From assembly GCA_000708835.1 (NCBI GenBank), contig DF237018.1:176589-240588 (forward strand): 64,000 nucleotides of DNA, written 5' to 3'. This document shows, piece after piece, positions 1-64,000 of this stretch. Below the pieces are notes generated by a model. It was given only the letters and a program-made list of their open reading frames with translations. It ran no database searches and had not been told where the DNA came from. Position 1 is the stretch's first letter. The number at the start of each line of letters is the position of its first letter. The stretch comes from Klebsormidium nitens. Taxonomy: Eukaryota; Plantae; Klebsormidiophyceae. The position numbers were made by a program, and so were the translations under genes.

Positions 1-1
1 T

Positions 2-714
2 GCCAGGGACCCGACAAACGCCCAATTCGTTCTTCAGCCGTTCAACGCGACTGGCCACCTGCAGGCGAGATGCTTTCGTCACCATCTCTTGTTGAGAAAA
101 GCAAGGGGAGACTTAAGCCTTTTCTTTGAGAACTCTGATCTTTCTGCTCTGATACGTTTCTTTCGATTGGGTCGATTGTGGAACGCGCTTCGCCTGGCGG
201 AAACTTCGTTGCAATTTGTAAGAAGAAGACGTCGACTCTTTTTCTGGTTTGCCACAAAACGAAGCAGAGATGCCCATAGACCCCCCACAAACCGCCAATT
301 CATCACCTATTTCAACCCGCGTCTCTCACCGTTTCCTACATCAATAACTTCTCACGACAGGCCAAACGGCCCATCAGAACCTTACCTCAGCCAAACGGCC
401 CATCAAACCTATACCTCAAACGCACCCTATTTTATTTCCAACTGCAGAGATGGTATGCACCCCCCGTTTCCGCGTCATCCCCCCCCCTCGTCGTGTCCTT
501 CACGTGGACCCCCGGGCGGATCGACTGGGAGGCACGTCAGGCTGAGCTACTCTTGAGCAGCAAGACTTACGCGGCCGGGGATGTGCCCACTCCAGGACCG
601 GAACTCACGGTCATCAATTTGTGGGTGTACAAATCCAGGGGGATTACTGGGCCGATCAATGGGAAGGGTGCGACGGTGTACCTGTCGGACTTTATCTTCA
701 CGCCGTGCTACTAA
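2..714 (+). CDS. 3' part (last two exons, <1..64 and 448..714) of a GH16-like / ConA-like beta-sandwich glycoside hydrolase; gene starts before the window
   Basis: Splicing 64/448 (CAG|GCGAG ... CTGCAG, phase 0) gives ARDPTNAQFVLQPFNATGHLQ-RWYAPPVSASSPPLVVSFTWTPGRIDWEA...GDVPTPGPELTVINLWVY...GATVYLSDFIFTPCY*. The motifs NAQFVxQP, SFTWxPGRI, DVPTPGxE, INLW and SDFxFTP recall the C-terminal half of bacterial-type GH16-like proteins (recognised from memory). The catalytic ExDxE region would lie upstream, outside the window. Confidence 0.6.
361..418. repeat. 29-bp direct tandem repeat (2 copies) inside the GH16-like intron
   Basis: gccaaacggcccatcagaaccttacctca (361-389) followed by gccaaacggcccatcaaacctatacctca (390-418). 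Confidence 0.8.
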
Positions 715-1164
715 CGTTTTTGTCAAAGCACCTTGTAAGATAGGAAAACTGTCCTTGAAATGTGTCTCAAAGTCCCGAGCCGTTCAGCATCTCGTGAAGC
801 CGGAGACCGCATACTACAGTGAGCTGAGTCGATAACAATTACACACTTGGAAGAATGCTCCAGTAGAAGGTATCAGAAGTGAGTGCTTCTTAGCTTCAGA
901 GAAAGAGGATCGGAGGGAGCATGTGAGAAGGGATCGATGACGCCCTCCAATCAACAAGTCGACTTGTAGAAACAAATTCATGCAGTCCATAGTAGCTAAT
1001 GTGACTCACTCTATGCACATAATTAAGTGAGCCTGCTCGACTGAGTTATAATAAATACGCTGACGACATGATAGATGTACGTATGATGTCGCCGCTCCCT
1101 CTCATAACAATTAAACTCAAGTGTACCGTGTATTAAATGCTGCTGTGAATACATGTGCAAAACT

Positions 1165-1245
1165 AGGGCGGTCTCTCAGGGCCGACCAACGGGAACAATG
1201 CTACGTTGTACCTGTCGGACTTTACCTTCGCGGCGTACTACATGC
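1165..1245 (+). pseudogene. Short duplicated remnant of the GH16-like gene 3' end
   Basis: gggccgaccaacgggaacaatgctacgttgtacctgtcggactttaccttcgcggcgtactac (GPTNGNNATLYLSDFTFAAYY) parallels 647-711 (GPINGKGATVYLSDFIFTPCY). No upstream coding continuation seen. Confidence 0.65.
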
Positions 1246-2769
1246 GAAGAATCATCTGTTACTGGAAGGCAGCGTTTCTTTGCAAGATGAGTTTCGAAAT
1301 CAGGATCTCGTGAATTAGGGGAAGGGTAAATATTGAAAGTTGAACGATTACACGCCTGATGAATGATTTGCTTGCTCAAAGATCGCCCTTCGGGAGAACA
1401 CGCAATTCAGAAGACCTTTATAACCTGGAGTCTTAGAAAGCTGGGGACGCCTTCAATCGAGAACCGCAGTACTTTAATAGTGATAAGGATCTAATAGTAA
1501 TAACGAAGAGCAATCTCCTGGTCTAATCAACACTAAAACCGTAAGTACTGACGGACTTTCTCCGCACCCGAACCCACCCTAACCACCATACCAACACCAC
1601 CCGTCCTCGTCGAGTCCTTTTACTTACAGTCGATTCGTCGTCTGATGACCATATATGCTAATGCTTCGCGTAACTTTAATCGGGCCTTCGTTGGATTCTG
1701 CATCCTGAGTCCGGATCCGACTTTGCATGATCAAGACGACACGTGCAGGCGGCCGCCTGACAAGTTTAGAGGCGCGCCAGCACACTTGCGCGGCTTCAGC
1801 CAGACCAGGCTTGCCAGCTAGAGGCCCGTCGCATGCGGGTCGCGGCTGCGACCTGAGTCTTGATCCAAGAGATTTAGCAAGTTGCATGCATTCGCATTTG
1901 CACCGTACTTCGACCGCTCACTGCTCAACCACTCAGTGACTTCCATCGCGTGTCATTGCGGAGGCTCAATTAAGATCAAACGTCGACATATTGGCGTATG
2001 CGTTACTGCAATATTATGGTCAGTATCTCGCTTTGCAATCAGACCACTTTGCTGTCAACTCGAATCCACGTACGAATTACCATCCATTCAATGCAATTTC
2101 TTACTCATCATTATATGTGAAACAAAGTCGATTGACATGCGGCCTCATAAGAACATTTGAATGAATCGCGTGCGGCCTGAGCAACGTTAAGCTATACAAA
2201 GCTAAGGGCCCGGCCCGGCCGCCGCCGGCCGGGCATCGAAGCTGGGGGTGCAGGACATTAACCAATCAAGCTTCCTTCATCTGCCAAACCTTCTAAGTTT
2301 TTGGCGGCTGGCGCAGCCGCGCGCCTGATTGCATCCTAATCGTGGGCGGCCGTACTGTTGGACGTCACGATCTAGTAGCCTTAATTGGATACTTCTAATT
2401 TTCACTGCAAGCTTTGGCAGCTTCGGCGGGACGTTTCGCTGTGCCGACAATGAGTCAAACCCTAGCTACCGTAGTACGTAGTAAATGAACCATGGCCAGA
2501 ACGAAATGCAACATTTTCTCAGTCCATTAGCAAAGCGTCTGCATAAACTTCTTGCGTCAAGTCCAACGGGGCAATTGTCAGGTCGAGTACCCCTATGTAC
2601 ACCGGGCACTGCACACAAAATACATCGTAGACTGGATTCTACGGCGACATGAACAATGATTATTTGAGGAGCGCAGGACGGCGCTTTATCCACACACTTG
2701 AGACTTGCCCCGTGCCAGCAGAACCCGAATTCCATGCAACACTGTGTTAGTATTCTTGAAGACCCGCAA

Positions 2770-5700
2770 TTAGGCTTGCGGCTCCGTGCCGTCATTCAAA
2801 GCGCAGCAGACCGTCGCTTTGTGGTGCCCGCTGTAAACACGAATTGCCTCGCCGGTGCTCAGCTCCCATAAACGTGCAGTGGTGTCCGATGAAGCTGCGG
2901 GGCAATGATTTTGGTCGGTACCGTACTCTCGCGAGGTCAGGTTTTGACAGCGTTTGCATACTGCATGGACGAACTCCCTGAGAAACGACTTCCAGATTAC
3001 GACGAGCGTCAGCTCCTTCTACGGGCCATTTTCGATGGCCGGAGGAGCAAGGCCGTTTCAAAAGGTATCGCTTATTACGCCTTCTTACGGCAGAGAATTC
3101 GAGGAGGGGAAAGGAGAAACACAGTCCCCTGACATGTCGTGCCGCTCTTCTTTCCTGACGGGGCGCAAAGTCAACGACCCGAGGGAAGAACTCTGAAGTA
3201 GATTAGACCTTTCCCACTTCTAACCAGCGGTCAAGCGGTAGCGACGATATTAGAGGACCGGTGATCAGGACGTCTTACCTGTGACTAGATACGCCCCATC
3301 GACCGAGAAGACGCAATCCCACACCCACCGCTGATGACCTGCATGCGGTATAGAGTTGTTAAGCACTCTCGTTCAATACAGCCGCTCATGATGTGGCGGT
3401 TAATCTTCCTTGTACGAGTTTGCACAGGTATCGGGACTCAGTGCAGACGGCCATCTCGCTCTGGTTCAGACGGCTTCAAAGCATGTTGAACAAAACTTGT
3501 ATTGGGGGCTCTTTTCGTGTAGGTCACAAGCATGTGCGCTTTAGCTGAGCAAACAATCTCGCCGCGACTGATTATCAACGTCGCGGCTAGATTACAGTTT
3601 AAGGGACATCCACGTATGACATATTCTGTGACGAAGTACAATAGCAACGGAGGGTTCACGTACTGGACAACACGTACGTAGATTAATTACGTGGGGGCCG
3701 TAGATTAATCCCCCACTGAGGACGGCGAATCGTTGACGACGGGGCCATGATGATCGATCCCACTCACCCACAAGCGTCTTCTCGAGGCCGAATCCGTCGA
3801 CGTTCCAGATGCGCACCGTGTGGTCGGACGAGGTGGTGGCCAGGTACCGGTTGGGTTCGGAGAACTCGGGGCTAAGCAAGCACTTGAGGATGTACCCGTT
3901 GTGCGCGTGCAGCTTGTGCAGCGGCTCGAAGTTGGTCGTCATCTGCACCGAATATTGTCAGTGGCTTTCCTTCTTGGTGTTTGCATCTTTGCATCTCTGC
4001 ATCTTAGGTCTAAGGTAGCAGATGTTTCTACGATTTCAAATCTCCACAATAAATCCGTTCTGCCCGTACAGCTTCGCAGCGGCATGAAGTCGGTCGTCAT
4101 TTTGTTGGGAGACGGACATCAGACTCCTCTATCGGAATACTCGGAGAGCTGGCTTATTAGATCGAATCCATATGGAGGCGGTTCAAGCGTCGAGTGGACC
4201 TCTGATCGTTACAGAAGGTGCCGCCCTTGTGCTGATTCGAAATTAGTCGTAGCCTGCAAGGGCCAGCTCCCAAGCAAATCGTACTCTGAGATGCGAAAGT
4301 TGGAACGCGTCTAAAGATTCTCGTTCTAACTTTCGAAAACTCTGATTTTGAGAGTCGAGTCCTCAGGTCGAGGATTCTTCAGCTCGAGACCGATCGTCAT
4401 CTTAGGAGACAAAGAGAGCGCACACACGAGGCGTTGCAAGGGTCATTAGCTTGGCGAAACACCCAGCACACCGTTCCAAAGGGCTATTCAGACCCACCTT
4501 GCTCCCCTTCGACAGGCGCCACACATAGCACGTCCCGTGGTTATTTGCCGCAACCACGAGGCTCCCATCGTACATCACCGTCAGCGACCGAATGGCGGTA
4601 TCGACTTCCGGAACGAGCTCGCAGCTGCACGAGTTCGCGTTCAGGTCCCACACTCGGATGTTCCCGTTCTGGTCGCCGGAAATGAGCTCCGTTTGGTTGG
4701 GGTGCAGAACGACGGTGTTCACCGCTGCGCGGCTCTCGTACTCGCGCTGGCATCCGGGAGCCCTGGACGAGAGAAGTGAAAACTAATTTACTATGTATTT
4801 CACTGGGTCTAGACCCTAGGTAAGAAGTTCGATTGAGTAGGGTGCAGGGTAAAGCAGGTCGGTGTGAATCGCGTGCAGACTCTGACACTCGCACTGCGGT
4901 CCGCAGGCCCTGGATAGCAAAGTTTCGCAGCTGGTTGATGTCCTGATTATCTGGACTAAAACAATGTCAGTCAGGAGGAGATGGTGTTTACCGACGCGCA
5001 GCTTTTGGCATGCAGTGGTCCTGGAGAAACGGGTTTCGAAACTTCGTTTCAGTGGTGTCTGGTTCAAACCCTGGTCTGGAGCCTGGACTCGAGCCTTCGT
5101 CTGCTGCAGTCTGAATGCACGGTGGATAGTGGCGCTTATTTCCTTCTCGTGTCACACCGAAACGAGTGCTGTAAGACTGGTGGGCCCTATTTCGGACGTT
5201 TTCCATCCTGGACGAGCAAAGCCGAGATCCAAGTTCTGGCTATGAGACCAATCGCGGCCGCACGCGCACTTGTGTAACATGTGTCTCGCGCATCTCGACA
5301 TCTGACAATACCTTCAAGGCGACATCAGAAACCGATGCGCTCGAGCAGCCGCAGACTAGGTTACCTTAGTTCAAAATCGATTTTTGGGTTTGCCCATCCG
5401 AAGAAACAAACTTTCCGAAAACGGGCGAACCAGTCTTATCCACTCGTCAGAGAAGAGTAATAGAGCTACAGAACTCTTCAAATTGGTACCCAAATGGCAT
5501 CTTACCAGGATGTCAATTTTGGCACTGGGGAAATGGAGTCTCCTCAGAACCTTATGAGAACACCATCTTGGCCTGTGCTTTGCAATCCTCCTCTCAGCAA
5601 TTGTCAAATAACCCCCAATCAGAATCCCTTACTATCAGACTCTTAATCAAAAAGGGGCGTAGCACAAACTCACCTGAGGTCCCATATCTTCACCGTGCCA

Positions 5701-6882
5701 TCCTCCGATCCCGAGTACATCCACTTGTTATCGCACTGGAACCCGACTGCCGTGACGTTATTCGTGTGGCCATCATAGCTGGTCAACGGCTGCTGGTTGT
5801 TTGAGTTGACCTCAAAAAGGCGGATGTGCGGATTGCCGGCGGCGGCTATGTACTGCTTGTCGGGTGTGATCTCCAGCCGATTCACCTGCTGCAAGACGCA
5901 AAACTAGGACTGTTGAATCAAAAAGCCTATCAAAGATGGTGTATGGGGGATAAGATTGGTCTGATGTAGGTGGTGTGATTCCTTATCTTCCAAGGGTTTG
6001 CAGTAAGTTTCAAGAAAGGTTCGCTATCTTGCTCGTCGGCCAACCAATAAATTGTCTTGAGGTGCAATCGACGAGTGTTTCTTATACCTGCCGAAATAAA
6101 TGGCCCGTATTCCTGAGATCGATCCGGCCATGAGGTTAACAGCGGCGATGACCAGCATTGATGGTGATCCACCCCCACAAAAATGGGCATGCCTTCTTTG
6201 CCTGCCAAAACTGAGTCTGAAGTGCACCAAAAACGACCAGTTACTTGGAATTCTGATTTCTGTTGGATTCTAGGCGGGACTTTGGGGTGCTTATTTGTGC
6301 ACTGAGCCGAAGTTTCTAAATTTCCAAGAAACCCATCTCAGCACACCCCAAAGCTACAGTGCTCGAACGATGTTGAATTGCGCAGTGATGGCATCCATGT
6401 CACTGACTCCATTGGGGAATGCTCTTTCTGATTCTGTGAGTGTAATGAAGGGGGATGTACTTTTCTAGGCACATCAGAGCACTTCTTTCAAGAATCATGT
6501 AAAGCTGGTGATTTATGGTCCATGCAAAGATGACATTGCCCCCACTTGGATAAAAGCCCGATTTTCGTCAGAACTGATTCTCCTGGCCAGGTTTTCTGTG
6601 TTATTGAAGTGTTCTTTAACATTCTTTGAACATTGTTGAACTCTATCTGCAAAAAGCTCAATGCTTGACCACTTCTCTGTTGGCGGTATTCTTTGGAGTT
6701 GTTAGCACAACAGTGGTACATTCTTTTTTATTCAAAAAGAGGGTATTTTTCAGAGGCGATGAAACAATGCTTACAGAATCAGTATACTGCAGAGTCTTGT
6801 AGCATCGGCCGCTGGTAGCCTCCCAGAACCTGATTGTGTGATCGTACCCTGCCGTAGCCAAAACCACTGATGGGTGCGGCAT
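2770..6882 (-). CDS. LST8: TOR complex subunit LST8 (GbetaL), WD40 repeat protein, ~315 aa, 6 exons
   Basis: Exons 6882-6775, 5888-5674, 4762-4498, 3942-3768, 3338-3279 and 2894-2770, all GT-AG with consistent phases (948 nt). Peptides [72 protein letters not shown] and [11 protein letters not shown] are diagnostic. Confidence 0.96.
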
Positions 6883-8133
6883 CGCACCCCGCTAACCCCA
6901 GCTCAAGCAACCATATTACACATTCTGATGTGCTAACATCAGAAGATCACCGAGCGTCGGCCATGGTTTGGGTAAAGTAATCCACCGTGCGTGCGCACAT
7001 CAGCTAAAAGAAGGGGGCCGCATGCCGTTTGGCACTGCGCAGCTCCTTTTTTCCGAGACCTGGAATCTGCTTGAAGACCAAGGAAACCTGGAACTAGAAA
7101 GAGAAGCTCCCTCGTGAGGCGATCGACTTTTGTTGATTCAAAACCTGCCTCTGATTTTGCCCTCGTGAGTGCGCCTTCACCTGTTCAGGCTTCACCTGGC
7201 ACTGCAGCAGAACTTGCCCCCTGGCACATGGACCATTTTGTCAGGGGGTTTCGTGTATGGGGCGTATTTACATGGGGAAATGCCCCCCTGTAGGTGTTCG
7301 AGTCCTGTGTGGGGTTCAAAGACGCGGCACCAAGTCAGAAGCGGCGACGTTGAGAAAACCTTCTACTGGTAGATCAGGCTGTGAACTGCATGGTGTGTCG
7401 CCATCCTGCATCAGCCCGCTCAGAGAGAAGACCCCCGGGAGCGAATATCAGATTCGATTTTTGTTCGCGCCTGTTTTTACAGAGCCGCTGCTGCAACCTC
7501 ATTCAAATTGTCAAGGCAAGGCACCTGGCAGGGTGGACGTGCAGTGGGTGGACGCTCCAAACGCAGAGTTTTGTGTGCAGGAACGGGGCGTTCAAGGCGC
7601 ATGCATGAAGCAGTTGCGACCTAGGAATTTGGTGACAACTGCATCCAGCAGTTGTGAGAAAGGCAGTAGCAGGCGGCGCGGTTACATGTGGGTGTGGGAA
7701 TAAACAGCGAGGGAAACGGTGGCGAACAAGTCGTTCCAAAGCTAACGGCCTCGACGAAGTCTCTTGGCACATTTTCCCATGTCGAATGCTGGGGGGCAGC
7801 GTCTCCTTGTGTGAGCGGCTCCAGGCGGCCAGCCTCAGCTTCGTTCTGCAGCAGCAATTGATTGGTCCGTGCTCCAGAAAGGGCCTGGTCTTTGACAAGG
7901 GATTGGGCAGAGGCAACAAGCATATTTTGCAAACGCCTACTTGTCAATCTGCAAGAAGCTCTCCTCCAATTGTTTGCGCAAACGAGGGAGCAGAGCTCAT
8001 TTGGAGTGCGCCAGTCGGCGGTGCAAATAACAATTCTGCAGCGAAGAGGAGCAGCTACGTCCCGAACGCCGAGCCTTCTCGCGCCATCTCTGTCATCCAG
8101 AGGATTGCCAGGGCGTTCAGGCAGAGAGGGGCC

Positions 8134-12877
<4,744 letters not shown>

Positions 12878-13559
12878 CCATTCTCCTGCCGGCCTGGTTT
12901 CGAGGGTTCTATTTGATAGGCCGCCAACGCTGGCGCTAGCAGTGTCGTAGTGGATCCAACACGTATGGTTGTAGATAATGGTGGATTTTCAATCATGTTG
13001 CGAAGACCATTGGATGTTGGTGACAACGTTGAGCAGAGTACTGAATGCTGGAGCTAACGGCTCAGGAGGCGTTTCGAGAAATGTATCAAGAAGTAGATCG
13101 AAGGGGGCAGGTGCAAGCTGCAAAGTAGGAGTCTATTCAGAATGGTAGGTTTCCGCGTGTGTGCTTGCTAGATATGCGCTTGGCACGCTGATTGGCCCCC
13201 GCGCCAATTATGATTGTGCTGTGAAGCATTGACGACAATAATCAGATGCCTTAGAGGATACACCATCATGGTCGGGCGGGATGCCAGACCACTGTCGCAT
13301 AGTAGCGGCATCAGCACTGCTGCACGTACATGACTGATCCGAGAGGCCGTCAAAAATTGCATTGCAGTGCACAAAATAGTTTTCGACCACGGCGAATACC
13401 CAACTCCAACGGTCCATTCGGTTAGGAAGTTCGGCATGCTGTAATTTGATCCGTTTAAGCTTATATTTTGGTACGGCATATGTGCGACCATGATTTGCCA
13501 GACCTTCCTGATCACGCTATTACTTGGTGAAGCTTGTGTATTCAGATTAATTTGTGACT

Positions 13560-14130
13560 GGCCGGCATGCGTCATTTTCGGCCGGTCCAGCTGGTATTAA
13601 GTGCATGATGGCAGCCTGCATGGCATTTGTGTCATACCGTCACTTTTAATGAATGCTGGCATGCCAGCTAAAATGAAACTTGAAATATGCTGAAATGCGT
13701 ACGTGCGCGCATATAATATCAGGCAAGCTAGTATATCATGTATATGTCATATGCATATCTCAATATCCTCAAATGCGTCATTTTATCACATGGCGCATGC
13801 CTGATCGAGTGTAATTACATCTATACCATGGCCTTGCTGCGTGCACATGCACCGGAAGACCTCTATAATGTATATCACTAACCAGATGATGCGTCGTCCC
13901 CAGCAATCCAAGGTACGTGCCGCTAGTGCCGGCCGAGGCGCTTCGGCACTTGCCATGCAGCGGAGCCTGCATTAGAGCTGACTCGATCTTTTCAATGATG
14001 AGAAAATCTGAAGCAAGTTGGTTAAGCTTCAAGCCCGGCCGCCATGACTTCACTCGATCCATGTACTTTGCATGGCGCAATTTACTAACGAAGTATACGT
14101 CAATCATGCAAGGGCCTGGATGCACTTGAC
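13560..14130. other. Palindrome-dense spacer between convergent CK2 and PLA1 3' ends
   Basis: GCTGGCATGCCAGC (14 bp), ATATGCATAT (10 bp), TGCGCGCA, CGGCCG, CAGCTG and CGTACG within about 250 bp. Confidence 0.5.
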
Positions 14131-14746
14131 TCGGAGCCCGGCTTTAACCTTTCGCTTCAGTGTAACACTGGCAGTTGAAGGCCGGCTGTTTGCAGACTCA
14201 GAAACTACCGTACGTGCAAATCCAACCTATAAGTAATCTTCAATTCGCTGCCTACAAAACAACACAAAAGGGGATTTATACTACAATCTGCAACACTCGA
14301 GAGTGTCCAGCTTATCGCGTGGTTTTCAGTTTCAAGAAGGGAACCTGCAATCAAACACAATTCTGCTGGCCTAGACTCTACTGTTCGCCAAGGCCGCACG
14401 CGTGATTAACGCTATAGCAAACGACAGTTGTTGACCTAAGACTGGCTAGCAACTTAGGTCTTCAAGATAAGTTAAGTTGACCTTAGCCCAGCCACAAGCA
14501 AACTCTCAAACACAAACACACACAAGTCCAATGCAAATTTCGAGTCTTTCTTGGAGGTAACTCACACACAGGCCATCCTAATTACATGCCTACGACAAGC
14601 ACCAAGTACTCCTTATCTACAACATCGAGCCCGCATCAGCCGGCTCGTCTTCTTCCACCGAGAAGAACGCTCACTTAGCATAAGTGACATTTCAGCTTCA
14701 TCTATATATATAAACAACACTGGAACCAATCGCTTGATCGTCGCTT

Positions 14747-17700
14747 CTATCGCTGAGCTGACCCTGCCTTAAAATCTTCCCACTTCTCCTTCAAGGCCTC
14801 CCACAGCTCGTTCTTAGCCGGGGGCGTGTAACCCTTCAAATACTGCTCGAAGTAGTTTCTCTTCAACGGCATGCACTTTCCGGGGGTCGGGCCACGGCCC
14901 GCCACTGGCCCCTGTCCAATCAACCTCTCGTTATCCTCCCCCTCAGTGGGGGGCAACTCGTCGCTGTACGGCTCTATAAGGGCCGTCCCCGGGTCTGCGC
15001 GGACCACATATGGGATCAGGGTCTTGAACCACTCAGGCGGAACCCCCGCGCGCGGGTCGATGACGTCAGCGGACTTGTTGCACAGGGCGAAGTCCCGAGA
15101 GAAGGTGTCGCTCCAGTAGCCGCTGACCATGTGCAGGTTAACCTCCAGGTTATGGTAGTACCCGATCGCGTCTTTGTTGTCCAGCGGGTTCCAGCCTGCA
15201 GGGAGCGTCGGGATGACGTCAGCGATGGCCTCCGTCACCATAGAGGCTATGGATGCCGTCAGCGATGGCGTCATCACTCTACAGCTCATGAGATGACGTC
15301 AGCCATGGCGTAGTCATTATAGAATCCATGACATGACGTCAGCGACGGCGTCCGTCGCTCTGAAGTCAATGCTTGAGGTTCGGCTCTCAAGCAGAGTGTT
15401 TTAAAAAAGCAATTGCAGAGACGGTTCGGGTCTAACATTCTGTGTCCCACTTTTAGTGGATCCGGCTGCTCGATGTTTGAATATGGAAACGGGCAAGAGC
15501 GGTCAATCAAACCCCGCCGTGGGCGCTCCAAGACGAAATCGGAAGGCTCAGGAAGAATAGCTCTTTCAAAGACCCATTATCTTATAAGATCTGTCCAAAA
15601 AGCCGTCGAAAGCGAGCACCTCGTGACATCAAAGCCGTCAAAGTGAGAGTCGTCCAGTGTAGATATTGAGGCCAGATTCCTATGCTAACCGGATGGGGCC
15701 ATGTTCTTCATGCAACACCGAACCTAGTTTAATTTGTATCGGAATGACAACCAGTGGTAGGCTCTCGGACCTCGACCTACTCTGTTGGTTCTTATCTGAG
15801 TTAAGAGCCGTGTGCCTTTGAATAGGTGCCAGGAACTGGGTGGGGTTAGTATGTTGGTTAGGGTTGAAACAGGTGTGGAGCGCATTGTCACCCGATTTTG
15901 AGAATCCAGTGGGTCAAGAATACCCACTTCCCAAATGAAGTAAGTTGGCTCTACGGTGAGACACGAATTTTCAGTACTTGCAACCACACACCCCGCGTTA
16001 AGCTTCTCGCTGCCCGGTGCGTCACTCACTCGTCATCTTCTTGAGGTAGTCCACCTCGCGCGAGTCGTGCACGAGCTCCTGTTCGGGCGCCACGTGTTCA
16101 AATGCTGACGGCAGCCCCCACCCGTACCCGATTCCCTCGACCCAGTTGATGATATCGACCACGATGTCGTTGTTGGTGATCGCGGCGAGAATGTAGTAGA
16201 CATTCTGGAGGTAGAACGCCTTGGGGACCTGGGTTACGATGTCGGGTTTGTTAACCACGCGGATTGCGGCGAGCTCATTTTTCTTGTTCCTGCAGAGGGG
16301 GAGCAAAGTCACGGTAAGCGAAGCCGGAGGACAGAAAGAGTGCGTTCGAAAACCTGGGTTACCATACGTTTAGTGAAGCCCGAGAACTGGGTCGAGCCAG
16401 TTGTCAGTGTTTCTGCGGAGGGAGGCTGAGGTATCGGGCTTGAAGGAGAGGGGATCTTCTAGAATGAAACCCATTGCACGCAGGTGTCGAGTTCGTCAGT
16501 CACGCGGATGGCGAGCACATTAACGTTCTCGGCGCAACGGAAGGCGAAAGGAGCGTTGTGCGGAGGAATGTAAGAGGTTTCTCCTTGTCAAACCTGGGTA
16601 GTAATCCCTATTGTCAACGACTCACTTCGCGACGCTGTCTGAGTCATTAGTAGGGGTCAGGAATGGTCGTGAGCGGCGGATATTTTCACCTGAGCGAATC
16701 TGGAGAGCTGGGTTGCATGTCGGACTCTTTATCAATTGTGAGTCGCCTGTTGTTTACGAATCCTGCCTTTTCCGAGGAAAACAGCAGCACCCTACTGAAC
16801 AGACGCCTTGCGGGAGCTACAAAACAAGCACTCCAAAGCAAGCCGAACATTTCGTTTTATCCCTTCCGTTTGACCCGTCCCCGACTCCTGGTGCCGCTTG
16901 GAGCGAATCGAAACGCTTGGATGTGCAACGGCCGCTCTTTTTGCGAAACACAAACGCTGGTTTTCGACCAGTAAACACCGACCTGTCGCTTCCGGTTCGC
17001 TAAATTCAAGAGACGCGAGGCGCGAACTTTCCACTCACGCTGCGAACGACGCCTTGAACCTGGGATTGCCCACGCGGGGCGCCTCGAACGCGAAGCACGC
17101 GACCGGAACCCGCGTGACTCCGTCCGGCCTCAGATTATATCCGCTCTCGACTATGTCATACGCGCTCAGCACCGCGAGCGCGCCGCCCAAACTGTGCCCC
17201 GTCACGCTGATCGTCCGAGCCTCTGGATATTCGCTCAGCAGCTGGGGTATGGTCTCGTGAATCACTTTCTGCAAGCAGGACGTCGGTGTTCAGGAGCCTT
17301 CTTCCTTCGATGAGAGGGGGAGTCCCCTTGCTGGGTAGTGCACGCGGAGTCGGTCCTGTATTTACGCTTAGCGCGGATCTACAAGGTGGATCGCACAGAT
17401 CCCTGGATGCATATTCGATTAATAGATTTCTGGCAGCCCGAACCGTTCGAAGAATAATCTGCCCACAAACGGAGATGTCAGAGTCTACAAGTCGACATCT
17501 CAAAGACGCCGAGATTCACTGAAACGGTCCTGCCCGACAGGTGCATCCTGTGTCAAACGTGCACCTCACAAAGCCCTCCCTTTTGGTGACCTTGTGACAT
17601 CGGATACTTACGCCTTGCAAACGACAGAGCTTGGAAGGCTAAACCCCTTCAAAATCTCAAGACACCTGGAAAGACTTCCTCGACTGGAGCAGTGTTCGGG

Positions 17701-20700
17701 GTCTTAAGTGCGCTCATATCCCATGTCTAATCCACCCGCACATAAGAAAAGGCTCACATCATAGACCCTCAAAAGTGGCAAAACTCACCCGGGGGAACTT
17801 CCCCTGCGTCTCCTTGGCCTTGGGCAACTTGGGGGCCTTGTTCGGATCCCCGGTCGGGTCGTACAGCTCAAAGAACCCCTCGTGCACCTGCGGCACGTCC
17901 CCGGCTGACTCCCACGCCTCCGCTGCGGCCGTGGCGCCGGTCGGTAGAAGCACCGCGATGATGAAGATGAGCTTATCGACGGTCCAAAACTGGTCGCCAG
18001 GGTTCACCAGGTTGAGGAACGCCGTCAGCACGCCCACCGCGATCGCGTAGGACGTCACGAAGCCCCCCACTTTGCCCTTCTCTAGTTCGGGCCAGAACTG
18101 GAAAAGGTCCGGGAGCAATTTGGGGCCGAACTTGGAGATGGGCAGTGCGGCGACGGCGCCGAACGCGGCATTGAGAAGGGAGCCCAGGAGACTCTCCGAC
18201 TCAACCAGTTTGGCGAAGATGTAGAAGAAGCCGGCAATGATCCCCGCTGAGACCCCGCCCAAGAACGTGGCGCCCACAAACGCGAGCGCGCCGTACCCGG
18301 CTTTGGAAAGGTAGGTCAAAGCGTCTCCCAGCGGGGGGGAGTCCTTGTCTTCAGTGGAGCCCTTGTCCCCTGCAAGGTCCGTTGATCCAGCGAGATCCTT
18401 CTTCCCTACAGTAGGTGCTACGAACTTTTTGTAGGGTATGAGGCCGACCCTGCAAGAAAGAAGGAGGATGATGAAACAGGGAGCTGCCTAGTGGAGGGAC
18501 GTCTTGCTCCGCCTCTGTGCAATTTTAGGGTGGTTGCGTTATGAAAGAGGAAGCACGAGCCACCCAGTCCAGAGAACTGCGACTACATCTGCCTCAAAAC
18601 TCAGCAGGCGACTCAGCTGGCTGAGACTACGACGTTGCACAAGAAGGAGGGCACCACTGGGACTCTACGGACATATGCAAGCAGGGGACTTTCCATTCTG
18701 ACCTGAAACAGGACTGCCACATCACAGAGAAGACACGATTAGCAGAGAACTCAGGCCACGTATCTGACTTACTCTGCGTCGGCCACCCATTCCGCGGGTT
18801 GCTGCGTCCCGCGCCACCCAACAACGATGTCTCGTTTGGTCTTGCTATAAGCTATGTACCCGATCCACACGTCCTCCTGCATATCTTGGCCCTTATCGGC
18901 CTTTACGGCCCGGATCACCTTCGTTTTCTCGCTCGCATACATATAAGCGACGGCCTCGTATCCCTCCCCCGGGAGGTGTTCGAAATAGGAGGGGACCTTC
19001 AGGTTTTCCCCGAAGAGATTGCTGGGCACCAGGTCTTTGCCGACTTTCTTGGTGTATCTGCAGCGGGGAAGAGAGTGTCAAGAGAGTAGCTGAGGTCCCA
19101 GGAACTTAATAAGTCAGTTGATTAGTTAGTTAACTTCATTGACAGATAGTTAGTCAATTAGTCAGTCGGTTACTCTTCCTCAGCGCTATTTGAGCTTTCA
19201 AGGATTCAACATGTTGAAGACGCCGGTGTTATGGGCAGTTGTAGACATCTGTGAAGTAAGAAGCTGGCCCTTCGAATGCTAGAAAATCCTTTGCGATGTT
19301 TACTCACAGTCTCCTCTGCTGCGAGGGTGATCAATCATAGCACCTATGACCAACATTCCAAAGAGGAGTGGCTTTCTCACGTTGAAGAAGCAGGACAGTG
19401 TCTGACACAGTGAACGTGCTTAGACATACTTTAGATGACAAAAGCCTTTGGTCTATGTCATGCTCCAAAGACAGGGTACAAAGATGCTTCCAACACGAAC
19501 CTACTCACTGAAAAGGCAAAGTAGATGGATGGACGAAACTAAAACAAAGAACAGAAACAGAACGAGGCAGAAAACTAGGCTGAGCGCATCTCATTACCGG
19601 TTCTGGGAGCGGTAGCGGCTCCATTCGTACAGATCCACGCTGTCGTACGTCAGCTGCGCCATCTCGCCGTACTTGATGATTGTCTTCTTCAGGTCTGGGT
19701 CAAGTGTGCCCGGGTCACCGTTTTCGCCCTTAATAGGAAGAAGGCCAGCCCAGTTGCTCTTGCCATGGAGCTCCAGCCACTTCGGATCATCATCGTCTGA
19801 GTCGCCCTTTACGACGGTCTGCAAGATTCACAGGAACATTGTTTTGTGGCTTTTTGGGGTAATTTGAACTTGGGATTTTCTAGAGATGAAAATTCCAGAG
19901 ATGAAAAGCTCAGCCAGTGGGGCTCAGAAAGGTCGCCCTTGGTGCCAGTCTACACCAGTAAAATGTTGAAGGAGTCGTACGGAAAGAGCTAGAAGATTTG
20001 TCCTTTTGAGATTTGGATTTCAGATTTGATTTTCCTTTGGAGTTTATCCTTTGTGGTAGTCTAGATTGAGCAGGAACTGTTGACGGTCTGCACCCTTGCA
20101 TTCTTTCCTTCAAGTAGCAAATAGCAAGTAGAGAGATGCGTTTTGTGGAGACATGAAAGACAAGTGAAGGAATGAGATGGATGCGAGTCTTTCTACATTT
20201 GCAACTGTGCAACAGGTTTTCTTAGCTCCTTCTGCCAAGTCCCATTCATGAGAGTGGTTATTATGGGCAAGGTTGGGGGGGGGAGGCATTGTGCAAGTCT
20301 GAAATGAGGGATTAAGGTGCAGCGACGCTACAAGAAACAGACTGCAGTGGCGGCAAAGGGCATTTGATCTAAAGTTGATTCAATTGAGTAGACCCCCTAT
20401 GGTGTTTGACAGGAGGGAAGATGTTGTCAGACCAAAACCAGAGAATCATAGGGAGCCTAAGACGAATCCCCTTACAATTCCCCCTACTTTTGAGATCCCA
20501 TTTCTTAGGAAGTAAATGCAGTGTGTTTTCGTGTATGAAGAATCATATAGTCCTGCTTGAATCTTTCATGATTTTAGGGCTGCTTCAATTGTAATGAGTG
20601 CGTAGACTGGGTCCCTTAAGATGCCAGCTCCTTTAAAGAGCTGTAGAGGAAGAAAGAAGGATAAATTATGCACCTGGCCAAGTATTCTAAAAAATTCAAG

Positions 20701-21469
20701 AACCCTCCATGAAAAGAGGTAGATTGACAAGGAGAGCTACACTAGTTGACTGACCAATTGCTTTCCTTGCAGAACCAAGATTCTGAGCTCTGTCTGAGCA
20801 TCCTTTCATGGGCCTATTTGGCACATTCATGATGACAGCTACCGATCTTGAAAACAGATTGAGTTCTTTGCGCTGATATGAACTCCCCTTTACTTTGAGA
20901 TCCGCATTGTTGCTACTCAGGTTGCTTTGTCATTACAGGAATCACCAATTTCCAGTCTTGCAGCTGCCACTTCCATTGATGGACAATTGCCTCAAAGTTT
21001 GGATTCTGGACGTCTCAGCCGATACTGAATTGCCCCATATGGCAGTCCACTTCTTTGTGTCAATCATCCTGGCCCCCTCTCTGATTTAGTCAACAAATCA
21101 ATGCAATCTCAATGATTGAGGGGCGAGCAACAATCTCTAACTTAGGCAATGCAAGCCAAGTTGCTTTGAGATAACAATGTACACAAAAAGTTGCTCAGGT
21201 CTGCCACAGCCATTACGTCTATCCCTGCTGCCATCACCCACCTTGGGCGCTGATGTCGACACCGCCTGTGCTCGGGCAATCGGCGCAGGCCTCGAGCGAC
21301 GAATCTTGGAGCCCTCCGCCGATTGAGAAAGCTTCCCCCCAAAGAAGGGAGTGCCCCTCAGCAATGTGGGAGCTCGCAGATTGGCTGGGCCCGCTCTTGT
21401 TGCTAATGCAGGCCCCAGAGAAAATAGAGTGGGGGCGAGCGCACAGGGCGCAACTGACGAGCAGGCCAT
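14747..21469 (-). CDS. Plastid-targeted DAD1-like phospholipase A1 (class 3 lipase) with a large hydrophobic insertion, 7 exons
   Basis: Exons 21469-21242 (Ser/Ala/Arg-rich transit-peptide-like), 19818-19598, 19057-18773, 18449-17789, 17268-17039, 16289-16030 and 15195-14747, with phases matching. Motifs W.ELHGKSNWAGLL, IIKYGEMAQ.TYD, WIGYIA, RDIVVGWRGT..EW, VHEGF..LY, TGHSLGGALA (Ser), RVVNKPDIV (Asp), YHNLE (His) and RDFALCNK. Confidence 0.9.
15211..15365. repeat. 40-bp-period degenerate tandem array (about 4 units) with ATGACGTCAGC core, in the last PLA1 intron
   Basis: Units start at 15211, 15251, 15291 and 15331: ggatgacgtcagcgatggcc.., ggatgccgtcagcgatggcg.., agatgacgtcagccatggcg.., acatgacgtcagcgacggcg.. 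Confidence 0.85.
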
Positions 21470-22334
21470 GACTTGTGTGGAGTTCTTGGTCTGGCAAATT
21501 CTTGCTGGCTTTTTTATGCACGTCTTCGCTTTGATTTGTGAAATGAGCTCAATTGTGGGGAAAATAGCAATGTGACAAAGTAGCTGGTCAAACTCTGGGA
21601 CCGATTGCTGCACATGAGTCCCCGGACTTCAGGCAGATCGGAGAGATGCAGCAGAACGGTTGCAGGGAAGGGGAGGCAATCAGCTTAGCCTTAGGATCAA
21701 GCAGGACGAAGAGCGAAAGAGAAGCCTCGATGTGAATGATGGAACTTGGAAGTGGATAACGAAGGAGCAGTAATATAATTCGTTTTGCACAGTTGGTTCC
21801 ATTCCCCCAATGATGACATGTTAGCAAATGCTGCGTTTGAGTCTCCAGAGGTCGCCATAAGCGCCCGATTACAAGCAGTGTAACTGTATTATGTTGCATG
21901 AGAGTGATCAACCGGACCGACTCCAACAAATCCACCGGCTGTGACCGGGTATTTAGAAAAGTTAGAAACACTGGATCGCAGGTGCTGGATAGCCAAGCCG
22001 ACGAATCCGGCAAGAAGCCCGCAAGAAGTCGGCTTCGGAGGCAGGTGGTCGACATCCAGGGAAGGTAGGTAGGTAGTCGGCTTTGAGCCGACTTTTCCAC
22101 AAGTGTGTGGCGACCCCTGCGTTTGACTCTCGGAGCTCTGGCTTGGCCAATCCAAGCCGTTCATGATCCTCAGCGCATTCATCGTACGGTTCATATCAGT
22201 GACCGGGAGTCTCCCTCATCCACTGCCCTGTCGGCGAATGATTGGTAGACTCGGTTTAGAGGGGGATTCCGTGCCGAGGGAACGATGTCGCCTACGTTCG
22301 CAGTTCCGGCCGGAAAGCCGGAAACTGGCTGGGA

Positions 22335-22343
22335 AAACCCTAA
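22335..22343 (+). promoter_or_regulatory. Telo-box (AAACCCTAA) in the divergent PLA1/AFG2 promoter region
   Basis: Exact AAACCCTAA about 370 bp upstream of the candidate AFG2 ATG. Telo-boxes are known from promoters of plant ribosome-biogenesis and translation genes. Function is not demonstrated here. Confidence 0.4.
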
Positions 22344-22713
22344 CTCTGAAAATTCTGCAGAAAGAAATCGCATGCTCTGCCAAAAAAGAGAAAGCAGCGT
22401 GCAGGCTGCGAACAGGAAGAAAAGGAAGAAAGCAGCACAGCAACATTAATCTTTGGCCGATGCGGGGAAGCTGGAAGGTCTTCCTAGCTCTTTAAGCCAT
22501 TCACTGGTACACTGAGACTGTCCAGCCTTGAGATCTGCTGCAGGCAGCGGGCTTGTCTGCAAGCAATGCCGAATTTTGTAACCTGGGCTTCAAGAACCAC
22601 TGCAATCATGTTTCACTAGCACCATTCTTGTCGCACTCCATTTGGTCTGGCATTGTATACTTTTGGGGCCTGTGGCTGATATACCACCAAATCGATCTGT
22701 AAATCCCGAACGG

Positions 22714-30414
<7,701 letters not shown>

Positions 30415-31432
30415 GCGACGACGCGGGTGCATATACGAGCTGCGGGCCAGGATAAGCGATGCGATCGTTCATGCCTTTGCGAGAGAGCGCACTCTGCACA
30501 ATGCGCAGTTTCCGTTGGTGAACGAGGCTTCAGAAATCAATGCTCGCGTCGATCTCCGTCTTTTGCTCTTGAAGCGCAAGAGGAAGAGGACAAGACCGCA
30601 TTTGAGGAGTGGCTTTAACAGCAAGCACTGCCAAAGACCGCATAACTTCATTCTGAATATGCTCAGTCAAAGCGACGGTCAGATGCATAGGATTGCGGCC
30701 TGCCGGTCGAGCGGAACTCGTCGAAAGTTTGAGCTTTATATATGCATGTGAGTGTCTTTGGAGGCGGAGAAAAGTGATAAATGGCAGCTATATAATTGCG
30801 CTAAGGCCGAACTTAGGAAATATAGCTAGAACCGATCGTCCTATACAGATTTTACAAGCGCATGCACAATGATATATGACGCGTGTTTGGCTAGCTTAAG
30901 CCTAGCAGTGGCAGTCACGATGAGTACGACCGAACGGCACATGCACACGCGGAATTAAGTTCATGCTCGCAAACCCTATGAGCGTATATGTCGCATGGAC
31001 GTAAATCATTGAAGTCGATCAACTTGCACATGCACTGATCTGCATGAGATTTAGTCTCATCAATGGCATGCTTACATGAAGCACGCGCCTCCAGTACGGT
31101 ACCAACCGACAACTCATATAAAGTAGTATGGGCTTGAGCTTGTCCGGTCATTGTCCCGATGGCGACGACGTATCGGATGCACGAAGAAGACATGGATGAC
31201 AGTCACTCATGTTGGCATCACAGCTCAATTGTTCATGATCAGGGCTAAGTTGTTGAGACGGTCGACTCAAGGTGTTACTTGGCTTGTAGGCTCCCAGTGT
31301 TCAGCTCAATATGCCACGCGCCCAATGATACAACAGACTGTCAGACCGCGGTCTGCGATTGGCTTGCTGTGCTTCTGACCGCACATTTGTGCTTCACGTC
31401 GTGACAAATGGATCCATTCTCCACCCTTGCAA

Positions 31433-34400
31433 CTATGAAGAGTATTTCTTCAGCAAGATCCGCTTTCTTCCAAGCTCAGCATAGCCTTGGGCAAGTGCTT
31501 GCCGCGCGCTATCCGGGTTGGTGAACCTCACGAACCCAAACAATCTGCAAAAGTGAACACCTGAGAGCTCGTGAAAACTGAAAGACGGAATTTGGCAAAA
31601 CCCGACCCCTGTGATTATCCGCTCGAAATTCAGCGCACAAAGCTACCCCACAGACACGCCAAGATCGGTGAAATGCAAAGGCATCACGAAGAACCCGAAT
31701 GAAGCGTCGCTGCATTGCCCTTTCCTCAGCAATGAAGACAGATAGATGTTGCTTCGGCGGAAATCCGATCTGCGCATGGTTTTCAAGGAAGACGATCCTT
31801 AAATAAGAACCACGGAGAATTCGCCGGCCAAGAATGCAGATGAATTTTCTAGACGACAAGAAGATAAAAAGTGTCTCACCTCCCTCTTGGCAGGCTCAGC
31901 CCATGTACCTCCCCAAACTGCGACAGCACCACCTTCAGCTCCGCATATGGACAGTCCGGCGGCAGGTGCGTCACAAACAGGTGCCACTCCGCCTTCTTCG
32001 CCGGCCCGCCCGTTCCCGGGGGGGTGCTAGAAGCACCGGAATCGCCCCCCCTACTGTCCGCGCTTTGGCCCCAATCCGAAGCACCTCTCCCAGGGGGGTA
32101 GCTGGAAGCAGCCGAGTGTACCCCCCGGCTCTCTGTACTTTGGTCCCACCCCGAAGGACCTCTCTCCGGGGGGGCACTAAAACCGGCGGATTCGCCCCCT
32201 GGGGCCCTGTTTGCGGAACTCCTCCAGTTCCCTTCCCTATGGCTGCCCGTGCTTCCGTAAGCCGTTTGAGGAACGGGGCCTCTTCCGGATGTCGAGGCCC
32301 TGTCTGCGCTGCCGTACGACTGCCCCTCACTGCTGTGGAAGCTGCCTCCCGGATTGACAGGGCCTCCCGGCTTTGGAGACAAGATCCCCGCCCCCGGCCG
32401 GCCGTAACCCGTGCTGACGTCCTCCCCTCGTGATGCCACGTCAGCACCGTTTCGAGAGCCCCCATAGCTTTGTGACGCCCCGTAACTTCCGGCGTCCCCT
32501 GACGAAGACTGCGCGGCTCGGCTGTGCGCAGCTGCCGATGCTTCCGGGACGGGGGGTCTGCTCACAGTTCGTATCACTGCAGTCGCCGCCCCCCCGTCTG
32601 CGGCTTGCTTCGAAGCGATCCAGGTCGCTGCCTTTGCGCTGGGGGCTTTGGGCGCGGGTTTGGTGGGCGCAGGGGTTGAGCGTGCGGGGGAGTCTTGCCC
32701 CGTGAAAAGGGCCACCCCCGGATTGACGGTCTTGTCCGAGAGGTGGAAAAGCTCCGGGCGGGCCTTGAGGAAGGACGTGACGCCGCCAAAGTGGATCTGC
32801 AGCAAAATTAACGGAATGATTGGAGCGTTTTTTCCAAAGGTTTGCGAGTTCAGTGCAAGATTTGGTGCGTCTTCAGAACAAGAAGGACAAGAAGGCATCA
32901 GCGGCAGTTCTTGAGAAGACTACTCAAAAACAGCCGTCACGCCCCCACAATGAATCAATGCACGGGTGCGGATATTTGCAAACACGGTCGGGCTTGATCT
33001 GGTTTTTCTGAAGTTGACGTGGTCACAAAAGAGTAGGAAGCATCGGCCAGACACTGAAAACGAAGCCAGAGGAAAGCAGAAGCCAGAGGCGATGAAGTAA
33101 GAGCACAGCCTTAACGAACTATCTACAGAGTCTTACCTTGACTTGTTCGCTGAGACTCCGATCGTGGTCAATGAGCTTGGCCCCTAAGCCTGACGCTTTC
33201 ATGGAGGGGCTGCAGACAACAAAAGACAACTGGATCAAACTCCAACGTGATTTAAGCGGATGACAATGATTGGCAGCTAAGTACGCAAGGCCCAGTCCAC
33301 CAGCAACTTTGTCGGAGAACTGGATAGGCCAGCTAGTCAAATTATACGACGACGAAGACCTTTCTTACTTCTCGCAGAGAATCAGCATGATGGCCCCCAA
33401 GGCCTCAGCTTCGACGTCCGCTTTCCGCCGCACGTCCCGTTTAGCCTGCAGAGTAGGACTATGGGAATTGATACACACTCAAGTTGCCAAGTGTGCTAAA
33501 TATTCCGAATGCTGACGCGAAAGAACGTGCTTCCTGTTCCAATCCATGATCGCCCCTGTTCAAGCGGCCGCTTCTTGCGCGGATGGCGGTTGATCGAACA
33601 GAAACTATTCAATATCCAAGTTTAGCTTAAAGCACGTCAGCGTTTGTCACGATTGAGTACCCGGTCTTGGGAACGGGTTATACTACTTGAAACCGAGCCA
33701 ATCCTGCTGGCGCTATTTGTGCGCAATATTTGACATAACTCTCTTCATTCGCGCACCTCAACGAAAGACAGGCACAACATACTGCGAGTGACCGGCCAAC
33801 TGCGGTGCTACCCAAAAGAAAACCAAACGTGAGCCGTTGCAACTTGCAGAACCATTTAAACAGCGGGTATGAAAGCGAGGTTGCGCCATCCATGCAAACC
33901 CGCTTACTGACAACCCAAAAAATAGCTCACGCAATTTGACACGACTTCTTGCCGCTCACCTTTGTTGCTGCCGCTGCAGCAGGCTTCGTAGCAGTCGGGC
34001 CCTGTGCCCCTGTCTGCATGCTCGTCGACCTAGGCAGCGCAGCCTGCTCTGAGCGCACCCCGCTCGCAACAGGGCCCGGCGAACTCGCCCTCCTTGTGTG
34101 ACTTGCTGACGTCGGCTCCTTTTCCACCTTCTGATAAGCCGGGTTAGCGCTCTTGACGGGAGCCAAACCCTCCGGTTTCTTAAAGGTGCTCGCGCTTGTG
34201 GCGCGAGTGGGCGCCGCTTTGGGGGGCTCCGAATGGCCCGCAAGTTTGCCCCCTGCTGAGTGAAAAGTTTGGAGGTTCTGGGAAGGGGGTTTGGACGTCC
34301 GCTCCGTTTTCGGGCGGTCAGTACCGAGGGGAAGTTGGTACAGACCGTTAGGACCCCAGCCGTACTGAGCGGGGTCGTCGGGGAGAGCGGCGAACGTCAT

Positions 34401-37400
34401 GTTGCTGGCGCGGAATAGACGCACGTGGCCCTGTAGACAGGTCAAGAAAGATAGGCGGTCAGACCGAGAAATTGTATCAAAGTGGCGCCAGAGCCACATC
34501 CGTGCTTTGTAGCGAAGAAGAGGAGGACAAATTTTATCCGTGGAGAATCAACATCGAGATTACACGTGGGACCAGGAGCACCATCTCGTAAAGCTTTTAC
34601 AAAGAAAGAATGTAAAGGAAAGAATAGGAAGAGAGTGTTCTCATAGTGGCAGTCTCACGTGCACCACCTGGGTACACAACATGCTGCAACCAAGGAGTAG
34701 TTGCAAATGCGAAAAAGTTAGGTAATAACGACGATGCCGTAGTACTTGCTGTTCCTAACTGAACAGTCTGCTCGCGAACCCCTATGCCTCAAGCATTCGA
34801 AAGCCTAAAGCCCTTCGAATCGCTCATCAGATTGAAAGCGCTGAAGCTTTACCTTGTCCTCCATCGCCTTGCACAGGTCCAAGAACCGCGTGAACTTGCT
34901 GTCCTTGATGTCGAAGCCGGGTACTCGCTTCTTCAGCTGCAAAGAAGATACGGGGACTCTGAGCTTAGGGGCTATCGCAAGTTCCCTCGATAGTATGAGC
35001 CGCCTGAATCACGTGTGAACGTCCATCAAACGTCGAGATAAAGGGGTCAAGGCTGTGCTGAGAACCCCGGAAAACTCAAAGTGGCGTCAAGTAGAAGATA
35101 AGGGGAGAACATTGTAGAGACACCCCACGTGTCAAGATTCGCATCCGTAGCAAGCTCCTGCAGCATCACTGGTGCGCAAAGAAAGTGACACAGCTTGCTT
35201 CAAATGAGAGGAAATGAGCAATCAACTTCATCGATGTTCGCTAGGTGTGTCCCATCGCTATGTATCAGAACAGCGAGCTTGAGCAACCCCTGTCCAAGCA
35301 AGACTGGTCGTCCCAACTTGAGATCGAGACGGGACACAGATCGTGATAAAACGGAAAGCACAAAGCAACGGAAGAAACAAAGGACGGAACGTGTGACGAG
35401 ACCAGAATGAACACTGAAAGGAACACAGGGACATTGCGTGCACCTCGTTGTTCAGAACGGAGATGTCGAACGGCCGCCCCATTTTGAACGCCAGCTTCTC
35501 TGACGCATCCAGGAAGATTCGCTCGAAGTTCTCGTCGGAGGGGTCTAACGCCATTTTCTTCGCAGCAGGCCCTGTCCTGGCCTTTGCCGCAGCACCCCGC
35601 CCCTCCATCTTAGCACTGCTCTCTCCAACAAGGCCTCTGCTGCTGAGGGCCTTGTTCGCGCCGATGCGCGCAACTTTTGCAGAGGTCTCGGACGACTCGG
35701 ACGGCAACAAGGCCTCTTCGGGGAACGTCCACACGTCGCCCTCGGACTTGCTCACGCTCGGGTTAGGCGCTAACCCGTTCTGGTTTGCATCCCGAGGAGC
35801 CGCAGCTTCCGACCCCAGCTTCTGCAACGCTCCTGTGCCAAACCCGCTCTTCTGCTGTGACAGCTTTGCCGGCCGCTCCCCCTCCGCCGTTCCAGGGCCG
35901 GTGCCCATAACCGTCGTCTCGATCGGCAGGCTGTTGCCCAGAGAGCCGATACCCCGGGAGTGGTTAGCACTAACCGGACTCGCTCGCACGTCTCCTTGCC
36001 CCGAGGACGTCGGCCTCTCGCCCGCTGCTGCACTCCGCATCTCGGCGGCTTCGCTCTCTTCTACGTCATCAGACCAGAGCATCTTGGGCTTCGGCTTCGG
36101 AGTCGACGTGCTCGCCCCTCCGCTTGCGTCACCCTCTCTCGAGCTGACGTCACTTTGACCCCCGCTGACATCACCCTGCCCTTGCCCTCTGCTGACGTCG
36201 CTCTCCACGGCGCTGACATCGTTTGATCCGGCCGCTGTCGCCTCTGTGCTCGGACTCAGTCTCCCTTGCGCAGCCTTTTCGCTCGGCGCGGCTTCCTGAA
36301 GCTCCGGCTTTAAGACCGACTCCACAGCAGTTTCTGGCCGCACAATCTGAATGGTTGTTTGTGCAACCGGTTCCGTCGCACTGGGTGCCTGGACCGTCGT
36401 GGCGTCCGAAACCCCGACCTCTCCCGGCTGCTGAGTTCCGCTCGACGCCGCTGGACCGTCCGATCTCGCCCGAATATCCCCAGCGCCGTCTGACATCGTC
36501 CCCGATTCTTCCAGGCCGTCCGAAACCGTCTGCTCCCTTCCAGAACCATCGGACTTCTGCCCCACATCACCGGTGCCGTTCGCAAGTGTTCGATGCCCGT
36601 CGGCCGTCTCGACCTGGTCCGACTGGCTGGCAACGTCAGAATGCACTTTCCTGATAACCTCCGGCTGCCCATCCTCGTCCGAGCGTCCGGTGCTTGCTGG
36701 TTGCTCAGAAACCTTGGTCTCAGAAACAGCCGGTTGATCTGCTTCCACAGCAGAGGCCGCTGATACACCAGGTCCGTTGCTATCCTTTGCAGCCCCGCTA
36801 GCCGTCACAGCTGCGTCGTCGATCACAGGCGCTACTTGTACACCAACTCTTGACGGGCTGCCAGCTGGCGCCGCCAACTCCTCAGCACCTTCGCCGTGAC
36901 CGACTGCAAGCGAGTCAACAGCCGACTTTGTATCCCCCTCTCCGGCCTCCCCTCTTTGGGTCTCCTTAGAGTTGGACGTCTCAACCGGGGGCTGCTTTCC
37001 TGGGGTCCCGCCCCCCCCCTTCTTGGGCACCCAAGCGAATCTCACCCCCGTTTTCGCCGCCAGACTTTCAACTGCCCTTTGCGACATCGCCAGGTCGCCA
37101 GCTGACGACTGCCCAGGGGCAGCATGCTTATTTGCCCTGGGGGCAGCGCTGCCGGAAACAAGCCCCGCCCGCTGCAGGTTTGCCTCCCAAGCTGCGGCCC
37201 TGGTGGGAATATCCTCCTCGGTCCAGTTGCGCCCATTCGCACTCGCGCCGCTGGCCACACCCGAGAAGAGATCGACACTTCTGGGGTGCTCGTTCTCAGC
37301 GCCCACCCGGTCCCCATTCACACCATCCGCTTCTTGAGGGCGCCCGTTCTCACTGCGCGCCTCGCCCTTCGCTTCCTCAGGCTCTCCGTTTGCACCTTCC

Positions 37401-40400
37401 AGCACTCCAGTCGACTCGTGCTGGTGCCCATTCACACCCCTGGTGTGCTCGGCCTCCTCCTGCCTCTTCTGCTCCAACCTTTTGTGCCGCTCCCGCAACT
37501 CCGTGGCTGTGTACCCCGGAAATGGCACCACCTCGATCGGCCGCACCTCCGGCCCCCTCTCCGTTCCCCTTTTCGTTCCCGCAGTCTTCACTGCTTTCTC
37601 GCTCCCCTCCGATGGGCTGTGCGAACCGGCCCTTCTGGTGTGAATGGGCGCCCCCTCATGCTCCGAGCCTGACTCGTCGCTCTTGGCCTCCACCCGGACC
37701 AATGGCTGCTTGCCAAGTGGCGCCCTCCAGCGCTGCGTAATGAGCTGCATCAGCAAGTCCCGCCGATTCGACAATGACGGCTCCGACGAAGGCTTCGGCG
37801 GCTCGCCAAGTGGCGTCGCAGTACTGGCCGGTGGCAGTTTGCGAGAGGTCCCTTCAACGCTGACATCACCACTTGTCCGGCTGACATCACTGCCTGCCTT
37901 GCTGAGGGGCGCAGCAACAGGCGCCGTGCTGGCTGCCGGCTCTGCGCTGACATCACCGTTCGCCTTGCTGACATACTGCCCTGCTTCAACAGTCTTCTCA
38001 GACTCCTCAAGTGTAGAGGTGCTCAACGCCTGAGGGTCAGCCGCAGGGTTCTTGACAGGGGAAGTGCTTTCTTCTGGCTTGGCTTCGACTTCCTCCTGGG
38101 GGGTAAGATTCTCTCCGCTTTCGCCCCCCGACGCTGAACCGGACTCTGCTTTGGGCACCCACGCTGGTGTCAGGGGCACCCCAGGCGCCGCCGCTGAGGT
38201 CGGAAGCCAAACTGTGACCGGCTCCTTCTTCACCCACTTCTCGGGGGGGTGTGCAAAACCCGTCGGAGAGACCCCCGGCTTCTTGAACCGGCTCTGTTTC
38301 GCAGCCATGATCGCTGCATCCAGGTCTGCAAAACCTCTGGGAGAGGACGAGGAGGAGGTTCGGCTTAACCCCTCAGGGTTTGTGGGGGGTGAACCGAAGG
38401 TTTTCGGGTTTTGGGGTTGGACACCCTCCGGCTGCTTCGAAAAGGCGCCGAAGTGCATAGGGGTTTGACCCCCGAAGCCCCCCTGGTTTGACTGGTTGAA
38501 GGGGTTCGCAACTTGCGGTGGAAGTGTTTTCACCACGGGAGGAGGAATGATGTCGAGGGGGTCACTCCTGGGAGCTTCCGCTTCTGGAGCTTCGGAAGAA
38601 GGAGCGGAAGTCTTGAAGGCTTCCGTTCTGAAGGAATTGCTCGGAAGAGGCTCAACTTTATGAGGTCCGGGTTCGAGAGGTCCAGCGGACTGCGCCGACA
38701 AGCTCGGTGTCCTGACAGGGTCCGTTTCTGACCACGCGTGCTCCGTTTGCTGTGCTTCTGCTGGCGCCATGGGCTCAGCCTGGTGCATGTCGCCGCTGTC
38801 TGAAAGGGCCCCCTCCTCGTGGCTACTGCTCCCAGACATTGTGGCCGCACTCATTCTCGCAAGTATCCAAGCTGGCAGAGCCTCCGACGGAGTCTTCAGC
38901 GACACACTCTGATTCGCAGTGTCGACTACAGAATGACCAGTCGTCTGGCCGACTGCGAGGCCGACGTCAGAGGCTGGACTTGACCCCCCTTCCGCGTGAC
39001 TGACCACTCTCTCTGCTTCCGATTGGTCGGAGGAAGCGCCCATTTCCGCTTCACTCTCCTTCGAAACCCCCGCACTTTTCAAATCTTCGCGCACGACACC
39101 GTCCTTGTTCCCAGCTTCATGGCCCAGTTGCACGTCCTCCTTTGGTGCCACCGCTCCAAGCGCCTCAGCAACGGCGACCCCTGAGCTATTTCTTGCTGCC
39201 AAACCGTCGCCCTCTGCTTGCCAGCTGACCGACTCCACCCCCTGGCCGTTTGCAGAGCCTCCCCCGTTGACACCCCCGACCTCCAGTTGCTCAGCAGGCG
39301 GCACAGACGCCTTCGTCCCTTCCCCCTGATGCGACTCATCCGAGATCGCTGGTCCCTCAGAATTGCTTTCGGGGGGTGCGCTTCCAGAGCTTTCCGGAGG
39401 GGCCAAAGCGTCGCCCTGGTCCGGTGAGGTTGCATTTGCAGGGGGGCTGTCTCGAGCAGGCAGCGGGTCCTTCCGCCGCCAGGTGTCAGCGGCATCAGAG
39501 CGGGAAGAAAACGTCCTCGGCGGCCGCACACCTGTTTCACGGACGAATACATGTTCTTTGCAGAGATTTTGCGGTTACTCAGCAGCTTGCTGAAACCAAG
39601 ACGTACTAAGGCGGCGCAACTCCGTCATCTTAAGCCCGTACAAAGCCGGTAATTTTAATTGCCATAATCTAGCTTGGTAGAATAGGATGCCCAGTAAGTA
39701 TCCGGATCAACAAGCTGAAGCGCGGACTTTGAAGCAGCTTCAAGAGCGTGGTGCTCGTGAAGCATGGTAAGCAGAGCGAAATTTCATGTTCCTAGCCGCA
39801 GTACTGAATTTAATTGTCGAAAATGGACTTCCTTAGACTTAGATCCTTCCACTCCCCTCCAAGCAAAGCTGGATGTCAGTCAACAAACCAACCGAGGATG
39901 AAAACAGGGCACTGCAATGGCTCAGTATACAGCACCAGAGATCAACAATTGATTGAGAAATAGGTGACAACTTCGGCTTGCCCGGCTAGGACTCTGTACC
40001 CGACCTTCTCCAATTTCAGAGTATTGCTTATGTCACTTGTATATCCCAAGATACATATGACTGAAGGGAAGCCACTTCTTTATACCAGAGCACTTGGATG
40101 GCACCCATCTGCCAGGAAGCAACCGAAAGGCATATTTCTGTACATGAGAGCAAACCGGAAGCAGAGGGAAGCAGATCCTGCGAACGGGATTGGGCATGCC
40201 TGTTGCCTCACCTTGCGGCGGCTGACCGCCTCCACTCCCAAGCCCTCTCGGCGACCCAAAACCCTCCTGCGGGTACCCCTTATCCAGGGAGCCTGCTTCC
40301 GCTTCTCCGCCCCCTCGGCCGTATCCTGGCCACCGCCCTACCCCCCTCCCAAACGTGGGTCCGTTCCCTCTTCCTGCGACCCCCCTGCCGCGCCCAAACC

Positions 40401-42601
40401 CCTGCTGCTGTTCCCAAACGAACTGAGCCTCAGCGTCACTCTCGAGGGACCCTGGTCTTGGCCCGGCTCGTTCATCGTCGTCCCAACTTTCAGCGTCTAA
40501 TCTCTGGTGGGTTGCCTGCAGCTCCTTCGCCATCTCCCTCTGAGCCGCCTCGATGTCCTGCGAATGTGAAATGACATATAAGGATACCGGATCTCCAATA
40601 CTCAGGGTTGTCGAACTTTTGGAAGTGTGACAAGAGCTTTGCAGATGGTCATTCGAATGGCGGTATCAAATGCCGTAGGATGCAGCTTCATGTGTGCGGA
40701 TGGAGGGAAAGGATCGATGAGCGCCACTGATCAAGAGATGGAAGCGCATAGACCTTGGCAAGCTTTGTGAAGCGGTGGGCCGCGAAACATAAGCTGCCAA
40801 GTGTTTTGTAATAGGAATCTAAGTGAAAGGTGCAATGGAACAGCTGGCAACCAAGACAGAACCTTTGCCAAATCAGACAATTATGTCTACGTGCTCTGAC
40901 ATAGATACCTTACAGAAATTGACCATTTGACAGGCAAGGAGTCTAACAAGGAAGGCGTCTCTTCAAATACGTTACCACACTCTTCAGGCATGGCAACCTG
41001 GCCAGCCTGGCCTCACTGAAACAGGAGCTTCCTGCAGAGCTCTGTATCCATTTGCATACTCACAAAAACGGACAAAACTCGAATTCAAAAGCGACGCAAA
41101 CAAACTCAAACCCGACGAAAACTCGGAGAGCAGCAGGCGCCAAACAGCGCTCACCTCTTGGCTCTCCTTCGACCCCGTTACTGGGTTCCAGCACGCCCAC
41201 GCGTTCTTGTGCGGTGACAGGGTCGTGCTCAAATCTGTCAGCTTCTTCAACTGCACCACCGCCCTCGGCCCTGCCGGCACCCCCCCTTCCTTCTTCCCCG
41301 CCCCGTCCGTCCCCCTTGGAGCAACCCTCGGAAGCTCCGGAAAGTCCCTTTTGTCGACCACAACAACCGCGTCCTTCTCAGGGGGGTGCCCGCGGCCAGG
41401 CTGGACACCCCCCAAAGGAGGGAACTCGGCGGGCCGACCAGCTGCTGGGGTCCCGTGGCCCCGCCCAGCGCCAGGTGGCAAGCTACTAGTGGCTGGCGCG
41501 CTGCCACGACCCCAGGTTGGCAGCCTCTCAAAAGAAGGAGCGCTGTTAGCCCGCTCCGGCGTCCATTTCGCGCTCCTGTCCTCCATCTGAGGTGTCGGGT
41601 CTTCCCTATCACTGACCGAGTCCGCCCACAGTTCTCGTTTGGGTGCAGCACTCCCCAGGGCATTTGCACTAGCGCTGACGTTGCTAGCGGCCCTCTCCAG
41701 TGCAGGAGCTGAAACTGCATGCTGCGAACCAGGAGCATTTGCAGCCGCACCAGAAGTCGTGTCAATCAGTCGCGAGAAGCTGCCGGAAGCTTCAGGAGAT
41801 TCAGAGAGGCGCGTGCGGCGCTCCCCCCGCATGGGCGTGACGGGAATGAACACGGTGCTCTTGACACCGAGCGCATCGTTGCCGATGAGCCTGCTTGTGA
41901 GCTGTGGTTTGGTGTCAGTATCGGGGAGCACGCTGCCCGGAGAATGTTTGACTTGGGGAGAACCGGAGGTTGAGGCTGACTGGGAGCCAGGATTGGAATC
42001 ATCCAACCCCAGGGTTTTCTTGTCTAGCAGCGACTGTCGCCTCTCTTCTTCCTCCCATAGCTGCTGGGCAAAGGAGGGGCCCGAGGGGATGGGAAGAAAG
42101 ACTTCCCCAGGGTTGGGAGGGCGGACACTGGACGCCGGCTGCGTATCCTGCAAACCATGTAAAGAAACAGTGTCAAAAAGTTTGATGCGCGTGCATGAGG
42201 TGGTGCATATTTTAAATGGACGTAAACCAACTCGGATATCTTGCAGCTATGTTAGCGAGTAGGTAGAGGTGCTGGACTCTGGAAGTTCTGCCGCCGCTTA
42301 CATTGAACAAGCAGAGAGCATCATTAAGCATTTTCAAACAAACCTTCAACATGAAATTGTGAGATGACAGCGGTGGCAATTTGTATGCCGGACTCTTTGA
42401 CCGTTAAAAGATAGATGAAAGACACTGCTTCCATTCACGAATGTAATTTGGGGTCTTCTTGGCTCCAGGCATCAACTTCAACCCAGCCATGAGCTTTATG
42501 CTCTTTCTTTCTTATGTGAAAGAGCCGCTTTGAGAGGGTCAAGAACAGGGCCTGGACTCACCGTCGTACCAAGGAGATTCTGGAGCAGGCTCGTAAACTC
42601 A
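31433..42601 (-). CDS. Very large (>2,380 aa) RNA-binding protein: RGG patch, long disordered region, two LOTUS/OST-HTH-like domains, C-terminal RRM; true start probably further upstream (candidate ATG 43444)
   Basis: Phase-consistent GT-AG exons 42601-42562, 42147-41155, 40557-40212, 39531-35444, 34936-34853, 34430-33960, 33445-33369, 33209-33137, 32796-31880 and 31544-31433. LOTUS-like 1: FERIFLDASEKLAFKMGRPFDISVLNNE-LKKRVPGFDIKDSKFTRFLDLCKAMEDK-GHVRLF. LOTUS-like 2: EALGAIMLILCENPSMKASGLGAKLIDHDRSLSEQVK-IHFGGVTSFLKARPELFHLS. RRM: HLFVTHLPPD (RNP2), LFGFVRF (RNP1). Confidence 0.82.
36143..36220. repeat. Cluster of GCTGAC(G/A)TC motifs encoding xDVS repeats within the large exon
   Basis: Motif at 36143, 36164, 36191 and 36212; protein GSNDVSAVESDVSRGQGQGDVSGGQSDVSS. 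Confidence 0.7.
37859..37974. repeat. Second GCTGACAT(C) motif cluster encoding xDVS/YVS repeats
   Basis: Motif at 37859, 37880, 37946 and 37967; protein YVSKANGDVSAEP...GSDVSRTSGDVSVEG. Confidence 0.65.
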
Positions 42602-43576
42602 CTGCAAGAGTAAGAAGACAAGCACACTGAATAAACCCCTGGCAGTTGTTGGTGAAATGTAAACAAGCAACTAATTGCTCTGGGGAGCAAAAGAAAGAGA
42701 CACACACCTAGGAGACAAGGAGACGGACACATGGCGGGTGCACAGCAAAGTAGTCAAACCTCTAAAACGTGCAGCAGAAGCCGGATCTTTAAGTGGCAGG
42801 GAAACACAGCAAGAGGATGCTTGTCACTGGCAGACCAGGTTCGGCTTTTTGGAACACCGTATCCAGGAGTTTACAGCAATCTGAAGGACGAGAAAGCTAC
42901 ACTTAGATAGAAAGGATCGATGGTGCATCACATGATTGCCTCGTAAGTGGAACAAAGCCGGTTCGAGTCTTCTGCGCGATTAGTAGCTCTGCTCAGCCAA
43001 AATCTGCTCGTTTCATTTTAAATCTCACAGAAATAAACAGGGCCTTATGCTGAATGCTGGCAGCTGAGTATAACAATTCCCACACAATTCAACCTTCATA
43101 CCAGAAAACATTGAAAGCTGCAAATGTGGCTGTCACACATCTTTCCGACGCCACTGGCTTACTTGGAGTCTGGGGACGCTTCATCTTCAGGAAAACCGTT
43201 ACCATCTTCGCTCCAAGCGGTCTCGTTGTCATGAGAGGTTCTCTGTGAGGCCCCCTCTGCACTGTGAGTTTCCATCTTTTATCGTTCAATTGCAGCGCCG
43301 GCTCCTTTTTACAATATTCACATGGCCTCCGCTTCAAGAGGATGCATTGCCTACGTCGAGACTACAAAAGATTGGCAACATCAGATTTTGCAAATCCTTC
43401 AGGCTCTGCTCAGCTGGCGTTCAGCCTGCCTGTTGGTCCGCCATGACGGGGTTCCTTGGACACTGATGTGACTTCATTGGGAGGGCCGTGAAATTTCTTG
43501 AAAGTTCCAACTTGAAGTTGAAGGACGATCGACTCCAGTTTGCGCCTAAGTTTTGGCGCCAAGTTGACCCATGCAG

Positions 43577-43637
43577 TTTAGGGGCTTTAGGGTTTTAGGG
43601 CTCCTTGGATATCGGATTGAACTGAACCAAACCCTAA
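43577..43637. promoter_or_regulatory. Telomere-like repeats / telo-boxes in the short divergent promoter between the LOTUS-RRM gene and cassette A
   Basis: tttagggGCtttagggTtttaggg at 43577-43600 and AAACCCTAA at 43629-43637. The homologous motif cluster in copy B is at 52706-52771. Confidence 0.6.
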
Positions 43638-43922
43638 AACCAGAGGCAGTCACGATGCCAGATGATCCCCTTCGCGAGGCAAGCTGTTGCGCTCCTGTTG
43701 CGTGACCATCCCCTTCACCAAACCTGAAATTGCGCCTGTCCATTGCAGATCGAGTTTGCAGTCAACGTGCTGGCGCTTCCCTGTTTCACTTTTTGAGCTC
43801 CCTCAGGTGTCTTGGTACTTATCTTATCGTATTCTTAGATTGGATCTGCTCGAAAACTAGTGACAATTTGGCTCACACAGAAGACGCCCAGCATTGCATT
43901 GATCGAACGCCTGCCCGAGGTG

Positions 43923-44849
43923 ATGAAGATGGATACTGTCAAACTCACCGTCCTGCGCGGCACGCTGGACGAAGAGAATCCCCTCTCGCTTCTCCGTGGC
44001 AATGAGCACATATGGACCAAGGTGTTTGGCTTAGTAGACACTTGGTATGAGGAGCACATAGACCGGAAGTCAGTGGCATTCGACATGGTGGAGACCTTTA
44101 GGGGGCCGCGTTCCTCGCGCCCCTCGCGCCCCGCGCTAGTCTCCTTCCCAGAGCCCCAGGGCATCCAAATCAACATGATGCCAATCAAACTGTTCGATCT
44201 TTACGACACCGTCCCAGCAAACTGCCAGCAGTACATAAGCTGCATCAAGATGTGCGCGGGCGAATCGCGCCAGAAGGACTTCAACCGCGTCGCATACTTG
44301 ACGATCCACGAGAGTGTCGTCCCCGTGGGAGAACCGCAGCGCCGGCCTGGGCTACACATTGAGCAGCCCGGCGGAATTCGGGATGGCGGCTCGGCCAAGA
44401 CACTTGAACACGGACAGTATTACTGGGGCAAGGGGTGGAAGGACGCAGGCCGCAACGAGCTTTCCGATGGGATCTACATGGCTTCCAACGTGAGCAATTC
44501 TTGCACCGTGTGGCCGGTGTTGATCCAGAAACCAAGCGATGTGACGGACCGTCATGGGGGCATTGAGCACATGAGGGAGCGCTTAGGCCCTGGACGAAAC
44601 TTGGCAGCGGGAGAGTTGTGCTGGTTCACCGACCGCACGCCGCACGAGGCGAACCCCCTAACAGCCCCCTCCGATGACCCCGGCGCGAAGTTCAGAGCCA
44701 GGAGCTTTTTCCGCTTAGTGGTGGGGCAAATCTCGGTGTGGTACTCCAAGCACAACACCCCAAAACCCGTTGGGGGTGCTGCCGGACGCGCCAATCTCGG
44801 ACGAGGACAAGTTCAGTTGAAAGGTGAGGACTCGCACGTCGTCCTGTGA
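43923..44849 (+). CDS. Intronless putative 2OG/Fe(II)-dependent dioxygenase-like (DSBH) protein, copy A, with a +1 frameshift near the C-terminus
   Basis: Motifs QINMMP, YLTIHES, QRRPGLHIE (HxE at 44355-44363), GIYMASNV, LCWFTDRTPHE (distal His 44643) and RSFFRLV. Extra A at 44762-44765 (caaaaccc versus caaaccc in copy B) replaces NPLGVLPDAPISDEDKFS* with KPVGGAAGR...HVVL*. Confidence 0.65.
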   Translation: MKMDTVKLTVLRGTLDEENPLSLLRGNEHIWTKVFGLVDTWYEEHIDRKSVAFDMVETFRGPRSSRPSRPALVSFPEPQGIQINMMPIKLFDLYDTVPANCQQYISCIKMCAGESRQKDFNRVAYLTIHESVVPVGEPQRRPGLHIEQPGGIRDGGSAKTLEHGQYYWGKGWKDAGRNELSDGIYMASNVSNSCTVWPVLIQKPSDVTDRHGGIEHMRERLGPGRNLAAGELCWFTDRTPHEANPLTAPSDDPGAKFRARSFFRLVVGQISVWYSKHNTPKPVGGAAGRANLGRGQVQLKGEDSHVVL

Positions 44850-46189
44850 CTCGAATTCACTGGTTGTCAGCTGACCAGTGGTGGAAGAAGCGCCAAAGCT
44901 CCAGAGATGCACCTGAGTTGTTCCGAAGAAAGAATGGCTAAGCAGTGTGAAGACATCCAGAGGAGGTAGCCCGTCTTGAAACACCGCTATCAGCTGGTTC
45001 AGGCTGCCTGCTTTCCTAACTTTATAAGTGCTTCATAAGTGCTGATGCCTGCGCGCAACAGATTGAATACGGTTCGAAACTGGGCTCACTTTCTTGAAAC
45101 GACCCCAGGCAGTCAGTGAGCTTCCGTTCTTGAAGTGAGAGGATGAGGTGCGCAGGCAGCCAAGATCACACACAAGAATTTCTGGAGTCTGCTCCGGGAA
45201 TCTGTTCTTCTCTTGTTTTCGTGCACTGTTGTTTTAATCCATGGAGAAGATGGGTAGGATCTGTGAGTGCTTACCAAGTTTGGCTGGGCACCTTGCAAAA
45301 AGCGCTCAGACAAGACCAGAAAAACGAATTTCGGAAACGTCGTTAACTGCCAGGTGGATTAGCTGATTATGCTGCCTTTTTTCTGAATTTGACATACAGA
45401 ACTCTTCCAAAAAGAAGAGACAGTCTAATCATAGGAACAAGACCACTCCTTGTGGTCTATACCCATTGTCACAATCTTGTACATGCAGATAGGACACACT
45501 TCCTCTACAGGTGACTAGTCAGAATCCTTGGCTAACGCTTGAGGGCAATCCGCCAAGCTTGGGGGCTAGACCAGAATGGACCAATGGACATGAAGGTGAC
45601 TTCCCTTTCTGCTCAAGTAGTAGAGGGGCGCTGGACTACTTCAGAGGCACTTGTCAGTGCAGGATCCACCAACAGAAAGACTATCGATGGATGAGAGGTG
45701 ACGTTTAGCGGCACCTGTTAGCACTGGGCTTTCAAAAGTTTTGGTCTTCAATTATCTCGTGAAGCGGAGAAGCGGCATTCTTGTCAGGAGGAACTTCAAG
45801 TTGATGCGCTTTTCAGGTGTACATTGCCACAGTTGGCAGACGAGCTGGCTGGTTGTCTCTTCCTTACGTAGACTGCAAACTTGAGTTGAGAACTCCTTTA
45901 CTGGAAGCTTATGTACCGGTACGGTCAGTAGGCTGAGTCTGATTACTACTAGTTTGTGTACGCAGGCACTGGTGAGTCTGAGAGCTTTGGCAGGCCCAGC
46001 AAGTTTGCAACGCATGCAGCAACCAGCATTAATCAGATTAGGGGCATACTTGTTTTGTGTTTGACCAGCCATCGTTGGTGAATCGGGCCCATCGTTGTTA
46101 AATCAACTCGCGATCGAACATAAGTCAACCATTCTGAGTGGACGGTTGGCCGGTCACCTAGCAAAAGCAGGACAAGAGCGTCAAGAGCG

Positions 46190-46720
46190 ACAAGAGCGCC
46201 ATCATGCACACCGGCATGCCACGCGCAACTCGAACGTGGGTGAGGTGCAGGTGCAGCGCATGTACTCGGTTGCTAATCATGCAAATGCCACCCGACCAAA
46301 TCCTTATATACGATCGAATCATGTCAGCTAGTATGCAATACACACTTTTTACCGGGTCCTGCAGGACCCGCATGCGCTTACTAGTTAGATCATTGATTCG
46401 ATCATTAACGTGACTCAGATTCGATTGATCGAGGCCGAGGCCTCACGAGCACGCCGTCACTGCGCTATAGCTCGTTCATGCTTTTATTGAGTTCATTTCA
46501 TGCACATGTGTGGGATCGGCAGGATCGCACGGGCCCTTGCACTGGCAGCATGTCAGGCGGGCCCGCCGGCCACGCCGGCGTGTCCCCAGAATCATGCTAA
46601 GTGCGTGCATGTTTCAGAGATGATCATTTTGGAGAATGGATGCAGTACTAACGTACGTGTTGGCGACAGTGTGCGTAACATAATGCGATATTCATAGGCG
46701 CCATAAGTCGAGCCAACCTG
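46190..46720. other. Palindrome-dense spacer between convergent genes of cassette A
   Basis: Perfect 18-bp palindrome CGGGTCCTGCAGGACCCG at 46353-46370, CGCATGCG, CGATCG, ACTAGT, AGGCCT, GGGCCC and many CATG/TGCA. Confidence 0.5.
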
Positions 46721-47011
46721 ATCCGTTGCAAATCAACGTTGGAGCCTGCATGGTCGAATCTACACGCGGCTGAGAAAAATCTGAGCATGCCCGCAGAAAT
46801 ACGTTCACGTTCCGTTCCTCTACAGCTAGCGACACTTGCACAGAAGCTGTTCGTGGTCGTGGGACTCATTGACAAGAGTCCAGCAACGCTTTTCTACGGC
46901 ATAGACCTGTCAAAGACGAGGGCGCCCCTTTTGGACGCTAGGACTTGGGTACTTAACACAGTTTACCGCAACACGGATCAAACACCACCCAAGATCTCAA
47001 CGGCGACTGCT

Positions 47012-50000
47012 TCACCCTTTCGGAACGCACGCCAGCTTGTGACCCCCTCCCTTCCAGTGAAGAGTTTGACACTCCCTGCATGTGACAGGCTTGAGCTTCA
47101 GCTGGACACACTCGGATTGGCAGACTTGCGTTTTCGCAGCAAATCTTCACTCCCTTTGCTTTTACCAAAAGCGACGGCTCTCGACGATTGCAATTGATGA
47201 CTCATTAACATGAAAAGAATGAATGCTACTAGACGGGTTGCAACAAAGCAACGAATGCGACTGGCGCTTACAGGCATGCTTCGAGGAGCAACGTAATCAC
47301 CTGGCCTTTCTCCGTCAAATCCGACAGGGTTAAGCCAGATAGGTAAGTATTTTGCACCGAAACAATGAACAAGACGCCGTCCGTCGTGAACGAAGCAACA
47401 ATTACGAGCAGAATAAATCTGAAGTGAAACAAACGCGAAGGAAAGGCCAAAAGGCGCCTTAACCGGGAGCGTCTCACTTGGAGCAGTAGCGCAAGACTCG
47501 GCAGCGGCCGCATCGGCTCTGCGCGTCGGGTTTGCCGCAGTTGGCGCAGAGCGAAAGGTCCTTCTTGTCGGCGCGCGTGGAGATGGTTTCAGTAAGGGTG
47601 GGGCCGTTAGAAAAACCCTGTCGGGAGAGGATGAACTACACTTGGCAGAGCGAACCGCAGGATCGTACACGTGTCAAGCCAACAAGGGGAGGGTTTACTT
47701 GGTTGCTGTGGTGTTATCAGTTTGCCTGGATAGGAACTGACATAAAAGCCGGCAATCACAATCTTCCGCCAGACATTTCGCGTTCAAGAAAGGTCTCTGC
47801 ACCAAAATTCTGTGGCCTCCCCGTTCTGTTTAGCGTTTGACCTCGTCAAAGGGGCGCTCTGGTAAGGTGGCGCTTTGTTGGGCATCTCCAGCTCTCCTTA
47901 GAGCTCCAACGCGAGGAGGTAACCTAAGCCTTACTCTGTGCATTCGTTCAGCACTCCCCGGGATTGCTGCGAGCGCTTCATACGTGTTAAAGTTCGTCAC
48001 GTGCTCATGACCCCAGATACGCATCCATCTCAAAGACAATTTTGCCCGATTCCCCGCCCTATTGGAACAACATTTTTTTTAACAAATGCTCACCTGCAGA
48101 TTTTCGACTACACGCTGCCCCTTCCCCACCCGCCCCCTGAGCAGGTCCCCCAGATTGCCCCCGAAACCCCCCAACTGCGAAGTGTACAGTTTCGACTCGG
48201 ACTGTGTGCTAGCTGTCGATGCTAACGCTTCTTTCAGCGCCCGTTGCCGATCGGCCAGGTTGAACTCGGTGAAGTCGAAGCGGCCAGTTACGTTGCACGC
48301 CTCGCCGCACTCGGCGAGCTTCTTGCGGTACTCCGGGTGCTTCTTGTTTTTCAGAATCTGCGGAGAGAAAGAGCGGGTTGGAGGTGGGTTGGGCAGATCC
48401 GAAACTCCCGATTCCATCCCAAGCTCTAGTGATTCAATTGCACGTGACCATTGCAGAAACGAAGAATCTCCTAAGTCCTCAAACTAGCAAGTCGCGAAGA
48501 GGGGAGTTGAGCATTGCGTTTTGAAGTCCTGAGACCGATTTTAGTGATCGCCGTTTGGCCGCCTTGATATGCTTCCCGATGTGCAAGTCCGTCCCATTTC
48601 CGGCAGTTAGCAAACCAACTGAAGGCCCTTGACAGCGTGCTTGCAAAACAGTAACCAGGTGTAAAAGCCGTTGCAAAGCTTATGATAGTTGCAGATTTAG
48701 ACACTGTTTAGGTTAGTATGCGCATTTGTTGCGCCCAAACCGCCGTTGCAGATTTAGACACTGTTTAGGTTAGCATGCGCATTTGTTGCGCCCATACCGC
48801 CGTTGCCCTCAAAGGCCCCAAGAGACAACGAAGCTCGAAGGCTCACACGAAGCGACTGAGAGCCCCAGCAAACCCAATTGGGCATACCGTTTCCAAGTTG
48901 TCCGGCCACTCGGGCGAGGAATCCTAGCGAATTTTACGTTAAAGAAAGAGGCCTGTAAAGGTGGGGTGCATATATTGAACGGCAGAATTCCAGGTCGAGA
49001 ACAAGGTTAAGGAGCAGTCTTTTGCACTAGCGCAACTCTCAAACCAGAGGACCGCTCAGAAGTCGGTGAAACGAAGGAACAGGGAGGAGCATGACCGCAG
49101 TCTGCTATCTTCTCTACAATCCGTTCGTTGAATTGATAAGGTAGACCGGTTACCTGCAGCGTCTTGTTGTACCGGACGTTGCCGTGACCATCTTTCGGGG
49201 GGCACCTCCCGCTGCCTTCCAGCACTTCGCAGGCGCGGTTGACTCCTCTGGGCTGTAGAAACACCGAAAGCAATGTAGTTCGGTCAAAGCGTAGAAATAT
49301 AGCACAAATCTCTTTGCCATTCCAGCAGTTCGCAGGCGCCGATTGATTCTCCGGGCGTACAAAGCCCCGGGAATAAAAGCTGTTTTAGTTAACGCGTTAA
49401 GAAACAGAGTAGGAATCCGCTAGGGATCATCATAAATTTGCCGCCTTCCTCGTTCGAGTGGGGCTGCCAACGGTCGTTGATCGAACCTGGTACATAGTTT
49501 ATGAAGTTGGAATAGAAAGCTTCCTACCAGTTGCGGGTCAGATGCAACAAGGAAGAAATACATGTGTTCTCGCTTCGGTTTGCTACCAACTGCTTAGACT
49601 GAAGCCGGTCAGAGGCAGACTGTATACAAACTGTTAGAAATTCTCTGTCGCACGGACACATGAGGTTGAGGACTCAACAGCGACCGGCGTTGTAAAAAGA
49701 GTCCAGCAACGGAAGGAAAGGCTTAAGAGAACCCACCTTAAAATGTTCTCGACTTCAAGTTCGTGACGCCACATGTCCCCAATGTCGTACGTCCAGCCCA
49801 GACGGGCGCCTTTTTCCGTCAGCAAGTCGCCGAGCTTGTACTGCAAACCAATGCGCAAAGGGACCGCGTCAGGGGTATCATACACACTTCAGACTCTGCC
49901 TACCACTGCGTCAGGGAGCTTTTATCAACGCGAAGAGGGGTGTTTCTTCGACGTGCATTTGTAGCAAAGGCATGCGTCGCCCAAATCTTACGGACTTTTG

Positions 50001-52162
50001 TCAGGGCAGGGTAATGACAAACGAGCGAGAAACAAATGTAAACGCAGAAGCCAAAGCATGAGATGGATTCGTCTCCGGCCTGGCGCATAAAGTACCCTGA
50101 AGACAGAGACGTCAGGAGCACTTTCGTCAGGAGCATTTCTCTCAGCCAGCCAGAGTGAAAGAGCAACTTCTATCGAACATTGTTCAGCTCACATCAAAAA
50201 CTCCCTTGACTGCTTTTAGACAAGTCAAAGAAAGTAATTGACCGACAAATAAAGGAGGAGGAGTATGACCTCGCACAAAAATCATGCAATCTTCGTCGTG
50301 ATCACAACAGTTGCCTCACCTTCTTGTCGTCCATCAGGTAAAAGTAGCTGAAGTTGACGTGCATCATGTCGATTGCGTTGCTGTCCTTGGGCACGAAGCA
50401 CGCGCCTTCCCGCCGGTCGCAGAACACGTATCCATGGTAGTTGCGCACCCAACCCGTTATCGGCATTAGAACTTTGTCCGCCAGCGTGTTGAGCACGATT
50501 CCGCCAGAAACCTTGAATCTGCGAGACAGAGAGTATACAATGCGCGGCCTGGCTTTGTCAGCGGGTCTCTCGACTTTTCTTGAAGTCGGAAATCTTTTGA
50601 GAAGGCGCGCTTGCCCCAGTGGAACCCAGCAGGTTTGGTTCAGCCTGTCTCACGTCAACTTTTCTGATCACCCTTTTGAATACAAACCCTTACATGAAAA
50701 CACATTCAACACAATAATCAAGACCTGGAGCTATCTGTCCAAGCACTCAATATGGTCAGTGTCTGGGTCACGGTCAGGTTGTAAAGGCTGTTGTGGGTTC
50801 GGTGTTCTCTTTGTTTCGGGGGTATCGGCCCTGCTGACCCTATTGTGTAAGAGTCTTCCATGAGATGTGTCTTCCCCATTAGGCTTGGCGTGCGCATGAA
50901 AAACGGAGATTCCTGTCGATAAAGACCTGTATCTATGCCAACTATAAGCTCTATCCACATATCCCCATCACGTATCTTAGAACTTGGTCGAAAAGTCTGA
51001 ACCTTCTGTCCTGAGGTCACCGCATGAGTTCCTGACCACTCATCAACCTCTGTTCTTCAAGAAAGACTTTCTGAACCTCCTTTCCTGAGTCCCCACCAAG
51101 CTAGTGCCGATTGATGTTGGCGGTATCAAACAGCACAACGTTTCTTCCCATCACCTCTGCCCACATGACTCAATTCTGACCGCTGTACTCACCTTTCTCC
51201 AGACGGGGGGATCCAGCTCAGGCATGTACATCTTAATTGCATAATCCTGCTTGTACCGCTGCGTCGCCCTGTCTTTGGCAGCCGCCAACTCTTCATCTTT
51301 CCGTTCCGCCAACTGCAAAAAGATGCTGAAACTGAGAGACTAATGCAGACATCCAGTTCCAGTTGGCCAACAGCAAGACTCTCTCGAAGGTGGTCTCCTT
51401 TTTCCCCTTTCAAAGTTCTGTGCATACATCAGCGCGGTCAGGGAAGCTGGATTGACTGGGCTTTCTTTGACTTGACTCTGTTTGGTTGCGACATACCACG
51501 CCAACTCAAGAGCTGGATGCTTCAAGGCGTTGAAGAAAAGGATTCACCCTCTACTGCGAATTAGAATTGGGAGACTGTACACTGCTGGGTTTGTGATTGG
51601 GAGACTACAGCGCTCCAAGTCAACAACTCACAACCTCCTCCTGAAATGGATACATATCAACAATCAAGCGCTGAACGCAGGAGGTTTACGGAGAGAGGCT
51701 AGTCCAGGACTTTGTAACATTATCAAAGTGCAATGTGACAACCAGCGCAATGTCCCTTTCCGAGTAGATCATCTACGTCTGCATTTGCCGCATCGCCCGT
51801 GCCATTCCTTACTCTGGCCCCGTCTCTTGCTGATCCCCACCTTCCAACACTCCCCACCGATCAACCACCTCCGCTTTCGGCCGCCATACGGCTGGGTCCT
51901 CTTCGCGAATGACCCGCAGAATCGCGGACAGATCGTCATGCGGATCAATGTGCACAAAAGGCCCCATGCCTCTGCTGCTGCGCAGTGGCGCTGCCGCTGC
52001 TGAGGTTGGCGCAGCCGCTGCTGAGGTCAGCGCGGAGCTAGCCTCGCTCATGCCTGCAATGTGTGTGCCCTCGTCTTTGTCGCTCATCTCCGAACTGGAC
52101 CCTTTACCCTGATCCTCCTCACCTGATGCAATGCCAAGCTTGTCCCACTTCCACAAGTCCAC
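47012..52162 (-). pseudogene. pRiA4b ORF3 (MM3350)-like domain + C-terminal MYND zinc finger gene, copy A, disrupted
   Basis: Exons encode FKVSGGIVLNTLADKVLMPITGWVRNYHGYVF, YKLGDLLTEKGARLGWTYDIGDMWRHELEV, EGSGRCPPKDGHG and CANCGKPDAQSRCGRCRVLRYCSK-ECQTLHWKGGGHKLAC*. Lesions: in-frame TAA at 51809-51811, TAG at 51773-51775, and a 1-nt deletion near 49236. The 5' end is unresolved. Confidence 0.8.
48688..48806. repeat. 57-bp near-perfect tandem duplication in an intron of copy A
   Basis: gttgcagatttagacactgtttaggttag(t/c)atgcgcatttgttgcgccca(a/t)accgcc at 48688 and 48745; not duplicated in copy B. Confidence 0.9.
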
Positions 52163-52669
52163 TATTGTTGATACCAGGCCTGTCTGACGGCAAATCTACC
52201 ACTTCACAAAGTGCGGAGCGCAGATTGCTGTGTTGCCGCCTTGCTCCAGGAACTCGTGAACCCTTCTTCTAGACCCCTGTCGTTGTAGCCCGCTTTAAAA
52301 ATACCAACAGGGCGGATACCTAGTATCTATGATTGTAGTCTGTATGAACTTTCTAAAATAAAGTCTTGCACGCGCGGCTGGTCAGGTAGCTGTCGCAGAG
52401 GAGCATACGCCTCGAGGGCTAGTCATGGAGTGAACGCTTGATGTCCATCAACTTTCTACAGACAAAGGGAGAACAGAATGAGCAATAAAATCTAGGACCA
52501 GCTCCTACAGGGCTCCTAGTACCTAGTTACAGTAGGCTACTGTAGCTTTGGAAATGAAGAATCAGAAGATGGCAGGAAGATGTGCTGGCATTAACATTTG
52601 TGTGGGCGGAAGATGCAATGTCTTTCTGACTTTGTCACTTTGTCAGTGTCAGTGTCACTGCGTGTCGTG

Positions 52670-52702
52670 ATTGGCTAGCTAGCTTTCCAAGGGGTTCACG
52701 TG
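52670..52702 (-). promoter_or_regulatory. CCAAT box + G-box upstream of the MM3350/MYND gene, copy A
   Basis: ATTGG at 52670-52674 and CACGTG at 52697-52702. Conserved in copy B (61690-61694, 61717-61722, plus a second CACGTG at 61726-61731). Confidence 0.4.
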
Positions 52703-52913
52703 GACTTTAGCCTTTAGGGTTTTGGGTTACCTTAAAGTTATAGCCAGCCTTTCGAGACAACCAAACCCTAAAACCAGAGCCAGTGCTAGACTGAGATGAT
52801 CCCCCTTGCTCGTTCAGGCTGAACTTCAGCTGAACATTGCGTGAGTCGGCAGCGTGACCATCCCCTTCACCAAGTGCTGCAGACCTGAAAAGCGCGTGTA
52901 CACTACATGCATA

Positions 52914-53180
52914 CCGTACCAACACGCCGGTTGGGCAGATTTTTGCCCAATAATTAATTACGTACGAATTGAAATTTGGGCAACTCATTTTGGAATTTTT
53001 GAGAATTTGAAATTTTTAGAATATATGCTCGAGAACTCTTTTTCCACCAGCCAAAGTTGATCAGAGATTAAATATTAGAATTTTAATTCATTTGAAAATT
53101 TGGGCAGAATGAAAAAAAGAATAAAAATAGTCAAAATCAAATATAATTAATTGATGCCCAACCGACACGTGTTGGTACGG
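52914..53180. mobile_element. 267-bp AT-rich MITE, Tc1/mariner-like (TA target-site duplication)
   Basis: TA at 52912-13 + CCGTACCAACACGC-CGGTTGGGCA ... TGCCCAACCGACACGTGTTGGTACGG + TA at 53181-82 (imperfect ~26-bp TIRs). Non-coding interior. Absent from the equivalent site in copy A (~43730-43760). Confidence 0.85.
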
Positions 53181-53345
53181 TACATACAGCTCCGTTTCAA
53201 TGTTGCAGTCAACGTGCTGGCGCACAAACTTCACGCTCCCTCAGGTGCCCGGTACTTGTGTTCTAAATTTGTGTTTGCTCGAAGGCGAGTGACAATTGGG
53301 ACTCACCCAGAACGCGCCCCGCGTTGCATCAAATGCTTGTCAGAG

Positions 53346-54245
53346 ATGTTGAAGATGGATACTGTCAAACTTACCATTCTGCGTGGCACACTGGAGGAAG
53401 ACAATCCCCTCTCGCTCCTCCGCGGCAATGAGCACATATGGTCCAAGGTGTTTGGCCTAGTTGACACCTGGTATGAGGAGCACATAGATCGGAAGTCCGT
53501 CGCATTCGACTTGTTAGAGGTCCTTGACTCTGAAGAGAGGCCGCGCACCTTTCGCTCTGTGCTAGTCTCCTTCCCAGAGCCCCAGGGCATCCATATCAAC
53601 ATGATGCCTATCAAACTGTTCGAGCTCGACGAAACTGTCCCAGCAAACTGCCAGCAATACGTAGACTGCATTGAAATCTGTGCGGACGAAACGCGCCCGA
53701 GAAAGTTCAACCGCGTCGCATACTTGACGATCCACGAGAGTGTCGTCCCCGTGGGAGAAGCGCAGCGCCGGCCTGGGCTACACATTGAGCAGCCCGGCGG
53801 GATTCGGGACGGCGGCTCGGCTCAGCCCCTTGAGTTTGGGGAGTATTACTGGGGGAGGGGTTGGAAGGAAGCAGGCTGCAACGAATTCTTCGAAGGTATT
53901 TACATGGCTTCCAATGTCAGCGATTCTTGCACCGTGTGGCCGGTGTTGATCAACAACCCGACCGAGGTGTCGGACCGCCATGGGAGCATTGAGCACATGA
54001 GGGAGCGCTTGGGCCCTGGACGCAACCTGGCAGCGGGAGAGTTGTGCTGGTTCACCGACCGCACGCCGCACGAGGCGAACCCCCTGAAAGCCCCCTCCGA
54101 TGACCCCGGCGCAAAGTTCAGAGCCAGGAGCTTTTTCCGCTTAGTGGTGGGGCAAATCTCGGTGTGGTACTCCAAGCACAACACTCCAAACCCGTTGGGG
54201 GTGCTGCCGGACGCGCCAATCTCGGACGAGGACAAGTTCAGTTGA
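53346..54245 (+). CDS. Intronless putative 2OG/Fe(II)-dependent dioxygenase-like (DSBH) protein, copy B, intact (~299 aa)
   Basis: Open frame MLKMDTVKL...NPLGVLPDAPISDEDKFS*. HxE at 53781-53789 (RRPGLHIE), distal His at 54069 (TDRTPHE), RSFFRLV. The ORF extension upstream of 53346 runs into the MITE and is not credible. Confidence 0.72.
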   Translation: MLKMDTVKLTILRGTLEEDNPLSLLRGNEHIWSKVFGLVDTWYEEHIDRKSVAFDLLEVLDSEERPRTFRSVLVSFPEPQGIHINMMPIKLFELDETVPANCQQYVDCIEICADETRPRKFNRVAYLTIHESVVPVGEAQRRPGLHIEQPGGIRDGGSAQPLEFGEYYWGRGWKEAGCNEFFEGIYMASNVSDSCTVWPVLINNPTEVSDRHGSIEHMRERLGPGRNLAAGELCWFTDRTPHEANPLKAPSDDPGAKFRARSFFRLVVGQISVWYSKHNTPNPLGVLPDAPISDEDKFS

Positions 54246-55479
54246 AAGGTGAGGACTCGCACGTTAATCTGTTACCCAGATTCAGTGGCTGTCAGCTGAC
54301 CTGTGGTGAAAGAAGTGCCAGAGCTCCAAAGATGCACCTGAGTTGTTCTGAAGAAAGAATGGCTAAGCCGTGTGAAGACATCCAGAGGAGGTAGCCCACC
54401 TTGAAACATTGCTAACAGGTTGTTTAGGCTGCCTGCTTCTCGTAACTCGTGAGTGATTTACAAGTGCTGATTCCTGGGCCAAGTAGATCAAACTCGTTTG
54501 AAACTGGCTCACTTATTTCGAACCACTCCAGGCAGTCAGTGTGCTTCCGCCTTCTTTGGTGTCTGCAATTTGAAATGAAAGTGTGAGGTTCGCAGGCGTT
54601 TGTAGGCAGTCCAAGATCACTAGCGAGATCCTCTAGAGTCTGTCCTGGGACACCATTTACTTACTTGTGTATACTGCACCTTTGATTCCAGGATAAGATG
54701 GGTAGGAATCTGTGAGTGCTTGCCAGTTTTGGCTGGGCGTCTTGCATCAAGGATGCGGACAAGACCTGAATGTTTTTGTCAGAAACATCTTCAACTGCCA
54801 GGTAGATCAGCTGATGATGCTGACTTCTCGACTCCTTCCTTTCGCATACAAGACTCTTTCAAGTAGAGGAGACAGTCTGATCATTGGGGTACATATGCAA
54901 ATCCGTTCTGGTCTATAAGCCTTGTCATGGTATGTATATGCAGATGGGACACTCTGCATGACCGGGTGACTGGTCAGAATTTTTGGCTGACGCTTGAGGG
55001 CGACCTGCCAAGCTTGGGGCTAGACTTGAGAAGAGGTGATGAGCACATCAAGCACAGTGTTGACATCTCTTTCTGCTCAAGCTTAGAGGGGCGCTCTGTA
55101 CACTTGAGAGACACTTTGTGGGGTTCCCCAACAAGAACACTATCAGGGGGTCAGAAATGGCCAGCGCTCAGCCGCCCCTATAAAGCTTTAGGTAAGAATT
55201 TTGGTGTTGATTATTCATCCGGTGACGCGGCATTACTAGCAGGAGGAGCATCGAGTGCTTTCCAGGTGTACATTAACCCAGCCGGCACAGTGACTGTTGA
55301 TTAAAAGTTTTGAGCAGCACTATAGTATGTAGAGCAATCGTGGTTGAGTAGAGAGTGCGTCGTTGGAAGCTGATCCTAATAGATTGAGTCTGCATGATGA
55401 GGTAGTGACTGGTAGTAGACAAGAGTCTGAAAACTCTGCATAAAACCAATGCCAGCGCATGCATGAGGAGCATATTCAA

Positions 55480-55790
55480 AACGCATATATAGCAACCAGC
55501 GTAAGATTTCTATTATATGGCACACGTGACCGCAGTTGTTTCATGATTATTGTGATTGTACATGACGTACCAAGGCGGCTGACCCGTCGTTGGCCGCGGC
55601 CTTAATTCCGGCCATGCATGTCCGAAGTTGGTATACTTAAAGCGGTAAGATGGATCCGAGACGCGAATTGATTTAATTAATTGTTTATACCTTTCACTGA
55701 ATCATGATTAGCCTTATGAGCTAGCTAACCTCGAGTACTAAGTTGGGCCAGGTCAAAGATATGCATGGAAATCAGCGGTATGCCACGGCC
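55480..55790. other. Palindrome-dense spacer between convergent genes of cassette B
   Basis: GGCCGCGGCC, CATGCATG, GTATAC, GGATCC, TTAATTAA, AATCATGATT, AGCTAGCT, CTCGAG and AGTACT within about 200 bp. Not visibly alignable to the spacer of copy A. Confidence 0.5.
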
Positions 55791-56182
55791 ATCATTGTGA
55801 CCATCATGCGCAGTAAGCAAGCACACGTACCTGGCATCGGTGACGAAATGCCACCTCGAAGTACTGCCAGATTCATTCAAGGCGCCATGACCCGACCCAT
55901 GCACAGGCTCTGATCCGTCACAAACGATCAACGTAAGGCTGGTCGGATTTGCACGCCGCTGAATACCTCAGATGCCTCTCCTTTATACTTATAGGGCAAC
56001 ACTTACGCCGGAAATGTTCGTGGGACTCAACGATGAAGTTCGATAATGCGTGCCTGTAAGGCACAGGCCTGCCAGAAACAACGCCGCCCCTTTCGAAAGT
56101 TTGAACCTGGGCCTGTTCTCAGCACGATTACCGCAACACGCATCGCATGTCACCCCCAACGTATTAATGCCGAATGAACGCT

Positions 56183-59100
56183 TCATCCTTTTGGGACGCA
56201 CGCAAGCTTGTGACGCCCTTCCTTCCAATGAAGAGTTTGACACTCCCTGCACGTAGGGTGAGGAGTGGTTGGCCATACTCAAACGAGCAGACCTTAAGTA
56301 GCAGAACACTTCACTCTCTTTGCAATCACAAGGAACGACGTCTCTCGCCGAATGCCGCTGATGACCTTCTCACCTGAATTCCACGAACGCAACCGAATGG
56401 GTTGCCACCAACGAGAACTACGGCTTACAGCCATGCTTCGAGAACCGGAACCAACGGAACGACCCGGCCTTATCCCTCTATCTTTCCAACCCTTGAGGGG
56501 TACATCAAGGTGAAAGCCATCTGCACTTCGACAAGGGCGCTCCGCCTAAAGTACAGAAACGAAGGGAATGGGACAGCCTGGACTGGAAACACGACGAAAA
56601 CAGAGGCAACGTGAGAGGGCACGCGTGCGCGTCTCACTTGGAGCAGTAGCGCAGTACTCGGCAGCGGCCGCATCGGCTCTGCGCGTCTGGCTTGCCACAG
56701 TTCGCGCAGAGCGAAAGGTCCTTCTTGTCCGCGCGCGTGGAGATGGTCTCTGTTAGGGTGGGGCCGTTGGAAAAACCCTGGAGAGGATGAGCTAAACTTG
56801 GCAAAAGCGAACGGCAGGGTCGAACAGGTGTCGAGCCAACAAGGGGAAAAGTTTTTTCAGTTACGGTTGCTGTAATCAGCTTGCGTGAATAGTATCTGAA
56901 TTACAAGCCTGCAAATCACAAGTTTGCGCTAGAATCCCACGTCGAGATGGGTCTCTGAACCAAAGTTTGTGGACCTCCCCGTTCATTTTAGCATTTGACC
57001 TTGTCAAAGAGGCCGCTAAAAGGCAATCTGGACACGTGGCGCTTTGTTCGGCGTCTCAAGCTACTTCATGATCTCCAACGCAAGGAGACCACTTGACCCT
57101 TAGTCTGTGCATTCCTTCAGCACTCCCCGGAATGCTGTGCGCGCTTCATACACGTCAAAAGTTGTCATGCGCACATGACCCCAGATACGCATCCGTCTCG
57201 AAGACAATTTTGCCCACTTTCCGCCCATATCAAAACAACACTAATTCAACAAATGCTCACCTGCAAATTTTCGACGACACGCTGCCCCTTCCCCACCCGC
57301 CCCCTAAGCAGGTCCCCCAGGTTGCCCCCGAAACCCCCCAGTTGCGTAGTGTACATTTTCGACCCGGACTGTGTGCTAGCTGTCGATGCTAACGCTTCTT
57401 TCAGCGCCTGTTGCCGTTCTGCTAGGTTGAACTCGGTGAAGTCGAAGCGGCCGGTTACGTTGCACGCCTCGCCGCACTCGGCGAGCTTCTTGCGGTACTC
57501 CGGGTGCTTCTTGTTTTTCAGGATCTGCGCAAAGGAAGAGCGCATTGGGGGCAGTTGAAAAACTTCAGGATTCTCGATTCCATCTCAAACCTCAGTAACT
57601 TGATTGCACGTGAGGTATGCGGAAACGAAGATCTCCTGACTCGTCAGAATAGCAAGTCGCGAAAAAGGGGGGATCGAATGAATTGCATTCGAAAGTCCTG
57701 AAACTGATTTCGGTGACCGGTTGGCCGTCTTGATATACTTCCCGAAATGCAAGTTAGGCCAAGCCCCGGCAATTGTCAAACAACCGACGGCCTTTGTCAG
57801 CGCCTTGCAGAACGGTGATCTGGTATCATAGCCAATGCAAAGCTTAAGATTATCTACAAATCCTCTTCGAGCTTCAAACTGGTTTCTACAAAGTAAGGGT
57901 GCGGACTTGTTGCGGCCAAAGCGTGTGACGTGTTCCAAGGCCCCAAGAAACAACGAAGCTCAAAGGCTCGCACGAAGCAACTGAAAGCACCAGCAAATCC
58001 GATTTGGGTATACCGTTTCCAAGTCGTCCAATCGGGGAAGGAATCCTTGCGGACTTTACGTCAAAGGACAGAGGCCTTTAAAGAGGGGCACAGAATTTGA
58101 ACGGCAGAAGTCCAGGTCGGGAACAAGGCTATGGCGCAACCCCTTGGGGTTGAACCAATTCTCAACAAAAAAGTCGCTCAGAAGTCGGGGAAACGAAGGA
58201 ATTCGAAGGAGCATGACCGCAATCTTTGGTCATCTCTTCGATCCGTTCCTTCAAATTATAAGCTAGACCAGTCACCTGCAGCGTCTTGTTGTACCGGACG
58301 TTGCCGTGACCGTCTTCCGGGGGACATCTCCCGCTGCCTTCCAGCAGCTCGCAGGCGCCCGTTGACTCCTCTGGGCTGCAGCGAGCATCCGAAAGATTGT
58401 CTTATTCAGTCCAAGAGTGAAGACACCGCTTCGCAGCATCATTTAGTTGTCGCCATTCTCGTTCGTCTGGGGCAGTTGAGCGAACCTGCTGCAGTTTTCT
58501 CGGGACTCGAAGGAGCCGGCTTCTGACGATTTGCGGCCACTTTTGCATAAGAGGACTCAAACCACTGATGCTTGCCCTCTTCAGGCTGCGACCACTTTTC
58601 TAGATTGACGCTGACTGGAGGCGAACGTTATATCACTGTTTAGAGAGTCTCTGTTGTACGGACAACTGAAATCAAGGACTCACGCAGCGACCGGCGCTGT
58701 AACGAGAGTCAGTGATTGAAGACAAGGGGTAAGAGGACCCACCTCAAAATGTCTTCGACTTCGAGCTCGTGGCGCCACATGTCCCCAATGTCGTACGTCC
58801 ACCCCAGACGAGCGCCTTTTTCCGTCAGCAAGTCGCCGAGCTTGTACTGCACAGTTGCAGCACAATGGGACACGTCAGGAGTACTATACATACTCCAGAC
58901 TCTGCGCACCGCTGCGACAGGGAGCTTCGATTAGAGAAGAAGGGTGTTCCTTTGACCCTGAATTTGTCTGCAAAGGCACGCTTCGCCACATTCTGACGAA
59001 CTTGTGTCAGGCAAGGCATTGACAGCCGATGCGCCCACAAGAGGAGTGCCGAAGCGTCGGTGGCAACTTGACTTGCCAGAGCTCGGAGTACGTCGTCTCT

Positions 59101-61251
59101 AAAGATTTGAGTGCAAAGTCTCCCGGAATCAAATAGCCAGCAATCAATGCCCCCCCCCGAGCACAGAGTCACTTTTGTCCAACATTGCTAAGCATACCAA
59201 GGACTCTCATGCACTCGGTCTGGTCTCTGTCCCCTGGATAAATAGAAGACAGACAGAAAGGTAAGGAGACAGCCCTCACTTTAGAAGTACACAGATGCAC
59301 TTATCCTTTTTCTTCAACCGCCCCACCTTCTTGTCGTCCATTAGTACCTTCAGCTGAACTTGCCGTGCATCATTACAATCGCTTTGAAAACAATTCAATA
59401 TCAAAAAGTCAGGAGAAATTGCTCTTTTTCCCCGCAGCTCTCTCACTCTTTTATCGTCCATCAGGTAGAAGTAGCTGAAGTTGACGTGCATCATGTCGAT
59501 TGCGTTGCTGTCCTTGGGCCCGAAGCACGCGCCCTCCCTCCGGTCGCAAAACACATACCCGTGGTAGTTGCGCACCCACCCCATTAATGGCATCAGAACT
59601 TTGTCGGCCAGCGTGTTGAGCACGATTCCGCCGGAAACCTTGAACCTGGAAATGGAGAATGGAATTTCTTGCCGCAGCCAGCTTTGATCAGCGGGTTGCT
59701 TATCAGCCTTGTTAGTCAACTGTTTCCCGGAAGAGAGTGATACGCTCTTGAACCTGTTGAAAACAGCAGGAGGTTTGTTCCCGTGCTCAGCCTCATCCAT
59801 ATCAGCTTTTCCGAGTCATTGTATTGTGGTAGAAGGCTTACAGTGAGAGACTTGTATCGAACCTGGGAGCTATGTTCTGAGGCACTCAACTTGGTTAACT
59901 GGCTTGTGAGGTCAGGTTGTGAAGACTGGCGAAAGCTTCCTGTTCTTTCACTTCGACAGATCCCCCGCTTGTGTCGGTTGTTCTCATTCCTCTACTGTCC
60001 TTGGGTGTCAAAGCGGCGTGCGTGCGCATGTCACTAACTTGATGGAAAATCCGACAGCTGAGCTGTACCAGGTACAAGGATATTTCTGTGGATCATACTC
60101 AGGAGAACTTGGAAAAGAAAAACATCAGCCCTGGGTCAGAAGGTCTGAAACAATGCCCGGAGCTCACTGCTTCCACCCCTGTCTTTCATTGACAATATCT
60201 ACTTGTTCCCCAAGTTCCACCAAGCTGGCAATATCAACGTGCACACTTTTTGCTTCTGCCACGAGACTTGAAGCTGAGCGCTAAGTCACCTTCTCCGGAC
60301 GGTTGGATCGAGCTCAGGCATGTACATATTTATCACATAATCCTGCTTGTACCGCTGCATTGCCCCGTCTTTGGCAGCTGCCAACGCTGCATCTTTCCGT
60401 TCCGCCAACTGCAAGAAGATGCGCGAAGCGAGCCGCTGATGCACAATCCCAGTTTGTGTCGGCATAACCCTCTCAAAGGTGGTCTCCTTTCCCTTCCAGA
60501 GTTCTGAGCAAGTATTAGCGCAGAGAAGCCCGGATGAGTGGCGACCCCAAATCGACTTCATCCAAACGCAACATACCCTGCCAAGTCAAGGACTTACTGC
60601 TTCAATGTATTCAAAGAGGATAGACACTCTGTATCGCTGAACGGACCTGGAAGCCTTTGCAACCTGTTGGAGCCTGTTTGGGAGACTTCAGTGCTGGAGT
60701 TCAAGAGCTCACACCCCCTTCTGACATGTTGAAGCATACCAATGATCGAGGGCTAAACGCAGGAGTCTTACGAGGAAAGGCTGATCAACGCAAGTGTCAC
60801 AAAGCTACCACCCAATATGGCGACCACCGCAATGCTTGCCTTCTTGATAAACTGCACTTCAGGCGTGTCCCTCCCTGAGTAAATCATCTGCGTCTGCATT
60901 TGCCGCATCGCCCGCGCCATTCCCGATTCCGGCCCCGTCTCTTGCCGGTCCCCGCCTTCCAACACTCCCCACCTCCGCTTTCGGCCGCCATACGGCTGGG
61001 TCCTCTTCGCGAATGACCCGCATTATTGCGGACGAGTCGTCGCGCGGATCGATGCGCACAAAAGGCCCCATGCCTCTGCCGCTCCCCAGTGGCGCCGCTG
61101 CTGCTGCGGTCGATGCAGCCGCTGCTGTGGTCAGCGCAGCGCTTGCCTCGCTCAAACCTTCAGCGAGTGTGCCCTCGTCGAACCGGACCTTTCGCCCTGG
61201 TTCTCCTCACCTAATGCAATGCCAAAGCTTGTCTCACTTTCACAAGTCCAC
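56183..61251 (-). pseudogene. pRiA4b ORF3 (MM3350)-like domain + C-terminal MYND zinc finger gene, copy B, probably disrupted
   Basis: Same exon series as copy A, with PEESTGACELLEGSGRCPPEDGHG intact and MYND CANCGKPDAQSRCGRCRVLRYCSK-ECQTLHWKEGRHKLAC*. Lesions: 11-nt deletion at 60970/60971 relative to A (frameshift) and TGG>CGG at the conserved W of the PxVWRR motif (60295-60297). The 5' end is unresolved. Confidence 0.75.
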
Positions 61252-64000
61252 CACTGTTGAAACAGGGGCTGTCTGATTGGCAAAATATAATTTCACAAAA
61301 TGTGGAGCGCAGAATGCCAAGTTGCCGCCTTGCTCCAGGGTTCAGAAACCCCTTGTTCAGTCCCCTGTCGTTATAGCCTGCTTTGGAATTCCAACCAGTG
61401 CGGATAGTATCTATATTTTTGTAGTCACGAAAGGAGGTTTACAGAATCCCGTCTTGCACGAGCGGGTGGTCAGATGGAGATTGCGAACGAGCATGCGCCT
61501 TATACTTGAGGGCTAGTCACCAAGGGAACGGTTGAGGTCCGTCAACTTTTGACAGACAAAGGAAGAAGAGGACGAGCAACAAAATGTAGGACCAGCGGCC
61601 TACACACAGATGTCAGGCAGCTTTGAAGACTGAAATTGAAGATGGCAGGAACAGATGTCTACAGTCAGTCATTGCGTGACGGTGCCGTGATTGGCTAGCG
61701 AGCTTTCCACGGGATTCACGTGGGTCACGTGGTCGTAAATCTGGGCGACCGCGAAGCAGAGTACCGCGCAATCAGAGACGCCGACCCTCGAAATCACCCG
61801 GTCGTCCACCCCACATTGTAACCTTGTATATACAGCCCTGAGCTCGACCACTTGATCCGCGGTCTGCCAGTCTGCGAAGAGTTGGGAAGAGTCTGGCAAG
61901 CTGTCGATGTGAATTGGACTGTTCAATCGGGAAAATGGGGGAGAACCGGAGCTCTAGAGCTGGAGGCTCAAAGTGTCTACCACGCCGGCAAAAGTCAGCG
62001 TTTGTACATCTTGTTAAGAATCACTGGTGCATGATCAACCGTGAAAGATGCCACGTCCTGAAACGCGGCGCCGTTTCAAAGGTCCGGTTCTTTCAGCACA
62101 TCGATGACCCCCTTCTGACAATGTTGAGAACTTCGAAGCAACTTCAATTTTGAGCAGGGAGCCGCAAAACGGTGAGCTGACGTCGCTCCCCAGTATCGTG
62201 CCTGACTGGACCCACCCGTATTCTGAACAAGTCAAGGCCACCAGTCTGAGCCTGAAACAAAGGTCAACGATGCGTCTGTCGTCGTGAGAAACCTTCCAAC
62301 GTATCGGCTTGAGTAGCTTTGAGCGGCACCACCAGACTGCCTCGTCGAGAGTTTTCCCGCCCTTCTGGGCACGTAGCTTTTCCTTGGAGCAGATTAAGTA
62401 CGACGCTTTTACGCCCGGCCGTTTGACGAAGGTGCGAGAGCCTACGTTCTGCTTCTGCAATATGGTCGTTCGTCTTCATTCTCGCCAGATTCCCGCTGAA
62501 TCCGCTCATCGCTTTCTCGTACCAAATTCCGAAGTTTCCTGATCCCATAAAAGGCCGCTAAACGCATATAGGTGCCCAGATCTGTTATCATGGTCAGCCC
62601 CACTCCTCTTTTCCGTGTACGTTCAAAGCCAGTTTCTCAACCACCCCCCTTGTCAGATGGTCAACTAGATGTCAGTGCGCACCCCGTCCTAAGGAAGCTC
62701 GCCTATCTAGTTGTCATTCTCATAAGCTCAAAGTTCTGTGAGCGACCGTGGAGAGTGTGGGCTTCGTCCAACCGGAAAAATCGAGGTGTCATCTTGGCCG
62801 TTTGTGAGCCGTCTTTGACTCTTGTTGGAGTCAAAGAGGCTACCCACTTGACTGTTTAGGCAGTGGACGAGAGTAGAAGGCTTTGCACAAGTTGCTGAGC
62901 GCATCTTATGGTCAGACTCAGCCGAATCTTGCGGATCCGAAAGAGAGCCCAAGTCGAGTGAAGTCAGCGGGCCGTTCCCCTGGCATCGCGTCCCTGACGT
63001 TAGCCAGACGTCATCGGGGCAGCAGGTTGTTGAGCGACTTGCATGGCTGCGGTTGTGCCACGAGCTCACTGGCGCCCGTCTTCTTCAATTGCTTTCGTCC
63101 GCCCACTTCAAGCTGGGGCCGTTCGCTCCGGGCGCACTCTGACGAGGCCGGACTGCCTGATGGTCTTCCTGTGGATCCTCAAAACTCGCAACGGTGTTTC
63201 TTCCACGAACCTGCAACATTCCATCCAATCAACTCTACCAGATTTCGGAGACGTCGCCTGACTTCGGAGAGTTTCTTATATGTTGCAAAGTCGTTTTGAG
63301 TGTTAAACAGCTGAAATTCTGTCACTTTTTCTGGGGGCTCAACGCGGGCCTGAAAGCACATTTTGAAAACGGTATGTCGAAAGTCGTGACGCAGCTCTGG
63401 GCCTTCTTCTTTTAGCTTTGACCTTGGGGTTCTGAACACGGTGATATCTTGGAAACTATCCTCCAAATTGCATTCCGCTCATCAAATTTTGAGAGACCAA
63501 TCTGGGTGCCGAAGCCAACTTGCGAATCTTTCAAGCCAGCTCCTCGACGAGTCGCTCGTCAGCTGTTTGCGGTGGGCTTGGCTAAATCATGGTCTAGATC
63601 ATGGTCTAAAGATGGTGAACCACTGAAAGCACCTTATCTGAGAGCCAGGTTTTTCATCCCCCAACTTTACCACTGGGTAGAGGCGAAGACGGGGGGCTAC
63701 TTCCACCTCGCTCGGTGGGCGAAAGTATGTCGCGCTATAGCTGGGCAATCCTTCTTCTTGTTAGCGGGATTCCACAAAACCGACTTTTCGCAGGTGGGCT
63801 GAGAGAACGCATTCAGCGGCTGGCCATAGTTTGTGACCGTTTTCGTCACGTTTGAAGCAGTTGCCATGACAAAAAACACTTCATGTTATGATCAGCAGTG
63901 TCTCATGTAAACAGGACGAAGTATGAGCTGGTGGGTATGCAAATCTTCGTCTTTAGACTTCTTCTTGCGGTGGGTCGAACCTGAGAAGTGGTTCTAGGGG

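Follow-up and report, generated by a model that had tools for sequence, protein, structure and literature searches.

The animal enzymes DAGL-alpha and DAGL-beta, sn-1 lipases that reside permanently in the membrane, have four membrane helices in addition to a class-3 lipase domain. In FAAH, a monotopic hydrolase, helices alpha18 and alpha19 form a hydrophobic cap at the active-site entrance, and the lipid enters directly from the bilayer. To our knowledge, both the recruitment of soluble DAD1-type phospholipases A1 (PLA1s) to their membrane substrate and their control at that site are poorly understood. Klebsormidium serves as a reference alga in work on plant terrestrialisation. In land plants, DAD1-type PLA1s carry out the lipase step by which fatty acids of the plastid are freed for the synthesis of jasmonate and oxylipins (PMC13364333, PMC8079949), and Klebsormidium has a working allene oxide synthase (PMC13364333). 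[quoted passage not shown]

Here we describe a seven-exon lipase gene on the minus strand of a 64,000-nucleotide window (the whole stretch of DNA that was analysed) of Klebsormidium nitens. Its translation is identical to the public protein GAQ81058.1 (KFL_000690360, Klebsormidium nitens, 777 aa), which is annotated as "hypothetical protein". The concatenated exons were used solely for this equality check, and the deposited GAQ81058.1 served as the full-length protein in searches. The exons are as follows:

Exon 1, coding part, 21242..21469, minus strand: M1-K76; joint 19818/21242 in 4/4 RNA runs; translation equal to GAQ81058.1 residues 1-76.
Exon A, 19598..19818, minus strand: plant-PLA1 N-terminal motifs WLELHG..WAGLL and YGEMAQLTYD, from RNA joints, motif scan and alignment with 2yij.
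Exon B, 18773..19057, minus strand: 3' end encoding VVGWRGTQQPAEWVADA(E), the strand before the lid and the lid helix; joints 19057/19598 and 18449/18773.
Exon C, 17789..18449, minus strand: residues 245/246-465, with the head VGLIPYKKFVAPT, the insert and a tail with VHEGFFELY.
Exon D, 17039..17268, minus strand: GHSLG nucleophile elbow; Ser491 codon 17191-17193; Pfam Lipase_3 1.5e-17; RNA joints.
Exon E, 16030..16289, minus strand: VVNKPDIV; Asp558 codon 16241-16243; joint 16289/17039.
Exon F, 14747..15195, minus strand: YHNLEVNLH; His643 codon 15152-15154; C-terminal domain; stop TAG 14747-14749.

Exon B aligns with the WRGS..LEWVEDFE segment of AtPLA1-IIgamma and exon E with its LPDVI segment, while the loose end at 16029 continues into exon F in 4/4 RNA runs. 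Exon C has canonical splice sites and is 100% identical to residues 246-465 of GAQ81058.1. All peptides quoted in an earlier sequence-only reading of this DNA are encoded on the minus strand where it had placed them. Its description of a single exon has to be corrected in part: the linker, the four hydrophobic stretches and VHEGFFELY do lie together in exon C, but WRGT..EWVADAE belongs to exon 18773-19057, on the other side of a 323-nt intron. Residues 1-76 contain a single acidic residue and much Ala, Ser, Arg and Pro, a composition that resembles a plastid transit peptide, as in class I PLA1s; their conservation in the L001 orthologue is 59%. By this N-terminal composition, the protein may be located in the plastid.

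KFL_000690360 is a DAD1/PLA1-type class-3 acylhydrolase. The Pfam Lipase_3 profile (PF01764) matches GAQ81058.1 with 98 bits against a cut-off of 22, and exon D by itself scores 64 bits. The AlphaFold2 (AF2) model matches AtDSEL (7x0c_A) with a Z score of 39.0 over 337 of 402 residues at 32% identity, compared to a Z of only ~21 for fungal lipases. [quoted passage not shown] Identity to plant PLA1-Igamma amounts to 26-34%, and the fold matches the solved plant PLA1s with Z scores of 38-39. The triad is intact, as previously proposed, with S491 of GHSLG, D558 (NKPDIV) and H643 (YHNLE) aligned with the triad segments of AtPLA1-IIgamma/AtDSEL, and the K. nitens enzyme is expected to have sn-1 lipase activity. 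It differs from the land-plant enzymes by a further C-terminal extension of low model confidence and, above all in the present context, by the segment that follows the lid helix.

Between the lid helix (EWVADAE, E245) and VHEGF, the K. nitens protein has 186 residues holding four hydrophobic helices (Q432 is the residue after the span), in place of the short lid segment of the soluble land-plant PLA1s. The same span measures 12-18 residues in 23 land-plant PLA1-I/II proteins, 31-33 in class III and 148-211 in the insert-bearing relatives. These lengths are taken from alignment A5, the usable one, for which every sequence was cut back to the WxExxG motif; in A3 and A4, which we set aside, MAFFT had shifted the N-terminal halves of the plant proteins into the insert. 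Against the crystal structure of AtPLA1-IIgamma (2yij), 175 K. nitens residues stand where there is a 6-residue loop. These ~175 added residues correspond to the extra domain of ~180 aa that had been claimed for the lid region. The proposal that the lid has become a membrane anchor needs one refinement: the insert is placed at the tip of the beta-hairpin after the lid helix, and the lid helix is retained.

A concern with any such segment is that chance read-through of an intron or of a nested gene, or an error of annotation or assembly, could have produced it, and the region is indeed GC-rich with long open frames in more than one frame. We give this explanation practically no weight. In spliced RNA contigs of four runs from four studies (X1, X8, X11 and X13; depth 77-520, internal joints 0), exon 17789-18449 is one unbroken 660-nt block; therefore the hydrophobic part is not an intron, an outcome on which the sequence-only reading had made itself depend. 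The insert is present in the deposited protein, is retained in a K. subtile Trinity transcript and is kept in frame in 11 other sequences. Furthermore, the insert frame is not a chance open frame, as the GC content by codon position (0.62/0.46/0.81) resembles that of the flanking exons (exon B 0.60/0.37/0.73, exon D 0.62/0.49/0.78) and the introns are flat at ~0.5. Codon-position GC, the RNA contigs and in-frame conservation in relatives together refute the artefact. A different case is an exitron, whereby a minority of transcripts would lose 17888-18409 and encode, beside the anchored form, a soluble isoform whose lid has the canonical length (...KKFVAPT joined to VHEGF...). An in-frame GT at 18409 and AG at 17888 do enclose 522 nt, that is 174 codons, and excision would shorten the stretch between E245 and V433 to 13 residues, a length inside the 12-18 of land plants. 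We nevertheless regard it as very improbable. The joint 17888/18409 is absent from the contigs of the four RNA runs, with the proviso that such contigs drop rare splice variants. Compared with the six real introns of the gene, the putative exitron has a weak donor (GTAGGG) and an acceptor that lacks a pyrimidine tract. In addition, type-B relatives have R or F before VHEGF where the K. nitens Q (CAG) provides the AG, so the acceptor cannot be conserved there.

The insert consists of a polar linker followed by four hydrophobic segments, H1 to H4:

Polar acidic linker, V259-K294, 18302..18409, minus strand: low-complexity and fast-evolving; pLDDT <50.
Helix H1, A295-V327, 18203..18301, minus strand: KD 19-mer 1.92; WW octanol sum -5.8; AF2 helix 288-327.
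Acidic tip ESES, 18191-18202, minus strand: between H1 and H2.
Helix H2, L332-K351, 18131..18190, minus strand: conserved ALP motif; KD 1.68; WW -2.8; AF2 helix 330-356.
Loop 2-3, F352-K371, 18071..18130, minus strand: Lys-rich; expanded in relatives to as many as ~60 charged residues.
Helix H3, V372-V393, 18005..18070, minus strand: KD 1.91; WW -6.4; AF2 helix 372-393.
Tip NPGDQFWTVDK, 17972-18004, minus strand: between H3 and H4.
Helix H4, L405-W424, 17912..17971, minus strand: conserved LLPTG..AA.EAW motif; KD 1.88; WW -4.3; AF2 helix 396-426.

All four segments lie beyond the classical cut-offs (KD >1.6, WW octanol <0) and fall in the Eisenberg transmembrane zone, with mean hydrophobicity of 0.52-0.70 and hydrophobic moment of 0.08-0.21 (0.70 and 0.11, respectively, for H1). 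This combination of high hydrophobicity and low moment indicates that they are not amphipathic surface helices. On an approximate translocon-type (Hessa) scale, the sums for H1 to H4 are marginal (+1.3, +4.0, +1.5 and +3.3 kcal/mol), and in the rest of the protein nothing falls below +6.0, a value reached by the nucleophile elbow alone. The hydrophobic run of H1 is 33 residues, longer than a single membrane span. The insert helices are rich in Gly and Ala, and H2 and H4 also contain Pro, with P348 of H2 near-invariant across 12 sequences. In the AF2 model of the full protein the four helices form two tight hairpins (pLDDT 78-92), and when the insert is folded alone, from a shallow alignment of 8-12 sequences, the mean pLDDT is 84.6, with hairpin turns of 2 residues and helices of 22-42 residues. 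Hydropathy and AlphaFold2 both predict four helices; the outcome that the sequence-only reading had named as refuting, no predicted membrane helices, did not occur.

The distribution of charge is asymmetric. Counted over 8 sequences, the lipase-side loops have 5-16 K+R residues, and the two hairpin tips, which are acidic, have 0-2 together; loop 2-3 has 2-14 K+R residues vs 0-1 at each tip. An even number of helices, compatible with insertion into a folded soluble domain, and a positive-inside bias are both found. Like DAGL-alpha/beta, the protein combines a class-3 lipase domain with four (here predicted) membrane helices, but those of DAGL are N-terminal to the catalytic fold and those of K. 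nitens are inside it, at the lid hairpin. With the helices at residues 295-424, between WRGT (231) and GHSLG (489), a DAGL-type architecture is rejected. As in FAAH, a hydrophobic helical insertion adjoins the substrate entrance of an otherwise soluble fold; the K. nitens fold is, however, unrelated to the amidase signature fold of FAAH, and it has four helices of 22-42 residues rather than one short helix-turn-helix.

Accordingly, the membrane-lipase interpretation made earlier is supported, and we propose that the insert is a lineage-specific membrane anchor at the active-site mouth with a predicted polytopic insertion, to which we assign a probability of roughly 0.6. The short loop at the tip of the lid beta-hairpin (from the EWVADAE helix to the VHEGF strand) has been replaced by a lineage-specific module of ~175 residues, in which a flexible polar linker (~36 residues) leads into four hydrophobic helices arranged as two tight antiparallel hairpins. 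With an even number of helices, the chain comes back to the side from which it started, which leaves the catalytic fold intact. Under this proposal, the module would embed the enzyme permanently in the lipid phase, probably of a plastid membrane, with the lipase domain and the Lys-rich loop 2-3 on one membrane face and the acidic hairpin tips reaching the other. The mouth of the active site would be kept at the bilayer and may receive its substrate by lateral diffusion, not through recruitment of a soluble enzyme to the interface, and the retained lid helix, on the tether of the flexible linker, could continue to serve as a gate. The enzyme may serve to release fatty acids for oxylipin synthesis or for membrane remodelling.

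Part of the same evidence can be read in favour of an anchor that does not cross the membrane, with the hairpins dipping into one leaflet, or into the monolayer of a plastoglobule or lipid droplet, in the manner of lipid-droplet protein hairpins or of the FAAH membrane cap. The marginal translocon-type hydrophobicity, the very short hairpin turns, the conserved Pro within H2 and H4 and the excess length of H1 would all suit such a monotopic arrangement. Against it, conserved charged residues are found at both tips (ESES; N-P-x-D..D-K), where burial in the hydrophobic core would be costly, and the AF2 helices are of bilayer-spanning length; we hold it to be unlikely, while deserving of attention. 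Less probable still is a soluble or peripherally bound lipase in which the helices are not membrane elements and instead serve as a larger hydrophobic cap, form a substrate tunnel or pack into an oligomerisation bundle. Helical cap insertions are frequent in alpha/beta-hydrolases, plant PLA1 dimers form by hydrophobic contacts (PMC9000616), and helices rich in small residues are suited to tight packing. A soluble four-helix bundle nevertheless requires polar faces, and the insert helices show near-zero amphipathicity at high mean hydrophobicity; in addition, membrane proteins make up nearly all of their nearest, albeit weak, neighbours among predicted structures.

A profile of the insert gave 12 matches among 1.84 billion representative proteins. 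Eleven of them are the same exon of lipase genes, from K. subtile and from metagenome or sequencing-run contigs, and form two subfamilies, while the twelfth is a weak match (E 4.5e-4) to 32-residue stretches of a 1510-aa protein. No named alga outside Klebsormidium is matched in this set. In K. subtile and in seven fetched loci of the two subfamilies, the insert exon lies between the WRGT exon and the GHSLG exon. The insert is therefore not a common feature of algal PLA1s, nor did we find a paper describing it in searches with the accession, Klebsormidium DAD1/PLA1 and class-3 lipase with transmembrane or lid, in agreement with the earlier impression of an unfamiliar architecture. Beyond the gene itself, no synteny was found between the 64-kb window and L001.

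The same profile search found no free-standing donor family for the insert. For seven insert sequences, Pfam returned solely inconsistent sub-threshold matches (MFS_1_like in one, MotA_ExbB and Tom7 in another), a feature search of the ESM Atlas gave no usable match, and a word search limited to the insert part of the full-length protein returned only the self-match. Structure searches found no fold relative, with best matches at a Z of 6.5 (PDB) and a TM score <0.5 (Atlas), both below the noise level for helical bundles. An internal duplication of hairpin 1 and hairpin 2 is likewise unsupported (hhalign probability 1%, E 0.054).

Within the insert, the helices and their motifs are more conserved than the linker, which shows 22-44% identity to relatives and varies in length via PPxTEG-type repeats, and than loop 2-3. 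In type-A relatives, identity in H4 reaches 65-80%, equal to that of the catalytic exons. We found nonsynonymous divergence to be 2-3 times as high in the helices as in the catalytic flanks (Nei-Gojobori omega of 0.65-0.99 vs 0.30-0.36 in comparisons with L002 and L003, a relative measure only, as dS is compressed by strong GC3 bias and saturation), which indicates constraint on the character of the helices more than on specific residues. L001, which has an in-frame stop in the lid helix, was unsuitable for dN/dS.

A more far-reaching and tentative idea, more doubtful than the anchor itself, is that the helices form an intramembrane bundle whose interior or edge would guide lipid acyl chains laterally out of the bilayer and into the catalytic pocket, such that a class-3 lipase would reach its substrate from within the membrane. 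The module would then predate the division into two subfamilies and have arisen de novo in an enzyme loop within the Klebsormidium lineage, and sensitivity to the state of the membrane (desiccation, cold, wounding) could gate the first step of fatty-acid release for oxylipins in an early-diverging streptophyte.

The protein has been public as "hypothetical", and its insert architecture appears in no paper that we found. An enzyme seemingly built into the membrane via its lid hairpin provides a ready-made test of interfacial activation in class-3 lipases, and constitutes a clear case of a membrane module that arose inside an enzyme loop with no detectable donor. It also indicates that orthology tables of the jasmonate pathway hide large differences in architecture.

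We found the lipase gene to comprise seven exons on the minus strand of the window, with GT..AG borders and pyrimidine-rich acceptors in all six introns:

21242-21469, minus, exon 1, coding part
19598-19818, minus, exon A
18773-19057, minus, exon B
17789-18449, minus, exon C, bearing the insert
17039-17268, minus, exon D
16030-16289, minus, exon E
14747-15195, minus, exon F

This model equals the NCBI entry GAQ81058.1 ("hypothetical protein KFL_000690360 [Klebsormidium nitens]", 777 aa, UniProt A0A1Y1HYW8), which emerged when a relative was used as query in a word search. Exon C and this entry agree at 100% identity, and the entry supplied the full-length sequence for the analyses that follow; the insert is already contained in this deposited protein model. 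Six-frame translation recovered the peptides quoted in the sequence-only reading at the quoted place. That reading had put the whole segment within a single exon, which holds for the linker, the four hydrophobic stretches and VHEGFFELY (all in 17789-18449), while WRGT..EWVADAE belongs to the preceding exon, with a 323-nt intron between. Residues 1-76 resemble a plastid transit peptide, as judged by composition alone. At the other end, a C-terminal extension of ~70 residues (14750-14990 of the window, residues ~681-749, pLDDT 35-45), ahead of a short helix that is modelled with confidence, lies outside the portion alignable to plant PLA1 structures.

Next we examined whether the insert is coding and transcribed. 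Its GC content at codon positions 1/2/3 (0.62/0.46/0.81) resembles that of exon B (0.60/0.37/0.73) and exon D (0.62/0.49/0.78), and the three adjoining introns are flat at ~0.5 in all frames, so the insert is more than a chance open frame. For transcripts, contigs from four public runs, each of a different study, were compared with positions 15900-21600; the runs, tagged "RNA?", were taken to be RNA because their contigs are spliced. In each run a single contig of high depth (word depth 77-520) carries the joints 16289/17039, 17268/17789, 18449/18773, 19057/19598 and 19818/21242, and in all four the stretch 17789-18448/9 is one uninterrupted block, which confirms the exon. The X13 contig (3,227 nt) joins exon 1 to exon E and continues into exon F, and introns are covered only by low-depth fragments (depth 2-8). 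Independent support that the RNA keeps the insert comes from a 650-aa Trinity transcript of Klebsormidium subtile (P0004), which retains it. Accordingly, removal of the hydrophobic part as an intron is seen neither in the contigs of the four runs nor in the K. subtile transcript.

A GT..AG pair at 17888-18409 (minus strand; 522 nt, 174 codons, V259-Q432) nevertheless brackets exactly the linker and the four helices, in frame, and its excision would yield ...KKFVAPT/VHEGF..., with the lid then as long as in land plants. Splicing at these sites as an exitron, giving a minor isoform without the insert, is unlikely, because the donor is weak (GTAGGG), the acceptor lacks a pyrimidine tract, and no joint inside exon C occurs in the contigs of the four runs, a form of data that can conceal rare isoforms. 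Furthermore, the more distant relatives (type B) have R or F before VHEGF in place of the Q whose CAG codon supplies the AG, so that this AG cannot be conserved there.

By sequence and model, the catalytic domain reads as an ordinary plant-type PLA1. Lipase_3 (Pfam) scores 98 bits; among named relatives, land-plant PLA1-Igamma1/2 match best (26-34% identity), and among solved ones AtPLA1-IIgamma/AtDSEL and CaPLA1 (E ~1e-28). The AlphaFold2 model, built from the motif-trimmed alignment A5 (pTM 0.74), superposes on AtDSEL at Z 39.0 (337/402 residues) and on fungal class-3 lipases only at Z ~21. The AtDSEL triad is matched in the alignment by Ser491 (GHSLG), Asp558 and His643, an intact triad as had been proposed. 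Domain, motifs, triad and fold are thus those of plant DAD1-like PLA1s, and the short lid is the sole family feature missing.

HMMER aligns query residues 89-251 to residues 22-173 of the chain in the plant PLA1 structure 2yij, and 427-568 to 180-312, so that 175 residues replace a 6-residue loop of the crystal structure. In AtDSEL, P159/L160 (the "QPLEW" turn) lie in the lid domain and are followed by the beta4-beta5 pair (PMC9000616), a layout that places the insert at the tip of the hairpin directly after the lid helix. The lid helix itself, EWVADAE, is kept.

Lid length, counted between E245 and Q432 in alignment A5
K. nitens: 186 residues
Relatives of the K. nitens protein: 148-211 residues
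Land-plant class I/II PLA1s (n=23): 12-18 residues
Class III PLA1s: 31-33 residues

The insert is organised as follows:

V259-K294, polar acidic linker, pLDDT <50
A295-V327, helix H1
ESES, acidic tip between H1 and H2
L332-K351, helix H2
F352-K371, Lys-rich loop 2-3
V372-V393, helix H3
NPGDQFWTVDK, tip between H3 and H4
L405-W424, helix H4
EAWESAGDVPQ, after H4, into the VHEGF strand

Hydropathy and AlphaFold2 both predict four helices, in agreement with the sequence-only reading. In the full protein they are modelled at 288-327, 330-356, 372-393 and 396-426 (pLDDT 78-92); modelled alone, the insert (mean pLDDT 84.6) has 2-residue turns between H1/H2 and H3/H4, which implies two antiparallel hairpins. 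The helix count is even, as it must be for a module placed within a folded domain. For H1-H4, Kyte-Doolittle 19-mer maxima are 1.92, 1.68, 1.91 and 1.88, and Wimley-White octanol sums are -5.8, -2.8, -6.4 and -4.3. Position-independent Hessa translocon sums, which are approximate, come to +1.3, +4.0, +1.5 and +3.3 kcal/mol; on this scale H1 and H3 are ordinary for helices of multi-span proteins, and H2 and H4 are weak; outside the insert none of these approximate sums is below +6.0, and the nucleophile elbow alone reaches the cut-off. On the Eisenberg scale (mean hydrophobicity 0.52-0.70, hydrophobic moment 0.08-0.21) the helices fall in the membrane-spanning and not the surface-amphipathic zone. 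Lys+Arg number 5-16 in the lipase-side segments and 0-2 in the two tips together, which are acidic, a pattern common to 8 sequences.

These properties bear on how the helices meet the membrane. With amphipathicity near zero, a soluble helix bundle is unlikely. A monotopic anchor is a live alternative, as H2 and H4 are only marginally hydrophobic; the conserved charges on both hairpin tips and the length of the modelled helices speak against it, and for the same reasons we favour an integral arrangement in which four helices would span the membrane.

Furthermore, we examined how widely the insert is shared. A word search with exon C returned three ORFs (P0001-P0003, 44-61% identity), and a profile of the insert matched 12 proteins at E <=0.001 among 1.84 billion representatives: five close ones (type A), ending GPQVHEGFYELYDPTGD; six distant ones (type B and others), ending G-E-G-P-x-VHEGFWxLYNN (E 3e-13 to 6e-5); and a 1510-aa protein matching in 32-residue stretches only (E 4.5e-4). 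Given this small number, the insert is not common among described algal PLA1s; none was found in annotated proteins of other named algae or plants, and Parachlorella and land-plant proteins have the short loop. Apart from the K. subtile transcript, the relatives are single-exon ORFs from eukaryotic contigs of one sequencing run and two JGI metagenomes. The insert exon is flanked by the WRGT and GHSLG exons in 7/7 fetched loci, and one sample contains at least 4 different copies, indicating that the insert is older than a family expansion.

Conservation is higher in the helices and tips than in the linker and loop 2-3 (H4 65-80% identity, linker 22-44%), which vary in length via short charged tandem repeats, of PPKTEG type in the linker (P0003:20-85, locus L003) and KEKEEGEGGG type in loop 2-3 (P0002/P0004). 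Nei-Gojobori omega is 0.65-0.99 in the helices and 0.30-0.36 in the catalytic flanks, with dS compressed by GC3 bias, from which we read only that evolution is 2-3 times faster in the helices than in the core. Pfam, Atlas and fold searches gave no donor family, and comparison of hairpin 1 with hairpin 2 gave no sign of duplication.

Two related loci show peculiarities. A metagenome orthologue (L001), colinear with the window gene exon by exon at 69-78% nucleotide identity, has an in-frame stop at ~5046-5048 replacing the W of EWVADA (WRGTQQPAE*VADG), which may reflect a pseudogene, a variant or a sequencing error. In L002 (Logan run SRR23617307), the insert-exon acceptor and first ~60 nt occur a second time, 120 nt upstream and with 76% identity (L002:520-586 and L002:640-706; CGCAG/GGTC..ATGTCCTAC.TGAAGTACGACCC), which may be either a copy that has decayed or an alternative 3′ splice site.

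Taken together, these results show that the insert is real, expressed and conserved within the Klebsormidium lineage, without a detectable donor. We found no paper mentioning KFL_000690360 or a lipase with such a lid-insert architecture. Animal DAGL enzymes likewise combine a class-3 lipase with four membrane helices, but there the helices are N-terminal, whereas those predicted here lie inside the lid region; DAGL enzymes and monotopic hydrolases such as FAAH are probably the nearest functional analogues. The models are best read as a permanently lipid-embedded PLA1, in which the hairpin module would keep the mouth of the active site at the membrane and the lid helix would stay mobile thanks to the flexible linker. 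From family membership only, its predicted role is to free C18/C16 polyunsaturated acids from plastid lipids, and these acids may possibly supply the KfAOS pathway (PMC13364333).

Follow-up and report, generated by a model that had tools for sequence, protein, structure and literature searches.

Fe(II)/2-oxoglutarate (Fe/2OG) dioxygenases carry an HxD/E...H metal triad, and the strand that follows the second histidine contributes a basic residue that binds the C5 carboxylate of 2-oxoglutarate. The barrel of the PhyH/KanJ/EvdO2-type members (PDB 4xac, 7cl2, 2a1x, 4nmi) is like residues 50-300 of a predicted protein of the alga Klebsormidium nitens, here called X, which has its HxE at a strand end, the second histidine about 95 residues on and an arginine on the next long strand. 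Unlike these enzymes, X has an additional helical segment at its N-terminus (residues 6-44), a low-confidence loop (154-177) and no sequence-level match to Pfam, NCBIfam or PDB. Uncharacterised proteins of giant viruses and jumbo phages (Catovirus CTV1, Orpheovirus, phages Noxifer and RPSC1, GVMAG and IMG/VR sequences) include relatives with 31-57% identity and the same invariant residues. In contrast to these viral genes, Klebsormidium X is flanked by intron-bearing host genes and has host GC3, a telo-box promoter and three paralogues. Giant-virus core genes have been reported in Klebsormidium and assigned to Phycodnaviridae-like viruses (Gallot-Lavallee and Blanc 2017, PMC5294986). Those inserts agree with X in the host genus and in the broad kind of donor proposed below. 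However, the viruses to which they were assigned are Phycodnaviridae-like, and X has named and contextual relatives that look mimivirus-like. X is also isolated, ameliorated, duplicated and selected and lies outside any viral island.

The neighbouring gene, Y, shares a full-length domain with the bacterial, archaeal and phage MM3350/pRiA4b ORF-3 proteins (PF07929) but differs from them in its spliceosomal introns and in the MYND finger at its C-terminus. Identity is 40-57% within the Y subfamily and 25-33% to bacterial and phage PF07929 members. The complete ligand pattern of the finger is common to Y and to the MYND proteins (PF01753) DEAF1, BS69/ZMYND11 and SMYD, but the MYND partner in Y is MM3350 and not SET, SAND, PHD or bromo. 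In the literature we found no function for the combination of MM3350 and MYND, the ten best matches being papers on MYND only.

Layout of the duplicated units

The window, the 64,000-nucleotide stretch of DNA that was analyzed, reaches the end of K. nitens scaffold DF237018.1. In the terminal part of this scaffold, blastn of A against B recovered two collinear units whose blocks are 78-93% identical: unit A at 43625..52703 and unit B at 52759..61723. Direct-repeat families recur across the two units with a spacing of 9.0-9.4 kb, in agreement with an earlier note on this DNA that had described a tandem two-gene cassette of about 9 kb. The order in both units is telo-boxes, X (+ strand), spacer, eight-exon Y (- strand) and CCAAT/G-box. 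No third copy of the unit was found in the window, which ends with the scaffold 2.3 kb past unit B. Spacers A and B showed no likeness to each other by blastn in their middle parts (45571-47009 and 55025-56180), and the spacer cannot be called palindrome-rich, as had been proposed, since spacer A holds only two short imperfect palindromes and spacer B none.

Telo-boxes (AAACCCTA) were located at 43588, 43629, 52715 and 52763, and the motif count for the window was 8 against 1.2 expected. One pair (43588..43636) lies upstream of X-A and the other (52715..52770) between the divergently transcribed Y-A and X-B, in line with the telo-repeat promoter proposed ahead of X. Upstream of Y-A, a CCAAT plus G-box block (52670..52702, - strand; ATTGG...CACGTG) is 90% identical to 61682-61723, and a CCAAT plus double G-box block with the same conserved motif lies upstream of Y-B (61690..61731, - strand), as expected from the CCAAT/G-box that had been noted ahead of Y.

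The synonymous divergence between units A and B was equal for the two genes (dS of X 0.32, of Y 0.34), which supports a joint copying of X and Y. The event would have been a tandem segmental duplication in the K. nitens nuclear genome, about 9.2 kb long, that included both genes and their promoters.

Gene X: fold, relatives and origin

X-A (KFL_000690390; 43923..44849, + strand), predicted to encode a protein of the double-stranded beta-helix (DSBH) dioxygenase fold, and X-B (KFL_000690410; 53346..54245, + strand), with an intact frame of 299 residues, are each a single uninterrupted ORF, in line with the earlier reading of an intronless gene. X-B ends in PISDEDKFS, as do a K. subtile transcript and the viral relatives; this transcript is 82% identical to X and is the sole expression evidence for the gene. 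A third K. nitens copy lies on the same scaffold about 100 kb off, amid FHA/BRCT and short-chain dehydrogenase genes. GC3 is 0.73-0.74 in X and 0.76 in Y, and the viral contigs bearing X have 29-48% GC.

The structure of X-B was predicted with AF2 (pLDDT 84.8) and the model compared with 48,161 chains. All 50 best matches were Fe/2OG oxygenases (Z 6.0-8.8), headed by EvdO2 with a Z of 8.8, middling on its own, and an rmsd of 3.7 A over 166 residues; the top Foldseek matches were KanJ (best) and again EvdO2. In an alignment of 55 relatives H146, H242, R261 and R265 were invariant and E148 near-invariant (at least 90%), and H146, E148 and H242 are present in all three K. nitens copies. Both arginines are placed on the strand formed by residues 258-268 of the model. 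On the other hand, Pfam, NCBIfam and PDB searches yielded nothing at the sequence level up to an E of 1-10, those with a 55-sequence profile included, and no match was found to the curated Fe/2OG families (PF05721 PhyH, PF13640, PF03171 and similar). The name dioxygenase, given to X in the earlier note, is thus upheld by fold and motif and not by membership of any of these sequence families. The model indicates that X is a protein of about 300 residues with the DSBH fold and an HxE...H...R motif of the Fe(II)/2-oxoglutarate oxygenase type, which may act as a hydroxylase of some substrate.

Database searches gave 481 matches to X, and the source was inspected for the best 120. IMG/VR contained 14 X loci, including one from a GVMAG. 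Relatives were found on two contigs (609 kb and 753 kb) densely packed with genes that lack introns, and the viral neighbours of X include an mRNA capping enzyme-methyltransferase fusion, FtsJ, topoisomerase IA and PIF1. The Catovirus CTV1 protein A0A1V0S8Z7 is 34% identical to X with a model TM of 0.89, and the Atlas clusters that hold X relatives are 63-87% viral. Only 2 matches were obtained in 185,579 prokaryote species genomes. X, formerly described as prokaryote-like, belongs instead to a family that is mostly found on giant-virus contigs. In the X tree the four Klebsormidium sequences formed one clade (SH-aLRT 100) inside a group with the protein of the 609-kb contig (support 93); this tree is midpoint-rooted with quick-search support, and the direction of transfer rests on the nesting in it. 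No viral island was detected at the locus, the genes called in the surrounding 20 kb being X and the intron-bearing Y only.

The viral relatives, the near absence from prokaryotes, the nested clade and the host codon bias suggest that X is most likely an old virus-to-host capture. X would have been captured once from a giant virus, before the split of K. nitens and K. subtile, and would then have adopted the codon usage of the host together with a host promoter and undergone at least two duplications. The opposite direction, in which X would be an old eukaryotic or algal gene that passed from host to virus and descended vertically in Klebsormidium, would also account for the host codon usage, the telo-box promoter and the three copies in ordinary host surroundings. 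It would fit the closest relative outside the genus as well (P0004, 57% identical), whose 1.2-kb contig has 62% GC, unlike a typical AT-rich giant virus, and the EukProt protein P0086, which is a member of the family. We consider this direction unlikely, because apart from that single EukProt entry the named eukaryotes among the best 120 of the 481 matches were two Klebsormidium species, the single Klebsormidium clade is surrounded by viral and metagenomic sequences of far greater diversity, and the more distant structural relatives of X are found in jumbo phages and other giant viruses.

Gene Y: structure, expression and family

RNA contigs from four runs revealed seven GT..AG introns in Y-A (KFL_000690400), confirming a multi-exon gene on the - strand, where all of the following exons lie; the exon junctions were taken from RNA contigs. 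Exon 1 (51813..52087), whose coding part is counted from the first ATG in the open frame, ends in phase 2 and has an alternative donor at 51841 in one RNA run. The MM3350 domain starts in exon 2 (51193..51312, ancestral frame), has its core FKVSGG...GWVRNYH... in exon 3 (50320..50518; dN/dS 0.05) and continues through exon 4 (49737..49840; YDIGDMWRHE), which by itself matched PF07929 with an E of 1.3e-7 and 32 bits, and exon 5 (49154..49252; CPPKDGHGN). It ends with FDFTEFNL in exon 6 (48093..48357), which also encodes a linker. The first half of the MYND finger, CANCGKPDAQSRCGRCRVLRYCSK, is encoded by exon 7 (47477..47616; zf-MYND E 6e-5), and the second half, ECQTLHWKGGGHKLAC, followed by the stop, by the coding part of exon 8 (47012..47074); the 3' UTR extends below 46900.

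Y-B (KFL_000690420; 56186..61284, - strand; protein P0124, a database model of 345 aa) has the same exon pattern as Y-A. A frame change occurs within its exon 1, yet the conserved stretch PEVQF...WRRFKVSGG is kept. Both Y copies are transcribed: letters of copy B are present in RNA contigs, and the depths of Y-A and Y-B are alike.

P0124 matched PF07929 with 108.8 bits (cut-off 26.6) over profile positions 3-172 of 173, and zf-MYND (PF01753) with 40.3 bits (cut-off 22.7); single exons of Y-A matched both models as well. The C4-C2HC pattern of the finger, CxxC...CxxC...YCSxxCQxxxWxxxHKxxC, is complete and is split by an intron after YCSK. The MYND finger was also found in 58 of 69 Y relatives, the named ones being from fungi, Owenia, Ptychodera, Tribonema and Chlorella ohadii. 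Outside the Y subfamily the MM3350 domain is for the most part prokaryotic or phage-borne, and the earlier note had likewise called the family mainly prokaryotic, but its suggestion that the MYND fusion arose by local domestication does not agree with a fusion carried by fungi, animals, a stramenopile and green algae. Judged from its sequence, Y is a member of a pan-eukaryotic family with an MM3350 domain (PF07929) and a C-terminal MYND finger, and it could be a protein-binding adaptor. Since the Y tree is poorly resolved and at odds with the species tree, vertical descent of Y is assumed here.

Fate of the copies and the pairing of X with Y

Between units A and B, dN/dS was 0.34 for X and 0.19 for Y, with values of 0.00-0.15 in Y exons 3, 4, 6 and 7, and after the duplication purifying selection would have continued to act on the greater part of both genes. 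Unit A would later have gained two 1-nt frame changes, one in the X-A tail and one at the join of Y-A exons 2 and 3. In X-A, a run of A near 44762 has one letter too many; the frame shifts there, and other sequence takes the place of the 15 C-terminal residues, which are conserved and include P288, K297 and F298, near-invariant in the 55 relatives. As it lies in a homopolymer, this insertion may be an assembly error. In Y-A, exon 2 has an additional A (AGAAAG where B reads AGAAG), so that the ancestral frame cannot enter exon 3, and the RNA contigs of four runs match these letters without gaps. The two frame changes indicate that unit B is the better-preserved pair. Unit A could be a decaying duplicate, with X-A and Y-A becoming pseudogenes and unit B alone functional. 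The altered C-terminus of X-A and the RNA-confirmed insertion in Y-A, which puts exon 2 off its ancestral frame and leaves the protein without the conserved PEVQF segment, argue for decay, but the dN/dS values are too low for free drift, Y-A transcripts are spliced and reach depths similar to those of Y-B, and one of the two insertions may not be real. Decay of unit A is therefore possible but not the reading that we favour.

A pairing of X and Y was not observed elsewhere. No Y exon was detected within 10 kb of X at any of 21 other X loci, the third K. nitens copy included; neither X nor MYND was found at 80 viral MM3350 loci; and the other K. nitens Y paralogue, which is cut by a scaffold start, had no X within 10 kb downstream. 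The expectation that the pair would recur is contradicted by these results, which, with the adjacency unique to the locus, indicate a local duplication of unrelated neighbours. Of the two observations that the earlier note had set against its own proposal, the unique adjacency was found, while X lies outside the vertically inherited plant and algal orthologues.

The proposal itself, a horizontal acquisition of X and Y as an accessory module of prokaryotic derivation with later intron gain and MYND fusion, is largely refuted and in our estimate has scarcely any chance of being right. The duplication of both genes as one, the bacterial and phage-borne MM3350 domains and the probable foreign origin of X are all compatible with it; however, X is nearly absent from prokaryotes, the MM3350-MYND fusion is widespread, and no pairing was seen at the other X loci, the viral MM3350 loci or the other K. 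nitens Y paralogue. What survives of the proposed horizontal origin is that X is probably foreign; a prokaryotic source and a joint arrival with Y do not. It is also very unlikely that X and Y, whatever their origins, are a selected functional pair in which, for example, Y recruits X or is modified by it. Each unit has kept the convergent arrangement, X and Y alike are under purifying selection, and Y-A and X-B diverge from a short common promoter region that holds telo-boxes, but adjacency alone explains the co-duplication, and a solo X copy and a separate Y paralogue exist. Very unlikely, too, is that X represents a large virus-borne Fe/2OG oxygenase family and that its domesticated member is co-regulated with the MM3350-MYND adaptor as a two-component unit; if this were true, the X family would act on a host or viral macromolecule, and the adaptor would target the enzyme's action or be modified by it. 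The adjacency of X and Y is an accident of the locus, and nothing points to joint arrival or joint work.

The account as a whole, that is, a duplication of about 9.2 kb that carried chance neighbours, X captured from a virus and Y from a eukaryote-wide family, is probably correct. The idea that a streptophyte alga carries a mobile two-gene module of prokaryotic derivation fails, and MM3350-MYND emerges as a widespread, patchily distributed and uncharacterised eukaryotic family. The family of X comprises several hundred virus-borne proteins of the dioxygenase fold for which there is no Pfam model, and an alga near the ancestry of land plants has retained at least one lineage of it, which was duplicated and selected there. 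X would add a concrete case, expressed in K. subtile, of a giant-virus gene turned host gene, and Klebsormidium would be a tractable host in which to find its substrate.

Layout of the two tandem units

Direct-repeat families and blastn of unit A against unit B revealed two adjacent collinear units, at approximately 43625-52703 (A) and 52759-61723 (B), as described in the earlier note. Members of the repeat families in the two units were spaced 9.0-9.4 kb apart, and the aligned blocks showed 78-93% identity. Nothing resembling these units, and no third copy of gene X or gene Y, was found elsewhere within the window. The cassette lies within the terminal 20 kb of scaffold DF237018.1 (240,588 bp), where four genes of 308 aa, 419 aa (PF07929 and zf-MYND), 311 aa and 345 aa (PF07929 and zf-MYND) are annotated. 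In a protein search the product of X-B (53346-54245, plus strand) was 100% identical to KFL_000690410, and X-A (43923-44849, plus strand) corresponded to KFL_000690390.

Each unit begins with a pair of telo-boxes upstream of X (43588/43629 in A and 52715/52763 in B), a motif seen 8 times in the window against 1.2 expected, and ends with a conserved ATTGG...CACGTG block, the proposed CCAAT/G-box, upstream of Y (52670-52702 and 61690-61731). The palindrome-rich spacer described between the two genes was not confirmed, inverted repeats being limited to two weak palindromes in spacer A and none in spacer B. An Rfam search of 43000-62500 gave no match. The spacer centres (45571-47009 in A and 55025-56180 in B, including the Y 3' UTR side) share no similarity, although identity in the flanking parts is 80-90%. 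The dissimilar centres could reflect insertions, deletions or sequence turnover that followed the duplication.

Exon-by-exon counting gave a dS between copies of 0.32 for X and 0.34 for Y, indicating that the two genes were copied together as one unit, as had been proposed. Units A and B represent a genuine tandem duplication, local in extent, of neighbouring genes that are unrelated to each other.

Gene X and its origin

X-A and X-B each consist of one single ORF. The annotated models add 8-12 unconserved residues through a small 3' intron placed past the ORF stop; the viral relatives and a K. subtile transcript end precisely with the stop of the ORF itself (...PISDEDKFS), indicating that the conserved coding sequence of X contains no intron. 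A GTGAGG donor-like site lies directly after the stop (regions 44847-44860 and 54243-54260).

The designation of X as a dioxygenase held for fold and motif and failed for sequence families, since searches of Pfam, NCBIfam and PDB with the single sequence and with a 55-sequence profile gave no sequence match. In the alignment of 55 relatives H146, H242, R141, R142, R261 and R265 are invariant and E148 is near-invariant. The AlphaFold model of X (pLDDT 84.8, pTM 0.82) was submitted to an exhaustive structural comparison, in which all 50 best chains were Fe(II)/2-oxoglutarate oxygenases, headed by EvdO2 (Z 8.8, rmsd 3.7 A over 166 residues) and followed by ColD, ThoJ, HrmJ, PAHX and KanJ; Foldseek was weakly concordant (KanJ, E 1e-3). 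Z values of 8-9 are middling taken alone, and it is the uniform structural list together with the HxE...H...R pattern that makes a divergent Fe/2OG oxygenase the reasonable reading of the predicted protein. Its oxygenase activity and substrate are putative.

The earlier note regarded X as prokaryote-like. A scan of one genome per species, covering 185,579 bacterial and archaeal species, recovered only two relatives, and X relatives were found instead on giant-virus contigs. The two prokaryotic loci are on a 1.8-kb contig of a Gemmatimonadota MAG (L017, CAIRBD010000189.1, 72% GC) and on a Polyangiales MAG contig (L018, JBGCFM010000097.1, 34% identity, 64% GC). Since both are GC-rich they do not resemble stray pieces of AT-rich giant viruses, and they could be genuine, if rare, bacterial members of the family or else binning errors.

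A total of 481 X relatives was obtained, nearly all of them metagenome proteins, with sources inspected for the best 120 of the 481. Fourteen came from IMG/VR viral contigs, the longest of 461 kb, with one of the fourteen belonging to a GVMAG. Two were encoded by contigs of 609 kb and 753 kb, whose genes are densely packed, free of introns and of eukaryote-like type (XRN, TTL, tRNA synthetase, F-box, kinase). Neighbours at other loci encode a capping-enzyme/N7-methyltransferase fusion, FtsJ, topoisomerase IA and PIF1, as well as RING, UCH and subtilase proteins. The best BFVD match of X was a Catovirus CTV1 protein (34% identity, TM 0.89, E 6e-21), with more distant kin in Orpheovirus and jumbo phages, and the nearest ESM Atlas clusters were 63-87% viral. 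One viral contig, IMGVR_UViG_3300033066_001528 (124 kb), carries two diverged X-family genes approximately 14 kb apart (L013 and L014), suggesting that the family was duplicated within viral genomes too. One EukProt protein belongs to the family, and the closest relative outside Klebsormidium (57% identity) was recovered from a 1.2-kb contig with 62% GC.

In a tree of 126 rows, rooted at the midpoint and with support values from a quick search, X-A, X-B, KFL_000690220 and the K. subtile transcript formed one clade (SH-aLRT 100) inside a group containing the protein of the 609-kb contig (support 93), and IMG/VR sequences were spread across the entire tree. The third K. nitens copy, an intact ORF 72% identical that is surrounded by ordinary host genes approximately 100 kb upstream in this scaffold, branched ahead of the K. 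subtile sequence under this midpoint root, indicating that X was resident and duplicated before the split of K. nitens and K. subtile. The GC3 of X (0.73-0.74) is host-like, against 0.76 for Y, and the viral contigs have 29-48% GC. Giant-virus core genes are on record in K. flaccidum/nitens and in K. subtile (PMC5294986). Most likely, X is an old giant-virus-to-host capture that is today a host gene, a reading tempered by the midpoint root and quick-search support of the tree, by the GC-rich contig of the closest outside relative and by the EukProt member of the family.

Gene Y and the MM3350-MYND family

The multi-exon structure of Y was borne out by transcript contigs (four runs, drawn from four studies) aligned to 46900-52300, which showed seven introns in Y-A, all GT..AG. 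On the minus strand, exon 1 extends from 51813 upward and is followed by exon 2 (51193-51312), exon 3 (50320-50518), exon 4 (49737-49840), exon 5 (49154-49252), exon 6 (48093-48357), exon 7 (47477-47616) and exon 8, from 47074 downward, in which the MYND finger is completed (ECQTLHWKGGGHKLAC) before the stop at 47012. Two splice variants were seen, each in a different run: one on the acceptor side, with 49840 joined to 50327 and 7 other letters between them, and one using an exon-1 donor at 51841, 28 nt upstream, with a changed phase.

Single exons and P0124, the database's own protein of copy B (KFL_000690420), were used as queries. Single exons matched PF07929 and zf-MYND, and exon 3 searched against 1.84 billion representatives returned P0124 and 310 relatives. 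P0124 itself scored 108.8 bits for PF07929 and 40.3 bits for zf-MYND. An Atlas feature search with exon 6 gave weak PF07929 leads only (score 0.80). A local MYND fusion during domestication had been suggested; this is contradicted by the full-length relatives, with PF07929 in 69 of 69 and MYND in 58 of 69. Named relatives include Chlorella ohadii, Tribonema minus, the annelid Owenia, the hemichordate Ptychodera, basidiomycetes, an ascomycete and chytrids. The presence of fungi, animals and algae among them indicates that the MM3350-MYND fusion is an ancient feature, widespread among eukaryotes. MM3350 genes on viral contigs, scanned with the domain alignment as query, showed 24-33% identity, were on contigs shorter than 72 kb and lacked MYND.

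In the poorly resolved Y tree the K. nitens pair grouped at 99 and joined an Ascobolus group (SH-aLRT 87), not Chlorella; the tree favours neither vertical descent nor transfer. The two K. nitens Y loci have identical intron positions, and these nearly coincide with the positions in Chlorella ohadii (4 and 11 alignment columns off). The second K. nitens paralogue (P0273, KFL_004020010, DF237351.1, L022:147-3930), a gene cut by the scaffold start, has an internal threefold tandem repeat of approximately 45 residues each (QILKNK..Y.SALDEC.NAPN...) between the MM3350 core and the C-terminal FDF motif.

The X-Y pair and its fate after duplication

Recurrence of the pair had also been suggested. 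No Y exon occurred within 10 kb of X at any of 21 other X-bearing loci (14 IMG/VR, 4 long metagenome contigs, 2 prokaryote MAG and the third K. nitens X), neither X nor MYND was present at 80 viral MM3350 loci, and outside units A and B no X-Y adjacency was seen at the K. nitens and Chlorella ohadii Y loci. The solo third X and the paralogue KFL_004020010, whose locus is visible on one side only, were unpaired. Among the loci examined, and judged by the criterion of the earlier note, X-Y adjacency is unique to this locus. A prokaryote-derived accessory module is not supported: the fusion is pan-eukaryotic, X is virus-type and no such pair was seen at the other loci examined.

The dN/dS between copies was 0.34 for X and 0.19 for Y (0.00-0.15 for Y exons 3, 4, 6 and 7). 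RNA-contig variants at 48242-48286 comprised five letters, exactly those of copy B, indicating that Y-A and Y-B are both transcribed. In X-A, one additional A within a homopolymer tract near 44762 changes the frame and replaces the conserved last 15 residues; this could be a homopolymer error. Y-A has an extra A at the end of exon 2 (AGAAAG, against AGAAG in B), so that the ancestral frame of this exon (first MM3350 strand, ...MYMPELDPPVWR) is no longer continuous with exon 3. The phase-2 end of exon 1 leads into exon 2 in another open frame, which does connect to exon 3. The RNA contigs show the same letters, ungapped, indicating that the frame change in Y-A is real. In Y-B a frame change lies within the poorly conserved exon 1 and the family stretch PEVQF...WRRFKVSGG is kept. 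The two single-base frame changes in unit A point to unit B as the better-preserved pair, and the low dN/dS suggests that unit A was constrained over most of its history.

X is probably a domesticated virus-type gene of dioxygenase fold from a family without a Pfam model, and Y is a member of the uncharacterised pan-eukaryotic MM3350-MYND family. The locus draws its interest from X, as a likely viral gene that a streptophyte alga captured and keeps under selection, and from two functionally uncharacterised families.

Follow-up and report, generated by a model that had tools for sequence, protein, structure and literature searches.

Two related genes lie on the forward strand of the window, the whole 64-kb stretch of DNA analyzed here, each within one unit of a tandem duplication. 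The downstream gene, copy B, is our main subject. The features of the locus, in coordinates of the window, are as follows.

43847 to 52509, no strand assigned: tandem duplication unit 1, from self-BLAST of the window
43920 to 44849, plus strand: copy A (KFL_000690390), a paralogue 9.4 kb upstream of copy B, located with tblastn on the window
53276 to 61604, no strand assigned: tandem duplication unit 2, from self-BLAST of the window
53346 to 54245, plus strand: copy B (KFL_000690410), an uninterrupted CDS of 299 codons plus stop
53346 to 53492, plus strand: N-terminal three-helix region, amino acids 1 to 49, from DSSP of the predicted model; structural matches begin at about residue 50
53493 to 54242, plus strand: double-stranded beta-helix (jelly-roll) catalytic core with conserved C-terminal tail, amino acids 50 to 299, from the predicted structure
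53766 to 53789, plus strand: RRPGLHIE, amino acids 141 to 148, with proposed Fe(II) ligands H146 (proximal His) and E148 (carboxylate)
54054 to 54074, plus strand: TDRTPHE, amino acids 237 to 243, with H242 as proposed distal His ligand
54126 to 54140, plus strand: RSFFR, amino acids 261 to 265, with R261 as proposed binder of the 2OG C5-carboxylate and R265 as second invariant Arg
54241 to 54596, plus strand: intron annotated in the public model of copy B, with GT at 54241 and AG ending at 54596, which removes the stop codon

Translation of 53346 to 54245 on the plus strand gives 299 amino acids without a stop, in line with the ORF of ∼299 amino acids in the original prediction, and the three motifs that it named (RRPGLHIE, TDRTPHE, and RSFFR) all lie where it had placed them. 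The protein is 100% identical across 299 amino acids to GenBank GAQ81063.1 (KFL_000690410) of Klebsormidium nitens. Only nine ORFs of at least 220 amino acids occur in the six frames of the 64-kb window, and copy B and its paralogue are two of the nine. Translation has two candidate starts, M1 at 53346 and M4 at 53355; the stop-free frame that encloses the ORF opens already at 53151.

The public model of copy B is 311 amino acids long; it splices out of the last codon, past the stop, and gains 12 residues. The public models of both copies remove the stop by splicing and acquire a short nonhomologous C-terminus in this way. The annotated 12-residue extension is unsupported by homologues, all of which, K. 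subtile included, terminate in ...DKF(S). Colinearity of the copy B ORF with the viral and K. subtile homologues also extends over its whole length. Because homologues terminate at ...DKF(S), like the plain ORF, the coding region backed by homology is uninterrupted. The description of the gene as intronless thus stands for this coding region, but not for the public model, which annotates a 3' intron.

The tandem duplication has a period of ∼9.4 kb and ∼80% nucleotide identity in blocks, according to self-BLAST. Copy A, whose presence at 43920 to 44849 (plus strand) bears out the naming of copy B, is 81% identical to it in amino acids and 87% in nucleotides. Catalytic residues are complete in copy A, copy B, and the K. 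subtile homologue. The coding regions of the two copies differ by one indel only: near 44762, the A-run of copy A is longer by a single A, which shifts its frame at about codon 281, with the conserved tail still legible in another frame from 44764 to 44817. The frameshift may be a true lesion or a homopolymer error of the assembly, for which we presume that 454-type reads were used. In the stretch from 44757 to 44770, the A-run of copy A reads AAAA where copy B has AAA. A third paralogue, KFL_000690220 (232 amino acids), is on the same scaffold beyond the window and is truncated ahead of the distal His.

Substitutions between copies A and B over codons 1 to 279 amount to a dS of 0.31 and a dN of 0.107 (dN/dS of 0.35), and a full-length homologous transcript exists in K. 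subtile. The Klebsormidium gene has been retained under moderate purifying selection.

Fe(II)/2OG oxygenases have an HxD/E...H facial triad and a basic residue on a late strand that binds the C5-carboxylate of 2OG. We counted conservation of the corresponding residues in an alignment of 141 sequences that spans jumbo phages, giant-virus contigs, and eukaryotes. H146 is a His in 140 of 141 sequences, position 148 is Glu in 134 and Asp in six, and H242 is a His in 140, the sole exception being a truncated paralogue. Arg is found at position 261 in 140 sequences and at position 265 in 138. Also conserved are R141 (140/141), R142 (139/141), G144 (141/141), D238 (139/141), and P241 (140/141). E131 and W235 are likewise near-invariant (139 to 141 of 141), and N85, T240, E243, and H278 are each kept in 130 to 134 of the 141. 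The triad and the Arg are intact in each of the six named eukaryote homologues that were aligned and in an unnamed EukProt protein (P0086). The original prediction depended on conservation of the His/Glu/His residues, and this was confirmed, as the triad and the late-strand Arg are near-invariant in the 141 homologues.

DSSP of the model places H242 at the beginning of a short strand (242 to 244) and R261 within the last long strand (258 to 268). R261 is 19 residues past H242, and it is ∼10 residues nearer in homologues without the intervening variable loop. Given these canonical strand positions, the His/Glu/His residues are predicted to cluster in space.

The AlphaFold2 model of the copy B protein, computed with an alignment of 54 homologues as input, has a pLDDT of 90 and a pTM of 0.86. 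Three N-terminal helices (amino acids 4 to 44) precede a beta-rich core. This predicted fold is the double-stranded beta-helix typical of Fe(II)/2OG oxygenases, which agrees with the jelly-roll fold proposed earlier. In a Foldseek comparison with the PDB, KanJ ranked first, and EvdO2, HygX, halogenases, and a proline hydroxylase were within the top 50. A structure scan without Foldseek yielded 13 top representatives that are all annotated as Fe/2OG-type oxygenases, as are nearly all of the top 50. In the ESM-Atlas, PhyH is the nearest named cluster (TM of 0.43), and three unnamed virus-rich clusters score higher (TM of 0.60 to 0.76); the ESM Atlas feature search, which is limited to named clusters, gave no usable match. 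Among known groups, the modeled fold of the family is nearest to the PhyH-like group. The predicted beta-helix and the near-invariant HxE...H...R together favor the dioxygenase reading of the original prediction.

Curated sequence models do not detect the protein. Scans with Pfam (up to an E of 10), NCBIfam, and PADLOC gave no match, and the HMM of PhyH (PF05721) neither reached its gathering score nor matched even at an E of 10. Searches of PDB sequences, whether started from the protein alone or from the 54-sequence profile, returned chance matches only (IFT88 and a designed helical protein), and no chain of any 2OG oxygenase was matched by the 54-homologue profile. Aligning the family profile with E. 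coli AlkB in hhalign, which aimed at a residue alignment of HxD...H...RxxxxxR, gave a probability of 0.2%, too low to be informative. The only sequence model that matched is PHROG 8970, annotated as of unknown function (E of 3.3e-16), with amino acids 73 to 250 aligned onto profile positions 10 to 188 of 205. By its predicted fold the protein is of PhyH type, yet by sequence model it is outside the PhyH family.

Relatives are numerous and mostly viral. A word search found 265; among the 120 matches listed, nearly all are unnamed metagenome proteins with 37–63% identity and none has a Pfam domain. A profile search of 1.84 billion representatives matched 1,809 clusters at an E up to 1e-3 and 648 at an E up to 1e-30, the clusters being defined at 50% identity. 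The contigs of full-length relatives that were inspected are all giant-virus-like, compact, and intron-free, with eukaryote-like viral cargo. This cargo includes XRN, tubulin-tyrosine ligase, and PheRS on a 609-kb contig, and a kinase and an F-box protein on a 752-kb contig. Further inspected contigs encode PIF1 helicase, DUF5765, Dam methylase, and GIY-YIG; RING and UCH domains; BTB/BACK with polysaccharide lyase 14; and AP2, HNH, and GT2. IMG/VR contributed 18 loci, giant-virus MAG (GVMAG) contigs among them. In BFVD, Catovirus CTV1 A0A1V0S8Z7 matched with an E of 1e-19 and a TM (by target) of 0.86, and Orpheovirus and klosneuvirus-type entries and the jumbo phages Noxifer, RPSC1, and pEa_SNUABM_47 were also found. 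Matches with tblastn were to Salicola phage SCTP-2 (gp479) and Erwinia phage Huxley (gp127).

Family members differ in length. Phage forms of ∼190–230 amino acids and other short forms of ∼200 are without the N-terminal 60–70 residues, and short forms can be aligned from about amino acid 64–74 onward. The N-terminal three-helix region is present in the long forms of giant viruses and eukaryotes and missing from the phage-type short forms of ∼200 amino acids. Some viral genomes have several paralogues of the family, as in IMGVR_UViG_3300033066_001528 (L020 and L022) and on one 752-kb contig (P0088 and P0096), and in one case the viral paralogues are adjacent genes.

Eukaryote homologues are scattered. 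Named ones are from Aphanomyces, Achlya, Thraustotheca, the octocoral Dendronephthya, and Paulinella, and further ones are from one foraminiferan, one dinoflagellate, one choanoflagellate, and one chytrid. For prokaryotes, a pattern-based scan of one genome per species across 185,579 species found three loci only. A sporadic distribution over phages, bacteria, and protists had been proposed; phages and protists are indeed represented, but bacteria are not in any substantial way, given three loci in 185,579 species, one of them a mis-binned virus.

Three trees, with 139, 80, and 76 rows, were inferred. Sequences of K. nitens and K. subtile form one clade in all three (SH-aLRT of 99–100). In the 76-row tree, Klebsormidium is nested in a clade, supported at 95–98, with 9–10 checked proteins from giant-virus contigs, and P0086 is the only further eukaryote sequence in it. 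Oomycete and coral sequences are placed elsewhere in both trees that include them, as are the other protists in the 76-row tree. A constraint that joins all named eukaryotes and Klebsormidium in one clade costs 363 log-likelihood units (p-AU of 7.5e-111) and is rejected; the test used a quick search under LG+G4, with the constrained group defined post hoc from the tree already seen. The Klebsormidium genes make up a single clade within a set of giant-virus sequences, so the gene likely passed from a giant virus into the alga. This lends weight to the lateral or viral origin raised in the original prediction, as the nearest relatives are giant-virus-like.

We suggest that the donor was likely a giant virus (Nucleocytoviricota) and not a bacterium, with the direction of transfer read from distribution and phylogeny. 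The simplest reading of the trees would be a single giant-virus transfer before the split of K. nitens and K. subtile, with duplications later. Such a transfer agrees with the phycodnavirus-like core genes reported in the genome of K. flaccidum/nitens and the transcriptome of K. subtile (PMC5294986).

The explanation we consider probable for the evidence taken jointly is that copy B encodes an Fe(II)/2OG oxygenase of an uncurated family that was acquired from a virus and retained by Klebsormidium. A Klebsormidium ancestor would have gained the gene from a giant virus, at least two duplications would have followed acquisition, and the copies would then have been kept by moderate purifying selection. 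The enzyme is most likely a hydroxylase.

The alternative that survives best, though we regard it as unlikely, accepts a viral origin and supposes an endogenized giant-virus fossil with no function in the alga, silenced and slowly decaying. The frameshift of copy A falls within the conserved tail, the third paralogue is cut off before the distal His, and virus-derived genes of K. nitens are reportedly enriched for repressive methylation (PMC12344493), all of which speaks for a fossil. The supplement lists of that methylation paper do not contain the Klebsormidium gene. The dN/dS of 0.35 at a dS of 0.31 indicates a constraint on amino-acid replacement ever since A and B arose by duplication; copies A and B and the K. 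subtile homologue keep all catalytic residues, and K. subtile has the full-length transcript. The frameshift itself is one A in an A-run and may be an assembly error. Viral neighbor genes were also not found in the window in a tblastn search with 431 viral-locus ORFs, which were taken from the flanks of 26 loci only; nothing was matched beyond the two oxygenase copies. A block of viral genes of the kind found in a giant endogenous viral element thus does not appear to surround the gene within the window.

It is more doubtful that the protein has the jelly-roll but is no 2OG oxygenase, being instead a metal enzyme of the cupin type that uses a different co-substrate, or a noncatalytic binder. 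Such a protein would have to account for an HxE...H...R that is near-invariant over ∼140 diverse sequences, with only a swap of Glu to Asp at the carboxylate position, and for structural neighbors that are annotated as Fe/2OG-type in all of the top 13 representatives and nearly all of the top 50.

A bacterial or bacteriophage source, as for a "prokaryote-like dioxygenase", is less probable still. Jumbo phages do carry homologues, and there are the three loci from GTDB MAGs as well as one homologue with a Stutzerimonas MAG label. But the phage homologues are shorter, without the N-terminal 60–70 residues, and phage-type proteins fall outside the supported clade that holds Klebsormidium. The three MAG loci do not strengthen the case. 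One (L006) is a 1.8-kb fragment, and another (L008) encodes a short form with 35% identity. The last (L007) is on CALNZV010000004.1, a 442-kb contig of a "Desulfobacteraceae" MAG, which carries SET, JmjC/Cupin_8, UCH, and a eukaryote-type FAD synthase beside the homologue, and it is therefore evidently a giant-virus contig mis-binned in a bacterial MAG.

Misplacement of viral or bacterial DNA in the algal scaffold is hardly credible: the gene is of a type that contaminating viral DNA would bring, and the chytrid homologue is flagged UNVERIFIED_CONTAM in GenBank, but the two copies are diverged (81% amino-acid identity) within a tandem 9.4-kb unit on a 240-kb scaffold, their GC3 is 73–75%, the remaining long ORFs of the window are host-type genes, and the homologue of a second Klebsormidium species groups with the K. 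nitens copies.

If copy B is a virus-derived Fe(II)/2OG oxygenase, its chemistry can be outlined. H146, E148, and H242 would form the facial triad that holds Fe(II), and R261, which lies where the last jelly-roll strand begins, would bind the C5-carboxylate of 2OG, possibly assisted by R265. Oxidative decarboxylation of 2OG would then generate a ferryl species that oxidizes the substrate. The substrate itself would be gripped by polar residues that are invariant in the family, namely N85, E131, Q140, R141, R142, D238, T240, E243, H278, and N279 and by the conserved C-terminal tail. As to its nature, our guess leans slightly toward a small metabolite that is polar or anionic, akin to amino acids, sugars, or nucleotides, over a macromolecule, because the close structural neighbors are all small-molecule oxygenases and R141 and R142 flank the metal motif.

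Three sets of known proteins invite comparison. The first are the PhyH-like structural relatives, which include EvdO2 (4xac), ThoJ (6zyl), ColD (8xpf), KanJ (7cl2), human PAHX (2a1x), EctD (4nmi/3emr), the proline hydroxylase H11, and GriE. Sequence similarity to this group (PF05721 clan) is undetectable, with 5–15% identity in structural alignments. The family differs from this group in an N-terminal three-helix region of its own, in the signature QRRPGLHIE, in a second invariant Arg four residues past the first, and in a 30-residue invariant C-terminal tail (WYSKHNTPNP...DKF).

The second set comprises PHROG 8970 and the proteins of Catovirus CTV1, Pseudomonas phage Noxifer, Ralstonia phage RPSC1, SCTP-2 (gp479), and Huxley (gp127), which have the catalytic residues in common with the Klebsormidium protein. 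These are true homologues by sequence (E of 3e-16 to 3e-24) and fold. They have no assigned function, so the match places the family without explaining it.

The third set are the giant-virus-derived algal genes described by Gallot-Lavallee and Blanc (2017, PMC5294986), with which the oxygenase shares the host genus, viral nearest relatives, uninterrupted coding regions, and transcripts in K. subtile. That survey dealt with five core viral genes, usually clustered with viral genes. The Klebsormidium oxygenase, in contrast, is a lone accessory gene amid host-type DNA, is under purifying selection, and was duplicated in tandem along with a host-type neighbor. Nine ORF pieces of at least 90 amino acids from 54.9 to 61.2 kb, downstream of copy B, were scanned singly and had no Pfam match. 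Both the chemistry of Fe/2OG oxygenases and the capture of giant-virus genes by algae are already known; what is new is the family, not the principle. We found no mention in the literature of the gene, its accessions, PHROG 8970, or the viral homologues.

Gene neighborhoods and domain fusions were surveyed across the family. Clustering of 431 ORFs from 26 loci revealed no recurrent neighbor gene, and neighbors were common only to near-identical viral genomes. In phages SCTP-2 and Huxley, the genes that flank the homologue are not paralogues. No common domain was found in the N- or C-terminal extensions of 33 long homologues. Fusions to ankyrin repeats, to WWE plus an NADP-Rossmann domain, and to an Rpb1 fragment were seen once each. 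We considered naming a substrate from fusion partners and dropped the idea, as one-off fusions are too thin a basis.

Individual architectures are nevertheless worth recording. In Thraustotheca clavata (P0265), two oxygenase domains lie one on either side of ankyrin repeats. In a Nonionella stella transcript from EukProt (P0337), the oxygenase domain is preceded by WWE and an NADP-binding Rossmann domain (F420_oxidored, P5C-reductase type), a fusion that was seen once and may reflect a chimeric transcript. A virus-like 14-kb contig encodes a protein of 1,923 amino acids with four tandem oxygenase domains (P0249, L035:3152-8923).

The family, with ∼1,800 clusters (50% identity) and an extremely conserved active-site signature, ranges over jumbo phages, giant viruses, and scattered eukaryotes and has neither a curated model nor a structure. 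An intact copy under selection, in a streptophyte alga that is sequenced and can be cultured, opens a clean route to the substrate of an enzyme carried by many large viruses. It also exemplifies how one viral accessory gene was kept and amplified in a lineage near land plants. A broader proposal, possible as a whole though we think it improbable, is that the family is an unrecognized virus-borne oxygenase with a novel substrate or reaction. Giant viruses and jumbo phages would share it because its target occurs in bacterial and eukaryotic cells alike. At least four to five eukaryotic lineages would have captured it independently (Klebsormidium; the saprolegnian oomycetes; an octocoral; and protists, for example a foraminiferan, a dinoflagellate, and a choanoflagellate) and put it to host use, for example in stress metabolism or antiviral defense. 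Host use, if true, would explain both the purifying selection and the tandem amplification in Klebsormidium.

Sequences upstream of the two copies show some further features. Copy B is immediately preceded by an AT-rich stretch of ∼220 nucleotides (52930 to 53150), and no such stretch precedes copy A; the duplicated block begins downstream of it, at 53276. Upstream of both copies, at 43578 to 43640 and 52717 to 52780, telomere-like repeats (TTTAGGG/TTTTAGGG-type, then AACCCTAAAACC) are arranged as a short inverted pair, which may be a promoter element of the telo-box type or a small inverted-repeat element. At both copies this pair is followed by an identical block of 20 nucleotides, gtgaccatccccttcaccaa.
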